A stretch of DNA of 64,000 nt from a bacterium. Lineage in GTDB: Bacteria > Patescibacteriota > Minisyncoccia > Phycocordibacterales > UBA9973. Position numbers and translations under genes: made by a program. Numbering within the stretch: position 1 is the stretch's first letter; each line of letters begins with the position of its first letter. The stretch covers positions 103,419 through 167,418 of the forward strand of contig JBAXTD010000001.1 of assembly GCA_037130335.1 (NCBI GenBank), read 5' to 3'. Shown here one piece after another: positions 1-64,000 of the stretch. Under the pieces are notes generated by a model. The model made no database searches and had not been told where the DNA came from. It saw nothing but the letters and a program-made list of their open reading frames with translations.

Positions 1-1
1 C

Positions 2-1675
2 GTCAATCAAACATTTTCGTTGCTTGATCCGTATATCTTTCGTCATGTGATTGATGAATACGCTAGTAAACCAGACATGTATACTCGAGTAGAGTTTTTT
101 CATGGTATCGGTATACTTCTCCTTGCCATTATCGGTGTTGCGCTTGTATCTCGTACTGCCAAAAATTTTCAAGATTATTTTTTAAACGGTGTGAGTCAAC
201 GTGTGGGTGCAGATATTTATCGTGATGGCGTATCACATTCATTGTCGCTTCCATATGCATCATTCGAAGATGAACGAAGTGGGGAGACGCTTGGTAAATT
301 GCAAAAGGTTCGTGAAAATACCGAAAAATTTATTGCAGCATTTGTAAACGTATTGTTTGTGTCGCTTGTCGGATTTATTTTTGTTGCCGTTTATGCAGTT
401 CATATTTTTTGGGGAGTTGCGGTTGCATTCCTTATCACTGTGCCAATTATCGCAGGACTTAGTTTGGTGCTTTCAAAAAAAATAAAAAAGATTCAAAAGG
501 TGATTGTGTCTGAAACGACAATGCTTGCTGGTTCGACCACAGAATCATTGCGCAATATTGAATTAGTAAAAAGTTTAGGTCTTGCTGATCAAGAAATAAA
601 TCGTCTCAACACGACAACAGAAAAAATTCTCAAACTCGAACTCAAAAAACTTCGATATTTGCGAAGTCTCAGTTTTGTGCAAGGTACGGTGATTAATTTT
701 GTTCGTACGTCAATTTTATTTTTCCTTATGTATTTATTGTTTGTAAAGACAATCACATTCGGAGAATTTTTCTCATTGTATATTTATTCGTTTTATATTT
801 TTAATCCACTACAAGAAATTGGTACACTTATTGGCACATATCGTGAGGCAGAGGCATCACTTGCTAACTTTGAACAATTACTACGCCTCTCACCTGAAAT
901 CGCACCCGAGCACCCACAGGCGCTTGGTCCTGTAACCAAACTTTCATTCAAAAATGTTTCATTTACATATGCATCATCAAATGAAAACGCGCTTGATGCA
1001 ATTTCGTACGATATATCACGTGGACAAACCGTTGCGTTCGTTGGACCATCTGGTTCCGGTAAATCATCACTTGTAAAATTATTGGTCGGATTGTATACAC
1101 CGACATCAGGTGAAATTTTGTACAATAATGTTTCTCATAATGAATTAATCAAACAAGAGCTTCGCACGCAGATCGGATTTGTGACCCAAGAGACACAACT
1201 TTTTGCGGGAACAATTCGTGATAATTTGCGATTTGTGTATCCTGATGCGACCGATGAGCAATGTCTCAGCGCTCTCGAAAAGGCACAATGCAAAAATTTG
1301 CTTGTGCGTGGTAAACAAGGACTCGACACAATTATTGGTGAAGGCGGAATGAAATTATCTGGTGGAGAAAAACAACGTCTCTCAATTGCACGATCACTTT
1401 TGCGTGAGCCAAATATTTTGGTATTTGATGAGGCGACAAGCTCACTCGATTCATTGACCGAAGAAGAGATAACCAAAACAATTCGTGATGTAACGCATGT
1501 GAGTTCACATATTACAATTCTCATTGCACATCGACTCTCGACGATTATGCACGCAGACACGATTCATGTATTAGAAAAAGGTAAAATTACAGAATCAGGA
1601 AAACATCAAGAGTTGCTCGACAAAAAAGGTTTGTATTTTGCCATGTGGCGTCAACAGATAGGCGAGCGCATGTAG
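2..1675 (+). CDS. ABC exporter, fused permease and ATPase (MsbA-like). Partial: the 5' end runs off the window.
   Basis: The frame is open from the window edge. Six TM helices are followed by an NBD with Walker A GPSGSGKSS, signature LSGGEKQRLSIAR and Walker B ILVFDEATS. Confidence 0.85.
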   Translation, partial: VNQTFSLLDPYIFRHVIDEYASKPDMYTRVEFFHGIGILLLAIIGVALVSRTAKNFQDYFLNGVSQRVGADIYRDGVSHSLSLPYASFEDERSGETLGKLQKVRENTEKFIAAFVNVLFVSLVGFIFVAVYAVHIFWGVAVAFLITVPIIAGLSLVLSKKIKKIQKVIVSETTMLAGSTTESLRNIELVKSLGLADQEINRLNTTTEKILKLELKKLRYLRSLSFVQGTVINFVRTSILFFLMYLLFVKTITFGEFFSLYIYSFYIFNPLQEIGTLIGTYREAEASLANFEQLLRLSPEIAPEHPQALGPVTKLSFKNVSFTYASSNENALDAISYDISRGQTVAFVGPSGSGKSSLVKLLVGLYTPTSGEILYNNVSHNELIKQELRTQIGFVTQETQLFAGTIRDNLRFVYPDATDEQCLSALEKAQCKNLLVRGKQGLDTIIGEGGMKLSGGEKQRLSIARSLLREPNILVFDEATSSLDSLTEEEITKTIRDVTHVSSHITILIAHRLSTIMHADTIHVLEKGKITESGKHQELLDKKGLYFAMWRQQIGERM

Positions 1676-1726
1676 TATCGCATCCTTGAATAAAAAATAT
1701 TTTCCTATATATTACATATACTAATT

Positions 1727-2581
1727 ATGAACAATCACTACGTACTATTATTTTATAAATTTATTACTATAGCTGACCCGAAAGCAGTAGCAGATGAAGA
1801 GCGTGCAATCTGTACAGAACTTGGCCTTATGGGTCGTGTGATTATTGCGCATGAGGGAATTAATGCCACACTTGAAGGCGTACGAGAGCAAGTGGATGCA
1901 TACAAAGAGTTTCTAAAAAATGATTCATATTTTTTTGATATTCTGGTCAAAGAAAGTCCAAGTAACGGTAAATCGTTTCATCGATTATCCGTCAAAGTTC
2001 GTCCAGAAATTGTCACACTCGGTGCGGGTAGCTTTGATGTTAAAAATGAAACAGCAACAGAATTACCTGCGAGTGAGCTACAAAAATGGTATGAAAATAA
2101 TGAAGATTTTGTGGTACTTGATTTGCGTAATGAATATGAAATCATAAGTGGAAAATTCGAAAAAACAATTGATCCAAAGCTCGCAAACTTTCGCGATTTG
2201 CCAGCAAAAATTTCTGAAATGGGTGATTTAAAAAACAAAAAAGTTGTTACGGTTTGTACTGGTGGTATTCGTTGCGAAAAGGCGACATGTCTTTTGAAAA
2301 AAGAAGGTTTCTCTGATGTGTATCAACTCAAAGATGGAATTCATACATATATGCAACAGTATCCGGGTGAACATTTCAAGGGTACACTTTTTGTATTTGA
2401 TGATCGTATGACGACCGACGTAGTGCCGATTCCAAACAAAGAAATAATTGGTACATGTACGTTTTGTAATACGGCAACTGAAGCATACTGTTCCGATGAT
2501 AGTGTACGCCCTTCGCGCAAGATTTTGTGTTGCGGTGATTGTTTTGCGAAAGAATCACACCATCTACGCTCAAGTTGTTAA
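1727..2581 (+). CDS. trhO: Rhodanese-domain tRNA U34 hydroxylase (TrhO/YceA, UPF0176 family).
   Basis: N-terminus is MNNHYVLLFYKF...IAHEGINATLEG. The rhodanese active-site loop is CTGGIRCEKA. A Cys-rich C-terminal tail is present. Confidence 0.7.
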   Translation: MNNHYVLLFYKFITIADPKAVADEERAICTELGLMGRVIIAHEGINATLEGVREQVDAYKEFLKNDSYFFDILVKESPSNGKSFHRLSVKVRPEIVTLGAGSFDVKNETATELPASELQKWYENNEDFVVLDLRNEYEIISGKFEKTIDPKLANFRDLPAKISEMGDLKNKKVVTVCTGGIRCEKATCLLKKEGFSDVYQLKDGIHTYMQQYPGEHFKGTLFVFDDRMTTDVVPIPNKEIIGTCTFCNTATEAYCSDDSVRPSRKILCCGDCFAKESHHLRSSC

Positions 2582-2662
2582 ATAGTCGAGATACGCTCTT
2601 TGAAGAGTATCCAGACGTTTACGGTTCATAAAAGGTTGAAAAATAAGGGTCAAATACGCTAT

Positions 2663-2690
2663 TGACTTTTATTTTTATACGTGATACAAT
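2663..2690 (+). promoter_or_regulatory. Sigma70-like promoter, TTGACT-16-TACAAT.
   Basis: Near-consensus -35 and -10 hexamers sit about 60 bp upstream of the ATG at 2751. Confidence 0.6.
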
Positions 2691-2750
2691 ATGAATGATA
2701 TAAAAACGTCCATGTATGTGGATGATCGTTCATTTTAAAACTAAAGCCGT

Positions 2751-3128
2751 ATGGCAAAGAAACAAAAAATGCCTGCATTCGAAATGAGTATTATTGGTGG
2801 TCCTGGATACAAAGACTATCAAAATCTCAAAAAAGAATTTTTTCTTACTGTTCGTTATTTCGAGAACAGTAAAAAAATTGAGCAAAAAATTAAAGCTCGA
2901 TTTGTATGGTTTTCTTGGCACGATAGTAATCGAACTCTGGTTGCCGAAAATCTACAAGAAAAAAATTTATTTCTTTGTGGGGAAATTGAAATCCTGCAAG
3001 AAGAAACAAGTGTTGTATTACGTAGATCTGTAGAATTCTACAGTCTAAAAAAAAGAACCGGTGAGGTTTTTGAGGAGGGTGCAACTCTCCAAATTAAACC
3101 AACAAGAAATTTTGATACTAAAAAATAA
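2751..3128 (+). CDS. Hypothetical protein (125 aa).
   Basis: ORF with a strong upstream promoter and a downstream hairpin terminator. No recognisable domain. Confidence 0.5.
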   Translation: MAKKQKMPAFEMSIIGGPGYKDYQNLKKEFFLTVRYFENSKKIEQKIKARFVWFSWHDSNRTLVAENLQEKNLFLCGEIEILQEETSVVLRRSVEFYSLKKRTGEVFEEGATLQIKPTRNFDTKK

Positions 3129-3148
3129 TTGGTATCACACAAATAATA

Positions 3149-3186
3149 ACCAGCTATTACATGTATATGTATAGCTGGTTTTTTTA
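3149..3186. terminator. Bidirectional rho-independent terminator.
   Basis: Hairpin accagctat...atagctggt followed by a T7 run, between convergent genes. Confidence 0.7.
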
Positions 3187-4674
3187 TTCCACGTGCACTT
3201 TGATATCAGTACGTTCGTTTTTGAGTTTGAGAAACAGTGTTGCGAATGCACCGACAAAGATGATGACTGCGGCGATGAGGAATACATAATCGTATGCATC
3301 AATTTGTGCCTTGAGTTCTACGAGTCCGATATATTTTTGCATCACGATGGGTGAGTGACTATTTAGTTTACTGAAACTATTTATTGAAAATATATTATTT
3401 TTCACACGATCGTTTAGAATTGTTGCAAAGATTGCAATTCCAAATGCTCCGGCAACGTTGCGTACGAGTGCGAGGATTGATGATGCAACTCCGATTTCAC
3501 TTTGAGGAACTACAGATGCAATGATGTTTGTACGTTGTGCCATTCCAAATCCAAGTCCGAATGCCATGATTGAAAGAGGAATCATAATGTCGAGCGCTGT
3601 TGATTTGGGTTCGAGGTAAGAAAAGAAAAATATTCCAATTGATGCGACGATTGTACTCCAAAAAATAACGTACCGTGATTGAACTTTACCTGTGAGTGCT
3701 CCACCAATCGGTGCACCAATCATCATTGCGACCGCCATTGGCATAAACAAATATCCTGATTGTGTGGCATTGTATCCGAGAAATGTTTGAGCAAAAACTG
3801 GAATGAGAAAGATACCTCCCATAAGTCCCATAAATACAACAAAGTTATTTGCGAGCGCATTGAGAAATGCTGGAATTTTGAAAAATTTCAAATCCACGAT
3901 TGGTTCTGGAACTTTGTTTTCGATTTTTATAAATAGAATAAATGTTACAACGATAAAGAAATAACAAATTAAACTTGGTGATGAGAGCCAACCCCAATCT
4001 GTTCCTTGATCAAGTACGAGCACGACAGCAGAAAGCATTCCGCCTAATGTAAATGCGCCCCACCAATCAAAAAATTTTGTTTTTATTTCTGAACGAGATT
4101 CGTTGATAAATTGTATTGCCATGTAAATTCCAATAAGTCCGATTGGTAGATTAATGAGAAATACTGACCGCCAGCCGAAATTATCAATGAGTGGTCCACC
4201 GAGAAGTGGTCCAAATACTGTTGCTGCGGCAAATGATGAAGACCAGATACCAAGTGCTTGCGCGCGTTCTTTACCTTCGCGAAATGTGATTGCGAGAATT
4301 GCCATTGCGGTAGGGTAATCAGCCGATCCAGCTATTGCTTGAATTACACGAAAGACAATCATTGATTGGAGGTTCCATGCAAATCCGGCGAGGACTGATC
4401 CGACGATAAAAATCGAAAATCCAATGATGTAAACTTTTTTGCGTCCGATTGTGTCACCAAGTTTGCCCCAAATCGGCACAAAGACTGCATTGGCGAGAAT
4501 GTATGCAGTTGCAATCCATCCCGCAGCAGAAACACTGATACCAAAATCATTGATAATTTTGGGCAGTGCGAGATTGACGATGGTTTGATCGAGTCTACCT
4601 AGAAATGTTCCGACAATGACGGTGAGTAAAATCCACCAACGTAGATTATTTTTTTTAGATGGAATTGTTTCCAT
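3184..4674 (-). CDS. MFS drug efflux transporter, DHA2 (EmrB/QacA-like), 14 TMS.
   Basis: 496 aa polytopic protein. MFS motifs GRLDQTIVNLALP and WGKLGDTIGRKK. Confidence 0.8.
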   Translation of the reverse strand: METIPSKKNNLRWWILLTVIVGTFLGRLDQTIVNLALPKIINDFGISVSAAGWIATAYILANAVFVPIWGKLGDTIGRKKVYIIGFSIFIVGSVLAGFAWNLQSMIVFRVIQAIAGSADYPTAMAILAITFREGKERAQALGIWSSSFAAATVFGPLLGGPLIDNFGWRSVFLINLPIGLIGIYMAIQFINESRSEIKTKFFDWWGAFTLGGMLSAVVLVLDQGTDWGWLSSPSLICYFFIVVTFILFIKIENKVPEPIVDLKFFKIPAFLNALANNFVVFMGLMGGIFLIPVFAQTFLGYNATQSGYLFMPMAVAMMIGAPIGGALTGKVQSRYVIFWSTIVASIGIFFFSYLEPKSTALDIMIPLSIMAFGLGFGMAQRTNIIASVVPQSEIGVASSILALVRNVAGAFGIAIFATILNDRVKNNIFSINSFSKLNSHSPIVMQKYIGLVELKAQIDAYDYVFLIAAVIIFVGAFATLFLKLKNERTDIKVHVE

Positions 4675-4679
4675 AAAAA

Positions 4680-5321
4680 TTATTTTGTATATACCGTAAT
4701 TTTTGCAGACATTCCGTTTTTGAGTTCAGGATAGTCGGCGACGTTGAAACGAACTTTGATATCAAATTTTTTTGTTGGACGTTTGTCAGAAATTGAAAAC
4801 AAAACTCCTGTGTCGTCTGATGTTGAACTGATACTGTCGACAATTCCAACATATGTTTTACTGCCAAAGGTATCAACAGTGAATGTTGCTTTTTGCCCAA
4901 CGTGTATATTTTCTAATCCTTTGTTTTCGTCGATTGTTCCCATGACACGCATGTCTTCTGTGTGAATCATTGAAACAATCGGTTCGCCTGGTGTAAAGTA
5001 TTCTCCGATATTATTTTTGATCGTCAAAATAAGTCCACTTTGTTTGGAAGTTACGATATCTGTCCCTGTGAGCGCGACTGGTGTGTTTGCTTGGATTGAT
5101 TGACCTTCAGTTACATAGAGAGCGTTGAGTGTTCCTGGTGTGTTTGAAGAGAGATTAATGACAGGTGCACTTAGGTATGAATTTTCAATAAAAATTGTAT
5201 TTTTGTTTGATTGCCAAAAAATAAATCCAATAAGCATTGCTATTACGCCAACTATTCCAATGATACTTTGTACATTTGGTTTCTGTAAAATATTTTGTTT
5301 TTTTGTAGTTTGTTCTTCCAT
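4680..5321 (-). CDS. HlyD/EmrA-family membrane fusion protein (short form).
   Basis: N-terminal TM anchor, a lipoyl-like segment and a beta-barrel segment. Lies directly upstream of the MFS pump. Confidence 0.6.
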   Translation of the reverse strand: MEEQTTKKQNILQKPNVQSIIGIVGVIAMLIGFIFWQSNKNTIFIENSYLSAPVINLSSNTPGTLNALYVTEGQSIQANTPVALTGTDIVTSKQSGLILTIKNNIGEYFTPGEPIVSMIHTEDMRVMGTIDENKGLENIHVGQKATFTVDTFGSKTYVGIVDSISSTSDDTGVLFSISDKRPTKKFDIKVRFNVADYPELKNGMSAKITVYTK

Positions 5322-5342
5322 ATATGTATATATTAATTATGT

Positions 5343-6446
5343 TTAATGAGATGAGATTAATTCAATAACTGGTGTATTTGGTGTTGCGATTTGTCCAGCA
5401 GTGATTGAAACATTTGCGATTGTTCCGTCGACAGGGGCAGTTATAACTGTGTTGTTGTAATTACCTTGTGCAATTTGAAGTGCACCTTTTGTGCTTTCAA
5501 CTTGGGCTTGTGCAATTTGTAAATCTTCGGATCGTGTACCAGCAACTTTTTGATTTAGGTTTGCTTGTGCAGTATCAACTGTGCCTTGTGCAGTAGCGAT
5601 TGTTTGAGCTTGTGTTTGTAATGCTGATTGATATGCATTGTATGACGCGAGATATGTAGATGACTGTGTGTTTGGAATCGTAATTGTCCATATTGAATTC
5701 GAGCCTAAATTAAAATTTTGTGGAAATTGTATATAGAGACCTCGTGTACCGAGTGGAATCGCGACTGTGCCGACCGTTGCTTTGCCTGTTTCTAATCCTG
5801 TGTATGTGAAATAGTATCCACTTTGTGTTGGATATACCGTGATTGTATATGTTCCTTCCTCGTTGTTTGCGTACGTTCCAGAAATCGTGGGCGATGATGG
5901 AATTACTACGTTTGTCATGGTAGGTAATGCAGTAAGTCCACTGTTGTGTAGATTTGAAAGTGCATTTGTGACCAATACTTTTTGGGATGATACTGTATTG
6001 TCGTAATTATTTTTTGCGTTTGTGAGTGCTACTTGTGCAATTTGAATGTCTGTTTCAGTTGACCCTGCAATTAATTTTGCATAATTGTTTTGTGCAGCAA
6101 GATATGCACCGTTTGCTTGACTGACTGCGCCGAGTGCGTTTTGACTATCGAGACTTGCGAGGGTTTGTCCTGCTTTGACTTTATCTCCAATTTTTACAGA
6201 TACACTTTGAATTCTGCCACCGACTGGAAACGCAAGTGTGAGATCTTGTCCGGAAGTTATAGTCGTTGCAGAAGTTGTATTATTTGAAATATGTGCAAAC
6301 ATCGCTGTGCGATGTTTGTTTTGTATTACCAAAAACAATGCGCCTATAAGTATAGCAATAGCGAGAGTTACGCCGATTGCTTTTTTGGGTTTAGAAAGTA
6401 TACGTGCACATGTATTTTTAAATTTTTGCATACCTCTTATTAACAC
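5343..6446 (-). CDS. HlyD-family periplasmic adaptor (TM, lipoyl half-domains and a long coiled coil).
   Basis: TM anchor, then VKIGDKVKAGQTLASLD (N lipoyl) and APVDGTIANVSITAGQIA (C lipoyl), separated by a Gln/Ala-rich coiled coil. Confidence 0.6.
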   Translation of the reverse strand: MLIRGMQKFKNTCARILSKPKKAIGVTLAIAILIGALFLVIQNKHRTAMFAHISNNTTSATTITSGQDLTLAFPVGGRIQSVSVKIGDKVKAGQTLASLDSQNALGAVSQANGAYLAAQNNYAKLIAGSTETDIQIAQVALTNAKNNYDNTVSSQKVLVTNALSNLHNSGLTALPTMTNVVIPSSPTISGTYANNEEGTYTITVYPTQSGYYFTYTGLETGKATVGTVAIPLGTRGLYIQFPQNFNLGSNSIWTITIPNTQSSTYLASYNAYQSALQTQAQTIATAQGTVDTAQANLNQKVAGTRSEDLQIAQAQVESTKGALQIAQGNYNNTVITAPVDGTIANVSITAGQIATPNTPVIELISSH

Positions 6447-6585
6447 ATTTTTTGCAAAAAAGCAAGGTTTTGATTTTGTATTTTTGGACCCAAAAGTTTG
6501 AATTTATGGTATAGTGCGCCTGTATTACTAGTGTCTATATTGGGCATATCGTTTTGTCGTGATTTATTAATTATCTTTATTACAT

Positions 6586-7983
6586 ATGAAAAATATATTC
6601 TCAAAAATTATCTTCAGTGCTATGGTTCTCGTCACATCGTTTGTTTTTTCGGTGCATGTACACGCATACGTTACACCAACACTTTCTGTGTATGGTACAA
6701 GTGATGGAGATTCTGTGCAGGTCAATGCGTATGCCGATCCAAACGTAAGTATCACATTGTATTATCTCAAATCAGGTGCAGGTCAGCAGATTATTTCTCT
6801 CGGTAATACAAACTCAAGTGGTTTTCTTTCTACTACGGTAAGTAGTTCGCAATATGGTGTGATGTCAAATAGTCCAGTTCATATCACAGCAAACGGTATA
6901 AACGGAATATCATCATCGGTTGTAAATTGGCCGATTGTTACAACAAACATCACTAATGGAAATCTTTTGAGCCAGACAAGTGTGACAGTTTCTGTGGGGC
7001 AATCAGCAACAATAAATACAATCAACAATGTTGGTTCATTGTCTGTTTCAAGTAACTCAAATTCAAATGTCGCAAGTGTATATACAAATGGTAGTACAGT
7101 GACTGTCACTGGTAGTATGGTTGGTTCAACTACAATCAATATTTGTAATGCGTATTATAATCTCGTACCAAATTGTCAGAATTTATACGTTACTGTGCAA
7201 AATAGTAACAGTGGAAATCAAATAACATTTAGTCAAACAAATCCAACAATTTCTGTCGGACAAAATGTAAATATTTTTTTGTACGGAGGTTCTTCAAATT
7301 ATTACAGTATTTCTTCTAATTCAAATATAAATATTGTACAAGCAAGTATTTCTGGAAATAGTTTGAATGTGTACGGATTGTCATACGGTTCTTCTGTTAT
7401 AAATGTGTGTTCTTCAAATGGATATAGTTGTGGTCAAATTACAATAATGGTTTCTGGAAATAATCAGCCTGTATACAACACGAGCACAACTTTTTTGAAT
7501 GTAACACAATCAAAAATAAATATACTTACTGGTCAAAATACAACACTCTCTGTTTCTGGAGGTTCAGGTAGTGGATACAATATGGCATATATTTCTGGCT
7601 CCGGAATTATTTCTGGAGGCATAGCAGGAAATATCGTTACCGTCAGAGGAATTAGAAATGGATATGCCGTTATGGTTATTTGTGACTCGCTTAGTAATTG
7701 TGTTCCTGTTTCTGTTGTTGTCGGAAATACAATAAACCCATTAGGTAATCAATATCGATTTACTCAATATCTTTCGTTTGGTTCAACAGGAGCAGAAGTT
7801 GTTGCCTTACAACAAAGACTTACACAAGAGGGTGTATATAGTGGCCCAATCATTGGTGTTTTTGGTCCAATGACACAAGCGTCTGTGCAGCGATATCAAA
7901 GTGCGCATGGAATTCCAGTAACGGGTGTACTCGATAGTCTCACTCAAAACATGTTGAATGCTCAATTAAACATCGTATATTAA
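6586..7983 (+). CDS. Secreted repeat protein with a C-terminal peptidoglycan-binding domain (PG_binding_1).
   Basis: Signal peptide, Ser/Thr/Asn-rich repeated beta modules. C-terminus is GSTGAEVVALQQRLTQEGVY...SVQRYQSAHGIPVTGVLD. Confidence 0.65.
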   Translation: MKNIFSKIIFSAMVLVTSFVFSVHVHAYVTPTLSVYGTSDGDSVQVNAYADPNVSITLYYLKSGAGQQIISLGNTNSSGFLSTTVSSSQYGVMSNSPVHITANGINGISSSVVNWPIVTTNITNGNLLSQTSVTVSVGQSATINTINNVGSLSVSSNSNSNVASVYTNGSTVTVTGSMVGSTTINICNAYYNLVPNCQNLYVTVQNSNSGNQITFSQTNPTISVGQNVNIFLYGGSSNYYSISSNSNINIVQASISGNSLNVYGLSYGSSVINVCSSNGYSCGQITIMVSGNNQPVYNTSTTFLNVTQSKINILTGQNTTLSVSGGSGSGYNMAYISGSGIISGGIAGNIVTVRGIRNGYAVMVICDSLSNCVPVSVVVGNTINPLGNQYRFTQYLSFGSTGAEVVALQQRLTQEGVYSGPIIGVFGPMTQASVQRYQSAHGIPVTGVLDSLTQNMLNAQLNIVY

Positions 7984-8013
7984 TTTTTTATTTCTCTCTG
8001 ATATACTGTGTGT

Positions 8014-8394
8014 ATGAAATCAATTACAAAAACTCTTCTCGAAATAGAAGACCGTGCGCGATTACATTTTGAAAAAACTCCTTTTTTGCAAGCATTGCTT
8101 GCAGGTATTGGTGTGATTATTTTTTGGCGTGGAATTTGGGAATGGCTCGATGTGCAAAAAATTTCTCCAGTTGTCTCAGTGATGATTGGAAGTTTGATAC
8201 TTCTTTCTGTTGGAGTTTTTGTACAAACGTTTATTGGAAATACGATTATTATCAAAAACGTAAAACAAGAAGAACAGCTCGAGAAAAAAGCTATCAAAGA
8301 AATGGAGAGTGAAGTTGATACCGAAGAAGTAACACTTGCGAGTTTGTCTGCAAAGCTTGATTCGCTTTTGCAAAAGATTGACGATAAAAAATAA
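8014..8394 (+). CDS. Small membrane protein with a coiled-coil tail.
   Basis: Two TM helices followed by an acidic coiled-coil C-terminus. Confidence 0.4.
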   Translation: MKSITKTLLEIEDRARLHFEKTPFLQALLAGIGVIIFWRGIWEWLDVQKISPVVSVMIGSLILLSVGVFVQTFIGNTIIIKNVKQEEQLEKKAIKEMESEVDTEEVTLASLSAKLDSLLQKIDDKK

Positions 8395-9183
8395 ATGCAA
8401 AAAAAAAGAGATTCTAAAAAACAAAATATTCAAAAGACGCCACAGAATTCATGGGGTGGTGTAGCAGATTGGTACGATGAATATCTAGAGACAAACAAAG
8501 ATAGCTATCAAGAAAAAGTTATCGCGCCAAACTTGCTTCGAATTTTGGACATAAAAAAAGGAATGAGAATTGCCGATGTTGCATGTGGGCAAGGATTCTT
8601 TGCTCGCAAATTCAAAACCGAGGGTGCCCATGTGATTGGTTCTGATATTTCTTTCGAGCTTGTTGCTTCTGCCAAAAAACATTCAAATGATATTGAGTAT
8701 GTCGTTTCGCCTGCACACAAACTTCCGTTTCTAAAAGATGAATCAATTGATGTGGTGACAATCGTGCTCGCAATTCAAAATATCAAAGAAATGGATTTAG
8801 TTTTTAAAGAAGTATATCGTGTGCTTGCAAAAGGTGGACGATTAATTTTAGTCCTCAATCATCCAGCATTTCGAATTCCGAAACGTTCAAGTTGGGAGTT
8901 TGATGAAAAAAATAACAAACAATATCGTCGAATAGATGGATATTTAACCGAAAATAAAAATGTGATCGTCATGCATCCTGGACAAACGGGAAGTGAAGAA
9001 ACGATTTCGTATCATCGCAGTCTACAGGATTTTTTCAAAACATTTTATAAAACAAATTTTGCTGTGACGCGACTTGAAGAATGGATTTCTCACAAAAAAA
9101 GTGAACGTGGTCTGCGACAAATCGCCGAGGATACAGCACGCAAAGAAATTCCAATGTTTATGATGATAGAGGCAAAAAAATAA
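8395..9183 (+). CDS. Class I SAM-dependent methyltransferase.
   Basis: Motif I is DVACGQGFFARKF. A LAKGGRLIL motif matches the Methyltransf_11-like fold. Confidence 0.65.
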   Translation: MQKKRDSKKQNIQKTPQNSWGGVADWYDEYLETNKDSYQEKVIAPNLLRILDIKKGMRIADVACGQGFFARKFKTEGAHVIGSDISFELVASAKKHSNDIEYVVSPAHKLPFLKDESIDVVTIVLAIQNIKEMDLVFKEVYRVLAKGGRLILVLNHPAFRIPKRSSWEFDEKNNKQYRRIDGYLTENKNVIVMHPGQTGSEETISYHRSLQDFFKTFYKTNFAVTRLEEWISHKKSERGLRQIAEDTARKEIPMFMMIEAKK

Positions 9184-9209
9184 AACCCTTAACGGGGTTT
9201 TATTTTTTG
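9182..9209. terminator. Bidirectional terminator.
   Basis: aaaacccttaacggggtttt hairpin followed by a T-run. Confidence 0.6.
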
Positions 9210-9853
9210 TAAAATTTAAACACCAAACTCTCCGGTAACACTTCCGCTTTGAAATAATGCCCATATTCTGGTGAGCGAACTTTTATTTTATTTAATTCGT
9301 TTATTCTGTTTTGTTCGGCTGTGTCGATTTCAAAAATTATTTCTGGGTGATCGGCTAATTCTCTCATGAGTCGCTCAAATGAATGAATTCCATATATTAT
9401 TAGATCGGTGTAAATAATTATTTGTCCTCCTGGTTTGAGTAATCGAAGTGCTTCTTTGAGTACGGGAAGTCGTTCTCGATAAAACAAATCTATCTCTGAT
9501 TCGTCTCCGGCAAGTGGTCGATCGATGACAACAGTGTTGCCACTTTCAATTTTTATATTGGTACCCGCCTTATTCCATGTTTCGTGAATGGGTGCGGTGA
9601 GAGTGTTGCATATAAATATCTTATCAAACGATGTATCTGGTAGATAAATATTGATTGCGTCTTCGATGAGTAATTTTGGATTCGTTGGATATGGTTCATC
9701 ACTTTGAGCGAGTGCTTTAATATTTGCGCGAGCCTGTAGGAGTCTTTCCTGATCGATATCTATACCGGTATATTCGTCGTCAACGTTCCATGGAATTTGA
9801 TAACGAATGAAATAGGGAATCGAGCCCGTACCGATTTCGAGAATTTTTTGCAT
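9200..9853 (-). CDS. SAM-dependent methyltransferase-like protein.
   Basis: LEIGTGSI glycine-rich loop, acidic GIDID and LKPGG motifs. Confidence 0.5.
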   Translation of the reverse strand: MQKILEIGTGSIPYFIRYQIPWNVDDEYTGIDIDQERLLQARANIKALAQSDEPYPTNPKLLIEDAINIYLPDTSFDKIFICNTLTAPIHETWNKAGTNIKIESGNTVVIDRPLAGDESEIDLFYRERLPVLKEALRLLKPGGQIIIYTDLIIYGIHSFERLMRELADHPEIIFEIDTAEQNRINELNKIKVRSPEYGHYFKAEVLPESLVFKFYKK

Positions 9854-9916
9854 GTTGTATGTATTGTATCAAAACTTTGATTTTGCGTATACGTAATTTG
9901 AAATATTGAGTATTTC

Positions 9917-10723
9917 ATGAAAATATGTCATAGTGCAGATGTAATGATTAAACAAGATAAAAAATTCGTATCTGACAAAATATATATTTATGGCCATCAT
10001 GCTGTCGAAGAAGCTCTTTTGAACTGCCCACAATCGATGGATTTGATTTTGGCTGCACACCCGATTTCTTCAGAATATCTACAAATCGCAAAAGACAATA
10101 AAATTCGTATCGAAAAATTAACCAAAGATTCTATTCCGCGCGGAGTAGACAATACACTCGTACACCAAGGATATATTGGTCGTATTTCAATCGAAAATCT
10201 CGTTCGTCCATATAATGAATTCATTGAAACACTCGAAGTTACACCAGACATATGTATCGTCGTGCTTGGCGAAGTACAAGATCCACAAAACGTTGGCGCA
10301 ATTATTCGCTCGGCTGCTGCGTTTGGAATTGCGGCTGTGCTTATTCCAGAACACAAGCAGGCACAAGTAAATGGAACTGTCGTAAAAGTTTCTGCAGGTA
10401 TGGCTTTTCGCGTGCCACTTGTAAAAATCGGAAATGTAAATACAACTATCAAAGATTTGAAAGAGAGAGGATTTTGGATTTACGGACTTGATGGTGGAGC
10501 CAAACAATCACTTTCATCTGAAAAATTTGAATCCGCTGCAGTAATCATTCTCGGCAATGAAGGCGAGGGTATTCGTGAAAAAACTCTCGAAGCATGTGAT
10601 ATTCCACTTGCAATTCCAATGAACAAAAACTGTGAATCACTCAACGTGGCAGCTTCGGGTGCAGTTGCATTGTATGCATGGAGTGCTAAACACCCCAAAG
10701 CACTAAAGCGAGGAGAATTCTAA
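9917..10723 (+). CDS. rlmB: SpoU/TrmH-family RNA 2'-O-methyltransferase (RlmB-like).
   Basis: VVLGEVQDPQNVGAIIRSAAAFG, LILGNEGEGI and ESLNVAASGAVALY motifs of SPOUT methylases. Confidence 0.75.
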   Translation: MKICHSADVMIKQDKKFVSDKIYIYGHHAVEEALLNCPQSMDLILAAHPISSEYLQIAKDNKIRIEKLTKDSIPRGVDNTLVHQGYIGRISIENLVRPYNEFIETLEVTPDICIVVLGEVQDPQNVGAIIRSAAAFGIAAVLIPEHKQAQVNGTVVKVSAGMAFRVPLVKIGNVNTTIKDLKERGFWIYGLDGGAKQSLSSEKFESAAVIILGNEGEGIREKTLEACDIPLAIPMNKNCESLNVAASGAVALYAWSAKHPKALKRGEF

Positions 10724-10761
10724 AAACCTTTCATTTTGGACAAAAATACGGTATTGTCTAT

Positions 10762-12246
10762 ATGTATATGGCAAAAAACGAAGCAGTGCTCCGATTTGAA
10801 GGAGTGTCATTTGAATATGGTCCAAATAAACCTATTTTAGACGAGGTGACTTTTTCTTTGCGCGAGGGTAGTAAAGTTACAATCATGGGTCAAAACGGTG
10901 CTGGTAAAAGTACGATTTTTAAACTCATCACAAAGGATTTACTTCCAGAAAATGGAACAATAAATATTGTAAATGGTCTCTCAATTGCAATTTCTAAACA
11001 AGTCATTCCACGCGATGATTTGTCACTTACTGTGCGTGATTTTTTCCTTAAATGTTTCGATCAAAAAATTTATGATATCGATCCACGAATCGACGAAGTG
11101 CTTGAAGTTGTAAATTTGAAAGGCCACGAAAAAGTTCACGATCGAATAATAAAAACATTTTCCGGTGGGCAACAAGCACGACTTCTCCTCGCGTCAGCGC
11201 TCATCCAAAATCCTGATTTGCTTTTGCTTGATGAGCCGACAAATAATTTGGATCACGCGGGAATCAAACACCTCACTGATTTTCTCATTAAATATCAAAA
11301 AACTGTGATGGTCATTTCCCACGATGCAGAATTCCTCAATGCGTTTTCTGATGGTGTGCTTTATCTCGATATTCATACACGCAAAATTGAACAATATGCG
11401 GGTAACTACAACACCGTACTCAAAGATATTTCTGCACGTGTTGAAAAGGAAAACATGAAAAACGCTCAGCTTGCAAAACAAATTCAAGCCAAAAAAGACA
11501 AATCAAATGAATTTGCACACAAAGGAGGACGTCTTCGTCTCGTTGCAAAACGTATGAAAGAGCTCGCCGAAGAACTCGAAGACGAAATGGTGGATGTGCG
11601 TCGCGAAGACCGTACAATCAAAGCATTCACAATTCCGAACCAGCCCGATTTGATTGGAGAAATAATTTCAATTACTGCGTATACAATTGCACATCCGACC
11701 ACGCACAAGATTGTCAAAAAGACTGCAAAAGTTTCTTTGAAAAAAAATCAGCATTTGCTACTTCGTGGTCCAAACGGAATTGGCAAAAGTACATTGCTCG
11801 AAAAGATTGCGAGTGGTGAATCGGAAGGATCAAAAATCGCACCAGGTGTACGTGTCGGATATTATCGCCAAGATTTTTCAACACTTAATTTCGAAGACAC
11901 TGTCAAAGAATGTCTCTCGAACGCAATGCTCGAAGGCGGGGAGCGTCTCAATGAGGAACGTATGCGCTCTATTGCTGCGAGTTTCCTCATTACCGGAGAA
12001 ATCATTAATACCAAAATTGGCGCATTGTCTGAAGGTCAAAAAGGTCTCGTTGCGTTTGCGCGACTCGTGCTCGTCCGTCCAGGTTTACTTATCCTCGATG
12101 AGCCAACCAACCATATCAATTTCCGTCACTTGCCAGTCATTGCCGAAGCCCTTTCTCAGTATCAAGGCGCAATGATTGTCGTATCTCACGTTCCAGAATT
12201 TGTATCAAAAATTCGTATCGATGAAATTCTCGATTTGGAGAAATAG
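10762..12246 (+). CDS. ABC-F family ATPase (two tandem NBDs, no TMD).
   Basis: Walker A GQNGAGKST and GPNGIGKST, two signature motifs. A charged linker lies between the domains. Confidence 0.8.
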   Translation: MYMAKNEAVLRFEGVSFEYGPNKPILDEVTFSLREGSKVTIMGQNGAGKSTIFKLITKDLLPENGTINIVNGLSIAISKQVIPRDDLSLTVRDFFLKCFDQKIYDIDPRIDEVLEVVNLKGHEKVHDRIIKTFSGGQQARLLLASALIQNPDLLLLDEPTNNLDHAGIKHLTDFLIKYQKTVMVISHDAEFLNAFSDGVLYLDIHTRKIEQYAGNYNTVLKDISARVEKENMKNAQLAKQIQAKKDKSNEFAHKGGRLRLVAKRMKELAEELEDEMVDVRREDRTIKAFTIPNQPDLIGEIISITAYTIAHPTTHKIVKKTAKVSLKKNQHLLLRGPNGIGKSTLLEKIASGESEGSKIAPGVRVGYYRQDFSTLNFEDTVKECLSNAMLEGGERLNEERMRSIAASFLITGEIINTKIGALSEGQKGLVAFARLVLVRPGLLILDEPTNHINFRHLPVIAEALSQYQGAMIVVSHVPEFVSKIRIDEILDLEK

Positions 12247-12262
12247 AGATAAAAATATAAAT

Positions 12263-12739
12263 ATGCCAAAAAAACTTACCGACGAAGAATATCATAAATC
12301 GCTTCCAAAAAAACAAATTGGCACGGCTGTGTTATTTTTTAATTCAAAAAGAGAAATCCTTATTGTAAAACCAGATTATAAAGAATCGTGGCTTGTTGTT
12401 GGTGGTTCAAATGATGAAAATGAATCTCCGCTTCAGTGCGCAATCCGAGAAACAAAAGAAGAAATCGGTTTGGAGATTTCCCAAATGAAGTTGATTGGTG
12501 TGTATCATTCTCCAAAAAACGGAATTCATTCTGACGCTCTCAAATTTATTTTTGATGGAGGTGAATTGACTGACGAACAGATTTCGCAAATCAAATTACA
12601 GGCAGGTGAATTAACTGAATATAAATTTGAAAATCCGGAAAAAGCAATTCAATTGTTTTCAAACTCTCTCAAAAATTCTATTCCACAATGTTTGAATGCG
12701 ATCAAAGAAAATACGTGTGTGTATATTGATGGCGTATAG
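12263..12739 (+). CDS. NUDIX hydrolase.
   Basis: Nudix box GGSNDENESPLQCAIRETKEEIG. ATG at 12263 was chosen over the longer ORF from 12176, which overlaps the ABC-F end. Confidence 0.7.
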   Translation: MPKKLTDEEYHKSLPKKQIGTAVLFFNSKREILIVKPDYKESWLVVGGSNDENESPLQCAIRETKEEIGLEISQMKLIGVYHSPKNGIHSDALKFIFDGGELTDEQISQIKLQAGELTEYKFENPEKAIQLFSNSLKNSIPQCLNAIKENTCVYIDGV

Positions 12740-12748
12740 AGTTTAAAA

Positions 12749-13669
12749 TTGGAGAGATTGTGGTACACTAAGCATATGACATGGCTTATTTTGGCGATTC
12801 TTGCTCCATTTATCTGGAGTATTGCAAATTATGTAGATAAATTTATTCTCACCAAGGCTGGAGATTCAAATGGAGGAAGTGAAGGTTTGATTGTGTTGTC
12901 TTCGCTTATGAGTTTAATTTTTGCTTTGGGATTGTTTTTTGTAATAAAGAGTCAAGGTATTGTTCTCGATAAATATTCTATTTTTGTCTTGATACTTTCA
13001 GGTATCTTTGAGGCGTTGTATATTTATTTTTATTTTTTATCTCTCGAAATTGAATCTGCGAGTACTGTAATTGCGTTGTTTCAATTTGCGCCAGTGTTTG
13101 GAATATTATTTGGATATATATTTATTCATGAGATTCCAACTGGTATGCAATTGGTTGCCATGCTCGTTATATTTTTGGGTACGATTTGTCTCGTTGTAAA
13201 AAAAGGTGAGTTTCATTTTAATTGGAAAGTTATAAAATTAATGACTGTTTCAACGTTGTTTGTGGGACTTTTTAGTACCTTTTTTAAAATGGCAGGGGAA
13301 TCCGTTCCACTTTGGACAGCAATATTTTGGCAATATATCGGTATTGGACTTGTAGGAATCGCATTCTTGTTTTCTACCAAAGCTCAAAAACAATTTACAT
13401 CAATGCTTACTGGTAGTGCTGTTATTTTTTCTGGATTGGCTGAAATTTTAAACATCGGTGCAGTTTTGGCCCTCAACGCAGCTCTTGTACTCGCACCTGT
13501 TGGATTAGTGCTTTCAATAAGTTCAGTACAACCAGTATTTACCTTTGCAGAGGGGGTTCTTTTGGCTTTTTTGTTACCAAAAATATTCAAAAAAGATAAA
13601 CCCAGATTTAATTTGCAGTATTTACTCGGCATATCATTGGTAGTAATTGGAGGATTTCTAATATATTAA
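12749..13669 (+). CDS. EamA/DMT-family transporter (10 TMS).
   Basis: Ten predicted TM helices arranged as two 5-TMS halves. Confidence 0.6.
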   Translation: MERLWYTKHMTWLILAILAPFIWSIANYVDKFILTKAGDSNGGSEGLIVLSSLMSLIFALGLFFVIKSQGIVLDKYSIFVLILSGIFEALYIYFYFLSLEIESASTVIALFQFAPVFGILFGYIFIHEIPTGMQLVAMLVIFLGTICLVVKKGEFHFNWKVIKLMTVSTLFVGLFSTFFKMAGESVPLWTAIFWQYIGIGLVGIAFLFSTKAQKQFTSMLTGSAVIFSGLAEILNIGAVLALNAALVLAPVGLVLSISSVQPVFTFAEGVLLAFLLPKIFKKDKPRFNLQYLLGISLVVIGGFLIY

Positions 13670-13721
13670 CGAGTGGTAAAAACCTTATTTTTGTGATAAT
13701 CTGAAATATATAGAAGATTTT

Positions 13722-14624
13722 ATGATTCCTCAATTTCCTGAATTTAAAAAACTCGAACTTTCTGACCGAGATGAAATTGAAAGTTTTACAAAGAAATTTC
13801 CACCATATTCTGATTTTAATTTTATTAGCATGTGGAGTTGGGATATTAAAGGTGAAATGAAGGTTGCCTGGTTTAATGGAAATTTAGTAGTTAAATTTAC
13901 AGATTACCTCACGGGGGAGCCATTCTACTCATTTTTGGGTACAAATAAAGTAAATGAAACAGCAGCTGCTCTCATTGAAATATCAAAAATTCTTGGACAA
14001 AAGCATTCTATTTGTCTGATTCCAGAAACAATAGCTACATTATTGGACCCACGAGAGTTTATTATAAAAGAGGAACCCGATCATTTCGATTATATTTATG
14101 ATTTAGCGGTTGTTTCAAAGATGGAAGAAGAAATTTTTGAACGAAAACGACGCTATATTAAAAGTTTTTTGGAAAATGATAGTTTCTATCGCACTCTTGA
14201 TTTGTCTGATTCAGATGCACTGTCCATGATTGAAGAAGTTAATCAAACATGGATTAAAAATAAAGTTACAATAAATGCTAATTTTGAATATAAAAATGAA
14301 TTTATCGCACTTGGGCGTTTTTTAAATTCTCGTTCGTTTAAAAATGTAGTTGCAACTTTTTTACTTATTGAAAACAAGCCGGTTGCATATGCTATATACG
14401 AAGAAGATTTAAATGGATATATAATTTCTCATTTTGAAAAGGCAGATTTTTCATACAAGGGTATTAATGATTATTTTTTACAACAAGACTGCGCGTTTTT
14501 TTTAGAGAAAGGCTTTCATTTGATGAATATTGAGCAAGATTTGGGTATTCCAGGGCTTAAACAAAGTAAGAAAAGTTTTTCAACAGGTATGTACCTTAAA
14601 AAATATTCTATTATGTTAAAATAA
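13722..14624 (+). CDS. Hypothetical protein, possibly DUF2156 / MprF C-terminal-like GNAT fold.
   Basis: 300 aa soluble protein. Only a weak pattern recollection supports the family call. Confidence 0.3.
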   Translation: MIPQFPEFKKLELSDRDEIESFTKKFPPYSDFNFISMWSWDIKGEMKVAWFNGNLVVKFTDYLTGEPFYSFLGTNKVNETAAALIEISKILGQKHSICLIPETIATLLDPREFIIKEEPDHFDYIYDLAVVSKMEEEIFERKRRYIKSFLENDSFYRTLDLSDSDALSMIEEVNQTWIKNKVTINANFEYKNEFIALGRFLNSRSFKNVVATFLLIENKPVAYAIYEEDLNGYIISHFEKADFSYKGINDYFLQQDCAFFLEKGFHLMNIEQDLGIPGLKQSKKSFSTGMYLKKYSIMLK

Positions 14625-14628
14625 AATT

Positions 14629-15465
14629 ATGTTGATGAATAAAAAGGCGCTCAATATAGTGACTATTTTGATAATTGTTTTAGCTATTGTTTTTACATAT
14701 TTTTTTGTAAGTAATCTTTTTATTGTTCAACCAAACACAACTGACGTTGTAGGGGTGTTTACATGGGCTGACTTTTATCAAATTATTGCTCTTGTTGGAG
14801 GTGTAGCGGGTTTCTTTGTATCTCAAGCATGGGGCGGACTCAAGAGTATTTTAGGTAGAGCGATATTTTTTATTAGTCTAGGCTTATTTTTTCAGAATAT
14901 AGGACAGACAATCTTTAGTTTTTATGCAATTTATTGGCCAAATACAACATTCTATCCATCTCTAGCCGACATTGGATTTTTTGGAAGTGTTCTATCTTAT
15001 ATTTATGGTGTTTATTTGATTTGCAAAATGTGCGGAGTTCATAGAGGTTTTATAAATAGTAACAAAATCAAATTGGTTGTTTTCCTTGTTCCAATTGTTA
15101 TTCTAGGGGGTTCGTATTTTGTTTTTCTAAAGGATTATTTGTATGATCCGACAAGTCCCATAAAGGTTTTCTTGGATTTTGGATATCCATTGGGTCAGGC
15201 ACTTTATATCGCACTTACAGTGCTTGCATATATTGTTTCCAAAAACACTCTCGGTGGAATGATGCGAAGCACGATACTTATTTTGTTTATTGCGTTGCTT
15301 TTACAGTATGCTGCTGATTTTAATTTCTTGTATCAATCGACAAGTGATTCATGGGTTCTCTCTGGAAGCTACGGGGACTTTTTGTATCTAATTTCGTATA
15401 CATTTATGTCACTTACGTTGATTAAATTTGGCTATAAGAACCAAGAGTTTATGAAAAAAATATAA
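14629..15465 (+). CDS. Polytopic membrane protein, unknown function.
   Basis: About 8 hydrophobic helices. Confidence 0.5.
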   Translation: MLMNKKALNIVTILIIVLAIVFTYFFVSNLFIVQPNTTDVVGVFTWADFYQIIALVGGVAGFFVSQAWGGLKSILGRAIFFISLGLFFQNIGQTIFSFYAIYWPNTTFYPSLADIGFFGSVLSYIYGVYLICKMCGVHRGFINSNKIKLVVFLVPIVILGGSYFVFLKDYLYDPTSPIKVFLDFGYPLGQALYIALTVLAYIVSKNTLGGMMRSTILILFIALLLQYAADFNFLYQSTSDSWVLSGSYGDFLYLISYTFMSLTLIKFGYKNQEFMKKI

Positions 15466-15492
15466 CCTTACTAATAACACTCACTGATAATT

Positions 15493-15789
15493 ATGGACAC
15501 AACAATAAATGTATTTAATGAAATATCGATTCGAATCATCAAGGAGCAGGAGGCTATCATTGGCCCTTTGGCTTGGGCTGAGGCATCAAAGGTTTCTGGG
15601 TTTGAAGTTATTGATGCAGACAAAAAGATAGTAAACATCAAAGCTGAAGACCCAAGAGAAGTTGTAAATGCACTCGTTGCACGATACGAAAAACTTTTTG
15701 GAAGACTGTCTCGAGATGTAAGTAGACAAGCCGTTTCAGATTTAACCGCTGATATCCCAAACGAGGATATTCCTGCAAGTTTGAAATAA
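15493..15789 (+). CDS. Hypothetical small protein (98 aa).
   Basis: Balanced composition. The overlapping minus-strand ORF 15471..15842 is Ser/Ala-biased and judged spurious. Confidence 0.35.
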   Translation: MDTTINVFNEISIRIIKEQEAIIGPLAWAEASKVSGFEVIDADKKIVNIKAEDPREVVNALVARYEKLFGRLSRDVSRQAVSDLTADIPNEDIPASLK

Positions 15790-15877
15790 GTTAACGAGAG
15801 AACTGACTTTTTTGTTGGTTTATTTTTTTGTTTTTTATGCACCTAAAAGCGATTATCAGTCGTATTAATTATGTGGG

Positions 15878-15886
15878 TGCTATAAT
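15878..15886 (+). promoter_or_regulatory. Extended -10 promoter element, TGcTATAAT.
   Basis: TGn plus a perfect TATAAT, 16 bp upstream of the DoxX ATG. Confidence 0.4.
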
Positions 15887-15901
15887 AAAAATACAAAAAA
15901 T

Positions 15902-16291
15902 ATGAATATAAATAATACATTAAAATTGTGGGCGGGGCCCGTGCTACGCTATGTCATGTCGGCGGTTATTTTGTGGTTTGGTATACAACAATTTCTACAT
16001 ACTGAAGCATGGACTGCATATATTCCGGATTCGATTGTTGCAATTACTGGCGTGAGCGCGACAGTGTTGGTGTATGTAAATGCAGTGTTTGAAGTTTTAT
16101 TTGGATTTTTACTCCTTATCGGTTGGCAGACACGTATCGTCGCATTACTTCTTGGACTACATTTACTAGATATTATGTGGGTTGTAGGATACGGAGAAAT
16201 TGGGGTGCGTGATTTCGGACTCGCTATGGCATTGCTTGTCGTGTGCATGAATGGAGCAGATTTTCTTTCTCTTGATTATAAAAATAATTAA
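15902..16291 (+). CDS. DoxX-family membrane protein.
   Basis: 129 aa with 4 TM helices and a DoxX-like N-terminus (LRYVMSAVILWFGIQQF). Confidence 0.55.
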   Translation: MNINNTLKLWAGPVLRYVMSAVILWFGIQQFLHTEAWTAYIPDSIVAITGVSATVLVYVNAVFEVLFGFLLLIGWQTRIVALLLGLHLLDIMWVVGYGEIGVRDFGLAMALLVVCMNGADFLSLDYKNN

Positions 16292-16302
16292 TAATTTAAT
16301 TT

Positions 16303-16950
16303 ATGGAACCAAATAATTCAAATAAAAATCTGGGTATAGGAATATCGATTGCAGTTGTAGCGCTTGTCGTGTTTGTGACTGCTTTTTTTGGTAAAAATTC
16401 ATCTACTCAAACTGCTTCAAATACACAACCTGCTGATGTAAATAATACTTCAAGTAGTACAACAACAGGCAATACTAATACAAAAACATCGCCCGTAGTA
16501 AATACTACTACTGTTGCAAATCGTGATGATGAAAATGATTCTAATTCTGACGAGGATTCCGAAGGTTCTACAAATCCAGCCACACCAGTATCAAATCCGG
16601 TTCCAACACCAGTACCTATCGTTAACACAACCAAAAAAACAAGTGCAGGTTTGGTATACAAGGATGGGACATATACTGCAACCGGTTCATATGATTCACC
16701 AGGTGGATATGATCAGTTTAGTGTTACATTGACGGTAAAAAATGATATTGTAACTGCTGCTTCTATTGGTAATTTTCAAGGAGGTGGAACATCACAAAGA
16801 TACTATAATTATTTCCAAAGTGGATACCAGCAATACGTAGTAGGAAAAAATCTTTCGACGCTTAATGTAGGAAAAGTTTCTCGTTCATCACTTACACCAA
16901 TCGGTTTCAATGATGCTGTTGCGCAAATCCGTTCGCAAGCAAAAGCATAA
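16303..16950 (+). CDS. Membrane-anchored extracytoplasmic FMN-binding-domain protein.
   Basis: N-terminal TM, a Thr/Ser/Pro-rich linker, and a C-terminal FMN_bind-like domain (GTYTATGSYDSPGGYDQFSVTLTVKNDIVTAASIG...VGKVSRSSLTP). Confidence 0.6.
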   Translation: MEPNNSNKNLGIGISIAVVALVVFVTAFFGKNSSTQTASNTQPADVNNTSSSTTTGNTNTKTSPVVNTTTVANRDDENDSNSDEDSEGSTNPATPVSNPVPTPVPIVNTTKKTSAGLVYKDGTYTATGSYDSPGGYDQFSVTLTVKNDIVTAASIGNFQGGGTSQRYYNYFQSGYQQYVVGKNLSTLNVGKVSRSSLTPIGFNDAVAQIRSQAKA

Positions 16951-16953
16951 TCA

Positions 16954-17829
16954 ATGACTACGTTTACTTTTGATGCAATTGGCACCTCGTGGCAGATTGA
17001 TATTTATAAAACAATTCCTGATACAGAAAAATCAGAGTTATTTTTGGCAATACAAAAACGAATTACTGAGTTTGACAAAACATATTCACGCTTCCGGGAT
17101 GACTCGCTCGTTATGAATATCGCGCGTGAGTCTGGGAAATTTATTTTTCCCGAAGATTCCAAAAAAATATTTGAACTGTATTATGATTTGTATAATCTGA
17201 CTGATGGTTTTTTTACGCCATTTGTAGGGCAGATTTTGTCTGATGCGGGGTACGATGCACAGTATTCGTTGAAGCAAAAAAGAGAGCTCCAAAATCCGCC
17301 ACTGTGGGAAAGTGTTATCGATTTTGACTATCCGACACTTGTCGCCAAAGAACCCGTCCTGCTTGATTTTGGGGCTGGTGGCAAGGGATATCTCGTCGAT
17401 ATAGTCGCAGAAGTCATTGAAAAATATGGGATTTTTGAGTATGTCATTGATGCGGGAGGTGATATAGTACACAAGGGTAGTGTACCGATTAATATCGGAT
17501 TAGAACATCCACAAAATTTTGATCAAGCGATTGGAATATACAACCTTTCAAACGGAAGTCTCTGTGGCTCGGCAGGAAATAGAAGAGTGTGGGGAAACTT
17601 TACACATATCATAAATCCAGCAACGCTCGAGTCTCCAAAAAATATTTTGGGAGTATGGGTGTTTGCAAAAAACGCACTTCTCGCAGATTCGCTCGCAACA
17701 TGTTTGTTTTTTGTTTCGGCGCATAAACTTTTAAAAAAATACGATTTTGAATATCTCGTTATGTATGATGATATGCATATTGAGAAATCACATAACTTTT
17801 CTGCAGAAATTTTTCATGAAACAAAATAA
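16954..17829 (+). CDS. apbE: FAD:protein FMN transferase (ApbE family).
   Basis: GAGGKGYLVD and IDAGGDI motifs. Size and order of motifs fit ApbE. Confidence 0.7.
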   Translation: MTTFTFDAIGTSWQIDIYKTIPDTEKSELFLAIQKRITEFDKTYSRFRDDSLVMNIARESGKFIFPEDSKKIFELYYDLYNLTDGFFTPFVGQILSDAGYDAQYSLKQKRELQNPPLWESVIDFDYPTLVAKEPVLLDFGAGGKGYLVDIVAEVIEKYGIFEYVIDAGGDIVHKGSVPINIGLEHPQNFDQAIGIYNLSNGSLCGSAGNRRVWGNFTHIINPATLESPKNILGVWVFAKNALLADSLATCLFFVSAHKLLKKYDFEYLVMYDDMHIEKSHNFSAEIFHETK

Positions 17830-19534
17830 ACACAATTTAACAGAAGTTTTACAACCGTATATTTTTTCGGTTGTTGTTTTGGTGGTGCTTACAATTATTG
17901 CCAATGGACTTTCGCTTGCAGTTCCAAAAATTATCGCGAGTTCTATCGACTCATATACTCTGGGAACTTTTGTTTTGAATACAACACTTATAAAATTTAG
18001 TGTCATTGCATTGCTTATTCTTGTTTTTACATATTTACAAAATATTTCTCAGGTGTATGTATCAGAAAAAGTTGCTCGTAATTTACGCAACAAACTATCA
18101 GAAAAAATCTCAACTCAAACATACGCATATATAGAAAAGATTACCCCCGAAAAATTGCTTACTAATTTGACAGCCGACATTGATGCGATTAAATCATTTG
18201 TTTCGCAAGCAATTGTTTCGATTATTTCATCAATCTTTTTGATTATTGGAGCATCGGTATTGCTACTACTTACAAATTGGAAACTAGCGATACCAGTACT
18301 TTGTATTATTCCAGGTATTGGAATTACATTTTATTTTGTACTCAAAAAAGTTCGTACATTGTTTCGGAAAACCCAGGAGGCGATTGATTGGCTCAACAAG
18401 GTCATCAATGAAAGTATTTTGGGTGCGGCGCTTATCCGAATTTTGAATTCACGTGATATTGAGAAGAAAAAATTTGTGGCAGCAAATACACAAGCGCGTG
18501 ATATCAGTCTCAAAATATTGTCACTTTTTGCGGGTCTTATTCCGGCAATTAATTTCTTTATGAATTTGGCAACAATCGTGATCGTTGTACTCGGTGGTAA
18601 ATATGTTATTGATGGCTCGATGACACTTGGAAGTTTTACTGCATTCAATAGTTACTTGGCGATACTTATTTTTCCAATTATGATTATTGGATTTATGAGT
18701 AATGTGATTGCCGCAGCGTCTGCTTCGTATGGACGTATTGTAAAAGTATTATACGCACCAAGCGAAAAGAAACACGGCAAGGAACAAATTCTTTTGACTG
18801 GCACAATCAATGTCGCAGATATTAATCTTTCGTATGGACAAAAGGATGTACTCAAGCATGTATCATTTTCGGTTTTGCCTGGAACAAAAACTGCAATTAT
18901 TGGACCAACGGGTTCAGGTAAAACTCAATTATTGTATGTGATCACGGGTTTACTGGATTTAACATCTGGTTCTGTAATGTTTGATGGTATAAACGTACAT
19001 GATTTTGATAAAGAAAATTTTCACAGTCAAATAGGATTTGTATTTCAAGACAGTTCAATTTTTAATGTAAGCTTGCGAGAGAATATTGCATTTGGTGATA
19101 CCGTCACAGATGAATATCTGAAACGTGCGATTAGTTCGGCAGAGCTCGATGATTTCGTTGAGTCGCTTCCAAAAAAATTAGATACGATTGTTTCGGAGCG
19201 TGGATCAAGTCTCTCAGGTGGTCAGAAACAACGTATCATGCTTGCTCGTGCGCTTGCACTTAATCCAAAGATTTTATTACTTGATGATTTCACGGCACGC
19301 GTGGATACCAAAACCGAACGTGCGATTTTGAAAAATGTGGAAAATAATTATCCCGATATTACACTTATTTCTGTAACACAAAAAATTGCTTCTATTGAAC
19401 ACTATGATCAAATTATTTTGCTCGATGAAGGGGAAATTATTGCCACCGGTACACATGCAGAACTTCTCGAAAATTCTCCCGAGTACGTTCAAATTTATGA
19501 GTCGCAAAAAAGTACGGAGAATTATGAAGGATAA
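17816..19534 (+). CDS. ABC exporter, fused TMD-NBD (half of a heterodimer).
   Basis: Six TM helices, Walker A GPTGSGKTQ, signature LSGGQKQR. Its ATG overlaps the ApbE stop by 14 nt. Confidence 0.8.
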   Translation: MKQNKHNLTEVLQPYIFSVVVLVVLTIIANGLSLAVPKIIASSIDSYTLGTFVLNTTLIKFSVIALLILVFTYLQNISQVYVSEKVARNLRNKLSEKISTQTYAYIEKITPEKLLTNLTADIDAIKSFVSQAIVSIISSIFLIIGASVLLLLTNWKLAIPVLCIIPGIGITFYFVLKKVRTLFRKTQEAIDWLNKVINESILGAALIRILNSRDIEKKKFVAANTQARDISLKILSLFAGLIPAINFFMNLATIVIVVLGGKYVIDGSMTLGSFTAFNSYLAILIFPIMIIGFMSNVIAAASASYGRIVKVLYAPSEKKHGKEQILLTGTINVADINLSYGQKDVLKHVSFSVLPGTKTAIIGPTGSGKTQLLYVITGLLDLTSGSVMFDGINVHDFDKENFHSQIGFVFQDSSIFNVSLRENIAFGDTVTDEYLKRAISSAELDDFVESLPKKLDTIVSERGSSLSGGQKQRIMLARALALNPKILLLDDFTARVDTKTERAILKNVENNYPDITLISVTQKIASIEHYDQIILLDEGEIIATGTHAELLENSPEYVQIYESQKSTENYEG

Positions 19535-19540
19535 AAATAT

Positions 19541-21310
19541 ATGAATTACTCACTATACAAAACTGATATTGCAAAAGAAAAAGACAAAAAGGTTCTTTCG
19601 ACTGCATGGATGAGACTTGTACCACTACTTAAAAGTGAGGGTCGCGAAATGACGCTTGCACTCGTTGCGATTGTGCTTAATTCACTCGCGATGCTCGTCT
19701 CTCCATTTTTGATTGGACGTATTGTTGATTTATATATTGCACAGCACGATTTCCATGGAGTGCTTGTATATTCTGGAATTTTGGCTCTTGTTGGAATTGC
19801 GGGATTGTTTACTGCGTATACGCAGGTCAAAAAAATGGGAGGTATTGGTCGTCGTGTGTTGTTTAATTTGAGAAATTCAATTTTCAAAAAACTCCAAGAT
19901 TTGCCTGTTGCATTTTTTAATCAAAATAAAGCTGGTGATTTGATTTCACGTATCAATAATGACACCGACAAACTCAATCAATTTTTTTCTCAAGCGCTCG
20001 TGCAATTGATGGGGAACATTATTCTCATTATTGGTGCGGGGATATTTTTGTTGGTACTTAATCCACGGCTCGGATTTTTTGCGATGGTGCCAGCGTTTAT
20101 TGCGCTCGTCATCACGAGTCTTATTTCGCCATGGATTAAAAAGACAAATGTGAAAAGTTTGAGAACTCTCGGAGGGCTTTCTGGTGAAATTCAGGAAAGT
20201 ATCAACAATTTTAAAGTTGTTGCAGCATTTAATCGAATGGATTATTTCCGCAAAAAATTTAGTGAGGCAAACGATCTCAATTATAAATCATCTGTATCTG
20301 CTGGGGTCGCAAATAATATTTTTAATTCGCTCTATACGTTTGTCGCAACACTCGCGCAGATAATAGTATTGATGTATGGAATTTATCTTATTTCGATTGG
20401 TAATTTTACTGTAGGGCTTCTCATTGGATTTTTATTGTATGTAAACAATTTTTATACACCACTTCGCCAACTTGCTTCTGTGTGGTCGTCATTACAAATT
20501 GCGCTTGCGGGACTCGATCGAATTTCTGAAGTGCTTGCGCTTGAATCAAATATAACCACAATCGAAAGTAAAGAAAGAATTTCAGAAACTGCTCCAATTA
20601 TTGAATTTAAAAATGTATCTTTTTCATATTCTAATGAAAAAGAAGTTCTCAAACATGCAACGTTCTCTTTGGAGCGTGGCAAAACGTATGCACTTGTGGG
20701 GCCAACAGGTGGAGGCAAAACAACGACAGCTCTTTTGATGGCGCGATTGTATGATCCAACCGAAGGACAAATTATGCTTTTGGGTAAGGATATAAAAAGC
20801 TTTTCAAACATAGATAGAACAAAACATATTGGATTTATTTTGCAAGAACCTTTTTTGTTTACTGGAACTGTGCGTGAAAATATTTTGTACGGTAATGATG
20901 CATATATTGATACATTAAAAGAGGATTTTGATATCGTTTTGAGTAATATGGGATTTACAGAATTACTCAAGCGATTTTCTGACGGACTTGATACTCAAAT
21001 TTCTGGAAGTGGAGATTCAATAAGTTTGGGACAAAAACAACTTATTGCATTTATTCGTGCAGTGCTTCGCGATCCAGACATCCTCATTTTGGATGAAGCA
21101 ACTGCAAATATTGATACCGTAACTGAACAGTTACTCGAGATTGTACTTCAAAAATTACCATCGCGAACAACACGTGTAATTATTGCACATCGTCTAAATA
21201 CTATCGAAAACGCCGATGAAATATTTTTTGTAAATAATAAAGAAATTGTACGAGCGGGAAGTAAGGATGATGCGATTGAAATGCTCCTGCACGGCAAGCG
21301 CACAAGTTAG
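19541..21310 (+). CDS. ABC exporter, fused TMD-NBD (second half).
   Basis: Six TM helices, Walker A GPTGGGKTT, degenerate signature ISLGQKQL. Starts 7 bp after the previous ABC gene. Confidence 0.8.
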   Translation: MNYSLYKTDIAKEKDKKVLSTAWMRLVPLLKSEGREMTLALVAIVLNSLAMLVSPFLIGRIVDLYIAQHDFHGVLVYSGILALVGIAGLFTAYTQVKKMGGIGRRVLFNLRNSIFKKLQDLPVAFFNQNKAGDLISRINNDTDKLNQFFSQALVQLMGNIILIIGAGIFLLVLNPRLGFFAMVPAFIALVITSLISPWIKKTNVKSLRTLGGLSGEIQESINNFKVVAAFNRMDYFRKKFSEANDLNYKSSVSAGVANNIFNSLYTFVATLAQIIVLMYGIYLISIGNFTVGLLIGFLLYVNNFYTPLRQLASVWSSLQIALAGLDRISEVLALESNITTIESKERISETAPIIEFKNVSFSYSNEKEVLKHATFSLERGKTYALVGPTGGGKTTTALLMARLYDPTEGQIMLLGKDIKSFSNIDRTKHIGFILQEPFLFTGTVRENILYGNDAYIDTLKEDFDIVLSNMGFTELLKRFSDGLDTQISGSGDSISLGQKQLIAFIRAVLRDPDILILDEATANIDTVTEQLLEIVLQKLPSRTTRVIIAHRLNTIENADEIFFVNNKEIVRAGSKDDAIEMLLHGKRTS

Positions 21311-21429
21311 CTTGATATATAAGGTTTATTTTATCTACAGGTGTTCGTTTCGGTGGTTGTATATCTGTGCTAAAATTATATATGTCGATTCGTGTTAGTA
21401 GGTTTTATTTTTAATTAAATCAAAATTTT

Positions 21430-21732
21430 ATGCAAAATTCATCTTCATCAAAAAAGTTTGCCATAGCGGCAATCATTATTGTCATCATCATTGTTATTTA
21501 TATGGTGGTTAAAAAATCAGGTTCAAGTACTGTTTCTCAAACAGAAACAAATAATTCTCAGACAGAAACAACAAGTACTACAACACCAACTTCTTCGAAT
21601 CCTGCTGTATCACAAGTTCAAACAAATGGTAATTCAGATGCCTCACTTGTCAAAGATTCTGTAGTTATTGATACTGAGCTTCAAGGATTTAATGTTGAGT
21701 CGAGTGCTGCAACTGCAACAACTACTCAATAA
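21430..21732 (+). CDS. Small membrane-anchored Thr/Ser-rich protein.
   Basis: N-terminal TM followed by a Thr/Ser-rich low-complexity region. Confidence 0.4.
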   Translation: MQNSSSSKKFAIAAIIIVIIIVIYMVVKKSGSSTVSQTETNNSQTETTSTTTPTSSNPAVSQVQTNGNSDASLVKDSVVIDTELQGFNVESSAATATTTQ

Positions 21733-21757
21733 TTATTAATATAATTTATTTATATAT

Positions 21758-22582
21758 ATGAAAAATAAAAAAATTGCTCTCGTTAGTTTGGGTACAGCAG
21801 CAGGAACATTGATGTTGTTTAGTTTTGCAACACTTGCATTTGCACAAGGTGGTACAGCAAGTACAAAATTAGCAACAAAAACAAAGGTTAATCAAAGTAG
21901 CCTTGTTGAAAAATCAAATAAAGAAATTGATAAAAGAGTATCTGATTTGACTGATCTCCAATCTAGAATTTCTGTAATGAAAAATATGAGTAGTTCTCAA
22001 GTTTCTACTCTCACTGCATCTTTGGAATCTCAAAAAACTGAACTTTCTAATTTGAAAAGTAAAATTGCTTCAGATACAGATATGAAAAGTTTAACAGCGG
22101 ATGCAAAATCTATTACTGCAAATAATCGCACATATGCATTGGTTCTTCCAAAAGCTCGTATTCTCATTGCAGCTGATCGCGCAACTACGCTTACAGACAT
22201 GCTCACATCTCTCGGTGTAAAGTTGCAAGCTCGTATTTCTGAGGTTCAAGCTACAGGTAAAGATGTAACTGCACTTACTGCAGCTCTCGTAGATTTCAAT
22301 GCAAAACTTGCTGATGCTACAAGTTTGTCTGCAAGTATTCCAGCTGGAATTTCAAATCTCGTTCCTGATCAAGGAAACAAGACTGTAGCGGCTTCAAATG
22401 AAACAGCACTCAAAACAGCTCGTAAAAATTTAACACTCATCGATAAAGATTTGAAAGCAGCACGCGCTGATATGAAAATAATTATGGGTGGGGTAAAAGG
22501 TGTTGGACCAAGTGCTGGAGAAAACAAACAAGAATCAGAAACTGAAACTCACGCAACAACAACAGGTGAGGTAAATCAATAA
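21758..22582 (+). CDS. Secreted coiled-coil protein.
   Basis: Signal peptide, an Ala/Thr/Ser-rich helical region, and an acidic tail. Confidence 0.45.
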   Translation: MKNKKIALVSLGTAAGTLMLFSFATLAFAQGGTASTKLATKTKVNQSSLVEKSNKEIDKRVSDLTDLQSRISVMKNMSSSQVSTLTASLESQKTELSNLKSKIASDTDMKSLTADAKSITANNRTYALVLPKARILIAADRATTLTDMLTSLGVKLQARISEVQATGKDVTALTAALVDFNAKLADATSLSASIPAGISNLVPDQGNKTVAASNETALKTARKNLTLIDKDLKAARADMKIIMGGVKGVGPSAGENKQESETETHATTTGEVNQ

Positions 22583-22603
22583 TTCAGAAAATATATTTCA
22601 CAA

Positions 22604-22646
22604 AATTCCTCGCATTTCGTCAAACGACGAAGCGAGGAATTTTTGT
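22604..22646 (+). terminator. Rho-independent terminator.
   Basis: Hairpin ttcctcgc...gcgaggaa followed by tttttg. Confidence 0.6.
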
Positions 22647-22679
22647 GTTAGTATAGAAAGGTAGAATATTTTAATTATT

Positions 22680-23054
22680 ATGAAATTTCAAACAACAACA
22701 ATTTCTGGGGCAGGGCGAGGTAAAACGATGGGATATCCAACGGTTAATATGATTGTTCCAGATGATATACCTGTAGTTCTACGGCCTGGTGTATATGCAG
22801 CCAAAGCGATAATAAAAAACCAAATGTATAATGGTGCTCTTTATTATGGACCAATTCCAGTGTTTAATCAGACTGACTCAAGTCTCGAAATTTATCTTTT
22901 GGATACACTTAATTTGTATGTCCCCGAAGGTGAATTGATTGAAATCGAAACTGTAAAATTTATACGAGGTGTTATGGAATTTGATTTTCCTGAATTGCTG
23001 ATTAGACAAATGGATACTGATGTTGCATTAATTCGTAAGGCACTCAAAATATAA
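22680..23054 (+). CDS. Monofunctional riboflavin kinase (RibF C-terminal-domain type).
   Basis: GAGRGKTMGYPTVN flavokinase motif in a 124 aa protein. Confidence 0.6.
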   Translation: MKFQTTTISGAGRGKTMGYPTVNMIVPDDIPVVLRPGVYAAKAIIKNQMYNGALYYGPIPVFNQTDSSLEIYLLDTLNLYVPEGELIEIETVKFIRGVMEFDFPELLIRQMDTDVALIRKALKI

Positions 23055-23078
23055 TTTTTTTAATTCAAATTTGCGTGT

Positions 23079-25673
23079 ATGAAAAAAAGTAATAAAAAAA
23101 TAAAAAAAACTTCTGTTAGATTGCCTACTATTGCAACACCAATTCATTATGCAATTACGCTCAAGCCAGATTTAGAATCGCGTACTTTTTTTGGACATGA
23201 AACAATTATGGTTTCTTTGGAAAAACAGACCAAAAAAATCACATTACATTCAACTGAGCTTTCAATCAAAACTGTCAATATTATTTTTGGTAAACACAAT
23301 ATTGAAGCATCAAAAATTACATATAATACAAATATCGAAACGGTAACATTTGAATTTAAACAAATGCTTCCAAAGGGTAAACTCAAATTATCCATCGTGT
23401 TTACTGGAATACTTGCCGAAAACATGCGGGGATTTTATACGAGTAAGTATGTTGTAGACGGTGTCGAGCATGTAATGGCGACAACGCAGTTTGAAGCTAC
23501 GGATGCTCGACGTGCATTTCCATGTTTTGATGAACCGACACACAAGGCGGTGTTTGATGTAAATTTGATAATACCTGGAGATAAAATGGCAATTTCAAAC
23601 ACATTGCCAACATCAATTATAGAGCATGAAGCAGGATACAAAATTGTTTCATTTGCGTCGACGCCAAAGATGTCTACGTATTTACTCGCGTTTATCGTCG
23701 GAAATTTCGAGTGGCTCGAACAAAAAACAAAAAGTGGCGTGCTTGTGCGTGTACTCACGGTGCCTGGTAAATCGCATCAAGGAGCGTTTGCGCTTGATGT
23801 GACCGTACGATGTCTCGAATTTTACGAAGAATATTTTGGAATTTCATACCCACTCAACACGCTTGATATGATTGCGATTCCTGATTTTTCATCACTTGCG
23901 ATGGAAAACTGGGGTGCGATTACATTTCGAGAAATTGGACTCTTGTTTGATGAAAAACATACTTCAATAGCGTACAAACAATTGGTCGCATTGGTGATTG
24001 CACATGAACTTGCACATCAGTGGTTTGGAAATTTGGTAACGATGGAATGGTGGACACATTTGTGGCTCAATGAAGGTTTTGCAACATACATCGAATTTTT
24101 TGCGATAGACAAATTGTTTCCTGAATATGACATTTGGAGTCAGTTTATCGTAGGAGCTACGGCAACAGGTGGACATGGTCTGGGTTCTGCGCTTCATCTC
24201 GATGCACTTTCTCATACGCATCCAATCGAAATCGAAGTACATGATCCAAATGAAATCGGGGAAATTTTTGATGCCGTGTCATACGACAAAGGCGCAGCTG
24301 TCATACGAATGCTTGCTGAATATTTAGGAGAAAAAGATTTCCAAAAAGGCTTGCAACAATATCTCAAAAAACATAGTTACAAAAATGCGAGCACGATTCA
24401 TTTATGGGAAGCGTTCGAAAAAGTTTCCAAAAAGCCAGTCAAAAAAATGATGTCTGTGTGGACAAAAAAAGCAGGGTATCCAATTCTCGAAGCACACATT
24501 TCAAAAAACAACATATTACTTTCTCAAAAAAGATATTTTTCTAGTTCAACCAGCGCAAAGAAAATAAAAGACCATACATTGTGGCCAATCCCTATTTCGT
24601 GTGCCACAAAAGATGGTGAACATAAATTTCCACTGATGGCAAAAAAACAAATGATTATACCGCCCCCTGTTGATTCGTGGATTAAATTTAATTCACGAGA
24701 GACATCACTATATCGCACATTGTATGACAAGCAATTGATTACGTTGTTACAGAAACCACTTATTGAAAAAACACTTTCAGTTTCTGATCGAGTTGGAATT
24801 GTTCGTGATGCGTTTTCTTTTGCTGAATCAGGAGAAATGAATACAACTGATGTGCTTGAATTGGTACTTTTGTATAAAAATGAAACAGAATATATCGTAT
24901 GGATTGAAATTGTTTCTGGTTTGTTGTTTATTGCAAATATATTGCATGACACAAAATCATATGTAAATTTCAAAAAATATACTCGAGATGTTTTGTCTGA
25001 AATTATTACTCATGTCGGATTCGACATGCAATCTGGTGAATCAGAAAACAATACACAGCTTCGATCGCTCATATTAAATACTGCATCGTATTTCGGGAAT
25101 ACTGATGTGATTGAATGGGCAAAAAAGGCGTTTATGTATCGAAATGAAAAAAATATTCATCCAGATTTACGTAAATGTGTATATGCAACTCTCATTCGAG
25201 AGGGTGGGGAAATTGAATACGAAATATTGCTTGTAATGTATCGAAATGAAACACTTCACGAAGAAAAAAATCGAATCCTTGCTGCACTAGGAAAGACACA
25301 AAATAAAAAATTACTTTTGCGGACACTCGATTTTGCCCTTCAAGATGAAGTGCGAATGCAGGATCGAAATGGTTTGTTTGCAAGTGTGCTTACTAATCCG
25401 TATGGTAAGGATCTCGGATGGTTGTATTTGAAAACAAATTGGCAAAAAATAGGTGAGGTGTATGGAGAGGGTAATCACTTGCTTTCGCGACTTATTTCGG
25501 CGCTTAATCTCAATACAACCAAACAGTCATATGATGATATAAAATCATTTTTCAAAACACACAGAGATTCATCTGCCGAGCGCACAATACAGCAAACGCT
25601 CGAACACATCGATTCAAACATCAAATGGCTAGCACGAGATGAAATTAAAATTTCAAAGTGGCTTAAAGGGTAG
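23079..25673 (+). CDS. pepN: M1-family aminopeptidase N.
   Basis: GAMEN-like AMENWG motif, zinc motif HELAHQWFGN...LWLNEGFA, and an ERAP-type C-terminal domain. Confidence 0.85.
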   Translation: MKKSNKKIKKTSVRLPTIATPIHYAITLKPDLESRTFFGHETIMVSLEKQTKKITLHSTELSIKTVNIIFGKHNIEASKITYNTNIETVTFEFKQMLPKGKLKLSIVFTGILAENMRGFYTSKYVVDGVEHVMATTQFEATDARRAFPCFDEPTHKAVFDVNLIIPGDKMAISNTLPTSIIEHEAGYKIVSFASTPKMSTYLLAFIVGNFEWLEQKTKSGVLVRVLTVPGKSHQGAFALDVTVRCLEFYEEYFGISYPLNTLDMIAIPDFSSLAMENWGAITFREIGLLFDEKHTSIAYKQLVALVIAHELAHQWFGNLVTMEWWTHLWLNEGFATYIEFFAIDKLFPEYDIWSQFIVGATATGGHGLGSALHLDALSHTHPIEIEVHDPNEIGEIFDAVSYDKGAAVIRMLAEYLGEKDFQKGLQQYLKKHSYKNASTIHLWEAFEKVSKKPVKKMMSVWTKKAGYPILEAHISKNNILLSQKRYFSSSTSAKKIKDHTLWPIPISCATKDGEHKFPLMAKKQMIIPPPVDSWIKFNSRETSLYRTLYDKQLITLLQKPLIEKTLSVSDRVGIVRDAFSFAESGEMNTTDVLELVLLYKNETEYIVWIEIVSGLLFIANILHDTKSYVNFKKYTRDVLSEIITHVGFDMQSGESENNTQLRSLILNTASYFGNTDVIEWAKKAFMYRNEKNIHPDLRKCVYATLIREGGEIEYEILLVMYRNETLHEEKNRILAALGKTQNKKLLLRTLDFALQDEVRMQDRNGLFASVLTNPYGKDLGWLYLKTNWQKIGEVYGEGNHLLSRLISALNLNTTKQSYDDIKSFFKTHRDSSAERTIQQTLEHIDSNIKWLARDEIKISKWLKG

Positions 25674-25680
25674 ATTAAAA

Positions 25681-25716
25681 TAAAAAACTCATTTTAAAAA
25701 TGAGTTTTTTATTTTT
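25681..25716. terminator. Bidirectional terminator between pepN and rnj.
   Basis: aaaaaactcatttttaaaatgagtttttt palindrome with flanking T/A runs. Confidence 0.7.
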
Positions 25717-25719
25717 TAC

Positions 25720-27804
25720 TTATACTGCGAGAAGTACGGGGATGACGAGTGGGCGTTTTGCTGTTTTTTGGAAAAGGAATCGTGAGAGATTATCTCCGAG
25801 AACACTTCGTGTCGTGTCGAAGTTTACAATACCAAAGCCTTTGCTACTGTTTTCTTCGAGTGTTGTTTTTACAATTTGGCGAGCTTCATGGAGAAGATCT
25901 TGGGATTCTTTGAGATATACAAATCCGCGAGAAATAATATCAGGGGACTTTTTGAGTTTACCTGTCTTTTGGTCGATTGTGGCAACGATAACAAACATGC
26001 CGTCTTGAGAAAGCATTTGACGGTCACGGATTACAACATCCTGTTCGTCACCAATTGTAAATCCATCAACCATCATGATACCTGATGCAGCTTTTTCTTT
26101 GCGTAATGTCATCTTTTGTCCATCAGCAGAAATTTCAATGATCGAGCCATTGTCTGGAACTATGATGTGGTCTTCTGCCATGCCAATTTCCATTGCAAGT
26201 TCTTTGTGTGATTGAAGAAACGAATGATGTCCGTGAATTGGAATAAAGAACTTGGCATGAATTTTTTTGTGTAGCCAACGAACATCTTCTTTGTTGCCGT
26301 GTCCTGTAGCGTGCACGAAATCTTCACCAGGAGTTCTGTAACTAATTATTTTTACTCCTTGACGAGAAAGACCATCTTTCATTCTTTGAACTTGGCGTTC
26401 GTTGCCGGGAATAATCGAAGCCGAGAGAATAATCGTGTCGCCTTTTTTGAGCATGAATTTTTTGTGTGATTTATTTGCAGCACGATTGAGCGATGCAAAC
26501 TCTTCTCCTTGCGCACCTGTCATCAAAATAATGATTCGATCGGGCGCGTAATTATCAACATCTTCAATTTGAATGATGGTGTCTTTTTTGACTTTGAGAA
26601 GTCCTGCTTCGATTGCAACTTCAATGTTGCTTTTCATTGAACGTCCATCGAGAACAACTTTTTTACCAAGTTCTTCTGCAATTTGGATAACTTTGATAAG
26701 ACGTGTGATGTGTGAAGCAAAGGCTGCAATAATCAAACGACTTTTGATGCGTTTAATGAGACTTTCGAGACCTTGATGCACTTTTATTTCAGGAAGCGAG
26801 AATCCTTCGTTTTCTATGTTTGTCGAATCAGTCAACAAAAGCAAATTGTTTGCGTTATCAAAAATTGAATATTCTTTTTCTTCGGCATCACTTACAATTC
26901 CATCAACTTGGTCGAGCTTGTAATCTCCTGGTGTAATGATGTTTCCGTTTGGAGTTTCAATAATGATTCCCATTGAATCTGGAATTGTGTGAGTCACACC
27001 AAATGTACGGACACGCATCTTGCCCAAAAGAAGAACTTCGTTTTTTTCTACGACGATTGTGTTGAGTGCGGGAAGGTGAGGGAATTCTGCTTGACGCTTT
27101 TTCATCATGAGCACAGAAAGATTTCGAGAGTATACAGGAGGATTTCCGATACGTGAAAGTACGAGTGGAACTCCACCAATGTGATCTAAGTGTCCGTGTG
27201 TGATGATGAGTGCGCGAATTTTATCTTTGCGTTCCTCGAGGTATGTTGTGTTTGGAATAACATAATCGATACCAGGAGTTTCTTCTGTGGCAAAGTGCAT
27301 ACCAGCATCGATGACTATAATGTCATCTTTGGTTTCAATAGCGGTCATGTTTTTGCCGATTTCTTCGACACCTCCAAGTGGAATGATACGGTACACACCT
27401 TCCTCTGGTGGTGGAATAATTGCACCTTTTGGTTTTTTGTTTTCAGTTACAACTGTGCGTGAATGATTTGGATTTTGTGGTTTAGCACCTTTTCTTTTGT
27501 GTTCAAATTTTGGATATTGATATGAAGGGCGAGAAGGTCGGTCTTTGTTTGCACTTGCTGCAGCGGCATCGAGAACTTTGTTTGGATGATTTTGAGGTGT
27601 TCTGTTTTGTGTAAACGTAGGACGTGGTGCATGAGTGTGTGGTGTAGCTGTTTTGTTGTTTGGATGATGATACGGACGTCGTGGGCCGTTTGAAAACGGT
27701 CGAGGTGTTTGCGTACTTTGATTTCCGGTAGCGTTTGGCATATCGGATTTTAGTGATTGTAATATTGCTCCAAGTGGAGAACGGGGTTTTTGTGGTCGTG
27801 GCAT
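25720..27804 (-). CDS. rnj: Ribonuclease J with an unusual ~135-aa Pro/basic-rich N-terminal extension.
   Basis: The core aligns to RNase J (VYRIIPLGGVEEIGKNM, HGHLDHIGG, beta-CASP). The start is a verified ATG at 27802-27804. Confidence 0.8.
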   Translation of the reverse strand: MPRPQKPRSPLGAILQSLKSDMPNATGNQSTQTPRPFSNGPRRPYHHPNNKTATPHTHAPRPTFTQNRTPQNHPNKVLDAAAASANKDRPSRPSYQYPKFEHKRKGAKPQNPNHSRTVVTENKKPKGAIIPPPEEGVYRIIPLGGVEEIGKNMTAIETKDDIIVIDAGMHFATEETPGIDYVIPNTTYLEERKDKIRALIITHGHLDHIGGVPLVLSRIGNPPVYSRNLSVLMMKKRQAEFPHLPALNTIVVEKNEVLLLGKMRVRTFGVTHTIPDSMGIIIETPNGNIITPGDYKLDQVDGIVSDAEEKEYSIFDNANNLLLLTDSTNIENEGFSLPEIKVHQGLESLIKRIKSRLIIAAFASHITRLIKVIQIAEELGKKVVLDGRSMKSNIEVAIEAGLLKVKKDTIIQIEDVDNYAPDRIIILMTGAQGEEFASLNRAANKSHKKFMLKKGDTIILSASIIPGNERQVQRMKDGLSRQGVKIISYRTPGEDFVHATGHGNKEDVRWLHKKIHAKFFIPIHGHHSFLQSHKELAMEIGMAEDHIIVPDNGSIIEISADGQKMTLRKEKAASGIMMVDGFTIGDEQDVVIRDRQMLSQDGMFVIVATIDQKTGKLKKSPDIISRGFVYLKESQDLLHEARQIVKTTLEENSSKGFGIVNFDTTRSVLGDNLSRFLFQKTAKRPLVIPVLLAV

Positions 27805-27838
27805 GTAATTATTTTATAAGTTGATAAGGGCACAATTA

Positions 27839-29566
27839 TTATTTTGCAAATATTTTCCACACATTGTCGGTAGCGAGATACCAATTATTTTCATTAAAAA
27901 ATCTATCTTCCGGTCGATTGATGTGTGAGAGCGTAATGCCTTCACTAATGTCCGGACGAACGACATATATGTATGATGGGGAATAAATAAACACTGCAGG
28001 AATATCTGATGCAATTTCGTTTTCAAATTTTTGATACATTGTGTTTTGTTTGTCTGTATCGAGAATGCTTTTTCCTTGTTCAAGTAATTTGTCTACTGTT
28101 GCGTTTGCATATCCAGAAATATTTAATCCTGGGCTTGTGCGTTGTGATGAGTCCCAGAATGCAAATAGGTCAGCTTGGTTGGAGACCACTTGTCCAAAGA
28201 AAAGTGATTGAAATTTTCGTGGACGAATGATGTCTTGATTCAAACTTCCTGTTTCGTATACTTTTGGAATTGCTTCGATACCTACTTGTTTTAAATCAGC
28301 AACAATGTGGTCTATTGATTGCTTGAGTTCAGGTATGTTGTTTGTGTCAATTTCAAAAGAGAGTCTTGCTGTTTCTTTTTTTGAAATTACTTTTGTGTAA
28401 ATTCCATCAGCTCCTAATTTCCATCCATCTTTTTCTAATATTTTTTTTGCTTGAGTAACGTCTCCTGTCTGGTGAGTATCTGATACATCGTCAGTTAAAT
28501 GAATACTTTGTGGTATTGGGCTATCGATAGATTGTCCATATCCGAGTAATACATCTTTTACAATAGCATCTTTGTTGATTGCAATACTGATTGCTTGGCG
28601 TACTTTTATATCTGCAAAAAAGCTTGCTTGGCTTTGATTAAAAAATAGTCCAAAGATACGAGGTAGTGGTGTGGTTAAAACAATGGCACCTTTTTTGGCA
28701 AGCTGTGCTGCATCAACTGGATCGATACCACCCATAGTGTCGATATCTCCAGAGTTGTATGCGGCGATAAGTGTGTCTTCGCTTGTATAAAACTTCATTA
28801 CAATTGTATCAATACGTGGAGCGCCATCGGAATTTTTGCGATACGCAGACAATGTGTAATCTTGTGGAATACCTGAAGATGTTTGTGAAATTTTTGATAT
28901 TTTATACCATCCACTTCCGACAACGTTCGTTGTGTTGTTTGTGCTGTATGTCCAGTTATCATATGAAATATTTTGCCAGACATGTTTGGGTAAAATTCCA
29001 AGTGTAGTGTTTGCAAGAAAAGGTGCGTAAGGTTGTTTGAGTGTAAACGTGATGGTTGATGGATCGATAACTTTTGCACTCACACCCTCCCATGATACTT
29101 GTTCTGAACTATTTAGTGTTGGATTAACGGCTGAATTGATTGTAAACAATACATCGTCAGCGGTGATTTGTACGCCATCTTGGAAATATGCTTTCTTGAG
29201 AGTGAATGTATATGTGAGATTGTCACTTGAAACTGAATATGATTGTGCAAGATCTGGTACGAGATTTCCATCTGTGTCTTCTTTCATGAGACCTCGGTAT
29301 ACAAGTCTCGAAATGTCTTTGTCTGCATCTGTAACGGTGATAAGTGGATTCACATATCGTGGAGTCCCGATAATTCCTTCATGTAATGTGCCACCTTGCG
29401 TTGGGTAGGTGACGAGAAAATGATTATTGATTTTGTAAATTATTCTGCATATTGCTGTTACGCAAATAATAATTGCAATAATAAATACCACTCGTTCAAT
29501 TAATGAAAAAGTTCCGAGTGCACGAGATATATACTGTCGCACCGATAGATGCTCTTTTTGATCCAT
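27839..29566 (-). CDS. ABC substrate-binding protein, family 5 (peptide/nickel type), TM-anchored.
   Basis: N-terminal TM and SBP_bac_5-like architecture. No adjacent permease genes. Confidence 0.6.
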   Translation of the reverse strand: MDQKEHLSVRQYISRALGTFSLIERVVFIIAIIICVTAICRIIYKINNHFLVTYPTQGGTLHEGIIGTPRYVNPLITVTDADKDISRLVYRGLMKEDTDGNLVPDLAQSYSVSSDNLTYTFTLKKAYFQDGVQITADDVLFTINSAVNPTLNSSEQVSWEGVSAKVIDPSTITFTLKQPYAPFLANTTLGILPKHVWQNISYDNWTYSTNNTTNVVGSGWYKISKISQTSSGIPQDYTLSAYRKNSDGAPRIDTIVMKFYTSEDTLIAAYNSGDIDTMGGIDPVDAAQLAKKGAIVLTTPLPRIFGLFFNQSQASFFADIKVRQAISIAINKDAIVKDVLLGYGQSIDSPIPQSIHLTDDVSDTHQTGDVTQAKKILEKDGWKLGADGIYTKVISKKETARLSFEIDTNNIPELKQSIDHIVADLKQVGIEAIPKVYETGSLNQDIIRPRKFQSLFFGQVVSNQADLFAFWDSSQRTSPGLNISGYANATVDKLLEQGKSILDTDKQNTMYQKFENEIASDIPAVFIYSPSYIYVVRPDISEGITLSHINRPEDRFFNENNWYLATDNVWKIFAK

Positions 29567-29615
29567 AATGATTATGTATAAAAATGTTGTGTAAAGAAAT
29601 ATCTAAAAAGATATT

Positions 29616-29855
29616 TTAGTGAAATACGATTGCAAATACGCCAAGGGCGATAAACAAAATACCAAGTACGATTGTGGCAATAAAGAGTACTTTTTCAAAT
29701 CCGCGTTTAGTTTTGAACGCATTCATTCCGCTTGAACCTCCAAAAGACCCACCAACACCGGCAGTAGAAGGCTGCAAAAGAATAGCGGCCACAAGGAGAA
29801 CTGAGATTGTGATTTGCGCGATTGGCAAAAATTTTATAATTAACGTGTGGAACAT
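29616..29855 (-). CDS. secG: Preprotein translocase subunit SecG.
   Basis: 79 aa with two TM helices flanking a Gly-rich loop (LLQPSTAGVGGSFGGSSGMNAF). Start was set at the internal ATG (MFHTLII...) rather than the TTG at 29885. Confidence 0.65.
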   Translation of the reverse strand: MFHTLIIKFLPIAQITISVLLVAAILLQPSTAGVGGSFGGSSGMNAFKTKRGFEKVLFIATIVLGILFIALGVFAIVFH

Positions 29856-29941
29856 TGCAAAGAAAGTATGCCATATCGGGGTCAAAAATGCAATATCCCC
29901 ATGTTTTTATTTCCTGTCGGTTGATGTGAGTGTTATAATTT

Positions 29942-31405
29942 TTGTGTATGATTTCTCAAAAAAATACTATTGAAAATTTAGAAGATTCTTTTGTTGTCGA
30001 AGGCGCAGAAATTGAATCTGTGCCGACTGTTGAAATAAAAACCGGAGGACAGCTCTTTGTAAATGGAGTACCTTTTAGTGAATACGGTCGTGTGAGTTAT
30101 GGCCACAAGCAACGAGATGGCGTGTTTGGTTTTCATGATGACTTTGATAACAAAAATTTTATTGATCCACGAAATCCCGCAAAGGTTTTCCCGTCAATCC
30201 GTGTAGATGCTAATCGAAATGTCTTTGTAAAAGATTTTCACTGGGATTCTTTGCTCGGCAAAAAGTTTATTGGAAATGGCTATTTGGCATTTGTTGATCC
30301 GATTACTGAAAGCATTGTGTTTAAAACATTTACGACAAACAACGAAAAAGACCAAAGTGAAGTTGTGGTCAATAATGTTTCTTGGAAAAACAAATTCGCA
30401 AATATCATTTCAGTTGAGAGTTACAAAAATGTTGTTCTCGCGCTTGCTGAAAAGGAGCTCGCAAAAGTTGGTTTGTTTGTAAACGACAAGGAATGGAGTT
30501 GGCCTGCATACCAAGATCTTGAAATTCGAAAAGCAGAACGATTTCGCGATGCTACGACAAACGGATCGGGAACAGTTGTAGCCATTGTTACGTCGCAGCG
30601 TTCAGGCAAAGTTGCCGAGCATGTGTTTGTGGGGGATTATCATTCTGCAAAAAAGGAATGGAGAACATCGTTTGATTTAGTTCGAGAAGAAAATCCACAT
30701 CATGTTGCGGTTGATAAAAACTCTGACACAGTTGCTGTGGTGGGTACGATTGATGGATTTCCTACGCTCGTAGTAGATGACATTGTCTGCAAACTCAGTT
30801 CGCACCCGCATCGAGTTGAAAAACTTGCTGTCGAGAATGGTGTGGTATCGATACAATATATTGATGCAGTTGGAAAGCGTTTTGCAGAAAAAGTTTCTCT
30901 TGTTGAAAATGCGTATCAAATTCAAATGCATAAACAAGAGGCAGAACGCAATGAGGAGGCACTTCATTTACTTCGTCGATTATTGCACGAGGTCAATATT
31001 AAACCACATCAAGTTGTTGATATTTTGATTAAACACGACGATCTAAAAAATCAATTTGAAATTGTAAAACAAAAAGCCGAAGAAGTATGGCCAATAAAAA
31101 ATACAAATAACGTATTGATTTCTGAAAAAGAATTTCTTGCGCGAAATCTCGAAAATGAGAGATCAAAGAATGCTGCACTTGAGCGCAAGATTTCTGACAT
31201 GAATGAAATGATTGAAAAAGTAAAATCAGTGCTTGATGAAAACAAGCCAACAAAAGGTGTACTCAGCGATAAGTCAAAAATTAAAAAAGATGTATATGAT
31301 GTTTTGTGTACAACTGTTGGATATAAACAAAAAGAACAAATGACTCAAAACAAAGAATCAAAGAAACAAAAACCCTCAAACGATATCGCATTACTTAGTT
31401 TTTAG
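29942..31405 (+). CDS. Hypothetical protein with a C-terminal coiled coil.
   Basis: 487 aa, no recognised domain. Confidence 0.5.
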   Translation: MCMISQKNTIENLEDSFVVEGAEIESVPTVEIKTGGQLFVNGVPFSEYGRVSYGHKQRDGVFGFHDDFDNKNFIDPRNPAKVFPSIRVDANRNVFVKDFHWDSLLGKKFIGNGYLAFVDPITESIVFKTFTTNNEKDQSEVVVNNVSWKNKFANIISVESYKNVVLALAEKELAKVGLFVNDKEWSWPAYQDLEIRKAERFRDATTNGSGTVVAIVTSQRSGKVAEHVFVGDYHSAKKEWRTSFDLVREENPHHVAVDKNSDTVAVVGTIDGFPTLVVDDIVCKLSSHPHRVEKLAVENGVVSIQYIDAVGKRFAEKVSLVENAYQIQMHKQEAERNEEALHLLRRLLHEVNIKPHQVVDILIKHDDLKNQFEIVKQKAEEVWPIKNTNNVLISEKEFLARNLENERSKNAALERKISDMNEMIEKVKSVLDENKPTKGVLSDKSKIKKDVYDVLCTTVGYKQKEQMTQNKESKKQKPSNDIALLSF

Positions 31406-31423
31406 AGTTGTAACAAAAACCCT

Positions 31424-31446
31424 TCAATTTGAAGGGTTTTTGTTTG
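31424..31446 (+). terminator. Rho-independent terminator.
   Basis: aaaaacccttcaatttgaagggttttt. Confidence 0.7.
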
Positions 31447-31493
31447 GCCTGAAGGGGTTTTGATGCTTATATTTCTGGGGATTACTGTATCGC

Positions 31494-31522
31494 TTGACAT
31501 TGGCTTCGCGTTCATATACTAT
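31494..31522 (+). promoter_or_regulatory. Candidate rRNA promoter, TTGACA-17-TACTAT.
   Basis: Consensus -35 and a good -10 lie about 175 bp upstream of the mature 16S 5' end. Confidence 0.5.
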
Positions 31523-31692
31523 GGTCTCCGGTAGCTCGTATGAGCGCCATTTTATATCAAAGAGCCGACACAGGGAGCGATACCGATATAAAATTTCCAA
31601 ACATTGAAAAATTAATAGAGTATATAGAGTACTACGTTTTATTTTGTTCCGTTTATATTCCAGTTTTATGAAATTTTAATTTTGTAAATTTT

Positions 31693-33314
<1,622 letters not shown>

Positions 33315-33570
33315 ATTGAATTCTGTTTCATTTTCCTATTTATAGGGCTTTGAAATTTAGTGCGTCGATTTTTTGTGCCTCAATTGAGCACAAAAAGGTT
33401 TAGTAGGCACCTACAACTATTTGGCAGTTTGGAAAGACAAACAGGTAAGAATATTAAACGGAACAAAATATAGCGCATCACTCACATATACAAAAACAAA
33501 AAATAACATCCAAAACATTGGGTGATTTTTTGTATTTCATATAGCAAAAATATGTAGTGCGTGTTACAGT

Positions 33571-34266
33571 ATGCACGTGAATTATTTTCCTATTTTTAAA
33601 GGGTTTGATTGGGCAGTTGAGAAACTGTATACCAACGTGCGAGTATTCCTCGTACTTTTTTTTATTGGTCTTGCTGAATATGCAATTTATATGGGTACGT
33701 ATTACGGATATATTTCTGGATTTCAAATGCTTGCGGTAAGTAGTATTATCGTGCTTGGACTTCATGTAATCATTACAAATGCTGCCGTTAAACTATATAA
33801 AAACGAACATTCAAAAATTAGCTCGTTTTTTTCTGTATCATTTTCTATGATTTTTACAATAATAATTTCATACCTTATTATTGATTCTCCAAATTTATTG
33901 CGAAATATTTTTGGAAATATTTTTGTGGCGTACAGTGATGAAGTGGTTGTGATTACTGCAATATTTATATGTTTACTCGTGGTGTATAACTATATGTTTC
34001 CAGTGATTTTGGATCAAAATAAAGGTGTGATGCAATCATTTAAAGAATCCGCACGTATTTCAAATGGTGTACGATGGAAATTATTTGGATGGTTTGTTTT
34101 GGTCTTTTTTGGAATGCTTGTTGCAATTGCATTATGGAATTTTTTGTTTGCAAAAACTGGTATAGGATATGTAATTGAATTTACTGCACTTCCACTTTTT
34201 GTTGTTATGGTTCACATGATAAATGTGTATGTATATTTTGAACGCAAGAAATTATTACAGAAATAA
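33571..34266 (+). CDS. Polytopic membrane protein, unknown.
   Basis: 231 aa with 6 hydrophobic helices. Confidence 0.45.
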   Translation: MHVNYFPIFKGFDWAVEKLYTNVRVFLVLFFIGLAEYAIYMGTYYGYISGFQMLAVSSIIVLGLHVIITNAAVKLYKNEHSKISSFFSVSFSMIFTIIISYLIIDSPNLLRNIFGNIFVAYSDEVVVITAIFICLLVVYNYMFPVILDQNKGVMQSFKESARISNGVRWKLFGWFVLVFFGMLVAIALWNFLFAKTGIGYVIEFTALPLFVVMVHMINVYVYFERKKLLQK

Positions 34267-34271
34267 TATAT

Positions 34272-34748
34272 ATGAAAATTCCACGCTATGTTTCAATTAC
34301 GGTTTCCTTTGCAATTGTTATTGCAGTTCTTTCGTTGCCATTTATTTTTAATACAAAAAAACTTAGTACAGCAATCACAATAGCTCCAATTTCGTTCACA
34401 CATTCATTGTTGATTGGGCGACAGGAAATCACTGTCGCGTTTGCTATGACACCTTTTGAGCAGCAACAGGGTCTCTCTGGCACAAAGAATCTTTCTGTTG
34501 ATCATGGAATGTTATTTATTTTTGAGAAGCCAATAATTCCATCTTTCTGGATGAAAGATATGAATTACCCACTTGATATTATTTGGATTGATTCAAATAA
34601 AAAAATTATTGGAGTAAGCGAAAATTTGGACCCAAAAACATATCCACAAACATTTGCACCAGCATCAAATATTTTGTATGTACTTGAGGTTCCGGCAGGA
34701 TTTTACAGGACGAATTATTTAAAGATGGGGGATACAATTTCTTTTTAA
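34272..34748 (+). CDS. DUF192 (COG1430) domain protein with an N-terminal anchor.
   Basis: MLFIF...FWMKDMNYPLDIIWID...LEVPAG pattern typical of DUF192. Confidence 0.55.
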   Translation: MKIPRYVSITVSFAIVIAVLSLPFIFNTKKLSTAITIAPISFTHSLLIGRQEITVAFAMTPFEQQQGLSGTKNLSVDHGMLFIFEKPIIPSFWMKDMNYPLDIIWIDSNKKIIGVSENLDPKTYPQTFAPASNILYVLEVPAGFYRTNYLKMGDTISF

Positions 34749-34792
34749 CACGCACAAAAAAATCCGCTTAAAAGCGGATTTTTTTGTGCGTG
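34749..34792. terminator. Bidirectional terminator.
   Basis: cacgcacaaaaaaatccgcttaaaagcggatttttttgtgcgtg, a nested perfect palindrome. Confidence 0.75.
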
Positions 34793-34797
34793 TATGT

Positions 34798-36732
34798 TTA
34801 ATGATGCGCATCCATTCCGCTCGGTTTTTTGGCCTTAGAAATTCTGCGGATTGTAAGTATGACTGCAAGGATTATAAGGATTGTCACCAGCCATCCAATG
34901 ACTGTAGTTGGGAAAAATCCAGAACCGAGTGCAAATCCACCGAGTGAACTTACACCACCTGATGCATGATTGAGTACGTATCCCACGGAACTATCTTTTA
35001 CGCCGTTTGGATATGTGAATGAAAGTGAGCCATTGGTTACAAGTGTGTTTGTGAGCGATACACCACTTCCAACTTTAGCTTGCATAAATATTGAACCAGC
35101 ATATCCTGGAGCGAGTGTTTTGAGATCAGCGGTTACTAGTGTGGGTGATGTTATTTGTCCTGTGGTTATTTGAGTAACAGTAAAACCTTGAGGTAATGAG
35201 ATGTTCAAGACTACATTTTTTAATGCCTTTGTTGTGTTGTTTTTGTAATCAATTTTATATTCAACTGTTTCGCCAATTGCCACCTTATCGTTTGTATTTG
35301 TAATGGATAAAAACACGCCAGTCGCTGGATTTGCTATTGCATTTTGGGTTGCAGATGTGTTTGTTGTGTTTGAACTTTGTGCGTATACCGTTGTATCGTT
35401 TTCACCTTTGGATACAAATGACATAATATCTCCACGTGAAATTACTCCGTTTGATTCTGTTACTGCACGATAGTAATAGGTGGTTGAAGGTGTGGTATAC
35501 ATTACTGCATTAAATCCAGAAGTTACTTGTCCTGAAAAGTTTTGTTTTGATGTATTTGAACCCATACTTGTATCAACACCATATTCAAACCATGCATTTG
35601 TCGGGTAGTATGTTCGCACAAGGATTCCATTTAATTTTGCAGAGTAAGGTCCGACATTTGTTGCAATACTTGTGATTGCGTTTGAACCACTACTGTTTTG
35701 TGAATTGTTGTATGAGTATGATCCACCGGTTACATAAATTGTAAGTGGTGGCCATGTAGTAGAATTATTTCCGTTTGCTGTGAGTATAAGGTCCGTTGTT
35801 CCATAAATTGGATTTGTTTGGATACTTCCATTCGCTGAAAGATAATATCCGTTTGAGATGCTTCCATTTGCTGAAGTGATAGAAACGCTTGAGCATCCAA
35901 CTGTAGACCATGAGAGATGTGTTGTTTGTCCGCTTGAAATATATGTTGGTGATGCAGTAAAGTTTGTTACGACACAATTATCACTACTGTTTCCGTAGTT
36001 GTAATTATAATATGAGTTATTTACTGATACGGTAACTTGTTTGGTTTGGTTGATTCCGTTAAAGTCTGTTGCGGTTAGTGTATATACAACACTTGAGACA
36101 AACGGACCAACATTCATATTTGAAACATTTGCTTGATTATTAAAAAATACTCCATTGTTTCCAGAAATTGAAACATTCGTACATCCAGATGATGTGTTCC
36201 AATCGAGCGTTACATATTGTCCTGTTGTAACTTGAACATAGTTTGAACCATTTGCGTTAAATGAATATAGTTGGCATGTTGAGCTAGTCCCCAAAGTGGT
36301 TTTGGTCATATTTATCGTAAGTGCTTTTTGAGAAATTGTTCCGTTTGCATCTTTTCCGACAAGTATAAATGATGTTGTTCTACCGATCGGTACAGTTTCA
36401 ATAGACGTTTTACCTGCAACTGATGTATCCGAAAAAGCTTGATCAGAACTTGAAAGTAAGAGAGTTGTACAGTTTGATTGTGTCCATGAAAGTGTTGCAA
36501 TGCCCCATTCGGCAACAGTGTTTCCTGGTGCATTGCTTGTCAGTGTGTCGACACTACATGCTGGTGTTGAAATGGTGGGAATTTCGTTTACTACATAATT
36601 GTTATTTTGATTAGTTGTCGTTGGACTGCCGACCGTAAGTGCTTTTGAAACTATAGGGAAATAAAAAACAACAAGCGCAAAAAAGAAAAGCGCTGATCGT
36701 AACACGTATGATGATGAGATATTTTTTTTCAT
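34798..36732 (-). CDS. Large cell-surface protein: signal peptide, Ser/Thr/Asn-rich beta repeats, C-terminal TM plus basic tail.
   Basis: 644 aa. N-terminal signal anchor. C-terminus is GWLVTILIILAVILTIRRISKAKK with no canonical LPXTG. Confidence 0.6.
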   Translation of the reverse strand: MKKNISSSYVLRSALFFFALVVFYFPIVSKALTVGSPTTTNQNNNYVVNEIPTISTPACSVDTLTSNAPGNTVAEWGIATLSWTQSNCTTLLLSSSDQAFSDTSVAGKTSIETVPIGRTTSFILVGKDANGTISQKALTINMTKTTLGTSSTCQLYSFNANGSNYVQVTTGQYVTLDWNTSSGCTNVSISGNNGVFFNNQANVSNMNVGPFVSSVVYTLTATDFNGINQTKQVTVSVNNSYYNYNYGNSSDNCVVTNFTASPTYISSGQTTHLSWSTVGCSSVSITSANGSISNGYYLSANGSIQTNPIYGTTDLILTANGNNSTTWPPLTIYVTGGSYSYNNSQNSSGSNAITSIATNVGPYSAKLNGILVRTYYPTNAWFEYGVDTSMGSNTSKQNFSGQVTSGFNAVMYTTPSTTYYYRAVTESNGVISRGDIMSFVSKGENDTTVYAQSSNTTNTSATQNAIANPATGVFLSITNTNDKVAIGETVEYKIDYKNNTTKALKNVVLNISLPQGFTVTQITTGQITSPTLVTADLKTLAPGYAGSIFMQAKVGSGVSLTNTLVTNGSLSFTYPNGVKDSSVGYVLNHASGGVSSLGGFALGSGFFPTTVIGWLVTILIILAVILTIRRISKAKKPSGMDAHH

Positions 36733-36821
36733 TTTGTATGATTAAAATTTTATAAAAGACTCTATATATTGTAACAGGGGAATGGCAGGTTTGCAAATCG
36801 TGAATTCTATTGTATAATAGA

Positions 36822-37232
36822 TTTGTTCCGATTGGATGATCGCGCAAAATTTATTTTGTGAGGAAAGTCCGAACACGCAGCTCTGGGCGGATTTTTTGAA
36901 AAAAACTTTTTTTCAAAAAATCCGCCCAGAATTAAACGTAGTGGGTAATTCCCATCGTCCGCGAGGATAGCGGTGCGAGCAGTGACGCTTTGAGGCGAAA
37001 GCCAAAAAGCACCCCGAATTTTTGGGCTTGCCCAAAAATTCGGGGTGAATTCCTCTGGAAACCTAGGAAGTGAAACGGCAAAATCCGTACGCGCGTGCAA
37101 GATCGTGTTCGGGCGGCCCCGCTTTGCGGGGCCGCCCGAAAGAATCGCTCGAGGATAGAGGTAACTCTATTCCCAGATAAATGATCATCGTCTCGCAAGA
37201 GATACAAAATTCGGCTTATAGGTCGGAACACT
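36822..37232 (+). ncRNA. rnpB: RNase P RNA (bacterial type A).
   Basis: P4 5' strand gaggaaagtccgaacac. 3' region agataaatgatcatcgtctcgcaagagatacaaaattcggcttataggtcgg matches the E. coli AGAUGAAUGACUGUCCACGACAGAACCCGGCUUAUCGGUCAG. P1 pairing is tgttccgattgg / taggtcggaaca. gtgaaacggcaaaatccgtacg is a P10-12 analogue. Confidence 0.85.
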
Positions 37233-37240
37233 GAAATATG

Positions 37241-37268
37241 AGAAAAACGCCCTAATTAGGGCGTTTTT
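37241..37268 (+). terminator. Terminator after rnpB.
   Basis: gaaaaacgccctaattagggcgtttttc. Confidence 0.7.
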
Positions 37269-37287
37269 CTATACTTCAAAACACACC

Positions 37288-37316
37288 TTGACTTTTGTCA
37301 ATAAATCTGATACAAT
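37288..37316 (+). promoter_or_regulatory. Sigma70 promoter, TTGACT-17-TACAAT.
   Basis: Near-consensus hexamers about 90 bp upstream of the ATG at 37407. Confidence 0.6.
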
Positions 37317-37406
37317 ACGCGCGAACCTTATTGATTCTAAAAAACTAAAAAATCAATATTCTAAACATTTATAACTAAATAATCAAAAACAAAAAAAACG
37401 ACAGAC

Positions 37407-38936
37407 ATGAAAAAGTTAATTACTTTTATGGCATTAATCGCCATCGCAATTTGCGCAAAAGCGCACAATGTTATTCCAGTATCTTCTGTAAAGATGCCTG
37501 GAGCATTAACAGCAGTTGTTACTGTAAAAAAGGATACCACAGTGGTTCCTATTTCAGATTCACTATGGTACAGAGTTTTAATTTATGCTGACTCTAATCT
37601 TACTGGTACGCCAATAAGTGGGCCGTGGGATTCAGGTACTGTTTACATGTTCACTAAGACAGTGCCGATACCTGACACTATATGCTGCGCTATGGTCATA
37701 GAAACAAAGCATCGGGATACAATAACCCATGCTCTGGTTTCAGATGTGTCGCATTTTGTGATAATGAGTAAACCACCTACTGGATCTGTTACGTATACGG
37801 TATCAACGGATTCTATTTATTACAACCTTAATGTAAAAGGGGGAAATAATAATGGAGTTCCGGTGCTAATTGAAGCGTTTACGGATACTACATGTATGTG
37901 GGCTTTTGGTTCAAGTACAATGTACTACGTAAGCGGTCCGAGTAATTTTAACTTTACTGGGGCTGTTAGAGCTCATTTTTATTCAGGTATGTCTTATTGC
38001 ATTCGAATTACGGTAACTAATCCAGTAACCGGAGTTAAGGTGTTAAAACAAATCGTAACTACTGCTACTCCATTTACAACATTGCCATACGTTGAGCTTT
38101 CCAGCCCAACCACGGCAACTGATACGTCAGTAAATATTTTTATCGGATTAAATTGTTTCAGCAGGAAATCCCTCGATACTTTGTATTTAAGGGACAGCAC
38201 TGAGGTCACCTGGTCTCGTGTGATTCCAATCAGCAATTTATTCGATACAACAATTACTGGGTTACAGACACAGACTGTACATGTGGGTGGATTACATCCA
38301 TCACATACGTATTTATACGATGTGAAAGTAAAAAATATCGTTGGTCCGACGTTATTAGGCACGCAACGTATCCAAACATTGGATACACCTGTGTTTACAG
38401 GTAGTACCAATACATTTGCGTTGCTGTCTGTGAACGCCACATATAACGCAATGGCCGATAGTATTATTTACAATGTTTATGTAGGCAATGTTGTTGGTGG
38501 TACATCAACAATTAATGCTGTGTTGGATAAAGCTGGAAGTGTGATTTACTCAATAATGCCTGTGACTAAATCAGGTCATGGTATTGTGCGGGTTGCTTTC
38601 CCAGTATCTGGTGATACAGGAAATTTTCAAGTGTACGCATGGAGTTATGATGACTTAGGATCTACGGACTCAACTGGAAGTTATGTTGCGTACACGTCAC
38701 ATGTTCCAGTTCACGTTCCAGGTAAAAATACAACTGGAATATTAGATGTTACTGAAAACAAAAATTTACACGGCTGTGTAAATTTCTATTCAGAAATTGG
38801 GGAAGTTGTTGGAAAATATAAATGTACGTTTGGAGAAATTAATATGATTGCTCCTAATAATAAATTTATTATTTATGAATTCATCTCCGATGACGGTCAG
38901 TTTACTAATCGCCAAAAAATCTTTGTCCAAAGATAA
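37407..38936 (+). CDS. Secreted Thr/Val-rich beta-rich protein (Ig/FN3-like repeats likely).
   Basis: Signal peptide followed by 490 aa of low-charge, Thr/Ser/Val-rich sequence. Confidence 0.5.
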   Translation: MKKLITFMALIAIAICAKAHNVIPVSSVKMPGALTAVVTVKKDTTVVPISDSLWYRVLIYADSNLTGTPISGPWDSGTVYMFTKTVPIPDTICCAMVIETKHRDTITHALVSDVSHFVIMSKPPTGSVTYTVSTDSIYYNLNVKGGNNNGVPVLIEAFTDTTCMWAFGSSTMYYVSGPSNFNFTGAVRAHFYSGMSYCIRITVTNPVTGVKVLKQIVTTATPFTTLPYVELSSPTTATDTSVNIFIGLNCFSRKSLDTLYLRDSTEVTWSRVIPISNLFDTTITGLQTQTVHVGGLHPSHTYLYDVKVKNIVGPTLLGTQRIQTLDTPVFTGSTNTFALLSVNATYNAMADSIIYNVYVGNVVGGTSTINAVLDKAGSVIYSIMPVTKSGHGIVRVAFPVSGDTGNFQVYAWSYDDLGSTDSTGSYVAYTSHVPVHVPGKNTTGILDVTENKNLHGCVNFYSEIGEVVGKYKCTFGEINMIAPNNKFIIYEFISDDGQFTNRQKIFVQR

Positions 38937-39630
38937 AAATAATAAATGGACGCATCATAATAGCTTCGACTTTCTTAAATGAAAGCCGGAGCTATTTTTT
39001 TTTATTCTATTTTTATAGTATCTAATTTACTAGACACATTTTTTATATTTGATATACTCTCTGTGTGAGTATGGTTCTCCAATGAATTATTACAAACAAT
39101 TGCCTACGCAAGGCCCGCCTCACGGCGGGTTTTGTGCTTTTGGGAGAGATGGTATATACTCTAAGTACGTTCCCACATATCGTGGTGAACGTCTCCACTC
39201 ACATAGGCAATTGTGTTGGAGTTCGGACACGCTCACCACAATGTGTGGAAGCAAAACAAAAAATCGTTCATCGAAAGATGAGCGATTTTTTGTTTCTAAT
39301 TTTTTAATAGTATTAAACATAATTTTGTGAATATAATTTTGCGTAATAAAAAAAATTTTTGAAAAATAAAAATAAATTAATTAAAAAAATAAAATAAAAT
39401 AAAAAAACTTTTTCAAAAAAATATTTTTTATTTTATTTTTAAAAAAGTTTTCCACATATTTCGTAAAAAATAATTGCGAATAATTTTTGATTGTAGGATA
39501 ATTACTGTAGTTGCGATTTGATTAGTGCGCAAAAATTTTTTGGAAAAATATTTTTTAAATTTATTTTCAAAAAAAGTTGCGCGGTCGAAATCAAACGCCA
39601 CTTAATAAAAATAATAAACTCAAAAATTTT

Positions 39631-39702
39631 ATGGCAGCAAAAAAGAAAGCAAAAAAGGCAGCACCAAAAAAGAAGGTTGCAGCAAAAAAGAAGCGAGCAT
39701 AG
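39631..39702 (+). CDS. Candidate micro-protein, 23 aa, Lys/Ala-rich (MAAKKKAKKAAPKKKVAAKKKRA).
   Basis: ATG-initiated ORF followed immediately by two hairpin terminators (39722-39755, 39766-39784). Too short for the ORF track. Confidence 0.35.
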   Translation: MAAKKKAKKAAPKKKVAAKKKRA

Positions 39703-39721
39703 TTTTATTTGTTCCGCTCAA

Positions 39722-39755
39722 GAAAACAACTCCTCACGGAGTTGTTTTCTTTTGG
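39722..39755 (+). terminator. Rho-independent terminator after the micro-ORF.
   Basis: gaaaacaactcctcacggagttgttttc followed by ttttgg. Confidence 0.6.
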
Positions 39756-39823
39756 GGCGGGTTTTCGCGAAGCGAAAACCCGCCATTCCAAAAACCTTCT
39801 TTTTGTGCTAGAATTAAGGTCTT

Positions 39824-42337
39824 ATGGCTATATTACAGAATCTTTTTGGAGATAGTAAAATGAAGTTTGCAAACAGTGTAAAAGCGGTTGTGGCAGAAGT
39901 TGCATCATATGAAGACGAGCTCAAAACCCTTGAGGATACTGTATTTCCCGAAAAAACAGCAAATTTAAAACTACGATATAAAAACGGAGAAACGCTAGAC
40001 CAATTATTACCCGAAGCATTTGCGCTTGTGCGTGAAGCATCACGTCGTGCTATTGGTCAACGTCATTACGATGTACAAATTATTGGAGGTATTGCACTTC
40101 ATCGAGGCAACATTGCAGAGATGCGCACCGGTGAAGGAAAGACATTGGTAGCAACGCTTCCAGTGTATCTCAATGCGCTTGCTGGACGTGGCGTGCACGT
40201 CGTGACTGTGAATGATTATCTTTCACGTCGTGATGCGGTATGGATGAGTCAGGTGTATCATTTCCTCGGACTTTCTGTGGGTGTAATTAATTCACAAAAT
40301 ATTTCCTATGTATATGATCCTACACACACCGAAAAGCAAACTGAACAAGAAGGAGTTTCTGTATACAAAGTTGTATATGATTTTTTGCGACCATCATCGA
40401 GACGTGATGCATACAACGCAGATATTACGTATGGTACAAATAATGAATATGGTTTTGATTATTTGCGCGACAATTTAGCAACACATGCAGAAAATTTAGT
40501 TCAACGTGATCACTTTTTTGCTGTTGTAGATGAAATCGATTCAATTTTGATTGATGAAGCACGTACACCACTTATTGTTTCTTCTGATTCAGAAGAGTCA
40601 GGAAGTTTTTATAAAACATTTTCTGATATTGCTTCGCAAATGATTGCAGAAGAAGATTTTACTGTAGATGAAAAACGCAAAGCAATTTCGCTTACTGATG
40701 CAGGAATTTCAAAAGCAGAAGCAAAACTTGATATCAGTAATATTTACACCGAAAAAGGAATCAAATATGTTCATCATCTCGAAACCGCAGTGCGTGCAAA
40801 GGCATTGTTTATTCGCGATCGAGATTATGTTGTCAAAGATGGTGAGGTAATCATCGTCGACCCATTTACTGGACGTATGCAGCCGGGTCGTCGTTGGAAT
40901 GAAGGCTTGCATCAAGCAATCGAAGCCAAAGAAAGTGTAAAGATTCAAAAAGAAACTCGCACGAGTGCATCGATTACATTTCAAAATTATTTTAAATTCT
41001 ACGAGAAGCTTTGTGGAATGACAGGAACTGCACAAACAAGTGATGAAGAATTCCGTAAAGTATATGGCTTAACTGTTGCAGTAATTCCAACTCATCGCGA
41101 AATCAAACGTGTTGATCACAATGATTTAATTTTTCAAACAGAAAAGGGTAAATGGCAGGCGATTGCGCGCGAAGTCAAAGCTCGTCACGAAAAAGGTCAG
41201 CCAGTACTTATCGGTACGATTTCAATTGAACGCAATGAATTACTCTCTGCGTATTTGCGTGATGCAGGTGTGCCACATACGCTCCTTAATGCCAAGAACC
41301 ACGAAAAGGAAGGTGAGTTGATTGCTCAAGCAGGTAAGCGTGGAGCAGTAACTGTGGCGACAAACATGGCTGGACGTGGAATTGATATTATTTTAGGTGG
41401 TGTGCCAGCAACCGATGAATCAAAAGAAGAAATCCGTGCGCTTGGTGGATTGTATGTGCTGGGAACAGAACGTCACGAGGCACGTCGTATCGACAATCAG
41501 CTTCGCGGACGCGCAGGACGTCAGGGTGATCCAGGCGAGACACAATTTTTTGTTTCGCTCGAAGACGATCTCATGCGTGTGTTTGGATCTGACCGTATCA
41601 AAAACATGATGGGACGTTTTGGAATTCCAGAAGACCAACCAATCGAAAACAGCATGATTACAAGTGCACTTGAAACTGCTCAGAAAAAAATCGAAGGATT
41701 TCATTTCGATGCTCGTAAATACACACTCGAATACGACAACGTGCTTTCACATCAGCGTGGAATTATTTATTCTCGTCGTCGTACAATGCTTCTTTCCAAA
41801 AAGGAGGACATGCAGACATATCTCGATCAATTCATTGGCGTAGATTCACACGTCGCCACTCTCGTTTCTCAAAAACGAGCGGCATTTGGTGATGATGCGT
41901 TCTTTGAAACATTTCGTCGAATTGTGTTGTTTGTCACTGATACACTGTGGATTGAACATCTCGAGACAATGGAATATTTGCGTTCATCGGTAAATTTGCG
42001 TGCATATGGTGGACGCGAACCGCTTGTCGAGTATCAACGTGAAGGTTTGCGATTATTCAAAGATTTGGAAGCAAGTTTCCGTGAACAAGTAATTGATTTG
42101 GTTGAAAAAATGTCTGAGCAACCCGTGATGCAAAACACACCAATCGAAATTCCCACACCACAAACATTCACTGCAACTCACATGGAACCAGAGGAACTAA
42201 CCGGCAAAGTGGAAAAGAATTCTCCACTCGCACAAAATAATTCTCAATCAAAATCAGAATCAAAAGTAGGTAGAAACGACCCATGTCCATGCGGTAGCGG
42301 CAAAAAATACAAGAAGTGTCATATGAATGGGAACTAG
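39824..42337 (+). CDS. secA: Preprotein translocase ATPase SecA.
   Basis: N-terminus MAILQNLFGD...EMRTGEGKTLVATLP (Walker A), DEAD-like VDEIDSILIDEARTPLI, C-terminal zinc finger CPCGSGKKYKKCH. The last five codons lie inside the attL repeat. Confidence 0.95.
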   Translation: MAILQNLFGDSKMKFANSVKAVVAEVASYEDELKTLEDTVFPEKTANLKLRYKNGETLDQLLPEAFALVREASRRAIGQRHYDVQIIGGIALHRGNIAEMRTGEGKTLVATLPVYLNALAGRGVHVVTVNDYLSRRDAVWMSQVYHFLGLSVGVINSQNISYVYDPTHTEKQTEQEGVSVYKVVYDFLRPSSRRDAYNADITYGTNNEYGFDYLRDNLATHAENLVQRDHFFAVVDEIDSILIDEARTPLIVSSDSEESGSFYKTFSDIASQMIAEEDFTVDEKRKAISLTDAGISKAEAKLDISNIYTEKGIKYVHHLETAVRAKALFIRDRDYVVKDGEVIIVDPFTGRMQPGRRWNEGLHQAIEAKESVKIQKETRTSASITFQNYFKFYEKLCGMTGTAQTSDEEFRKVYGLTVAVIPTHREIKRVDHNDLIFQTEKGKWQAIAREVKARHEKGQPVLIGTISIERNELLSAYLRDAGVPHTLLNAKNHEKEGELIAQAGKRGAVTVATNMAGRGIDIILGGVPATDESKEEIRALGGLYVLGTERHEARRIDNQLRGRAGRQGDPGETQFFVSLEDDLMRVFGSDRIKNMMGRFGIPEDQPIENSMITSALETAQKKIEGFHFDARKYTLEYDNVLSHQRGIIYSRRRTMLLSKKEDMQTYLDQFIGVDSHVATLVSQKRAAFGDDAFFETFRRIVLFVTDTLWIEHLETMEYLRSSVNLRAYGGREPLVEYQREGLRLFKDLEASFREQVIDLVEKMSEQPVMQNTPIEIPTPQTFTATHMEPEELTGKVEKNSPLAQNNSQSKSESKVGRNDPCPCGSGKKYKKCHMNGN

Positions 42338-43914
42338 AAAATAAAGTCGATTTCTACCTTGTTGTCTCCGGCTCGAATCTCCTTGATAATACTGCGTAAA
42401 ATCATCTTTTTCTCATCCAGTTCCATCTTGTCCCAGCAGGCATCAAAATCCTTCAAAGAGGCCACTAATTTGCGTGTTACAGCCACTTTCTGTGCGGTAG
42501 TGGTTGAGAGTAGAGATAAGCGTTCCACCTCCACACGGCTTTTTTGGATTTCCTGCCTAATCCTTGAAATATGCGCATCCAGTTGCTCCAAGGTTTCGAC
42601 TCCTTTTTCATAAGCTTCTTGATGTCGTTGCTCTCTGGCTGGACCTGATTCAATATCTCGGTTTAATCGAGCAATCGTTTTTTCTCTGTCATTTTCTTCC
42701 TGGTTGCCAGCCGTATAAGTTATATTTTCTTGGACCTTGGGGTGCGAATACAGATTTTTTATATGATCCAAAACTGCGCCTTCCAACTTGTCGGCACTCA
42801 TCACTCTTTGAGAGCAAATGCCTTTGTATTTGTATCCCGTGCAGATATATTCAAAAGTCGTTGTATCTTTCCATTTTGGATTTTTGTCAGATCTCTTGTG
42901 GCGACGTTTTTGATAGCCAACGCCGCTCTTGCAGCGGATGCATTTTGCAATTCCGGTGAGAACCCCTAGGGACCTCCCAGCTCCGCCTTTTGCGTGCTTG
43001 GTCCTCCCAGCTCTAATTTCTTTGACGAGGTTAAAAATAGTTTCGTCTACGATGGGGGAGTGTTCGCCATTTCCCACATACCCAACCTTGCCACGTCTCT
43101 GCCATTCCTTATTTTTCTTGTAGTCGGCATGTCTCCAGCCCCACCACACTTTGCCTGTGTATGTCGGATTGGCCAAAATATATCTGATGGTTTGGATACT
43201 CCAATTTATTCCATTGGGAGCGCTCCATCCCTTTTTATTCATTTCGATCGCTATTTTTCTGTCGCCATTGCCCCGAGCATATTCATTGAAGATAAAGCGG
43301 ATTTTCTGCGCTTCATCCTCGTCAACGATGACCGTCCTTTTTATTTTATTACCCTCCAGTGTTCTTACGACTTTGTATCCGTAGGGCACGCGGTTTGGTA
43401 TTTTCCCTTCTTTCGCCTTTATCATTTTTCCGCCCTTCATTCGACGATTGATGGCCGTTCGTTCGAGATCGGCTTTCATGTCTGAGATTGTCTCCATGAT
43501 CGTCGCCGAATCATTGTCGTCTGGGTCGTACTCGCTGACCGACTTTGGCTCGACAGGGGTGTTGATCGAGTAGGTTTGAATCCCGAGCCCTTTTAGTTCT
43601 TGCCGGATGATGGCGGCCGCATCTTTGTTTCTGGCAAATCTGTCATAATCCTTTACTATGATGAGGTCAAATTTATGTTCTCGCGCATCCCGCATCATGG
43701 ACTGCAATCCATGTCGCTCCTCCGTCAAATGACCGCTCACTCCTTCGTCTGTGTATTCCTGAAAAAATATCCATCCCTTTTCAAGTATCACCTTGTGGCA
43801 ATCTCTAATTTGCTGGGGGATTGAAGTTTTTTTCTGAGCTTGCTCTTGAGTACTCACTCTTCCATACGGAGCGACTCTCAAGCTCGTATTCACTGCACCT
43901 GCATTTCTATCCAT
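42334..43914 (-). CDS. Large serine recombinase.
   Basis: N-terminal resolvase domain with the catalytic Ser in YGRVSTQEQ, plus a recombinase domain, Cys-rich zinc ribbon (CIRCKSG...C) and C-terminal coiled coil. Its stop overlaps the secA stop by 2 nt. Confidence 0.8.
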   Translation of the reverse strand: MDRNAGAVNTSLRVAPYGRVSTQEQAQKKTSIPQQIRDCHKVILEKGWIFFQEYTDEGVSGHLTEERHGLQSMMRDAREHKFDLIIVKDYDRFARNKDAAAIIRQELKGLGIQTYSINTPVEPKSVSEYDPDDNDSATIMETISDMKADLERTAINRRMKGGKMIKAKEGKIPNRVPYGYKVVRTLEGNKIKRTVIVDEDEAQKIRFIFNEYARGNGDRKIAIEMNKKGWSAPNGINWSIQTIRYILANPTYTGKVWWGWRHADYKKNKEWQRRGKVGYVGNGEHSPIVDETIFNLVKEIRAGRTKHAKGGAGRSLGVLTGIAKCIRCKSGVGYQKRRHKRSDKNPKWKDTTTFEYICTGYKYKGICSQRVMSADKLEGAVLDHIKNLYSHPKVQENITYTAGNQEENDREKTIARLNRDIESGPAREQRHQEAYEKGVETLEQLDAHISRIRQEIQKSRVEVERLSLLSTTTAQKVAVTRKLVASLKDFDACWDKMELDEKKMILRSIIKEIRAGDNKVEIDFIF

Positions 43915-44092
43915 TTTTAATTTCTAAAAATCGTAATTTTTTTAGTCCGGACATACTAAAAGGACGGTCCTGGCTGCCCAATATACTTGCTCCGTAGGAG
44001 TAGACATAGTGGCAGGACCGCCCTTTTAAGGTCGCTATATCTACTTTATTCCTACACTTTCGTATATCAGGCAGCATAAACATTATACCACA

Positions 44093-44296
44093 TTAAGCCT
44101 CTTTTTGGAGCTCTCTTTGGACGATTTTGTTGATAAGACTAGGCATCAATAGAGACAATTTTTCAGCAAGAGAGTCAACGTCCGTGCCAGCAAAAAATAC
44201 ATCCACAGATGGTCCGCTCTCATCATTGGTCGTATTCTTTTTGGCTGGTACGATTGAGGTCATGTAAGTGTTACTTGTCCTATTTATTTCTTGCAA
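44093..44296 (-). CDS. Hypothetical small protein (67 aa).
   Basis: ORF overlapping the integrase 3' end by 17 nt. No domain. Confidence 0.25.
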   Translation of the reverse strand: MQEINRTSNTYMTSIVPAKKNTTNDESGPSVDVFFAGTDVDSLAEKLSLLMPSLINKIVQRELQKEA

Positions 44297-45392
44297 GAAT
44301 GTCTCGAAAAACCCGAAGTTCTTCTTCGGTCAGGGAACCGTCCTTGTGTTCTCCTTGTGAATTCTTCAGGCTTTTGACGATTCTGATGGCCTCGTTCGCG
44401 GTCATGTTGCCGTACCCATACGAACCGAATGTCGTGGCGACATCTTCGTGTCCCAAGTTGAGGCTGACTGCCTTCTTTTCCTCCTCGGTCAGTCGCTTCT
44501 TGCTCACGATTGCCACCGCCAAATTCCTGAACGAGTGTGGATGATAGTAAGGCATACCGGCTGAGAGGTATCGTTTCTGGAGAATCTTCCGCGCCGATCC
44601 GGAACTGCTCCAAAAATCTGTACCGATCGTTCCTCTGCTGTAAGCGCTCTCGCCAGTTTCAAGATCATTCTGTGTTGTAGGGAAAATCGGATCGTCCGGT
44701 CCGAAGCTCTTCGACTCCAGATATTCGTACCACTCCACGAAGTACCGCTCCGGGTCGTCCCAGCCGAGAGGGAAAAACGTACACAGGATACGTTTCGAGC
44801 TTTTGGTTTTGACGCCGTCCGCGGGGTTCTGGTCGATAACTTTTTCCTGTTTATCAAAACTCTTCATCTTGAGCGTAATGATTGCCGAAATGCGGGCACC
44901 TACCGTAAAGGCAAAACAGATGAGCGCTCGATCGCGCATGTCTATCTCATTTTTGATTTCAATGCCCTCTATGAGCTTCCGGATTTCCTCGAATGTGGGA
45001 ATCTTTTTGGTTGTGCTCTGTCGGGCGATGCGAGTATCCTTTTTGGAAAGACGTAAGTATTCAATATCGCCTTTTGCCATCTTGCTTTTGTACCCTGGCT
45101 GGTCGGAGAGCCATTCGAAAAACTTCTTTACACGGCGGAGATAGTTGTATCGGGTGACAATAGCGATTTTTCCCGTCGGAGTTTTTGACGATTTTGTCTC
45201 AAGCCACTCGACGAACGCCGTCGCCTTCATTTTGTTGAAATTGGCGAAGTCCTCGTTCCCTGTAAAAAGTTGCCACTTGGCAATCGCTCCAGCAAAGACG
45301 AGGATAGAGCCCTTGGTGAACCCTCGGGCACCCAGGAGTTGCTCTAAAAAGTCCCGCTTCGCCTTTTCATTTTCGTATGGTATGTCTGTCAT
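44280..45392 (-). CDS. Tyrosine recombinase / phage-type integrase.
   Basis: SAM-like N-domain. Catalytic R...HPHSFRN...LGHEDVATTFGSYGY (R, HxxR, Y). Confidence 0.8.
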   Translation of the reverse strand: MTDIPYENEKAKRDFLEQLLGARGFTKGSILVFAGAIAKWQLFTGNEDFANFNKMKATAFVEWLETKSSKTPTGKIAIVTRYNYLRRVKKFFEWLSDQPGYKSKMAKGDIEYLRLSKKDTRIARQSTTKKIPTFEEIRKLIEGIEIKNEIDMRDRALICFAFTVGARISAIITLKMKSFDKQEKVIDQNPADGVKTKSSKRILCTFFPLGWDDPERYFVEWYEYLESKSFGPDDPIFPTTQNDLETGESAYSRGTIGTDFWSSSGSARKILQKRYLSAGMPYYHPHSFRNLAVAIVSKKRLTEEEKKAVSLNLGHEDVATTFGSYGYGNMTANEAIRIVKSLKNSQGEHKDGSLTEEELRVFRDILARNK

Positions 45393-45398
45393 AGCCTG

Positions 45399-45632
45399 TT
45401 ATTTCAGTGGTAACGGGGTCGGTTTGAGCGGTTTCAGGGTTTTTGCCATTCTTTCCAAGAGCATGATGTTGGGCAGTAGGTCATTCGCCGCCTGAAACTG
45501 CTTTTTCTTGACGCAAACTTTTTGGATTTTTTTGAGATGTTCGATTTCCGACTCAAGCGCGGAGAGAACGTATGGGATATTTTTAAGACTGATGTTGAGG
45601 CTTATTTTTTCTTCGGTTGATGGAGTTTCCAT
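45399..45632 (-). CDS. Hypothetical small protein (77 aa).
   Basis: Lies between the xis-like gene and the integrase. Confidence 0.3.
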   Translation of the reverse strand: METPSTEEKISLNISLKNIPYVLSALESEIEHLKKIQKVCVKKKQFQAANDLLPNIMLLERMAKTLKPLKPTPLPLK

Positions 45633-45776
45633 GGTGTTAATTTCTGAGATTTTGTTTGTAATAATGCTCGACTGTTTGATTCATTTTTGCTGACTATTTT
45701 TGTCGTGATTTCGGTATGTGCGCCCACGGTTCATAACAGACATTTACGTTAGAAGAGAGGGTATACCATAGTCCTT

Positions 45777-46130
45777 TCAGGAGGGTCTGATTGTCCGGCT
45801 CATCTTCCTGTTGCAGACACGGCATTCGCCTGTTTTTCGGTTCGCCAATTTTCTAATCGTGCCCCGTTTTGCTAGTCGTGCGGCTCTGCATTTGAAGCAG
45901 TAAAACTCACACCGCTTCAACTTCACTTTTTTCTTGGAATCTTTTTTTCGCAAAAATTCTTTGATGTCGGAGCCCAGCAGGAGGATCGGTTTCTTGCTTC
46001 CTTGGACGATTGGCAGGCCGCTCTCGATCCAGCGTGAAATGGTTTTTTCAGTGGCGTCCACATCGTTCGATAGTTCTTTGATCGTGTAACTGATATGGTC
46101 ATATATTTTTTGACGGTTTATCCGTGTCAT
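45777..46130 (-). CDS. Excisionase-like HTH DNA-binding protein with a C-terminal zinc ribbon.
   Basis: YTIKELSNDVDATEKTISRWIESGLPIV HTH (Xis/MerR-type), plus CEFYCFKC...CRVC. Confidence 0.5.
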   Translation of the reverse strand: MTRINRQKIYDHISYTIKELSNDVDATEKTISRWIESGLPIVQGSKKPILLLGSDIKEFLRKKDSKKKVKLKRCEFYCFKCRAARLAKRGTIRKLANRKTGECRVCNRKMSRTIRPS

Positions 46131-46141
46131 CGGATTCCGCT

Positions 46142-46426
46142 CTATTCCGAGTAGAGTTTGTTCTTTAGCGCCTTCATGTGGTCAAAATACGACCGGGCTT
46201 TGACCTCCAAGCGGTTCGAGAAATACTTGTCAGTTACTTCCTCGATGCCACTTTCCTTTTTGAACATAAACAGAGCTTTGCGCGGATTGCTTTTTTCAAC
46301 CGCTACAAGCTCAAAATCCGCACATAGGAGTGCGGCTGATACACCGAGGTCGTACGTTGTCCACACGAAATCGGGGTCATCGAGCGGGATGGACCCGCGA
46401 GATGCTTTCTTTGCTTTGTTACTCAT
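46142..46426 (-). CDS. Hypothetical protein (94 aa).
   Basis: Immediately downstream of the 582-aa gene on the same strand. Confidence 0.35.
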   Translation of the reverse strand: MSNKAKKASRGSIPLDDPDFVWTTYDLGVSAALLCADFELVAVEKSNPRKALFMFKKESGIEEVTDKYFSNRLEVKARSYFDHMKALKNKLYSE

Positions 46427-46597
46427 CGTAATTTTAGCTAGGTTTTGTAATATGAGAGTGTTCCTGCTCTCAATTACAGTTTTGATTTTTTGGAATGTTC
46501 TGCGTATTTCTTGTGATTTCTTGGAAACGCAAAATCCACCTTTATTTCAAAGGTGGATTTTTTCTAGAGAGAGCGATTTTTCAAGAAGTCACAGGAT

Positions 46598-48346
46598 TTA
46601 GCCCATCTTGTTATTGAAGCTCACTCCGACGGCTCGTACTATCTTGATGAGTGGTTTTCCATTATCTTCCGTTTTTGCTATTTCGGCGTATCGTAGAAAT
46701 CCGTTGCTCTTATCGGTGAGATTCGTTTGTATGAACTTCCGCATTTCCTCGTCATTTTTCGATTTTAATTTCGGAATCCGGCTCTTTACTTCGGCGAATA
46801 GTTCCTCATATTTTATCTCTCCGCCCTCGGGTCGGGTCGCATATAAAGCGCTGAATGTCTTGTAGTAATCAGCATCTTTTGAAAGGCCAAGCACGCCGCC
46901 CTTATACTTAAAATCGTCGCCATTTTTTGTGATATAAAAAAGATTTTGCGGATTTTTTTCGTACTTATTTAGTACCTCAATTTTCATTACGCCATCTTTT
47001 TCGGGAGTGACTTTTTTAGTCCTTTGCTCTGAAATGAGCTTTGTTATCTCTTCGAGCTGTTTTTCTTCGTCTGTCATTTCAGATTTTTCCTCGCCAAGAA
47101 TACATAATTTTGTAATCTCGCTATGCGTGCTATACAGCGATGGCCTGATTGTATCCCAAGACAGAACAGGACCAAGCGTCTCCGTCGGATTTTTAGGGTC
47201 GCCGTTCCATTCCATTTCGGCAGAATACAGATCGCCCTTAAATTGCTTGCAAGGATTGATACGATAGTGTTTCAAGGACAAACCGCGCGTGATGGTTTCG
47301 ATTTTATTTTTGAGCAAAAGGTAGGCGCTGTTCAGCTCCTTTGTGGGGTGGGTGATGTTCTCGCAAAAAATCTCAAGAATATCCATATATGCCTGGTGGT
47401 GTTTTCTCAATTCCTCGATTACATCTTTTTTTGCGAGCGCTGTCGCTTTGTCCTGCAAAATATCTTTTTCCTCCCATTCGAGTAAGACGTCGTCTGGTAA
47501 AATTGGCTGTTCTTCAAAACTTGTTATGATGTACTCGTTCCCGAGACGCTCGACAAGAAAATTATCATATTTCAAATACTTTTCTAGTTTTACAGCAAGC
47601 TCATCCGTCCTCTTCTCGTTGGCGTTGTGATTGAGCGGATGGAGGAGTGTTGTGATTATTTCTTTGATGGTCCAGTTTGCGTTGATGGCTTTTTTACGGA
47701 TAGTTTGTAGAACATCGTCAAAGTTGTAAAAAGAATTTTCTTCAAACAAGTCATCCACTAAGTAGGCGTGGATTACTTTTTGATTATAGAGCGCAGGTTC
47801 CTCCTCTATGATCGGTGATATAATTTTTCTTATAGCAAAATTGGTGAGGTAATTGTTGATTTCCTCCGCGACCAATTCAAGAACCTTCTCGCTGAAAGTG
47901 CCACTATTTATATCGGGCAATTCTTTGACTTCATCTTTTGTTGTTTCTTCCGAATTGATTTCCTCGGTGTCGTCGGTGATCGGCACGATTTTTGCAATGC
48001 GTTCGTCTGATTGTATCCGTAGGTTTTCGTAAGAAAGTACCTGGTTTAGCCCGTCAATAAAATTTTTTCGTAATTGCAAATCGGTGAAATTTAGTGGATG
48101 ACAAAACTCTTCAAGAACGCTAAAAAGTCCATCCTCTGTCGGTATTTTACCGAACGCATCAAGTGTTATTCGCCATTTGGCGTAGAGTGCTACGTCGGTA
48201 GAGATATGAGCATCCGTAAAGACATTCACGATCTCGTTTGTCGTAAATTGTCCCGCTATTAAGCGAGCGATTTTTTCTTTGACTCGAACACTGATTTTCA
48301 TAGTTGAGAGTAATAGTAATTTTCTTGCACAATTGAATCCTAGCAT
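46598..48346 (-). CDS. Large uncharacterised island cargo protein (582 aa, mostly helical).
   Basis: No recognisable catalytic motifs. Divergently transcribed from the AbiE pair. Confidence 0.5.
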   Translation of the reverse strand: MLGFNCARKLLLLSTMKISVRVKEKIARLIAGQFTTNEIVNVFTDAHISTDVALYAKWRITLDAFGKIPTEDGLFSVLEEFCHPLNFTDLQLRKNFIDGLNQVLSYENLRIQSDERIAKIVPITDDTEEINSEETTKDEVKELPDINSGTFSEKVLELVAEEINNYLTNFAIRKIISPIIEEEPALYNQKVIHAYLVDDLFEENSFYNFDDVLQTIRKKAINANWTIKEIITTLLHPLNHNANEKRTDELAVKLEKYLKYDNFLVERLGNEYIITSFEEQPILPDDVLLEWEEKDILQDKATALAKKDVIEELRKHHQAYMDILEIFCENITHPTKELNSAYLLLKNKIETITRGLSLKHYRINPCKQFKGDLYSAEMEWNGDPKNPTETLGPVLSWDTIRPSLYSTHSEITKLCILGEEKSEMTDEEKQLEEITKLISEQRTKKVTPEKDGVMKIEVLNKYEKNPQNLFYITKNGDDFKYKGGVLGLSKDADYYKTFSALYATRPEGGEIKYEELFAEVKSRIPKLKSKNDEEMRKFIQTNLTDKSNGFLRYAEIAKTEDNGKPLIKIVRAVGVSFNNKMG

Positions 48347-48456
48347 CTTTTTCTATGAAAACTAAGTGTTTTTTGTTGTTCTCAAAACTTGCTGTTATTT
48401 TAAGATATGCTAAACTGTTTCCAAAGAGTGCTATAAATAGCATCTTTTGGAAATAT

Positions 48457-49083
48457 ATGCAATATCAAGAATTACGTCAAAAACTCAAGGATTTCAGTGT
48501 TTTTTCGCTTTCAGACATTCGAAAGATCGAATCTGATTTTCATCGTCGTCGCTTGAATGAATGGCAAGAAAAGGGTTATATCAAGAAGCTCCGTCGCGGA
48601 TACTATATTTTCTCCGATCTCTTAATCTCCGAAGAGACGCTTTTTCTCATTGCCAATCGTCTTTATAATCCCTCGTACGTATCACTTGAGATGGCGATGT
48701 CGCGCTACGGATTGATTCCTGAGTCGGTCTATGGCGTGACTTCAGTTGGGAGTAAAAAGACCGCCGATTTTAAGACACCGATAGCAACTTTTCTATATCG
48801 CAGTATCAAGCCGTCGCTTCTTTTTGGCTACAAGCTGGAAGGAACAAAGAAGCAGAAATATAAGATCGCCGAGATTGAAAAGGCGGTGTTAGATTATCTC
48901 TATTTCAACAAACATTTATCCGCTGACGATGATTTTGAGGGGATACGTTTCAATGGCGAGGAGTTTCTAAAAAAGGCTGATATGTTGAAGTTCGAGCGAT
49001 ACCTCAGAGTATTCAAGAATAAAAATTTAACAGAGCGGGCTGGTGCGCTTATCAATTATATAAAGAATAACAACCATGCTTAG
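48457..49083 (+). CDS. AbiEi-family antitoxin / transcriptional regulator (type IV TA / Abi).
   Basis: N-terminal wHTH MQYQELRQKLKDFSVFSLSDIRKIE...GYIKKLRRGYYIFSD typical of the AbiEi N-domain. Start placed at the internal ATG 48457. Confidence 0.65.
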   Translation: MQYQELRQKLKDFSVFSLSDIRKIESDFHRRRLNEWQEKGYIKKLRRGYYIFSDLLISEETLFLIANRLYNPSYVSLEMAMSRYGLIPESVYGVTSVGSKKTADFKTPIATFLYRSIKPSLLFGYKLEGTKKQKYKIAEIEKAVLDYLYFNKHLSADDDFEGIRFNGEEFLKKADMLKFERYLRVFKNKNLTERAGALINYIKNNNHA

Positions 49084-49852
49084 CCTTCAAGAAATCGAAG
49101 TTCAGTATCCAGAAAACCTACGCCCCTTCAAGCGCAACATTTTGCGTGAGTATTTGCAATACAAGATTTTGGAGATCATCTTCAAATCGTCTCACGCGGC
49201 TAAGCTTTCCTTTCTCGGGGGTACGGCGCTCCGAATCGTCCACAACAACAGTCGCTTCTCGGAGGATCTTGATTTTGATAACTTCGGGCTGGAAGAGAGT
49301 GAGTTCAATGCTATCGCCGAAGAGGTAAAAGCAGGGCTCGATGCTCTTGGATTGAAGACGGAAATCAATACTGTGATGAAGGGAGCATATCGTTGCAACG
49401 TCAGACTTCCTGAAGTGCTTTTTGTGAATGAACTATCTCCCTTGCAAGAGGAAAAGATATTGATCCAGATCGACACGGTCCCACACCAGTATCCATATAC
49501 GCCTGACAAAAAAATCCTCAACAAGTTTGACGTGTTTTCGGAGATCTTTGTCACGCCCGTGTCGCTCTTGCTTTCACAAAAAATCTGGGCTGCCATCAAT
49601 CGCAAGCGAGCAAAGGGTCGTGATTTCTACGACATCGTCTTTCTCTTTTCTTTCACTAAACCTGAGTACCCGTATTTGATGCAGAAGATCGGTGCGGGCG
49701 ATGGGGAAGCGGTTCGACAAAAGCTACTCGACTCTATCCAAGACCTAGATTTTAAGATGCTTGCTGACGATGTTCGTCCGTTCCTATTCAATCCGGCTGA
49801 TGCACAGAAGGTTGAGCTTTTCAGGGAATTTGTAGTTCAAGTAGAGTTTTAG
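49076..49852 (+). CDS. AbiEii/AbiGii-family nucleotidyltransferase toxin (DUF1814).
   Basis: LREYLQYKILEIIFKS...LSFLGGTALRIVHNNSRFSEDLDFDNFG is the hallmark N-terminus. Overlaps AbiEi by 8 nt. Confidence 0.7.
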   Translation: MLSLQEIEVQYPENLRPFKRNILREYLQYKILEIIFKSSHAAKLSFLGGTALRIVHNNSRFSEDLDFDNFGLEESEFNAIAEEVKAGLDALGLKTEINTVMKGAYRCNVRLPEVLFVNELSPLQEEKILIQIDTVPHQYPYTPDKKILNKFDVFSEIFVTPVSLLLSQKIWAAINRKRAKGRDFYDIVFLFSFTKPEYPYLMQKIGAGDGEAVRQKLLDSIQDLDFKMLADDVRPFLFNPADAQKVELFREFVVQVEF

Positions 49853-49867
49853 TATAATTGCAAATAT

Positions 49868-50641
49868 ATGAATTTCGAATTACCAAAATTACAACGCATG
49901 CCAGATGAGCCATCAGGCAGTGCTGATAATGAGACAATAAAAATAGGAAAACAGTATAATGAGTTTGCTGAAAATTTCGCTGATAAACATAAAAATTTAG
50001 ATGAAATTACGCAAGCTTCTTTTCAAAAAGCACTATTAGGAATAGTGTTTAAAGACAAAAAAGTTATTGATTTAGGGTGTGGAGATGGTTACGATTTATT
50101 GAAACTGCAAGAAAAAGGAGCGATTGTTTACGGTCTTGACGCTTCTGAAGAAATGATAAAACTTGCAAAGGCAAAGAACAGCCAGGGTAATTTTGAGAAT
50201 GGTTTTTTTGAAAATATTCCTTATGCCGATGCTTCTTTCGATGTTGTTATAAGTAAATATGCAATGCAAACAAGCAAGGATGTTCCTAAAATACTAGAGG
50301 AAGTTGGGCGAATTTTAAAACCTGGCGGAAAACTTGTGTATGTAGTAACTCATCCAGTCAGACAATTTATGGAGAAAAAGAAGGCGAACAAGGATTATTT
50401 TGAACAAGAGGTAGTAGATTCTGTTTTGTTTGACGGTGCAATTACTGTTCACGAGCCATCGCACACCCTCGCTGAATATCTTAATCCAGAATTTTTAAAA
50501 AATTTCGACTTAACTTTTTACGAAGAAAAATTTGATCCAAGTAATGCTGAAATGGTAGAAGGCTCAAGTTACCCAGCTTTTCTTTGTGTTGGAGCAAAAA
50601 GAAAAAATGCGAGTGAATCAACAATTTCTCAAACAGCTTAA
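49868..50641 (+). CDS. Class I SAM-dependent methyltransferase.
   Basis: VIDLGCGDGYD motif I, DASEEMI, LKPGGKLV. Confidence 0.6.
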   Translation: MNFELPKLQRMPDEPSGSADNETIKIGKQYNEFAENFADKHKNLDEITQASFQKALLGIVFKDKKVIDLGCGDGYDLLKLQEKGAIVYGLDASEEMIKLAKAKNSQGNFENGFFENIPYADASFDVVISKYAMQTSKDVPKILEEVGRILKPGGKLVYVVTHPVRQFMEKKKANKDYFEQEVVDSVLFDGAITVHEPSHTLAEYLNPEFLKNFDLTFYEEKFDPSNAEMVEGSSYPAFLCVGAKRKNASESTISQTA

Positions 50642-50756
50642 TACCAAGTTAGAACTATTGTTATTCAATAATTAACTCAACAAAACCCTCCCTAGACGGC
50701 ATTAAAAAAGACCATGATTGAAATCATGGTCTTAAGTATCTTCGTCTAGGTGCACC

Positions 50757-51548
50757 TTATGCTCTTACTTTTTCAAGCAGGTTCTCCGTTGTAAATGGCA
50801 GTTGTAGATAATGAGGATTATCATTTGCCATCCACCCCGCAGCGATCACTCGCTGTTCGGGTTTTTTCGCCACTAACAATTTCTCAAAAACATCTTTTAC
50901 ATCTTTGCTTTTTACTTGCCCGTTAATCTCGCCTATAAGCAAGGTGATATCAGGATTTTTTTCAGCAAATGTAAGGGGGGCGTTTTCAGTACTCTCATTA
51001 GGGACAAAAATTACATTGAAGTCTGCCTTTAAGCTCTCTTCCAGTCTTTTTTTGTAGTCGTCATTGACTCCAATTAACATGAAAGATTTCTTAGTAGAAG
51101 CTTTCGGCTGCTCGCCAAGTTCGGCGTTCTCGATGGACATAAACCCTTCCGCTGCTGCCAGCCAGTTTTTGTTTCCCTGGTTGAAGCCGCTTACGAATGA
51201 GTTTTTGCCAAGGAGGCTGTCCATCGCCCAAGCTATGGGGCTCGCGTGATGACTGATGTCAGTCAATATGGCTACATGGGGAACGCCCGTGTTTTTTGCC
51301 AATATTGAAAGTATCAGACCGTACGGAGTGTCCTTACCGATTTCGGCTGTAGGGCCGACGCCTTCCTTCTCTCCCGGCATCATCAGATCCGTCAGCAGGA
51401 TGTCGAACTTCCTGGTTTTTAACAAGCCCACCGCCATGGAGTACATGGGGCAGCAAGTCAGGATGACATTTTTGCCGTTGAATTGTTTTTCTGCCGCATC
51501 AAGGTTTGCGCGCGTGTCGTCTACTACTAAGATTGCTATCTTTTTCAT
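50757..51548 (-). CDS. Orphan response-regulator receiver (REC) domain protein with an uncharacterised C-terminal half.
   Basis: ILVVDD (acid pocket) and DILLTDLMMPG (phospho-Asp) motifs. The C-terminal ~140 aa is unknown, possibly a second degenerate flavodoxin-like fold. Confidence 0.55.
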   Translation of the reverse strand: MKKIAILVVDDTRANLDAAEKQFNGKNVILTCCPMYSMAVGLLKTRKFDILLTDLMMPGEKEGVGPTAEIGKDTPYGLILSILAKNTGVPHVAILTDISHHASPIAWAMDSLLGKNSFVSGFNQGNKNWLAAAEGFMSIENAELGEQPKASTKKSFMLIGVNDDYKKRLEESLKADFNVIFVPNESTENAPLTFAEKNPDITLLIGEINGQVKSKDVKDVFEKLLVAKKPEQRVIAAGWMANDNPHYLQLPFTTENLLEKVRA

Positions 51549-51793
51549 ATTTGTTGATTTTAAGTTTGAAATTATTGGTTTATTTCAACCTCTCTGTCGG
51601 GAGGGGCTCAAATAAACCAATAAAGCTTAAAATCAAAGGTTATTAAGGATTTCTTAAATCTTGATTATATCATAGCATGTTTATATATAAAAGTCAAGGC
51701 TAATTCAGCCTCGGCTTGGCCAATTGTTGACTTTCTATAAATATATGTTATCCTATAAAAAAATCACTCTTTCAACTTTTAAATAGCACTTTT

Positions 51794-52111
51794 ATGAAGA
51801 AAATAATGGTTTTCGGTATTTTCGTTTGCTGCATCGCGGCCAGTTGTTCTAAGCGCCCCCAAGTTGTTAAAGTCCTGCCTGGCAAGCTCGTTCGAGTGAT
51901 CGGCAACGATGTATTCTGCCAGTTAAAGCTCGAAGTCGATACTTCACTGAAAGGAGGATTCGGCATTGTTGCCACCTCCTACAACGTATTCGATCACGAC
52001 GCCGAGAAAGGTGACAGTATGCGGGTGGCTCTGTATTCTGACGGGTCCGTCGAAGCTCATACGTACCGCATGCGTACGGACATCATGATCAGGGAGGATC
52101 GCGGGGACTGA
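51794..52111 (+). CDS. Small secreted protein or lipoprotein.
   Basis: Signal peptide MKKIMVFGIFVCCIAASCS. Confidence 0.4.
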   Translation: MKKIMVFGIFVCCIAASCSKRPQVVKVLPGKLVRVIGNDVFCQLKLEVDTSLKGGFGIVATSYNVFDHDAEKGDSMRVALYSDGSVEAHTYRMRTDIMIREDRGD

Positions 52112-52255
52112 TGCCAAAAGGAAAACGGGTGCGCCTATTCGTAAAAGTGCCCACAAATTAAGCCCTTGGAAAAACCAAGGCACTGTCGCAAGGTAATTGC
52201 TTTGCCTGATGAGTCCATGAGGACGAAACAGCTGTTCTTTACATAAAAAATCTAT

Positions 52256-53053
52256 ATGCTCAATTTCAAGGAGTTCCAAGCCAAAGCTCGGGAACTATTC
52301 GGCAAACTGAACTGCGATCCGGCCGGTGACGACCCCATCACATTTCTGCACTCCCTTCCCTGGGAGATACCGAACGGTCCTGCTTTTTCCGAAGAGGAAG
52401 TGGCACGAATGAATATCGACTTCGACGTGCGCGGCTGTTTCGGCCGGGCACTCAAAGCCGCAGTGTTGGTTGAGAAGTATTTTCCGAACGAAACTTTTTA
52501 CAACGGCGAGGTGCTCGAAGACTTGCTTCGCTCCATGCTAATGAAAAAAGTGACACCGGAAAAATGGCATGACGATACCTACGTCGCTGAGATTCTCCAG
52601 TATGAGAATCCGCACGTGGCGATCGTCTGGAACGATTCGCAGTTTGATCCAATCTTCAGTCTTCTGACTGACAGGCCGGAAACGCTCAAGCATCCGTCAA
52701 TATTGAAACATAGCCAATGGGAAGGATTGTACTGCTACTATCTCGTAAGCAGTGGCATGCTCTTGTTCAGACAAAAGCAAAATCCAAACCTATACTTGCA
52801 AGCTCTCAAGCAAGCCGAGGCGATCTGCCCGCACATGCTTCTCGTCAAAGAAAATCTGGTGAGCGCACTCTGCGCCCTGAACAGATTCGACGAGTCGGTC
52901 GCGATTGCGAAATCGCTGGTCGGAAAGCGCAAGGACGCGAAAATGCTATGGTTCCTATTGCAGATGACCGGAGACCCGGCGTACAAAGATCGGCTCGTAC
53001 GCGAGTATGACATCCAAATGCTTCACTTCTTAAACAAAGCGTTCATACCATGA
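52256..53053 (+). CDS. Hypothetical protein (265 aa, high GC).
   Basis: Helical, TPR-like C-terminus. Translationally coupled (ATGA) to the next ORF. Confidence 0.45.
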   Translation: MLNFKEFQAKARELFGKLNCDPAGDDPITFLHSLPWEIPNGPAFSEEEVARMNIDFDVRGCFGRALKAAVLVEKYFPNETFYNGEVLEDLLRSMLMKKVTPEKWHDDTYVAEILQYENPHVAIVWNDSQFDPIFSLLTDRPETLKHPSILKHSQWEGLYCYYLVSSGMLLFRQKQNPNLYLQALKQAEAICPHMLLVKENLVSALCALNRFDESVAIAKSLVGKRKDAKMLWFLLQMTGDPAYKDRLVREYDIQMLHFLNKAFIP

Positions 53054-53235
53054 CACCATCGGACTTGTCACCCGCTATGCGTAAGGCCTACGAGGCCCTT
53101 CCGGAAAACGAAAGAGAAGCGTTCCTTGAAGAGTATGCACACTGGTACGGCGAAACCGTGCGAGGAAACATATCTCGCATAATGGCACGCAATTTTTCGC
53201 ACAATGTTGGGAAACATGTGACGGAAGCGCAGTAA
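53050..53235 (+). CDS. Hypothetical small protein (61 aa).
   Basis: Its start overlaps the previous stop. Confidence 0.35.
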   Translation: MTPSDLSPAMRKAYEALPENEREAFLEEYAHWYGETVRGNISRIMARNFSHNVGKHVTEAQ

Positions 53236-53349
53236 AGAAATTGAAATTCCCAAAGGATAACGGACGAGCCTATATGTAAAATCGTCCACATTTTAGAGCC
53301 CATGAGGAAACTCGTGGTCTCTGAATGAAATTGTACTTTCACAAAATTT

Positions 53350-53395
53350 TTATTGATGACCAGAGAAGGTCACCACCTTTTGTGGTCATCAATAA
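53350..53395. promoter_or_regulatory. Perfect 12-bp inverted repeat (ttattgatgacc N22 ggtcatcaataa), operator-like.
   Basis: Read directly from the sequence. Sits at or over the 5' end of the 53407 gene. Confidence 0.4.
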
Positions 53396-53406
53396 AATCT
53401 CAAATA

Positions 53407-53979
53407 ATGGAAATTATATATAAGAGTAATTCGACTATGGACTTTGCCACTCGCGTAAAGGAAACCATAACATATCTGGACACGGCGATTTTCGAAAAGC
53501 CCGCACGAGTGTCAATAAATACTGACGTGCGTTACGCGAATTTCGGCACTGGTGGATTCATGTCAAAAAGATTGCTATTCAGATTGCTTGGATTATCTGA
53601 TGACTATGTCATCTTTGAAAGAAGCAAGAAAATGGAAATTATAATGAAGATGGACTTCATGGCCACCTGCCTCGCCGCGCACGAAGTTCGGCATCGGTTC
53701 CAACATTACAACAAGAAGACGCTCATCACTTTTGATTTTCTACAGAAGAATAAGATTCTTACTGAACCGGCACTCGCGCACATTCAGAAAGGAAACTATG
53801 ATCTGTACGGAAAAGACAAAGAGATGTATGGGCGCGAGTTTGATGCCTCGGCGATCGAGACGATAATCTCCGGTTGCTCCAAGGCTAAGAATTTCACGAT
53901 GAACGACGTGATTGATTTGATAAAGTGCAATGAAAGCACAATTAGTCAGATTGTCTCTGGAATTGCTAAGCGAAGGTAA
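53407..53979 (+). CDS. Hypothetical protein.
   Basis: ORF from 53353. The internal ATG at 53407 was preferred because the palindrome covers 53350-53395. Confidence 0.4.
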   Translation: MEIIYKSNSTMDFATRVKETITYLDTAIFEKPARVSINTDVRYANFGTGGFMSKRLLFRLLGLSDDYVIFERSKKMEIIMKMDFMATCLAAHEVRHRFQHYNKKTLITFDFLQKNKILTEPALAHIQKGNYDLYGKDKEMYGREFDASAIETIISGCSKAKNFTMNDVIDLIKCNESTISQIVSGIAKRR

Positions 53980-54029
53980 GTTGTTCTCAGTCAAGAAAAT
54001 CCCAAAGCCAACCATTTCGGTTGGCTTTT

Positions 54030-54272
54030 TTACTTTTCTATTTTGGTAAAGCGAAACGCGATAAATGAGAGGTAGAAAAGAACGAGCATTTCGATCCATG
54101 TCATCCAGAGCGGATAGGTCATGCCGCCGAGGCTGATTTCAAATCCGGTCATGATACGGAGCAGGTGAATAAATCCGCCGAAGAAAAAGAGGACTGTGGA
54201 AATATAGAAAAATATTTTCTTGTTCATGGATACAAGAATAGCATATCTAAAAAACGCCATATGTGTGTACAC
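54030..54272 (-). CDS. Small membrane protein (80 aa, 2 TM).
   Basis: Hydrophobic helices. Confidence 0.3.
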   Translation of the reverse strand: MYTHMAFFRYAILVSMNKKIFFYISTVLFFFGGFIHLLRIMTGFEISLGGMTYPLWMTWIEMLVLFYLSFIAFRFTKIEK

Positions 54273-54286
54273 ATTACCACGGTCTA

Positions 54287-55215
54287 CGTATTGTAACCAA
54301 TAGCTTCACACCACCTGCATTGGAGTTAAGTAATTAATCCCTCCATGAACTCGTTTGTTGTTGTAATATTTTAAATACTTTTTAAGTGCACAATTAATTT
54401 CCGAAACATCATTTGAAATTTTGTCTAAACATTCTTCTTGTACTGTTCGATTGAATCTTTCAACATGTGCATTGTCATTCGGTTTTCCGATTCGGGTATA
54501 CCGATGATTTTTCTGTATTTGAGTTACAAACCATTTCCCAAACTCCGGTCCGTGATCCGATTGTAGCATTTTGAATTTGAATGAAGAATGTCGTTGCGCT
54601 TCATTCACAAACCGTATTGTGGTTTGTGAATTCATTTTTGCATATGCTTTTGCATATACCCAACGTGAATATGTATCAATGATGACAAAAACATACAGAC
54701 GTTTCTTCTCCGATATCATCCGATGGATTGTATCAATCTCTAGTAAATCGCCTGATTTCAAGGCGTATGGGCGGTCTACATGCGGATGATATCGTTTCCA
54801 AGGACTTCGTTTCTTCGTTAAATATTTTCGATCGAGTGTTCTTTTTACAGACGAAAGAGAAACTGTTACTCCATCATTTTCTAACTCTTTGTGAACTGCT
54901 TCTGCATATCGATTGTGTTCCAATCTTTTCTTTACGATTTTTCTGACGATATTTTCTGGTAGGGCATTCGGATGTGATTTTGGTTTTGAACTTTTTGTTA
55001 GTATTGGGTGGTCTCCAATGATTCTTGATTTTCGTACCCATTCGGTAATCGCTGTATGATGGAAACCCAGATATCTTCCGACCTTTCTTGCACTCCAACC
55101 TTTATGGACGAGACGCGCTGCGTCTCGTCTGATTCGTGGCATGTTTTTGTTTGATGTGTATGGCATGCTTGATATGGTAATCCAGCGGGTGGTGCCAAGC
55201 TATTGAACCTATACG
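54287..55215 (-). mobile_element. IS481-like insertion sequence (929 bp) with ~38-bp imperfect terminal inverted repeats and a 6-bp target-site duplication GGTCTA.
   Basis: Left end cgtattgtaaccaatagcttcacaccacctgcattgg versus the reverse-complemented right end cgtataggttcaatagcttggcaccacccgctggatt. GGTCTA at 54281-54286 and 55216-55221. Confidence 0.7.
54306..55166 (-). CDS. DDE transposase (HTH plus rve integrase core), IS481/IS3-superfamily type.
   Basis: N-terminal HTH. DDE triad at IDTIH, QSDHGPEF and ERFNRTVQEE. C-terminus is YYNNKRVHGGINYLTPMQV. Confidence 0.8.
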   Translation of the reverse strand: MPYTSNKNMPRIRRDAARLVHKGWSARKVGRYLGFHHTAITEWVRKSRIIGDHPILTKSSKPKSHPNALPENIVRKIVKKRLEHNRYAEAVHKELENDGVTVSLSSVKRTLDRKYLTKKRSPWKRYHPHVDRPYALKSGDLLEIDTIHRMISEKKRLYVFVIIDTYSRWVYAKAYAKMNSQTTIRFVNEAQRHSSFKFKMLQSDHGPEFGKWFVTQIQKNHRYTRIGKPNDNAHVERFNRTVQEECLDKISNDVSEINCALKKYLKYYNNKRVHGGINYLTPMQVV

Positions 55216-55290
55216 GGTCTATTGACATTCTATACATTATATGATAATATACCAGCGATAAATGTTCACTCACAATTAAATATATAACTC

Positions 55291-56037
55291 ATGAAATCAA
55301 TTCTTTTTTGCACCGCTATTTTGATTGTTACTCTTTCTGCTTGTCAGAATGCAAAAGACCCATATGCAGCGACTGTCGATTTTTCAAAACCCGCTGCATC
55401 GAATGCCGATTTTATATTTTCCACCTGCCAGGGTAAGACCCTTCTTGTGGCAGACGCCGCAAGCGCACAAAAAGTTAGTGATAACCTGAAAGCGAAAACC
55501 GGCGGAATATTGTCGGACATGGGAATTGGGAATGCATTTGCGCTTACTTTGCAGGGAAAAACATATTTATGTACTGCAAGGCACGGCGCGGTTGGATTGG
55601 AAAAATATACCAGAACCATCGGGGCGGATATTGCGTTGATAGATTATAACGCCATACCGAACCATGATCTTGGTACAGGATTTCAACTGACCAGCTCGTA
55701 CGAAATGGATACGACCATCCGCACAGGAGACTCGATATTCATTAAGGGATACCTCTTTACCAAAGAGGGAGAGCTGCAAACCGTAACCATCGGCGGCAAA
55801 GGAAAAATAATAGACAAGACTGAGTACGGGAAAAATGTAAGTTTTGGTACTAACGCGCAATACATGCAGCAGCATGAGCTCGTTATCAAGCTTGGTGAGA
55901 ATGTTGAATTGGCAGGTCTTTCTGGCTCTCCGGCATTCAATGCACAAGGGAAGGTGATCGGTGTTTACTCTGGGAGAACCATAGACCAGGACCATGGCAC
56001 TGATACCTACTACATCCGAGTCTCGCTATTTAACTGA
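55291..56037 (+). CDS. Lipoprotein, trypsin-like (S1) serine peptidase fold.
   Basis: Lipobox LSAC. His region CTARHGAV and Ser motif GLSGSPAF. Confidence 0.45.
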   Translation: MKSILFCTAILIVTLSACQNAKDPYAATVDFSKPAASNADFIFSTCQGKTLLVADAASAQKVSDNLKAKTGGILSDMGIGNAFALTLQGKTYLCTARHGAVGLEKYTRTIGADIALIDYNAIPNHDLGTGFQLTSSYEMDTTIRTGDSIFIKGYLFTKEGELQTVTIGGKGKIIDKTEYGKNVSFGTNAQYMQQHELVIKLGENVELAGLSGSPAFNAQGKVIGVYSGRTIDQDHGTDTYYIRVSLFN

Positions 56038-56048
56038 TCTGCATCGGG

Positions 56049-56075
56049 CGACACAATTAAGACCATACTTCTGTA
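56049..56075 (+). terminator. Rho-independent terminator.
   Basis: aagaccatacttctgtatggtctttt. Confidence 0.6.
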
Positions 56076-56232
56076 TGGTCTTTTCTTATAGAGTTTTCTT
56101 AACTGCACGCCGACACCCGAATATTTTTTGTGTGCTAGAATAGGGAACATGACCACCGAAAAACAGACTATTTTAGCTTTCCCATTAGTACAACATGTCA
56201 AGAATTGTCACGGGAAATAAAAACTTTTTTTT

Positions 56233-56553
56233 ATGGAATCAAATAATGTAAAACTAGTTATATTTGTTCCACTTTCCCATGCCGACATTGTACGTGAAGT
56301 CTTGGGGAAAACGGGCGCTGGAAAAATTGGCAATTATGAATTCTGCTCATTCTCTACTCGAGGAATAGGGCGTTTTCGTGGAAACAAAAATTCGAATCCA
56401 TCAATCGGACAAGCTGGAAATTTTGAATCAGTCGAAGAAGAACGAATTGAAGTTATTGTTCCAAGAAAAATTTTAAATGATGTGATTGAAAAAATAAAAG
56501 CAGTGCATCCATACGAGGAAGTTGCGTATGATGTATATTCACTCGAGAATTAA
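56233..56553 (+). CDS. NIF3/YqfO C-terminal-like small protein.
   Basis: Ends ...AVHPYEEVAYDVYSLEN, resembling the NIF3-family C-terminus. Confidence 0.35.
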   Translation: MESNNVKLVIFVPLSHADIVREVLGKTGAGKIGNYEFCSFSTRGIGRFRGNKNSNPSIGQAGNFESVEEERIEVIVPRKILNDVIEKIKAVHPYEEVAYDVYSLEN

Positions 56554-56556
56554 TAT

Positions 56557-57084
56557 ATGAAAAAATTTCTTTGTAATCAAAATGAAATTTTCTGGCTCCC
56601 AAAGGAATTCAAAGCCGATGTTGAAACCTATCTTTCAGATGAATTGCCTCCGCTTGAATTGTGTCCATCGTCATATGCGCTCGTATTCAAAGACAGAGCG
56701 CTTCTCCAGACTGATTTACGAGAAGGAGAACGACCAGCAAGAACTTTAGATATCCCCGGTGGGCATATTGATGAAGGAGAAACACCCGAGCAGGCTGTTA
56801 TTCGAGAAATATTTGAGGAAACTGGTGTTCGTGTTCAGTCTCTCAAGCTCGTTGCCTATAAAAAAATAACAATACATACTCCAAAACCTGAAGGGTATAA
56901 ATATCCATACCCAGTAAGTTATATGATATATTATATTGCAGAATTTTCCGAAGAAATTCCCTTTGAAGGTAATGCTGAAGTCCACGGTCGCGTATGGCTT
57001 GAATTAGATAAATATCAAAAATCTCCATGGTATATGAGTGAAAAAATTATGGTTGATGAGATTATTAAAGAATATTTAAAATAA
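56557..57084 (+). CDS. NUDIX hydrolase.
   Basis: Nudix box GGHIDEGETPEQAVIREIFEETGV. Confidence 0.7.
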   Translation: MKKFLCNQNEIFWLPKEFKADVETYLSDELPPLELCPSSYALVFKDRALLQTDLREGERPARTLDIPGGHIDEGETPEQAVIREIFEETGVRVQSLKLVAYKKITIHTPKPEGYKYPYPVSYMIYYIAEFSEEIPFEGNAEVHGRVWLELDKYQKSPWYMSEKIMVDEIIKEYLK

Positions 57085-57087
57085 TTC

Positions 57088-57585
57088 ATGCAAAGAATTT
57101 CAATTGTTGGAATATCAGGTTCGGGTAAATCGACACTCGCAAACAATCTTGGTAAAAAATTAAATTTACCAGTTTTTCATCTCGACAAATATTTTTGGAA
57201 TGCTGACTGGACGGAACGTTATACAACAAAAGATGAATTTAATATTGTTGCAAAAAGTTTTGCAGAAAAAGATTCCTGGATTATAGATGGAAATTATCGG
57301 GGTACGATTGATTTTCGTTTTGAGAGAGCTGATACAATCATCTTTCTCGATTTTCCAAAATGGAGATGTTTACTGAGAGCTTTTCTCAGGTCTTTCAGTA
57401 AGGAAAAACCATTTGATAAACCAGAAGGTGCAAAAGAAAAAATTGATTGGTTTTTGGTTAGATGGATATTAAAATACAAGAGTGTGGAGATGCGAAATAA
57501 AGTTTTGAATTACAAAGATACAAAGAATGTATATATCGTTCGAAATAATCGAGAAATTAATAAAATATTATCTGATTTAATATAA
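57088..57585 (+). CDS. P-loop NTPase (adenylate-kinase-like / topology-modulation FlaR-type).
   Basis: Walker A GISGSGKST at the N-terminus. 165 aa. Confidence 0.55.
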   Translation: MQRISIVGISGSGKSTLANNLGKKLNLPVFHLDKYFWNADWTERYTTKDEFNIVAKSFAEKDSWIIDGNYRGTIDFRFERADTIIFLDFPKWRCLLRAFLRSFSKEKPFDKPEGAKEKIDWFLVRWILKYKSVEMRNKVLNYKDTKNVYIVRNNREINKILSDLI

Positions 57586-57588
57586 TTT

Positions 57589-58086
57589 ATGCAAACAATC
57601 CGGGAAAATTACAAAGGTTATGGTGGGGTTGAATATATTTTTGAATATACCGATGCGGATTCGTTTGATCACCTCGAGTATTCACATGTGCGACAGGCGT
57701 ACGGAGTGTGTTTTTGTGATGACAAAATCGTAATTGGTTTTGGTGGCAACAAACATGCCTGGGGATTGATCGGCGGTACGGTGGAAGCAGGCGAAACATA
57801 TGAGAAGACACTCATCCGAGAAATCCAAGAAGAATCCAACATGGAAGTTTTGAAATGTGTCCCGATCGGATATCAAAAAGCAACCGATACTCGTGATGGC
57901 AGTTTTATTTATCAACTCAGGTACGCATGCATCGCGCGTCCGTATGGGCCATTTGTTTCTGATCCTGCACGAGGCGTAACAGAAATAAAATTAATTGATC
58001 CAAAAGACTATAAAAATTATTTTGATTGGGGAAAGATCGGTGAGAGAATTATTGAGCGAGCATTAGAATTAAAAAATACATTATAA
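57589..58086 (+). CDS. NUDIX hydrolase.
   Basis: Nudix box GGTVEAGETYEKTLIREIQEESN. Confidence 0.7.
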   Translation: MQTIRENYKGYGGVEYIFEYTDADSFDHLEYSHVRQAYGVCFCDDKIVIGFGGNKHAWGLIGGTVEAGETYEKTLIREIQEESNMEVLKCVPIGYQKATDTRDGSFIYQLRYACIARPYGPFVSDPARGVTEIKLIDPKDYKNYFDWGKIGERIIERALELKNTL

Positions 58087-58125
58087 AATTCCCATACGTG
58101 TTTTTTTGCGGTAAAATACAATCTC

Positions 58126-59331
58126 ATGAAAGAATACATGCTCAAACTTTGGGATAGTGGTGATATTCCGCACGAGGCAAAATTACTTACGCGTATTACA
58201 TCCATTCGCTGGATTGGATGGGGATTTGCAGAGTCACTTGTCCCTGTTTTTTTGTATTCATTTGGTCATTCATTTGCTGATGCAGGACTTTTGCGTTCGG
58301 CCTACGACATTGCATTTATCATTGCACTTCCGCTCGTGGGTGTATTTGCAGATAGAATGAGAGCAACGACGCTTGTACTTATTGGGCTTTGTCTATATGT
58401 TTTTTGTGGAACATCATATTTTTTGGCAGGAATGACAGGACTTGTTGTTTTTGTTGTGTTTGCTCGTGCAATTCACGGTGTTTCATTTGCGCTCGATGCC
58501 GTCGGTCGCAACACCTGTATTCGCAGACATACACCTGCGTCGAAACTCGCAACAGTTTTTGGGTATTTTGATACAGTTGCGTATTTTTGGTGGATGGTAG
58601 CTGCGTGTGTCGGTATGTTTTTGATAAAATATATTTCAATTCCGAATCTTTTGTTTTTGGTTGCGCCGACATCACTTATTTCAATTATCATTCTTGTCAG
58701 GTATAGAAAACAAAAAATCGAGCGTTCGACAAGTGTAGAAAGGGAAGTAGCTTCTGTCTCGTCTATTTTTAAGGAGTTGAAATTCTGGGATACCAAACTC
58801 AAAAGCTTACTGCTTTTTAATTTTTTTATTGCATTTACTGGAGCAATCGTTGTATTTTTTCTTCCAATTCAAGCATACATAAATGGGGATGGATATAATT
58901 CAGTAATTCTTATGGGAATTATTGTGGTGCTACCTACGATCTTTAGTTGGCGGTTGGGTAAGTTATTTGACGGTCGTGGTGCACAAATTTTTACTAAAAT
59001 TTTATTTTTATTTGCCGGGCTTATTTTTTCGCTTGTATTTTTTCAAACATATATATGGCAACTCGTGGTTCTTTTCCTTGTGAGTCTTATTATTGAATTA
59101 CTTTCTTTGGGTACAAACGAAATGATGACAGTGTATGCCAAACCCGAACATTTCGGTCGGGTCGATGGAATCATGCGAAGCGTTGCCGACATTGGCAGTA
59201 TGATTGGTCCACTTTTGATTGGTATTATTATGGATTCATATGGAGTGCCTATTGCATATTCAGTATTGGGAACAATAATTCTTGCACTCGCAATTATGTT
59301 TTATGTTACACTCAGTAGAAATAAACAATAA
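58126..59331 (+). CDS. MFS transporter (12 TMS).
   Basis: 401 aa. DRMRAT-type loop motif between TM2 and TM3. Confidence 0.65.
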   Translation: MKEYMLKLWDSGDIPHEAKLLTRITSIRWIGWGFAESLVPVFLYSFGHSFADAGLLRSAYDIAFIIALPLVGVFADRMRATTLVLIGLCLYVFCGTSYFLAGMTGLVVFVVFARAIHGVSFALDAVGRNTCIRRHTPASKLATVFGYFDTVAYFWWMVAACVGMFLIKYISIPNLLFLVAPTSLISIIILVRYRKQKIERSTSVEREVASVSSIFKELKFWDTKLKSLLLFNFFIAFTGAIVVFFLPIQAYINGDGYNSVILMGIIVVLPTIFSWRLGKLFDGRGAQIFTKILFLFAGLIFSLVFFQTYIWQLVVLFLVSLIIELLSLGTNEMMTVYAKPEHFGRVDGIMRSVADIGSMIGPLLIGIIMDSYGVPIAYSVLGTIILALAIMFYVTLSRNKQ

Positions 59332-59357
59332 AAAACACCCATATGGGTGTTTTTTAT
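59330..59357. terminator. Bidirectional terminator.
   Basis: aaaaacacccatatgggtgtttttt. Confidence 0.7.
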
Positions 59358-59360
59358 TGT

Positions 59361-59663
59361 TTATTTCTTTAGTATCTTTTTTGTTATTTTCTTTGCTTTT
59401 GAAATTTCCTTTTTGGCGTTTTTTTCTATTTTTTTGACTGCTTCAATGAATTTTTTATCGGCATTTTTTATCATTGGTTTTGCTTTACGTTCTAGTTTTT
59501 GTTCCATGCCTTTGATTAGGGTTGCGGCTTTTTTTTGATGTGCCTTACCTTTTGGTCCCATGAAATAATACGCACCTGCACTTACTGCTGCGACACCTGC
59601 ACCGATTGCCGCTATTTTTCCGGCTGACATTCCATTCTTTTTGACTTGTTTCTTTTGTGCCAT
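59361..59663 (-). CDS. Lys-rich small protein with one hydrophobic segment.
   Basis: 100 aa. IAAIGAGVAAVSAGAYYF followed by a highly basic helical tail. Confidence 0.4.
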   Translation of the reverse strand: MAQKKQVKKNGMSAGKIAAIGAGVAAVSAGAYYFMGPKGKAHQKKAATLIKGMEQKLERKAKPMIKNADKKFIEAVKKIEKNAKKEISKAKKITKKILKK

Positions 59664-59709
59664 ATATTTATGTATTATCTTTTAATAGTAAAAACTTATT
59701 GATTATAAG

Positions 59710-60024
59710 CTATTCCTTGGTTTTTTTGTGTCTGTGTTGTTTGCCAAATATAAATTGAAATAATCGACTTTCCTTTATTTCCCACAAAACATCTTCAGTG
59801 GCGTCACCAATTCTATCAATATCCTTTTCTACCTTTTTCATGATTCGCGAGAAGGTATGCATGATGCGGATAAGGTAGGCGAGGAGGATTGCGATCAAAA
59901 TCCATAAAAAAACGAAGCCAACGGACGAAATAAAAAAGAAAACTTCTGAATTTGTAGCTGTGTTCATGTATACATTGTACTCTTTCTTGAATGAAATGCT
60001 ACATATGGGCGACAGGGGAATCAA
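59710..60024 (-). CDS. Small membrane protein (104 aa).
   Basis: One TM helix plus a charged tail. Confidence 0.35.
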   Translation of the reverse strand: MIPLSPICSISFKKEYNVYMNTATNSEVFFFISSVGFVFLWILIAILLAYLIRIMHTFSRIMKKVEKDIDRIGDATEDVLWEIKESRLFQFIFGKQHRHKKTKE

Positions 60025-60109
60025 CAGGCTACATACTACGCATTATTTATTGCCAAAGTGTCAAGGTTTGTATTGCAAAAAACCCTTATAAAATAAGGGT
60101 TTTTTGCCT

Positions 60110-60168
60110 TTGACAACAACAAAAAGTGTTGTATAACTATTGACTTTTGTTCTCGTTTGTGATACTAT
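60110..60168 (+). promoter_or_regulatory. Tandem sigma70 promoters (TTGACA-17-TATAAC and TTGACT-17-TACTAT).
   Basis: Two consecutive near-consensus -35/-10 pairs upstream of the gene at 60288. Confidence 0.5.
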
Positions 60169-60287
60169 ATAGGGGAATCTGAATATGGTAAGAAACGAAA
60201 GTTTATTGCTATGTACAGATTTTTTTGTTTCCCGTGCATGGGAAACTAAATATCAGTTTTAAGTTGGCGAAGCGTAATCGCTACATT

Positions 60288-60899
60288 ATGCACAAGTATT
60301 TTAAAAATTCCCTGCAGGCTCTCGTTGCTTTTCCTGTAATAGCAACTACCCTTGTAAGTCCATTTTCCGGGACAACACTTGGGTCACCCACTGCAGCAGT
60401 TATATCTCCCGACACAAACAGGCCCCTTTCTTCAATGGTCACTGTTAACCAACAGTCTGCCGACCTTGATGTAAAGGCTCAAAAAATTGACGCATTCTTT
60501 GCACAACGTAAACTTCCGATGGTAGGTCAAGGTAAAAAACTTGCCGCTGCCGCTGAGAAGAATGATTTGCCTTGGACTCTTATTGCCTCGATGGCAGTTA
60601 TAGAATCAACAGCTGGTGTACATGCTTGTCCAGATAACAAATACAATGTTTTCGGATGGGGTTCATGTCACGGTGAAAAGTTTGATTCATATGATGATGC
60701 AATCGATACGGTTGCAAAAGCCGTTGCTGGTAATAGTGATCAGACAAAGAGATATTATGAGGGTAAAAATCTTCCGGATATTTTGGAAACTTATAACGGT
60801 AGTGCAAACCCTGACTATGTTAAAAATACAATGTGGGTCATGAATCAGATTGAGCAACAGCCGATTGCAACAAATTTATCAGGTTCAACAAACAGTTAA
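60288..60899 (+). CDS. Secreted protein, possible glucosaminidase / lysozyme-like peptidoglycan hydrolase.
   Basis: Signal peptide. LPWTLIASMAVIESTAG resembles glucosaminidase / lytic-enzyme motifs. The family call is weak. Confidence 0.35.
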   Translation: MHKYFKNSLQALVAFPVIATTLVSPFSGTTLGSPTAAVISPDTNRPLSSMVTVNQQSADLDVKAQKIDAFFAQRKLPMVGQGKKLAAAAEKNDLPWTLIASMAVIESTAGVHACPDNKYNVFGWGSCHGEKFDSYDDAIDTVAKAVAGNSDQTKRYYEGKNLPDILETYNGSANPDYVKNTMWVMNQIEQQPIATNLSGSTNS

Positions 60900-60914
60900 T
60901 TACTAGTTCGGCTA

Positions 60915-60965
60915 AAAATACAAAATGCCTCGCAAAGCAAAGCTTTGCGAGGCATTTTGTATTTT
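60915..60965. terminator. Bidirectional terminator.
   Basis: Long palindrome aaaatgcctcgcaaagc...gctttgcgaggcatttt. Confidence 0.75.
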
Positions 60966-60972
60966 ATTGCAG

Positions 60973-61671
60973 TTACTTACATCCAAGATAGCATACGACA
61001 ATAGCAGCTGTCTCTGCGCGTAGGGTTAGCTCGCCAAGCGATGCAATCGTACAACCTGAGTCTTTGGCACTCAAAACTTCCTTGTCTCCAAAACCGCCTT
61101 CTGGGCCCACAAATAGGTTTATTGTGTTTAGATTTGATATAGAATCTTTTTCATTTAAATTTTTACCACTTCCGTCGAAAAGTATCGTGTGTTTTGGATC
61201 GATTGATTTGATTGCTTGTTCAAACGATATTGGTTCAGATAGTTCTGGAACTGTTGTACGGCCGGATTGTTCGCATGCCTCGAGGATTATTTTTTCGAGA
61301 CGAGCTTTATTGAAACCAATTTTGACTGTTCGTTCCGTGAGAAGGGGGACGATTCTTGAAATACCAATTTCGGTCGCTTTTTGGACAACGATTTCGAAAT
61401 TTTCTCGACGGAGAAGTGATGCGTATAATGTAACTTCTTTTTGTGTTCCGCGAATGATTTTTTTGCGAGTAAGTACGGCTAGTGTTGTAGATTTTTTGTT
61501 CATATCTTCGATTATGGCTTCACTTTCAGTGCCGTTGCCGTCAGACAAAATTACTTTGTCTCCAGTTTTGAGGCGAAGCACAGAATGCCATTGCGAAATA
61601 AGATGCAGGTCGGTGACATTAATTAGGTCGTGCTCGAGGTTGAATGCGCCAATAAATCGATGATATCTCAT
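60973..61671 (-). CDS. rsmE: 16S rRNA m3U1498 methyltransferase RsmE.
   Basis: MRYHRF N-terminus with a PUA-like domain. SPOUT C-terminus with FVGPEGGF and LGELTLRAETA motifs. Confidence 0.7.
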   Translation of the reverse strand: MRYHRFIGAFNLEHDLINVTDLHLISQWHSVLRLKTGDKVILSDGNGTESEAIIEDMNKKSTTLAVLTRKKIIRGTQKEVTLYASLLRRENFEIVVQKATEIGISRIVPLLTERTVKIGFNKARLEKIILEACEQSGRTTVPELSEPISFEQAIKSIDPKHTILFDGSGKNLNEKDSISNLNTINLFVGPEGGFGDKEVLSAKDSGCTIASLGELTLRAETAAIVVCYLGCK

Positions 61672-61682
61672 ATGTTTGGCTA

Positions 61683-62312
61683 CTATATCACATTTGTGGC
61701 TCTAATTTCTATATCGTCGGCTTTGCGTAAATTTCTGATCATTTTGGGCGTGAGGATGTTTTGGTGAGGTGAATCATCAAGTGCACATGCGATTTCATAC
61801 AAATCAGCGTCGCTTGTTATCCATTCGATACCAAATTTTTTAAAAATAGGAAATTTATTCGAAAAACTGCGCAAGTTTTTTTTGCCATCGCTTAGAAAAT
61901 ATTCGTGAAAATATGACATCGCAATTTCGCGCGCTGATAGATAAATTGGTTCGCGAAATCGAAGTACTGAATGGTTTGTTTTTGAAATTGACCCAATATG
62001 TCCGTCTATTACAAAAAGTGCAACAACATGATCAGAGTCGATATTGTTTTTTGTATCAACTTTTAAATCAAGTAAATATGTTTCATATCCATGATATGCA
62101 AGCATTACGCATGCAAGCAGTGCGCCTTCTATACAGCTTGCTTCGTTTTTTGAGATAGTGGCGCGAGGGGAGCGGACAATTGGTTCATTGTCGTCGTGTC
62201 GCATTGGAATTGAGTTGATATAATCCTGAATTTTTGAAGGAGTGGAGTATTTGTCAAAAATTTTTATTTCATTTTTACTCAATATTTTTTGGAGAGAAAT
62301 TTTTTTCACCAT
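61683..62312 (-). CDS. Hypothetical protein, possible transglutaminase-like / papain-fold (Cys...His...Asp).
   Basis: CIEGALLACVML followed by DHVVALF. The call is tentative. Confidence 0.3.
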   Translation of the reverse strand: MVKKISLQKILSKNEIKIFDKYSTPSKIQDYINSIPMRHDDNEPIVRSPRATISKNEASCIEGALLACVMLAYHGYETYLLDLKVDTKNNIDSDHVVALFVIDGHIGSISKTNHSVLRFREPIYLSAREIAMSYFHEYFLSDGKKNLRSFSNKFPIFKKFGIEWITSDADLYEIACALDDSPHQNILTPKMIRNLRKADDIEIRATNVI

Positions 62313-62382
62313 GTATACATTTTACCTTAAAATTAAAAAATCACTTACCGGAAAAATTAAGTGATTTTTTAATGCTATGAAT

Positions 62383-62514
62383 CTATTTTGCTCGTTTCTT
62401 TGGATTAGATTTTTTTGCAGAAAGCATTGCTCTTTTTGCTGTAAGGCGCTTCGCAGTTTTATGCGGACCTTTTGGCATTTTTTTTGGGCTTACGCTTGTT
62501 TTTCTTTTTGCCAT
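62383..62514 (-). CDS. Candidate basic micro-protein, 43 aa (MAKRKTSVSPKKMPKGPHKTAKRLTAKRAMLSAKKSNPKKRAK).
   Basis: ATG ORF absent from the ORF track (<60 aa). Followed on its own strand by a hairpin plus T-run at 62335-62370. Confidence 0.35.
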   Translation of the reverse strand: MAKRKTSVSPKKMPKGPHKTAKRLTAKRAMLSAKKSNPKKRAK

Positions 62515-62654
62515 TTTACTTTGCGAAATCATACTGTATGACGTCGACCGAAACACAGTACAATATGCTTATTAATAATATAGTTTAATTATACTACATA
62601 AATAACAAAATAAACCATATACTAAGTGTTTTTTGTAATACAAAACAATTTAAT

Positions 62655-62683
62655 TTGAATTTTGTCAAATAATATGATATACT
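62655..62683 (+). promoter_or_regulatory. Sigma70 promoter, TTGAAT-17-TATACT.
   Basis: Upstream of the ATG at 62729. Confidence 0.45.
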
Positions 62684-62728
62684 TGCGTGAGGTACATATA
62701 TTAATAATAATTTATACGAAATAATTTT

Positions 62729-63226
62729 ATGGAAAAAAATAATTCAAAAATGTGGATGTGGGTCGGTGTTGTAATCGTTGTTGTTGCTATTATTTTATTT
62801 TTTGTTGTAAAAAATAAAAAAGGAGATGACACTCTTTCGCAAGAAGTGGCCAACACTGTCGCTACAAGTACAACGGCTACAAGTACACAACAAGAATCTA
62901 CCCAAGACAAAACTGGTGTTACTTCTGGAGCTGGTTCTGTTTCAATATCATATGCTGATGCGCTTGTTAAATATTCAGATCGTAGAATTCAACTTGATTT
63001 AGTATGTCAGGCTCATCCAAATGTTGTAACATACAAAGATAATACTGGTATCATGATTGATAATCGTTCTCCTTTTTCTCGAACAGTAAAAGTTGGTACA
63101 ACATTTACAATCAAACCATACGGTTTCAAAATCGTAACTCTTCCTGATGTATATCTTGCAAGCAAGACACTTCTCGTTAGTTGTGATAAATCTCAAAACG
63201 TTGCAACAATTTTGGTTCAGGAATAA
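62729..63226 (+). CDS. Membrane-anchored secreted protein, unknown.
   Basis: N-terminal TM, a Thr/Ser linker and a 100 aa beta-rich domain. Confidence 0.45.
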   Translation: MEKNNSKMWMWVGVVIVVVAIILFFVVKNKKGDDTLSQEVANTVATSTTATSTQQESTQDKTGVTSGAGSVSISYADALVKYSDRRIQLDLVCQAHPNVVTYKDNTGIMIDNRSPFSRTVKVGTTFTIKPYGFKIVTLPDVYLASKTLLVSCDKSQNVATILVQE

Positions 63227-63237
63227 TCATTATAAAA

Positions 63238-63287
63238 AATTTACGCACAAAAAAATCCCCTCGAGGGGATTTTTTTGTGCGTAAATT
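63238..63287. terminator. Bidirectional terminator.
   Basis: aatttacgcacaaaaaaatcccctcgaggggatttttttgtgcgtaaatt, a nested palindrome. Confidence 0.8.
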
Positions 63288-63963
63288 ACGAAGGTTGTTT
63301 TAGAATTATTATTTTATACATATCTACAAGCGAGATGAGAAGTGAAAGTATAATTGGTCCAAAAATAAATCCAAGTGGTCCAAAAAACATTACTCCTCCT
63401 AGTATTGAAAAGAGTATAAATACAGGGGATGTATCGAGTCCTTTACCAAAGAAGTATGAGGACAATACATTGTCGATAAAGAGCATAATAAGGACACCAA
63501 ATAATCCGAGAGCAATCGCGAGTAAAATATTGCCAGTAAGTACAAGATATATAACTGTTGGAAAAATTACAAATGGAGTTCCAAGTCCTGGGATAATACC
63601 GATAAGACCTGCGATACTTCCCCATATCATTGCGTCATGGACTCCAAAGATATAAAACCCGATTGTAAATAATACCCATCGTATAATTCCAACAAGCAAT
63701 GTACCTTCGATGACAGATGTAATTGTGCGGTGCATTGATTCTAGTATTTCGATATTTTGATCTTTTTGGAATGGGTTGAGAGCTATAAGTGAATAAAATA
63801 TCTCATCGCCATCTCGGACAAAGAAAAATAAAGTGAAAAGCATAAAGAATATTTCAAAGAATATATATGCAGTTTGTGAAATAAGTGCTGTGAAATTATT
63901 GGAAACAAATCCAAGTATAATTGATGCGTAATTTGAAACGTTTAATGAGAAATAAGGAAACAC
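63286..63963 (-). CDS. AI-2E family (PerM/UPF0118) transporter. Likely partial: the N-terminal part lies beyond the window.
   Basis: Multiple TM helices and a C-terminal GPLGFIFGPIILSLL-type motif. Only 225 aa in the window, whereas the family is usually about 340 aa. Confidence 0.55.
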   Translation of the reverse strand: MFPYFSLNVSNYASIILGFVSNNFTALISQTAYIFFEIFFMLFTLFFFVRDGDEIFYSLIALNPFQKDQNIEILESMHRTITSVIEGTLLVGIIRWVLFTIGFYIFGVHDAMIWGSIAGLIGIIPGLGTPFVIFPTVIYLVLTGNILLAIALGLFGVLIMLFIDNVLSSYFFGKGLDTSPVFILFSILGGVMFFGPLGFIFGPIILSLLISLVDMYKIIILKQPS

Positions 63964-64000
63964 ATGACGAACGAGGGTTTCAATGGTATCTTTGATTGTT

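Follow-up and report, generated by a model that had tools for sequence, protein, structure and literature searches.

The stretch of DNA analysed here (the 64-kb window) contains at 51794-54034 what is, on a slight balance of the evidence, a single transcription unit of four genes (a 105-aa ORF, ORF1, ORF2 and ORF3) with cis-acting RNA elements in its intergenic spacers: a putative type III hammerhead ribozyme, two copies of a two-hairpin motif designated R1, and a long hairpin in the ORF3 leader. The last three genes had been described in an initial annotation as a "cargo block"; this block is the far end of the four-gene operon, on a mobile island of an ultra-small Patescibacteria (CPR) bacterium. 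The mobile or variable character of the island was borne out by the presence of a serine recombinase, a tyrosine integrase, an AbiEii toxin and an IS. As a whole the sequence observations in that annotation hold; what it missed is the contents of the spacers, namely the hammerhead and the repeated RNA motif. The features of the region are listed below.

51572..51623, minus strand: second long hairpin, with the same base (TTATTGG...CCAATAA) as the ORF3-leader hairpin, in the leader of a response-regulator-like gene (263-aa product, ATG 51548); folding z = -6.5
51727..51754, plus strand: promoter-like site TTGACT-16-TATCCT, with TG, upstream of the operon (consensus match only)
51794..52111, plus strand: 105-aa ORF, operon gene 1, lipoprotein-like N-terminus, GC 0.509
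52115..52180, plus strand: R1 copy A, shortened, after the 105-aa ORF; covariance-model matches of 40.7 and 41.5 bits, E ~1e-6
52183..52231, plus strand: putative type III hammerhead ribozyme upstream of ORF1, in the spacer between the 105-aa ORF and ORF1; Rfam RF00008 match
52256..53053, plus strand: ORF1, 265 aa, N-terminal alpha/beta domain and C-terminal TPR-like domain
53050..53235, plus strand: ORF2, 61 aa, constant partner of ORF1, with ATGA overlap
53250..53332, plus strand: R1 copy B, full length, ~83 nt, after ORF2; covariance-model matches of 94.8 and 92.6 bits
53348..53397, plus strand: leader hairpin of 23 bp, loop of 4 nt, conserved G-G mismatch; this is the palindrome reported earlier; stem end 9 nt before the ORF3 AUG (53398-53406 between)
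53407..53979, plus strand: ORF3, 190 aa, small orphan family, GC 0.422
54004..54034, plus strand: terminator-like hairpin with T-run closing the operon, from the terminator scan; terminator-like on both strands

The operon scan placed the sole good promoter-like site ahead of the 105-aa ORF and the sole good terminator after ORF3, and the unit was therefore drawn with four genes instead of the three first proposed; ORF3 is set apart from the others by its GC content and phyletic distribution. No promoter-like site was found before ORF1 or ORF3 in the promoter scan, nor any promoter inside R1 or ahead of the palindrome. The reported ATGA overlap of ORF1 (52256-53053) and ORF2 (53050-53235) is real and is kept in seven of eight homologous loci. 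Translational coupling of the two genes, as previously suggested, would fit this conserved 4-nt overlap and their constant pairing. A GC content of about 50%, said to be the maximum of the window, was found for ORF1 and ORF2 (0.506 in 52001-53000, the top 1-kb bin, with the 16S rRNA bin at 0.491) but not for ORF3. Since ORF3 has a GC content of 0.422 and the upstream 105-aa ORF one of 0.509, the GC-rich unit is 51794-53235 (105-aa ORF, ORF1 and ORF2), not 52256-53979. The GC anomaly from which a separate origin had been proposed is real for ORF1 and ORF2, where it is consistent with acquisition from elsewhere; ORF3 lies outside the GC-rich unit. Homologues of ORF1 and ORF2 elsewhere match their own hosts in GC. 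The 16S rRNA of the window lacks the usual anti-Shine-Dalgarno sequence. The sequence UGUUCWUUYA was considered as a general ribosome-binding signal of the genome and rejected, as it is not enriched in the window.

The proteins had been described as lacking any recognisable domain, which is correct for sequence searches: no family in Pfam, NCBIfam, PHROGs or PADLOC matches any of them, the 105-aa ORF included. It does not extend to the confident fold of ORF1 or to the invariant HExxH...E motif of ORF3. The ORF1 structure model has a pLDDT of 94.7 and resembles menin and TPR proteins. The N-terminal part of menin is transglutaminase-like. ORF1 accordingly models as a menin-like (proposed transglutaminase-like) domain joined to a TPR fold; the menin match covers 213 residues at 11% sequence identity, and ORF1 differs from menin, with its transglutaminase-like domain and TPR, in this low identity and in having no Pfam or NCBIfam match. 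The C-terminal part consists of tandem helix-turn-helix repeats of the TPR type. In the N-terminal domain C61, H120 and D131 are invariant in 20 sequences, and we infer a putative Cys-His-Asp catalytic triad, such as a transglutaminase-like or papain-like cysteine peptidase fold would carry. ORF2 carries the conserved motifs DLSPxMxxAYxAL and RNxSHNxGKHV. In the small orphan family of ORF3, HEVRHRFQ and EFDA are invariant or near-invariant, and its HExxH...E motif led us to consider a zincin-type metallopeptidase, in which HExxH and a third ligand would sit on a zincin fold. A profile search with ORF3 returned ~35 relatives, none annotated; no relatives were found in Pfam or the PDB, and a fold assignment was dropped because the structure model was weak and matched no fold. 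A phage, plasmid or defence-system origin of the proteins was rejected in the absence of PHROGs, PADLOC, NCBIfam or blastn matches. They are not phage structural genes.

The spacer ahead of ORF1 contains an element that is very probably a genuine hammerhead. It matches Rfam RF00008 at 36.6 bits (E = 1.4e-5), short of the gathering score of 48.5; the same architecture, with stems I and II covarying, was found in three other CPR loci, scoring 44.5 (L015), 41.1 (L009) and 25.7 bits (L004). The E-values in local scans, 1.4e-5 to 1.8e-6, are significant for the stretches searched, though the bit scores fall under the Rfam gathering score. The element is built from stem I (52188-52205), the core CUGAUGA (52206-52212), stem II (52213-52224), GAAA (52225-52228) and stem III (CUGU/ACAG), with lengths of 7, 4 and only 4 bp for stems I, II and III; stems I and II are closed by loops and stem III is open. 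All core positions (C3 U4 G5 A6 N7 G8 A9 ... G12 A13 A14) are intact, with A at the variable position 7 in L015. The criteria for accepting a hammerhead, standard pairs at 1.1-2.1, 10.1-11.1 and A15.1-U16.1, were taken from PMC3088659, and the corresponding pairs G52188-C52205, G52213-C52224 and A52228-U52186 are all standard, with no mispair beside the core. Position H17 is C in the window, A in L009, C in L015 and U in L004, and never G. Cleavage is predicted between C52187 and G52188.

The closest known counterparts are the intergenic type III hammerheads of phages and prophages (RF00008; PMC3088659), which share the catalytic core, the three stems, the NUH site, and a location between the genes of a polycistronic unit within a mobile region. 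Clustered bacterial and prophage hammerheads cut polycistronic RNAs in vitro (Perreault et al. 2011, PMC3088659). This subtype was also detected in 21 IMG/VR phage contigs, with hairpin, hammerhead, leader and AUG ordered as in the window; common to both are a GC-rich hairpin, CUGUH, stem I, the core, stem II as UCC-AAAA-GGA, CGAAACAG, an A/U-rich leader and the AUG. In contrast to the phage hammerheads, that of the window has a Patescibacteria host, scores under the Rfam cut-off, has a stem III of 4 bp and follows a hairpin that belongs to the shortened R1. No report of hammerheads in Patescibacteria was found in the literature searched.

R1 combines two hairpins: P1, which is GC-rich, and after it P2, which is long and AU-rich, contains mismatches and has conserved G-U pairs (UCAU/GUGG). 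In copy B, P1 pairs 53262-53267 with 53282-53287 around the loop GCCUAUAUGUAAAA, and P2 is a long irregular hairpin at 53289-53327. Copy A begins 3 nt past the stop codon of the 105-aa ORF with the 5' tail AAAGGAAAAC; its P1 pairs 52127-52132 with 52147-52152 around the loop GCCUAUUCGUAAAA, and a short hairpin (52164-52180) replaces the long P2. Compensatory changes separate the P1 helices of the two copies (GGGUGC/GUGCCC in copy A versus GGACGA/UCGUCC in copy B). Most copies start 0-7 nt after a stop codon, with the downstream AUG 21-30 nt later, and copies recur in successive intergenic regions of CPR gene arrays: five in L006, and three or four in each of L012, L014 and L015. In other loci R1 takes the slot of the hammerhead, in the order hairpin, element, U/A-rich leader and AUG 21-30 nt on.

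There is little doubt that R1 is a genuine structured RNA, to judge from covariation. An alignment of 12 sequences had 96.6% of cells paired, against 34-45% with partners slid; with 24 sequences the values were 96.4% and 36-51%, and 19 of 22 pairs included a compensatory change. An independent analysis with MAFFT and RNAalifold gave the same helices, and the evidence base comprises ~15 independent loci. In the tally of the 24-sequence table ~63 of 505 paired cells (~12%) are G-U, and RNA of the gene strand is therefore favoured. R1 is CPR-specific; its covariance model found zero matches in two control sets of viral DNA (743 kb and 537 kb). Copy B (53250-53332, plus strand) had no Rfam 15 match at E < 5, and the copies in 14 other loci had none at E < 0.5. 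In the strongest subgroup, many of the unpaired positions of the 5' tail and of the P1 loop (GCCUA...UAAAA) are conserved, one subgroup having a conserved 14-nt loop, although part of this loop and tail conservation was imposed by the search pattern. The conserved P1 loop and 5' tail suggest that R1 may have a function more specific than that of a stabiliser. Many weaker copies keep only the hairpins and have plain P1 tetraloops.

Several identities for R1 were tried and rejected. A known small ribozyme, riboswitch or drum motif was dismissed given the lack of any Rfam 15 match; drum RNAs are not companions of hammerheads (PMC5737381). A permuted or degenerate hammerhead was rejected as well, because the CUGAUAG-like segment is a strand of a covarying stem (AGAG/CUCU in the window) and not a conserved core, and because neither stem II nor GAAA is present. 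A start-stop mini-ORF in the P1 loop was discarded, since AUG-UAA is confined to the copy in the window and lacks conservation. Of more than 120 matches to a P2-like DNA pattern in viral contigs, none fits the covariance model; these were attributed to chance and served as a negative control. Pattern matches in L013 (Butyricicoccaceae) and L017 were likewise judged to be chance.

The perfect 12-bp inverted repeat reported ahead of ORF3 exists as described (arms 53350-53361 and 53384-53395), and TTATTGATGACC occurs exactly twice in the 64-kb window, as its two arms. The repeat is longer than first reported, with 23-nt arms (53348-53370 and 53375-53397) that are 91% complementary, and as RNA it folds with z-scores of -6.6 to -8.8 relative to shuffles. 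The conserved N-terminus MEI(I/V)YK supports ATG 53407, and not TTG 53353, as the start of ORF3; the hairpin is therefore non-coding. The absence of a T-run after the palindrome was also confirmed, the next letters being AAAAUCUC; with no U-run after the stem, it was not called as an intrinsic terminator in the terminator scan. Nor does it appear to be a MITE, as the 12-mer is found at the two arms only in the 64-kb window and no blastn match was obtained in phage or plasmid collections. Each of the three ORF3 family members compared (window, L022 and L023) is preceded by a long hairpin. The window and L022 share the internal CA-G-AG / UU-G-UG segment, and their lower stems differ by compensatory changes. 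In L022 the hairpin is preceded by a promoter-like site, identified by eye, and followed by the start codon, and a minus-strand promoter-like site (51697-51669) lies upstream of the hairpin at 51572-51623.

The palindrome had been called operator-like. In L022 and L023 the element ahead of the ORF3 homologue differs in stem sequence and arm spacing but still pairs. This preservation of pairing under compensatory change, together with the position of the L022 element between promoter-like site and start codon, is how an RNA leader hairpin would behave, and not a fixed-spacing operator; we consider it probable that the palindrome acts as RNA. A DNA operator for a dimeric regulator, such as the adjacent response-regulator-like protein, with TTATTG...CAATAA sites marking a small regulon, would account for a repeat that is perfect over 12 bp and equally palindromic as DNA, for the same outer hexamers in the hairpin of the response-regulator-like gene leader, and for the enrichment of such pairs (TTATTG-N26-50-CAATAA has four matches in the window against 0.52 expected, two being the hairpins at 51572-51623 and 53350-53395). 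A test for a fixed-spacing operator failed, as spacing and stem sequence vary over the window, L022, L023 and 51572-51623 with pairing kept. From one outer hexamer to the other the element measures 46 nt ahead of ORF3, 52 nt at 51572-51623 and more in L023, the stem sequence differs between the window and L022, and complementarity runs through the whole interior (23 bp with a 4-nt loop), which an operator does not need. In L022 and at 51572 the promoter-like site precedes the element, which places the latter within the transcribed leader, and no DNA-binding domain was detected in the response-regulator-like protein, so that an operator is unlikely. An inactive relic or chance resemblance is an improbable explanation of the hammerhead match. 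The sub-gathering score and the 4-bp stem III are what would be expected of a relic, as is the competing pairing of the core CUG with CAG, which is slightly more stable than the hammerhead fold in three of four CPR copies when folded freely. Against this, the hammerhead fold comes to within 1.2-1.8 kcal/mol of the most stable one, the core is complete with no mispair next to it, the stems covary, and the local-scan E-values are low. None of the four CPR copies has G at position 17, and C, A or U is found there in the 23 phage matches, for which the search pattern itself excluded G.

For R1, the boldest reading is a new class of catalytic or otherwise biochemically sophisticated RNA, in particular a self-cleaving ribozyme that is interchangeable with hammerheads and cuts the polycistronic mRNAs of some CPR accessory-gene arrays at nearly all gene boundaries. 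This would explain why, within the CPR operons that have hammerheads, R1 takes the hammerhead slot with a like hairpin before it and a like leader after it, and why unpaired nucleotides are conserved in the strongest subgroup. Pistol, hatchet and twister-sister were discovered through association with hammerhead or twister contexts (PMC5737381), which is the same route. Yet many weaker copies have plain P1 tetraloops and a conserved catalytic core is not apparent, the motif is two simple hairpins in which a multi-stem junction or pseudoknot is not demonstrated, the loop and tail conservation stems partly from the search pattern, and R1 also stands at the ends of operons, where it is hard to see what cleavage would serve; we regard a ribozyme as improbable. 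The same low probability is assigned to a transcription-level signal, either a leaky terminator or attenuator formed by P1 and a U-rich tract or an antitermination RNA like put. The put RNA of HK022 has two adjacent hairpins separated by one nucleotide, to which the two R1 hairpins, also one nucleotide apart, can be likened; many copies have a U-rich run 2-3 nt after the GC-rich P1, and L009 has a canonical terminator at the position of P2. The U-runs are nevertheless short, interrupted and offset from the stem, and are paired in P2 with covariation; a separate canonical terminator follows R1 at operon ends; the terminator scan, whose sole call within the operon is 54004-54028, picked up no R1 copy of the window; and a single put-like element would serve a whole operon, with no need for one per spacer. 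A DNA-level recombination site bounding mobile gene cassettes is very improbable. Like integron attC sites, R1 is structured, follows each gene of an array, travels with its gene, and diverges in sequence among copies of one array that agree in structure; the ORF1-ORF2 pair moves with R1 at its 3' end into unrelated neighbourhoods, lies between two R1 copies in the window, and has recombinases nearby. The R''/R' consensus of attC is RYYYAAC...GTTRRRY. This is absent from the R1 alignments, R1 has two hairpins and not one, and its pairing is specific to the gene strand, the ~12% of G-U cells becoming A-C mismatches on the other strand. Its positions are tightly bound to stop and start codons, no integron-type integrase adjoins the arrays, and its slot is interchangeable with that of hammerheads, which are active only as RNA.

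The preferred reading is that the spacers of the 51794-54034 unit would carry cis-acting RNA elements rather than protein-binding DNA, and that their likeliest function would be the processing and stabilising of a polycistronic mRNA, not operator control. In the spacer between the 105-aa ORF and ORF1, a hairpin would be followed by a type III hammerhead that cuts the transcript at C52187/G52188, leaving an upstream mRNA that ends in hairpins and an ORF1-ORF2 mRNA that begins with a 5'-OH. For R1 itself, action in processing or stability is a tentative proposal, a little short of probable: P2 may be an endonuclease processing site (RNase III-like) and P1 a 3' stabiliser of the upstream cistron. 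The ORF3-leader palindrome would probably work at the RNA level, either as a site for a double-strand-specific RNase or as a stabiliser of the 5' end. While the elements, their conservation, covariation and positions are observed, cleavage, stabilisation and any effect on translation are what we infer from them.

The early mRNA of phage T7 has RNase III processing hairpins between genes, and REP elements are 3' stabiliser hairpins. R1 resembles both in being intercistronic, in punctuating genes and in forming imperfect hairpins of ~20 bp that recur along one transcript, and its proposed outcome, separate mRNAs ending in protective hairpins, would be alike. It differs from both in having two hairpins, in being anchored a few nucleotides past the stop codon, in its conserved G-U pairs and, for one subgroup, in a conserved 14-nt loop and 5' tail; it further departs from REP elements in the strong sequence divergence of its copies. 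In the RiboJ-type insulators of synthetic biology, a hammerhead removes upstream RNA and so frees the downstream leader and its translation from the upstream context. The hammerhead of the window is by comparison natural, and its hairpin precedes the ribozyme instead of following it.

The genomes of Patescibacteria are tiny and the organisms hard to grow, and next to nothing is known of their gene regulation. Here, a predicted ribozyme and a covariation-supported motif with no Rfam 15 match share one intergenic slot, and R1, which appears to be new relative to Rfam release 15 and to mark gene boundaries in CPR bacteria, recurs in successive spacers of accessory-gene arrays in several CPR lineages. 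R1 offers a practical marker for such arrays and a candidate for self-cleavage screening. The shared slot and the recurrence of R1 together point to RNA-level operon punctuation as a regular feature of CPR bacteria.

Examination of the cargo block confirmed the ORFs, the ATGA overlap and the 12-bp palindrome described in the initial annotation, whose interpretation was supported in part. A consensus scan revealed a promoter-like site before the 105-aa ORF upstream of ORF1 (51727–51754) and none before ORF1 or ORF3, and the same scan of sequence signals gave a single good terminator at 54004–54028. Judged from sequence, the most parsimonious arrangement is a four-gene operon of the 105-aa ORF, ORF1, ORF2 and ORF3, with spacers containing copies of R1, a two-hairpin RNA motif (P1, P2) of ~83 nt.

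Features of the putative operon, and TrmB-like genes in comparison loci from other genomes (L numbers)
51794–52111, + strand: 105-aa ORF, first gene of the inferred operon
52115–52173, + strand: R1 copy A, 40.7 bits, tail and P1 kept
52256–53053, + strand: ORF1, 265 aa
53050–53235, + strand: ORF2, 61 aa, ATGA overlap with ORF1
53250–53332, + strand: R1 copy B, complete, 94.8 bits
53407–53979, + strand: ORF3, start ATG placed by homologue alignment
L004 2313–3059, L006 991–1782, L012 168–950, L014 3031–3813, strand opposite to the array: TrmB-like regulator gene

The GC content is 0.503–0.509 in the 105-aa ORF, ORF1 and ORF2 and 0.422 in ORF3, against ~38% for the window, which contains a 16S rRNA gene and an RNase P RNA of low score. 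The latter (bacterial class A, 36824–37234) scores 109.5 bits against an Rfam threshold of 100 and carries large insertions or deletions. Insertions lengthen the 16S rRNA gene (31691–33316) by ~90 nt relative to the Rfam model. All nearest relatives of the window genes come from metagenome-assembled genomes of Patescibacteria (CPR). Calling the region an island is fair, since a serine recombinase and a tyrosine integrase lie nearby, along with an AbiEii toxin gene and an IS bounded by 21-nt inverted repeats. The IS (54295–55208) has one transposase gene (HTH plus rve; 54306–55166, minus strand) between imperfect repeats at 54298–54318 and 55185–55205. The AbiEii-type gene (49076–49852) and an overlapping, preceding 242-aa ORF (pair span 48355–49852) are probably a type IV toxin-antitoxin pair inside the same island. 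None of the four operon proteins matched a family in Pfam, NCBIfam, PHROGs or PADLOC. ORF2 homologues (61–65 aa) form a conserved partner. ORF3 relatives are few (~35 cluster representatives in a full-library profile search); their invariant or near-invariant motifs HEVRHRFQ and EFDA suggest a metal-dependent hydrolase, and the structure model was weak and matched no fold.

In loci with ORF1 homologues (43–59% protein identity), the ~100 nt 3' of ORF2 are much better conserved than the proteins. About 50 nt are common to both spacers, with a stem altered by compensatory changes (GGGUGC/GUGCCC vs GGACGA/UCGUCC). Two helices emerge from RNAalifold and from explicit pair counts: P1, of 6 bp, and P2, whose 16 pairs are interrupted by one bulge and a 1x1 loop. 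Pairing holds in 96.6% of cells in 12 sequences, compared with 34–45% with slid partners, and in 96.4% in 24 covariance-model hits, with double changes at 19 of 22 pairs. The invariance of tail and loop in the best-scoring group is imposed in part by the search pattern; weaker copies have P1 capped by plain tetraloops.

A degenerate pattern detected R1 beside unrelated genes in Saccharibacteria, Nomurabacteria, Minisyncoccia and Paceibacterota assemblies. Two covariance models (R1 and R2) gave 24–32 copies in ~175 kb of CPR loci. The viral DNA scanned with them (743 kb and 537 kb) yielded no match. Copies occur several per locus on one strand (five in consecutive spacers of L006), and most start 0–7 nt past a stop codon. 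A downstream gene in the same orientation has its AUG 21–30 nt past P2, after a U/A-rich leader. Shine-Dalgarno-like sequences were absent from the genes studied here, as was the anti-Shine-Dalgarno CCUCC from the last 60 nt of the 16S rRNA, whose 3' end (33280–33316) is GGAUUACUUCAAAUUGA. R1 is a gene-punctuating structured RNA motif without a match in Rfam release 15. The TrmB-like gene adjoins several R1-punctuated arrays. L006 and L012 share a homologous 98–99-aa membrane protein gene, each followed by a homologous R1 copy, and one L015 array (minus strand) holds two small paralogues with a CSICQSR motif (4250–4591 and 5625–5909), with R1 copies and a hammerhead in between. A LOOT RNA (Rfam RF03000, 82.7 bits) lies at L001 6802–6921, in a Paceibacterota assembly, ~1.8 kb 3' of an ORF1 homologue.

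In R1 copy A, a short hairpin and a hammerhead replace P2: the spacer 5' of ORF1 holds CUGAUGAG-UCC-AUGA-GGA-CGAAAC, with predicted cleavage between C52187 and G52188. Sub-threshold matches were found in three other CPR loci (L015, 44.5; L009, 41.1; L004, 25.7 bits). All four share a GC-rich hairpin, CUGU plus H (C, A, C or U), stem I of 5–7 bp, the core, stem II of 3–4 bp, CGAAAC-AG and a U/A-rich leader (UGUUCUUUAA in three of four). The start codon is 23 nt 3' of the hammerhead in the window and further away in L009 and L015. A strict pattern for the subtype recovered the same layout in 21 IMG/VR phage contigs, which places the window element in a phage-borne type III subfamily. In these contigs (L149–L169) the hammerhead is always directly 3' of a GC-rich hairpin, with a start codon downstream; L153 and L169 have two copies each. 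Perreault et al. 2011 (PMC3088659) reported that hammerheads of bacteria are clustered around prophage genes, and our literature search found no report connecting hammerheads to CPR or Saccharibacteria; the ribozyme type is known and the host lineage is new.

The palindrome had been taken for an operator, that is, protein-bound DNA. Its 12-mer TTATTGATGACC occurs only at 53350–53361 and, inverted, at 53384–53395, and the ORF3 start at ATG 53407 makes it non-coding. Pairing extends inward to 23-nt arms around a 4-nt loop, with a folding z-score of −6.6 to −8.8 as RNA. The two ORF3 homologues whose flanking DNA could be inspected (L022 and L023) have sigma-70-like promoter hexamers upstream (read by eye) and a long hairpin 11–30 nt 5' of the AUG. 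A CA-G-AG/UU-G-UG internal segment, including a G-G mismatch, is common to the window and L022 hairpins, whose lower stems differ but are fully compensated (AUUGAUGA/UCAUCAAU against GAUUGGUU/AACCAAUU). A fourth such hairpin (TTATTGG...CCAATAA, 51572–51623) has a promoter-like site on one side and the start codon (ATG) of a divergent response-regulator-like gene on the other. Arm spacing varies among the four, which, with the compensated stems, argues against a fixed-spacing operator and fits a transcribed leader hairpin; an operator bound by a protein as DNA is the less likely alternative. Two copies of the leader AUUGUWCWYUCACAA lie in the window, one at 53330–53345 after R1 copy B and one at 55258–55290 directly 5' of a trypsin-like gene (55291–56037). 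In L003 (site 5074–5105) that gene comes straight after the ORF1-ORF2-R1 unit; the segment of hairpin, ORF3, terminator, 80-aa minus-strand ORF and IS thus looks inserted relative to L003.

Less probably, R1 could be an attC-like DNA site, a terminator or antiterminator, or a new ribozyme. About 1 in 8 cells of the pair table for the 24 hits are G-U by our tally, which assigns the structure to gene-strand RNA, and operon-end copies have a separate canonical terminator downstream. A dead hammerhead is likewise a less probable reading: the Rfam type III model matches 52180–52234 at 36.6 bits (E = 1.4e-5), short of the curated cut-off of 48.5 bits. The hammerhead fold comes within 1.2–1.8 kcal/mol of the unconstrained optimum, and stem I covaries among the CPR hammerheads.

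We favor a model of RNA processing, mainly because the slot filled by R1 is also the one that hammerheads fill in the same operons; its cleavage, protection and translation steps are inferred from the elements, their conservation and positions. The hammerhead would cut the primary transcript, and a host double-strand-specific RNase would cut within the leader hairpin and within P2 of R1. Each upstream fragment would carry a protective hairpin at its 3' end (P1, or the one preceding the hammerhead), and downstream cistrons would each be translated from their own short A/U-rich leader.

Follow-up and report, generated by a model that had tools for sequence, protein, structure and literature searches.

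One-way insertion of an IS481-like element family of Patescibacteria six base pairs upstream of the −35 hexamer of host promoters

The window, the whole stretch of 64,000 nucleotides (64 kb) of patescibacterial DNA analysed here, contains a 929-bp segment with a single transposase ORF, one end of which lies 6 bp from the −35 box of a promoter. This locus raises the question of whether the segment is a genuine insertion sequence and, if so, what determined its position. An earlier note, made from the sequence of the window, had described an intact IS481-like element flanked by a 6-bp target-site duplication. The −35 box beside the element was absent from that description; it is the hallmark of the family.

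The element, its ends and its transposase

The features of the element in the window are as follows.

54287–55215, minus strand: complete IS481-like insertion sequence of 929 bp; related elements align to its nucleotides 1–929
54281–54286, no strand: target-site duplication GGTCTA, copy at the IRR end; the hexamers vary among related copies and match on both sides
55216–55221, no strand: target-site duplication GGTCTA, copy at the IRL end; read directly in the sequence
54287–54324, no strand: IRR, the terminal inverted repeat distal to the transposase start, reading CGTATTGTAACCAATAGCTTCACACCACC...
55179–55215, no strand: IRL, the terminal inverted repeat at the transposase start, the reverse complement of which reads CGTATAGGTTCAATAGCTTGGCACCACC...
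54306–55166, minus strand: transposase ORF of 286 aa, with Pfam rve/rve_3 matches and the NCBIfam IS481 model as its best match

Since the transposase is encoded on the minus strand, IRL is the high-coordinate end of the element. The termini begin with CGTATT... and CGTATA..., and an alignment of the inverted repeats spans about 37 nt and contains one indel and several mismatches, in agreement with the imperfect repeats described earlier. Identical GGTCTA hexamers directly abut both ends of the 929-bp segment, again as described, and the bases outside the two copies differ, so that the repeat is exactly 6 bp long. GGTCTA occurs only five times on the plus strand of the window. The element, whose G+C content of 38.4% equals that of the window (38.4%), is located between the region downstream of the gene at 53353–53979 and the promoter of the gene starting at 55291. 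No second copy and no stray element end was found in the 64-kb window; the locus L001 is an identical copy of the window locus.

The hexamers might have been part of the inverted repeats, or other copies might have set the ends differently. Neither proved to be the case: relatives at 73–88% nucleotide identity align exactly to positions 1–929, as do the elements encoding the transposases P0078 and P0057, and the flanking hexamers differ among related copies while agreeing between the two sides of a given element (6/6 bases identical in 34 loci and 5/6 in four more). GGTCTA is therefore a true 6-bp target-site duplication, and the ends, the ORF and the variable hexamers together bear out the earlier reading of an intact element.

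The single HTH-DDE transposase ORF of the earlier note was also recovered. It may alternatively start at 55142 (Met9), giving a product of 278 aa, and it matches the Pfam families rve, rve_3 and rve_2, plus weakly some N-terminal HTH families. The NCBIfam model NF033577 (transpos_IS481) aligned over its positions 2–283 of 284 with 169.7 bits (E 9.5e-50), which is below the curated cutoff of 224; with 102.5 bits for the IS3 model, IS481 is the best-scoring family. Identity to annotated IS481-family transposases on plasmids is 25–27%, the match to Pfam LZ_Tnp_IS481 is weak (E=0.051, 14.3 bits, cutoff 22.2), and close relatives bear the NCBI name ‘integrase core domain-containing protein’. In its length of roughly 1 kb, its single unframeshifted ORF, its N-terminal HTH followed by an rve-type DDE domain and its inverted repeats, the element resembles the IS481 family, the members of which range from 950 to 1300 bp in ISfinder; at 929 bp it is marginally short. 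‘IS481-like’ is thus the best available label, and the element is probably best placed in a deep IS481-like clade, whose membership of the family is borderline, given the score below the HMM cutoff and the 5′-CGT with which both termini begin, here and in a consensus built from 66 distinct elements. IS3 and IS481 families, in contrast, have terminal 5′-TGT-3′ (bioRxiv 10.1101/2022.12.17.520857).

Three acidic residues, D145, D204 and E236, are invariant in an alignment of 33 sequences and, by the IS3/IS481 motif pattern, are candidates for the catalytic triad. An AlphaFold2 model (mean pLDDT 70.9) featured two three-helix HTH domains (residues 11–47 and 71–113) and an RNase H-like core, and a Foldseek search with it returned the IS21 IstA transposase and retroviral integrases as the best PDB matches. 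Structure prediction and fold search thus gave a generic HTH plus integrase-fold architecture only and were silent on target recognition. No record matched the 286-aa product exactly, and an exact look-up of the 278-aa form returned the window’s own locus alone. The element looks like a functional, autonomous DDE insertion sequence, as far as its sequence features can tell.

The earlier note had also suggested a recent insertion. The duplication, the ORF and the family-invariant residues are all intact and a relative without the element exists (see below), which lends slight support to a recent insertion and makes it plausible; on the other side, neither a same-strain empty allele nor a second identical copy was found.

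The promoter at the window locus and across the family

Next to the element are the following features.

55222–55227, plus strand: −35 hexamer TTGACA of the target promoter, host sequence; seen in the logo of 64 insertions and present in L101 and L102
55242–55250, plus strand: extended −10 box TG-A-TAATAT, 17 nt after the −35 hexamer; conserved in L101 and L102
55291–56037, plus strand: gene for a 248-aa predicted secreted or lipoprotein trypsin-like protease; its homologues have Pfam Trypsin and Trypsin_2 matches
54030–54272, minus strand: small hydrophobic ORF of 80 aa (65 aa from ATG), beside the IRR end

An independent scan of 53300–56100 returned TTGACA/TAATAT as the top promoter-like site, and the gene with its ATG at 55291 is predicted to be driven by this promoter. 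On the other side of the element, the 80-aa ORF is identical to the hypothetical protein WCO65_00880 of the NCBI MAG and has no called gene in L001; a search with it found only its own NCBI MAG entry. The insertion may have cut this ORF off from upstream signals.

A site without the element was recovered through the orthologue of the 248-aa protein. It is a single empty site, represented by the Logan contigs L101 and L102, which come from different runs, and it belongs to a different, related strain, whose protein is 93% identical to that in the window and whose gene adjoining the empty site is 89.6% identical in DNA. There, the upstream gene is followed directly by ...GGTGGGTTTTTTTGTATCTA-TTGACA-ttttatataatatatga-TAATAT-...ATG (the junction also being given as ...TTTTTTTGTATCTA-TTGACA-N17-TAATAT...ATG). 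At the nucleotide level, these contigs are homologous to the window from 55218 onward, a point within the right-hand duplication copy. Upstream of this point the sequence differs between the lineages, window positions 53350–54286 having no counterpart in L101; L101 and L102 are hence not a same-strain empty allele, and they date the insertion only loosely. The element-free allele at the window site itself would read ...CATTACCACGGTCTATTGACATTC.... Exact-pattern scans of JGI metagenome contigs for this empty site, and for empty site A of the element encoding P0078, gave nothing.

The family is large. At least 120 cluster representatives of the transposase were found at an identity of at least 74%, and species-representative genomes contained 80 loci at 44–78% amino acid identity, almost all of them in Patescibacteria MAGs (Nomura-, Yanofsky-, Kaiser-, Taylor-, Zambryski-, Vogel- and Azambacteria, and ‘Paceibacterota’). 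Within Patescibacteria (CPR) the clade occurs widely, mainly in Paceibacteria, and this family is no instance of the rarity of IS elements that the earlier note ascribed to streamlined genomes. Many members are on contigs of about 0.9–1.3 kb, typical of collapsed repeats; one 930-bp contig runs from nucleotide 2 of the element to 2 nt beyond its end. The element encoding P0078 occurs as one identical 929-bp sequence at at least six different sites and promoters, indicating that at least this lineage has moved recently.

All of these data are metagenome assemblies, and several contigs are chimeric across copies and have mismatched duplications. In L002, L006, L009 and L011, for example, the left flank of one copy is joined to the right flank of another; ‘ctggta’ is found on the left in L008 and on the right in L002 and L006, and ‘gtctat’ on the left in L006 and L007 and on the right in L004. 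From this exchange of partners, we read the contigs with mismatched flanks as assembly chimeras across a multi-copy repeat.

We aligned 64 non-identical IRL flanks from elements at 44–100% amino acid identity, read outward from IRL, and compared them with 76 IRR flanks. Once all elements were turned so that the top strand encoded the transposase, almost all left flanks took the form xGTCAA + 6 bp + CGTA.... Exact TTGAC adjoins the IRL-side duplication in 52 of the 64 insertions, against a background of 0.0011 per position (P about 1e-142). In the logo of the IRL flanks, positions 1–6, which are the duplication, carry no information; positions 7–12 are T63 T60 G59 A57 C56 A42 (each of 64); and these are followed by TG at 27–28, TAtaaT at 30–35 and a purine at 42–43. 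The spacer between the TTGAC(A) hexamer and the −10 box (TGnTAtaaT) is 17 nt. The logo of the 76 IRR flanks contained no information, and the motif was present in none of them.

Judged by its consensus alone, the IRL flank holds every part of a sigma-70-type promoter, which is directed away from the element. At 50 of 52 sites the −10 box is followed within 300 nt by the start of an outward ORF (median 44 nt). IRL and the transposase start always face the target promoter, such that the transposase gene and the target gene diverge. Most of the 12 sites without exact TTGAC have a −35-like hexamer (for example TTGCAA, TTGAGT, TTTACT, TAGACA or TTAATT) in register with a TGnTATAAT-type box. The rule breakers are few: L031 and L084, which have another left flank in common, L070 and L096. 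Among the genes downstream, which were taken from mechanical ORFs and include S14, IF-3, a cold-shock protein, a tRNA synthetase and many hypotheticals, no usable trend was seen. A preference for tRNA genes was considered and rejected, as a tRNA lies downstream of the targeted promoter at only one of 60 loci.

These results establish the insertion rule. The element makes a 6-bp staggered cut, the duplicated hexamer abuts the upstream edge of TTGAC(A), the orientation is fixed and the core promoter is kept.

A motif that lies beside nearly every copy could in principle travel with the element, either as a whole mobile or hybrid promoter or as its −35 box, and many insertion sequences do have outward −35 boxes. 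However, the box lies outside the target-site duplication, the identical 929-bp copies have only five conserved bases in common beyond the duplication and entirely different sequences after that, and TTGACA-N17-TAATAT is already in this place in L101 and L102, which lack the element. The −35 box thus belongs to the target; as a part of the element it is ruled out, and we give hardly any credence to a promoter carried by the element.

Purifying selection acting on random insertions would be another way to the same neighbourhood. The coding density is high (only about 20% of the flank bases are outside ORFs of at least 100 aa), so survivors must be intergenic and would often lie near promoters. 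But selection cannot give single-base registration, with 52 of 64 insertions exactly 6 bp from TTGAC, nor can it give a fixed orientation or a featureless opposite flank. An absence of target preference is therefore extremely improbable.

How the transposase may find the promoter

We consider it likely that these observations are best explained by an element of an IS481-like clade that inserts one-way, 6 bp from the −35 hexamer, leaves the core promoter intact and captures its target via this hexamer. The 6-bp stagger would cover positions −41 to −36 or so, immediately upstream of the −35 hexamer, and IRL would be joined to the promoter-proximal side. After insertion the core promoter would be untouched, with everything upstream of −36 displaced by 935 bp. 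The family consensus ends, CGTatTCTAatCAATAgCTTgG for IRR and CGTAatggttCAATAGCTTGG for IRL, differ from each other in nucleotides 4–10, and this asymmetry would be the obvious source of the fixed orientation. End asymmetry has been argued to set orientation for TnGBS/ISLre2 (PMC3942029) and for ISAba32 (bioRxiv 10.1101/2022.12.17.520857).

The complex of transposase and IS ends, we infer, captures the target through the −35 hexamer, which could be recognised in either of two states. Most likely, it would be recognised when occupied by sigma-A region 4 of the RNA polymerase holoenzyme; less likely, an HTH domain of the transposase itself would read naked TTGAC. To evaluate the promoter context of the insertion sites, we compared them with other sites in the same loci, the ‘intergenic’ and ‘general promoter’ control sets being defined mechanically from ORFs. 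A −10 match of at least 4/6 at a distance of 16–18 nt was found at 75% of the IS sites, at 16% of all other TTGAC sites (p=1.5e-16) and at 41% of the TTGAC sites outside ORFs of at least 100 aa (p=4.5e-4). The extended TG was present at 58% of the IS sites versus 9% of the latter set (p=4e-8). Conversely, exact TTGAC at the 16–18-nt spacing was found at 81% of the IS sites versus 15% of 48 crude extended −10 promoter candidates (p=8.5e-13). These comparisons show that it matters both how close the −35 box is to consensus and whether it lies in a real promoter, with the proviso that the insertions observed are survivors of selection, which could account for part of the promoter enrichment beyond TTGAC.

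The excess of consensus −35 boxes over the promoter candidates of the same genomes is what would be expected if the HTH of the transposase read TTGAC on naked DNA, with the association with promoters arising from the purging of intragenic insertions. The registration is base-precise, the transposase has two HTH domains, and both IR cores contain ...CTATTGA..., in which TTGA is common to the ends and the target. Three observations fit this reading less well. The TTGAC boxes adjoining the element resemble promoters more closely than do other intergenic TTGAC sites, at which an insertion should do no harm either, as the frequencies of the extended TG illustrate; degenerate −35 boxes (such as TTGCAA, TTTACT, TAGACA and TTAATT) are still in register with a strong TGnTATAAT; and the C at position 5 of the target, which is strongly conserved, is A or T in the IR cores. 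Direct readout of naked DNA is accordingly possible and yet the less likely of the two modes. A related candidate, in which the target is chosen for its resemblance to the IR core, as in the IR targeting of IS30, is weak: only TTGA is common to both, and the conserved C5 is absent from the IRs.

Tethering to promoter-bound polymerase is the mode that we favour, tentatively and as something short of probable, because it explains both the near-consensus −35 box and the promoter context; direct readout combined with survivorship explains the promoter-likeness of the IS sites less well. In its more specific form, the transposase would be recruited by the promoter-bound sigma-A/RNA polymerase holoenzyme, docking like a class II activator and having arisen independently of TnGBS/ISLre2. 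This proposal, built on sequence patterns, we hold with somewhat more reserve.

The element probably moves by copy-out-paste-in via a circle. At the IRR end, nucleotides −14 to −9 read outward are TTGATT or TTGGTT in 59 of 70 loci (in the window, a −35-like TTGGTT lies 8 nt from the tip), and at the IRL end, nucleotides 3–8 read inward are TAATGG, TAATAT or TATAGG in 64 of 73 loci. From these motifs, an IRR-6 bp-IRL junction is predicted to form a −35/−10 pair with 16-nt spacing for the transposase gene. A promoter made at the junction is a hallmark of copy-out-paste-in elements (bioRxiv 10.1101/2022.12.17.520857); the end motifs here are compatible with such a junction promoter as in insertion sequences of the IS3, IS30, IS21 and IS256 type.

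Relation to known systems and significance

The 6-bp duplication is a further likeness to IS481 and IS1002 of Bordetella pertussis. These elements duplicate 6 bp at the palindromic NCTAGN, whereas the present family targets the upstream edge of the −35 hexamer in one orientation.

The target finds its closest parallel in TnGBS ICEs, ISLre2 and ISKra4, whose insertions have a fixed orientation and lie 15–17 bp upstream of sigma-A −35 regions; their transposases are Mutator-like, and a circular intermediate and an interaction between transposase and RNA polymerase have been proposed for them (PMC3942029). Oriented insertion upstream of promoters that avoids gene disruption is common to both groups, as a functional resemblance and not as membership. 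The transposases differ, being Mutator-like (p-MULT) there and of the rve/integrase type, an unrelated superfamily, here. The distance of 15–17 bp contrasts with 6 bp, exactly one duplication length, in the present family; IRr faces the promoter there and IRL here; and the hosts there are Firmicutes and others, not CPR.

The geometry, on the other hand, is that of the ISAba32 subgroup of the IS1202 family, in which IRL always lies exactly one duplication length (5–6 bp) from a specific host site. In that subgroup the target is a XerC/XerD site (dif/pdif), one site can receive tandem and successive insertions, what is recognised may be a protein partner or the DNA itself, and the transposase is distantly related to those of IS481 and IS3 (bioRxiv 10.1101/2022.12.17.520857). 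The present family has the same geometry, with IRL one duplication length from its site, but this site is a −35 hexamer plus a −10 box rather than xrs, and ISAba32 elements are larger and have TGT termini. The family combines an ISAba32-type geometry with a TnGBS-type target, in another transposase lineage and another phylum. In the published literature outside ISfinder and TnPedia, we found no promoter targeting by IS481-like elements and no such CPR family.

The integrase fold, a fixed place relative to the transcription machinery and a safe haven upstream of genes are also features of eukaryotic systems. Ty3, Ty1 and retroviral integrases are tethered by host factors (TFIIIB, LEDGF, BET and B56). 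Those elements are eukaryotic and have an RNA intermediate, and tethering has been demonstrated there, whereas here it is inferred. If recruitment by sigma-A or the holoenzyme is true, the present family would be a bacterial counterpart of Ty3-TFIIIB or retroviral integrase tethering. In that case, each copy would flag a strong promoter in active use in uncultivable organisms, and the enzyme could serve as a natural tool for scar-tolerant, promoter-proximal insertion.

With TnGBS, ISLre2 and ISKra4 as the first case, the family is the second in which bacterial DDE transposition is directed to promoters, and it evolved independently. Its retroviral-integrase fold and tighter geometry offer a way to test how a transposase finds a promoter. 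The 60-odd insertion sites also provide an annotation-free sample of Patescibacteria promoters, of the form TTGACA, N17, TGnTAtaaT, and the family shows why Patescibacteria MAG assemblies break at contigs of about 930 bp.

For the hosts, the insertion rule accounts for the abundance that an insertion sequence can reach even in bacterial genomes that are among the most compact. When genes are tightly packed, the position just upstream of a −35 hexamer is about the sole one where some 0.9 kb can be inserted without breaking a gene or a core promoter, and the targeting rule probably explains why the family is tolerated in streamlined genomes.

The insertion point and the leader of the 248-aa gene

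When the window was compared with the element-free relatives L101 and L102, homology was found to end ~4 bp or less from the insertion point. The upstream segment (window 53350-54286 versus L101 1790-2640) is wholly different, with the following contents.

Upstream segment of the window: two ORFs, one of 208 aa and one small, plus a terminator (54004-54028)
Upstream segment of L101 and L102: a 250-aa gene and a terminator

Because homology stops beside the insertion point and the upstream content differs, a gene-replacement boundary lies at the same place as the -35 edge targeted by the element.

The leader of the 248-aa gene, which is driven by the targeted promoter, contains two weak leftward promoter-like sites on the minus strand of window 55241-55275.

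Within 55241-55275, minus strand: weak promoter-like site 1, TTGTGA-18-TATATT, with a TG
Within 55241-55275, minus strand: weak promoter-like site 2, TGAACA-16-TATCAT

Both are directed into IRL, the terminal inverted repeat next to the transposase start, in the same direction as the transposase gene. Such matches occur at chance level (10 found, 6.9 expected). Before the insertion, the two sites could have served the small ORF (54030-54272, minus strand); after it, they could read into the transposase.

rRNA and RNase P RNA genes in the window

The bacterial 16S rRNA gene at 31691-33316 may carry an insertion, since its 1626-nt span exceeds the 1533-position model. A TTGACA-N17-TACTAT sequence at 31494 precedes it by ~200 nt. 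No 23S rRNA was detected across the 64-kb window, and the rRNA genes are therefore unlinked. An RNase P RNA was located downstream of the 16S gene, at a distance of 3.5 kb.

36824-37234: RNase P RNA

Irregular family loci on other contigs

The flanking hexamers differ between the two sides of the element at L002, L006, L008, L009, L011 and L017, and also at L021, L024, L043, L046, L059, L060, L071, L080, L093 and L095. For the mismatched copies of P0078, a family element found as one identical 929-bp sequence at at least six sites, the true partner hexamers were located on other contigs, and these loci are therefore assembly chimeras spanning identical copies. The mismatched loci from GTDB MAGs could be either chimeras or products of inter-copy recombination.

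At L053 (2389-2470), a solo inverted IRL remnant of ~25 nt (TTCCAAGATATTGAACCATAAC) lies directly beyond IRR, the opposite end of the element, and its 6-bp flank. A rightward TTGGCA-N17-TAATAT is ~6 bp away from this remnant, which resembles the relic of an earlier insertion aimed at the divergent promoter on the other side. At L035 (2392-2415), 6 bp (ACGTAC) separate IRR from a 17-nt IRL-like stretch (CGTAATAGTTCAATTCC) beyond it. Such an IRR-6 bp-IRL layout would be expected of a tandem insertion or of a structure resembling a circle junction; the remainder of the second element is missing.

Exception to the targeting rule and members on contigs binned outside Patescibacteria

L031 (1-27) and L084 (90-117), both from MAG PLYL01, share an identical left flank (CTGCGCCAATTGACTAGGAGAGCCC), which lacks a -35 box of the register or orientation expected. 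They are two different family members, with 73% and 56% amino acid identity to the window transposase, and this exception possibly reflects insertion into another repeat.

L037, L049, L058 and L069 also hold family members, but their contigs, probably mis-binned Patescibacteria, were assigned to Bacteroidetes, Saprospiraceae, Obscuribacterales and Prolixibacteraceae. Should this binning be right, targeting in hosts whose promoter consensus differs would separate direct readout from sigma tethering.

Follow-up and report, generated by a model that had tools for sequence, protein, structure and literature searches.

A 13.9-kb element in a Patescibacteria genome, very probably inserted by a large serine recombinase into the zinc-finger end of secA

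The segment of about 13.9 kb that follows secA in the analysed window (the whole stretch of 64,000 nucleotides, from a bacterium that its SecA relatives place in the Patescibacteria, or CPR) is very probably an integrative element, inserted into the end of secA by attP x attB recombination through a large serine recombinase (LSR), with the secA reading frame restored (Table 1). The enzyme was most likely the LSR that the element itself encodes. A sequence-only reading had described the segment as a mobile island between attL/attR-like direct repeats, with an ancestral secA terminus preserved at the right end and a replacement C-terminus supplied by the island at the left. Its mobile character is borne out by an intact LSR gene at secA, a tyrosine recombinase gene, an AbiE pair, an insertion sequence and a raised G+C content, which is 0.41-0.51 over most of the island vs 0.31-0.40 in the flanks and dips to 0.37-0.39 in two stretches near 50-51 and 54-55 kb. 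Further genes encode a methyltransferase, a receiver-domain protein and a trypsin-like protease, and several ORFs are without a family match.

Table 1. Features at the secA junctions and within the putative element (window coordinates)
Feature	Position	Strand	Basis
secA	39824-42337	+	ORF and translation; Pfam SecA_DEAD, SecA_PP_bind, P-loop_SecA, SecA_SW, SEC-C (residues 817-834)
Predicted attL (B-O-P')	42279-42344	+	Alignment of attL, attR, attP and attB; dyad-symmetry scan; end of L103 homology at 42321
Putative element-encoded replacement SecA terminus, GAAGTGTCATATGAATGGGAACTAG	42313-42337	+	Same P' sequence beside the LSR stop in the free attPs of L086, L092 and L116
Probable integrated element, about 13.9 kb	42313-56201	.	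Bounded by attL and attR; G+C; gene content
Large serine recombinase, 526 aa	42334-43914	-	Pfam Resolvase, Recombinase, Zn_ribbon_recom; PDB relatives; homologues
Candidate structured leader RNA of the LSR gene, conserved, about 150 nt	43935-44087	-	Follows a TGnTATAAT-like -10 box
Small ORF, 56 aa	44093-44263	-	tblastn matches at the same position in L085, L086 and L087; called as a gene in L097
Tyrosine recombinase, 370 aa	44280-45392	-	Pfam Phage_integrase
HTH_17 (excisionase/MerR-like) protein, 117 aa	45777-46130	-	Pfam HTH_17, E=3.9e-4, below the curated cut-off; PADLOC mad1-like, weak
AbiEi/AbiEii abortive-infection toxin-antitoxin pair (cargo)	48355-49852	+	PADLOC AbiEi E=9e-63, AbiEii E=9e-93; Pfam AbiEii
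Insertion sequence	54298-55205	-	Flanking 21-nt inverted repeats; Pfam rve, rve_3
Predicted attR (P-O-B')	56168-56233	+	Site alignment; P arm identical at 17/22 positions to the L086 attP P arm
Putative displaced native secA terminus, GAATTGTCACGGGAAATAA (..N-C-H-G-K-stop)	56202-56220	+	Matches the ends of P0122/L103, L002 and L039
First host gene beyond the island, 106 aa	56233-56553	+	ORF; homologue about 660 nt downstream of secA in L060

Direct inspection of the letters confirmed all three stretches cited by the sequence-only reading, each at the stated coordinates. The left junction (42308-42337) is tacaagaagtgtcatatgaatgggaactag, the 3' end of the 837-aa secA ORF, whose product ends in ...KKYKKCHMNGN and a stop (...GSGKKYKKCHMNGN); the right junction (56197-56220) is gtcaagaattgtcacgggaaataa (also given as GTCAAGAATTGTCACGGGAAATAA), with the translation VKNCHGK-stop; and gaatagggaac (GAATAGGGAAC) is located at 56138-56148. 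The gapless common core of the junctions is CAAGAA[G/T]TGTCA, identical at 11 of 12 nt (42310-42321 vs 56199-56210), that is, 6 + 5 nt around one mismatch and zero identity outside the core. With up to one mismatch allowed, this 12-mer has two sites in the whole window, which are the two junctions. Shuffled sequences contain 0.35 matches on average, a figure for a single 12-mer when each 30-nt junction offers about 20, and the junction pair is absent from the 20 largest direct-repeat families of a repeat scan over 41800-57000. By itself the 11/12 repeat is at chance level and no proof of integration, and a formal alignment, proposed earlier as a check, does not lift it beyond chance; it was therefore not used as evidence. 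The significance of the likeness would depend only on external evidence, namely the adjoining LSR gene, related attP sites and island-free relatives.

The proposed common core had also included a second block, gggaaMtaR, which can be aligned between the junctions only via a 6-nt gap. GGGAAC at attL is a piece of the P' half-site of the element, and GGGAAATAA at attR is the native Gly-Lys-stop; the two blocks are unrelated by descent and stand outside the recombination core. The first block of that core thus stands, but the second has a different origin on each side. Likewise, the repeats hold up as hybrid junctions of an integrated element but not as classical direct repeats with an identical core. 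As for the weaker third similarity, the motif at 56138 has few near-matches across the window and is to that extent somewhat unusual. No counterpart was found upstream of the P arm in three intact attPs of related elements (L086, L092 and L116, see below), and the motif was rejected as an accessory site or half-site for this lack of recurrence; we treat it as fortuitous. Nothing independent supports the 23-aa ORF at 56150-56220, which is a by-product of the junction.

Comparison with 80 SecA relatives, drawn from species-representative genomes, separated the two endings. HMNGN occurs in none of the 80; the closest relatives end in ...CHGK and a stop, L002 and L039 exactly in KKYKNCHGK, and the LSR was found within 10 kb of secA in none of them. 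The nearest relative, P0122, falls into the same 90%-identity cluster as the window SecA and ends in ...KKFKNCHGK (GSGKKFKNCHGK), with a recombinase absent after secA on its contig L103. This contig aligns with the window at about 85% nt identity over 30746-37395 and 38815-42321, and the homology breaks off where the shared core ends, at 42321, after which L103 continues with CGGTAAATAA and the window with TATGAATGGG. A native terminus in an island-free relative and a synteny break at the junction are thus found together. L103 is not a true empty-site allele, because of the identity of only about 85% and because the genes downstream of secA differ from those of the window. Downstream synteny among the 80 relatives was almost nil (the 106-aa gene lies near secA only in L060, an MFS gene in L038) and was for that reason dropped as a means of defining the empty site. 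The right copy is the one that reads as a canonical SecA end, as supposed earlier, and island-free relatives end like it.

The window secA itself appears to be chimeric: its final 25 nt derive from the element, and the sequence is native as far as about 42312. Its SEC-C zinc-finger motif (CPCGSGKKYKKCH) is intact, and Pfam still detects SEC-C. The codons completed by GAAGTGTCATATGAATGGGAACTAG read ...K-C-H-M-N-G-N-stop, and those for the last Cys and His zinc ligands of SecA would be supplied by the element. HMNGN-type codons also occur beside LSR genes far from any secA, which agrees with the proposal that the island brought the replacement C-terminus. The open reading frame of the target is kept by codons of the element and the native end lies at the distal junction, the 106-aa host gene starting 12 nt past the displaced native stop.

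The LSR gene adjoins secA, its TAG stop overlapping the new TAG of secA inside the palindrome CTAG. It is a full-length ORF, and its product has the architecture of a large serine recombinase, with an N-terminal resolvase domain (PF00239, E=1e-25), a recombinase domain (PF07508, 3.8e-19) and a zinc ribbon (PF13408, 5.8e-8). The catalytic-serine motif YGRVSTQEQ lies near the N-terminus (residues 17-25); in an alignment of 27 homologues Y17, R19, V20, T22 and Q25 were invariant and S21 was conserved to at least 90%. PDB relatives are the N-terminal domain of the TP901-1 integrase (E=1.7e-9) and the C-terminal domain of the A118 integrase (E=1.3e-7). Homologues numbered 153 at E <= 1e-20, and wherever a source gives them a name they are placed in Patescibacteria groups. 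Searches of IMG/VR gave zero LSR relatives with a single protein query and, with a profile, only LSRs of 22-26% identity; on account of these searches there is no evidence that the related elements are phages, and they do not appear recognisable as such.

Genomic context was looked up for 10 of the 153 homologues. Seven of these LSR genes, at 47-80% identity to the window LSR, are convergent against the 3' end of a secA gene, four to five of them with the 4-bp stop overlap seen in the window: P0002 (80% identity), P0007 (70%), P0008 (69%) and P0016 (67%) overlap the secA stop by 4 bp, and gaps of 74, 126 and 20 nt were measured for P0028 at locus L110 (61%), P0041 (52%) and P0076 from Daviesbacteria (47%), respectively. 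Six of the seven adjoining secA genes end in CH[ML]N... or CCM... (CHLNRN, CCMDRN, CCMKGN, CHMNV and CHLNREPQG, each followed by a stop) and not in CHG...; the exception is L110, where the gap of 74 nt accompanies a different secA C-terminus. The cargo differs completely among the related elements and the LSR module alone is common at DNA or protein level. Type I R-M with GmrSD was found in L087, a pair of an OLD-like ATPase and a UvrD helicase in L110, read as a candidate Gabija-like system, and TrwB/relaxase-type genes in some of the elements.

The remaining three LSR genes (P0005/L086, P0010/L092 and P0023/L116) lie away from secA, and immediately past their stop codons a contiguous P-O-P' site is found, which in L086 is TTTCTCCATTAGTATAGCATTTC-AA-GATGTGTCATATGAATAGGAATTAG. 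The right halves of these sites match the P' arm of the window attL and the left halves the P arm of the window attR; for L086, the left half is identical to the right-junction arm CTTTCCCATTAGTACAACATGTC at 17 of 22 positions (binomial P ~8e-6 for at least 16). We read the three sites as intact attPs. Arms that are contiguous there and 13.9 kb apart in the window are what integration would predict. An independent complete case appears in L099, where attL lies inside secA (KKFKKCHMNV before the stop) and two P-arm sites follow at about 10 and 11 kb from it, continuing into KKCHGNV and KKCHGV, respectively, each with a stop. Here, in a second lineage, the displaced native end would again stand at the distal junction. 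The two P-arm sites enclose a Fic gene and are followed by a NUDIX gene, and the arrangement suggests tandem or composite occupancy of the secA site.

The attP of a serine integrase is short, has imperfect dyad symmetry about a central dinucleotide and usually lies beside the integrase gene. The attP rebuilt from both window junctions is ACAACATGTCAAGAAGTGTCATATGAATGGG (also given as CATTAGTACAACATGTCAAGAAGTGTCATATGAATGGGAAC) and shows dyad symmetry at 15 of 22 positions about one centre, the AA of C-AA-GAA, vs 3-9 symmetric positions at other centres (binomial P 5e-5). In the natural attPs of L086 (12/22) and L092 (14/22) the symmetry peaks at the same centre, so that in all three cases a short site with imperfect dyad symmetry directly follows the LSR stop. 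The rebuilt attB is GGCAAAAAATACAAGAATTGTCACGGGAAATAA (also given as GGCAAAAAATACAAGAATTGTCACGGGAAATAAAAAC), that is, ...CCATGCGGTAGCGGCAAAAAATAC-AA-GAATTGTCACGGGAAATAA; it translates to ...PCPCGSGKKYKNCHGK and a stop, the terminus type of P0122. At the window junctions the corresponding anatomy is hybrid, B-O-P' on the left and P-O-B' on the right. attL consists of a B arm of native secA codons (42279-42310), the predicted AA (42311-42312) and a P' arm from the element (42313-42344), and attR of a P arm from the element (56168-56199), the predicted AA (56200-56201) and a B' arm (56202-56233) made up of the native secA end and the intergenic spacer. The P arm contains TTCCCATT, an inverted copy of AATGGGAA in P'. 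This outer symmetric motif accounts for GGGAAC at attL, which appears to belong to an integrase half-site and does not copy the native Gly-Lys codons. Position 42316/56205, where the junctions differ (G vs T), goes with the P' arm, and free attPs have G there; the crossover is thus placed to its left, within CAAGAA, and from this position and the symmetry it is predicted at the central AA (42311-12 / 56200-01). The junctions would then be similar owing to a resemblance between attP and the secA coding sequence on either side of the predicted crossover.

Integration could have proceeded as follows. The circular element would carry its attP, ...CTTTCCCATTAGTACAACATGTC-AA-GAAGTGTCATATGAATGGGAACTAG..., just beyond the LSR stop, and the host would offer as attB the SEC-C zinc-finger end of secA, ...GGCAAAAAATAC-AA-GAATTGTCACGGGAAATAA, encoding GKKYKNCHGK and a stop. 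Cleavage by the LSR would fall on the central AA of each site, followed by a swap of the half-sites. The resulting attL would close secA with K-C-H-M-N-G-N-stop and restore the last two zinc ligands (Cys and His), and attR would hold the stranded native N-C-H-G-K-stop ahead of the next host gene. Hybrid junctions, LSR domains, the recurrent LSR/secA junction, intact attPs elsewhere and the native terminus in island-free relatives are the observations at sequence level from which this course of events is proposed.

Upstream of the LSR gene, the conserved leader would form four helices, with a 15-bp helix, AAAAGGGCGGUCCUG/CAGGACCGUCCUUUU, pseudoknotted with, or alternative to, two nested helices. 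Over five distinct sequences 98.5% of the cells were paired and 8 pairs were changed on both sides, compared with about 42% pairing and 0-2 two-sided pair changes in slid-register controls; the G-U pairs speak for the sense strand. Rfam contained no matching family, and a covariance-model search found the leader only in the closest subclade, that is, in the sequences used to build the model. Because there are just five sequences, the leader should be seen as a lead; it does not establish an RNA class. Weakly conserved small ORFs occupy the position of the 56-aa ORF in related elements, and the latter is a candidate regulator or recombination directionality factor; the HTH_17 protein is a second candidate for a directionality factor, the link to excision being putative for both. 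tblastn detected the tyrosine recombinase only in L097 and L098, both of them further assemblies of the element seen in the window; the related elements all lack it, and it would be cargo or a second nested module. The rve-family transposase of the insertion sequence is encoded at 54306-55166. Since a tyrosine recombinase and an insertion sequence are encoded inside, the island may be composite or partly decayed.

It is possible, though less likely than not, that the island was integrated as described and is by now a fixed composite remnant which has lost excision and may lack a directionality factor. The insertion sequence, the second recombinase and the heterogeneous G+C (0.37-0.51) would fit such a history, as does the integrated state of all four contigs with this exact LSR. 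Neither an empty attB of the same species nor an excised circle of the window element was found in metagenomes and viral contigs, the reach of this test being set by the collections and by exact matching. The exact-pattern scan of metagenomes for AATACAAGAAKTGTCACGGGAAATAA returned 4 matches, all of them SEC-C ends of unrelated genes or organisms with at most about 68% identity to the body of the window secA, or none, and these were rejected as the empty site of the window species; viral contigs contained no match to an excised attP. Against a remnant, the LSR is a full-length ORF with conserved catalytic residues, both hybrid sites retain the C-AA-GAA centre and intact arms, and the LSR module still has its conserved leader and its small ORF.

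Much less probable is an integration by the tyrosine recombinase, with CAAGAAkTGTCA as the duplicated core and the LSR as cargo. A gene of the Phage_integrase family does lie within the island, about 2 kb from attL, next to the excisionase-like HTH_17 gene. However, it is the LSR gene that adjoins the junction, with its stop codon inside the att arm, and related elements without the tyrosine recombinase have the same secA junction, for which reason this enzyme was rejected as the integrase. A classical tyrosine attL/attR pair, with an identical core at both ends and a co-occurring integrase gene by the junction, is not what was found here: the identity block amounts to just 6 + 5 nt with a mismatch, and the dyad symmetry of the site is typical of a serine-integrase attP. 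Least probable of all is that the similarity is a coincidence, with HMNGN native to the lineage and VKNCHGK a chance intergenic frame, a reading with which the chance-level 12-mer, its lack of prominence in the repeat scan and the unsupported 23-aa ORF would agree, but which appears excluded by native ends, related elements and site anatomy alike, given that none of the 80 relatives ends in HMNGN, that the nearest one ends in KNCHGK with a homology break at 42321, that HMNGN-type codons stand beside LSRs not near any secA, and that the P arm (56168-56199) has homologues among attP arms at other loci.

LSR-mediated integration into secA, if accepted, defines attB and attP, together with their predicted crossover, for a serine integrase that is native to Patescibacteria, a group whose mobile elements are poorly characterised and for which genetic tools are scarce. 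The attB lies in the conserved SEC-C motif, and LSRs down to 47% identity lie against the same gene end; since LSRs this divergent share the site, it may be a phylum-wide hot spot of gene exchange that includes anti-phage cargo. Zinc ligands of an essential protein, which insertion of the element would otherwise take away, are restored by the element itself. A SecA ending in CH[ML]N... or CCM... marked occupancy in 7 of 8 integrated elements, the window included, and could flag occupied sites in MAGs. We further suggest, tentatively and with somewhat less than even confidence, that a clade of LSR cassettes ranging from Paceibacteria/Nomurabacteria-like bacteria to Daviesbacteria uses the secA end as an SCC-like docking site, and that in the subclade of the window the leader RNA controls the integrase; a previously undescribed pseudoknotted leader controlling integrase expression would be part of this proposal. 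If it is true, each cassette consists of an LSR gene and an attP resembling the secA end, unrelated cargo such as defence and conjugation/replication genes is exchanged at the site and sometimes stacked in tandem, and an attB in a nearly universal motif offers ready-made tools for site-specific integration in CPR bacteria.

Events of this kind are well known. Full-text literature, as far as its incomplete coverage reaches, was searched for secA as an attachment site of serine recombinases or prophages and for LSRs in CPR, with nothing relevant returned; we thus did not find the secA target described, which is weak evidence of novelty. Tyrosine-integrase islands at the 3' ends of tRNA, tmRNA or protein genes follow the same logic, in which the gene is regenerated from the gene-end copy of the element and its original end stays behind at the opposite junction. 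The window system differs from them in enzyme family and chemistry, in having no long identical core and in its CHMNGN vs the native CHGK. Closer in their enzymes are the A118 (4KIS) and TP901-1 (3BVP) integrases, which have the domain architecture of the LSR, TP901-1 matching its catalytic domain and A118 its recombinase, zinc-ribbon and coiled-coil region, and which share an attP beside the integrase gene with imperfect dyad symmetry, whereas sequence similarity is remote and target gene and host phylum are others. The serine integrase of mycobacteriophage Bxb1 inserts into the 3' end of groEL1 (PMC1470463, PMC3642061). Common to both systems are short attP and attB sites (under 50 bp), a non-palindromic central dinucleotide, predicted in the window, and an attB in the 3' end of a conserved gene of chaperone or secretion type, whose C-terminus is altered by integration. 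Unlike that of Bxb1, the window attP resembles the coding sequence of its target and restores the Cys-His of the motif; furthermore, window-type elements are not recognisable phages (no relatives in IMG/VR), and some carry TrwB/relaxase-type genes.

SCC and SCCmec are cargo islands of staphylococci that the CcrAB or CcrC large serine recombinases put into the 3' end of rlmH (orfX). As in the window island, an LSR inserts cargo into the last codons of a housekeeping gene and the frame stays open. The variable cargo with anti-phage defence is also alike (AbiE in the window, R-M and GmrSD in L087, the gene pair in L110), and so is a tandem or composite arrangement at one site, seen in L099 with its two attR-like sites. 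The group takes in an enterococcal cassette chromosome as well as cassettes with defence genes in tandem (PMC6222049, PMC11470126), and tandem SCC arrays at rlmH are also described (PMC11470126). In contrast to SCC, the target here is the SEC-C codons of secA and not rlmH, the host belongs to the Patescibacteria, and the window element has a single LSR gene that abuts the att site with overlapping stop codons. The nearest solved relatives of this LSR are the TP901-1 and A118 integrases, and CcrAB/CcrC integration at rlmH/orfX is not what is seen in the window. With secA as its target, the window element is therefore best regarded as an analogue of SCC and not as a member of that family.

Upstream of the gene for the island's large serine recombinase (LSR), a conserved structured leader RNA was predicted, and its copies were located in related loci (see table). 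The fold comprises four helices, of which one of 15 bp is either pseudoknotted with two nested helices or alternative to them. With only five sequences (n=5), 98.5% of cells were paired and compensatory changes occurred in 8 pairs, compared to approximately 42% pairing in slid-register controls. A search of Rfam with the leader matched no family, and a covariance-model search detected no copies outside the closest LSR subclade. The small ORF beside the leader had no match in Pfam or PADLOC, and weak homologues (32-67% identity) occur at the equivalent place in three of the loci that also carry the leader, L085, L086 and L087. This ORF is a candidate for a regulator or a recombination directionality factor. 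The short ORF at the right junction is probably not a gene; in the attP of L086, the equivalent frame is shut by a stop codon.

Coordinates of features in the window and in related loci
Feature	Position	Strand	Description
16S rRNA gene	window 31691-33316		1626 nt vs 1533-position model
RNase P RNA	window 36824-37234		411 nt vs 367 model positions
Leader RNA (predicted, conserved)	window 43935-44087	minus	upstream of LSR gene, 3' of TGnTATAAT-like box
Leader RNA copies	L085:132-283; L086:1473-1626; L087:9842-9977; L093:9830-9979		related loci
56-aa ORF	window 44093-44263	minus	directly upstream of LSR leader
Compact IS	window 54298-55205		within island; rve-family transposase and inverted repeats
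23-aa ORF, MTTEKQTILAFPLVQHVKNCHGK*	window 56150-56220		element P arm fused to stranded secA end
Intact attP sites	L086:3275-3330; L092:11665-11720; L116:11644-11700		just past LSR stop; elements not adjoining secA

The transposase of the compact IS within the island consists of 286 aa and lies between inverted repeats of 21 nt, which show 86% complementarity. Elsewhere in the window, insertions are suggested in the 16S rRNA gene and RNase P RNA because both exceed the length of their models; insertions of this kind are common in CPR bacteria.

Among the related elements with an intact attP away from secA, that of L092 carries genes for a TrwB-like coupling protein and Replic_Relax, and that of L116 encodes a DUF87 ATPase. 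Together with the location of their attP, this gene content suggests that plasmid-like or conjugative forms of these elements exist. The cargo of the related secA-inserted elements L087 and L110 includes defence systems, with a type I R-M system (HsdM/HsdS), GmrSD and Prim-Pol in the former (L087:1-6000), and an OLD-like TOPRIM ATPase with a UvrD helicase, as well as a DNA methylase with HNH, in the latter (L110:1000-7000). We read the ATPase and helicase pair as a putative Gabija-like system.

In L110 (11677-11760), the LSR (61% identity) lies 74 nt away from secA, with a terminator-like hairpin in the gap, and SecA has a C-terminus of a different type, ending in KKYKNCGLNGTDEHNRLMAQKK*. The unusual CHM-type terminus KWKRCHMYSDLARK* was observed in another SecA relative (L072:11270-11314), where no LSR of this island's family was detected within 10 kb of secA; this end could be a remnant junction or reflect a different element. 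Two tandem attR-like sites are present on the reverse strand of L099 (and L100), at locus positions of about 1489 and 317. In each site, KKCHGNV* or KKCHGV* comes after a P arm, and the two sites are separated by a Fic-domain gene. Judging from this arrangement, integration at the secA site may have been serial or composite, as in the SCC composite islands.
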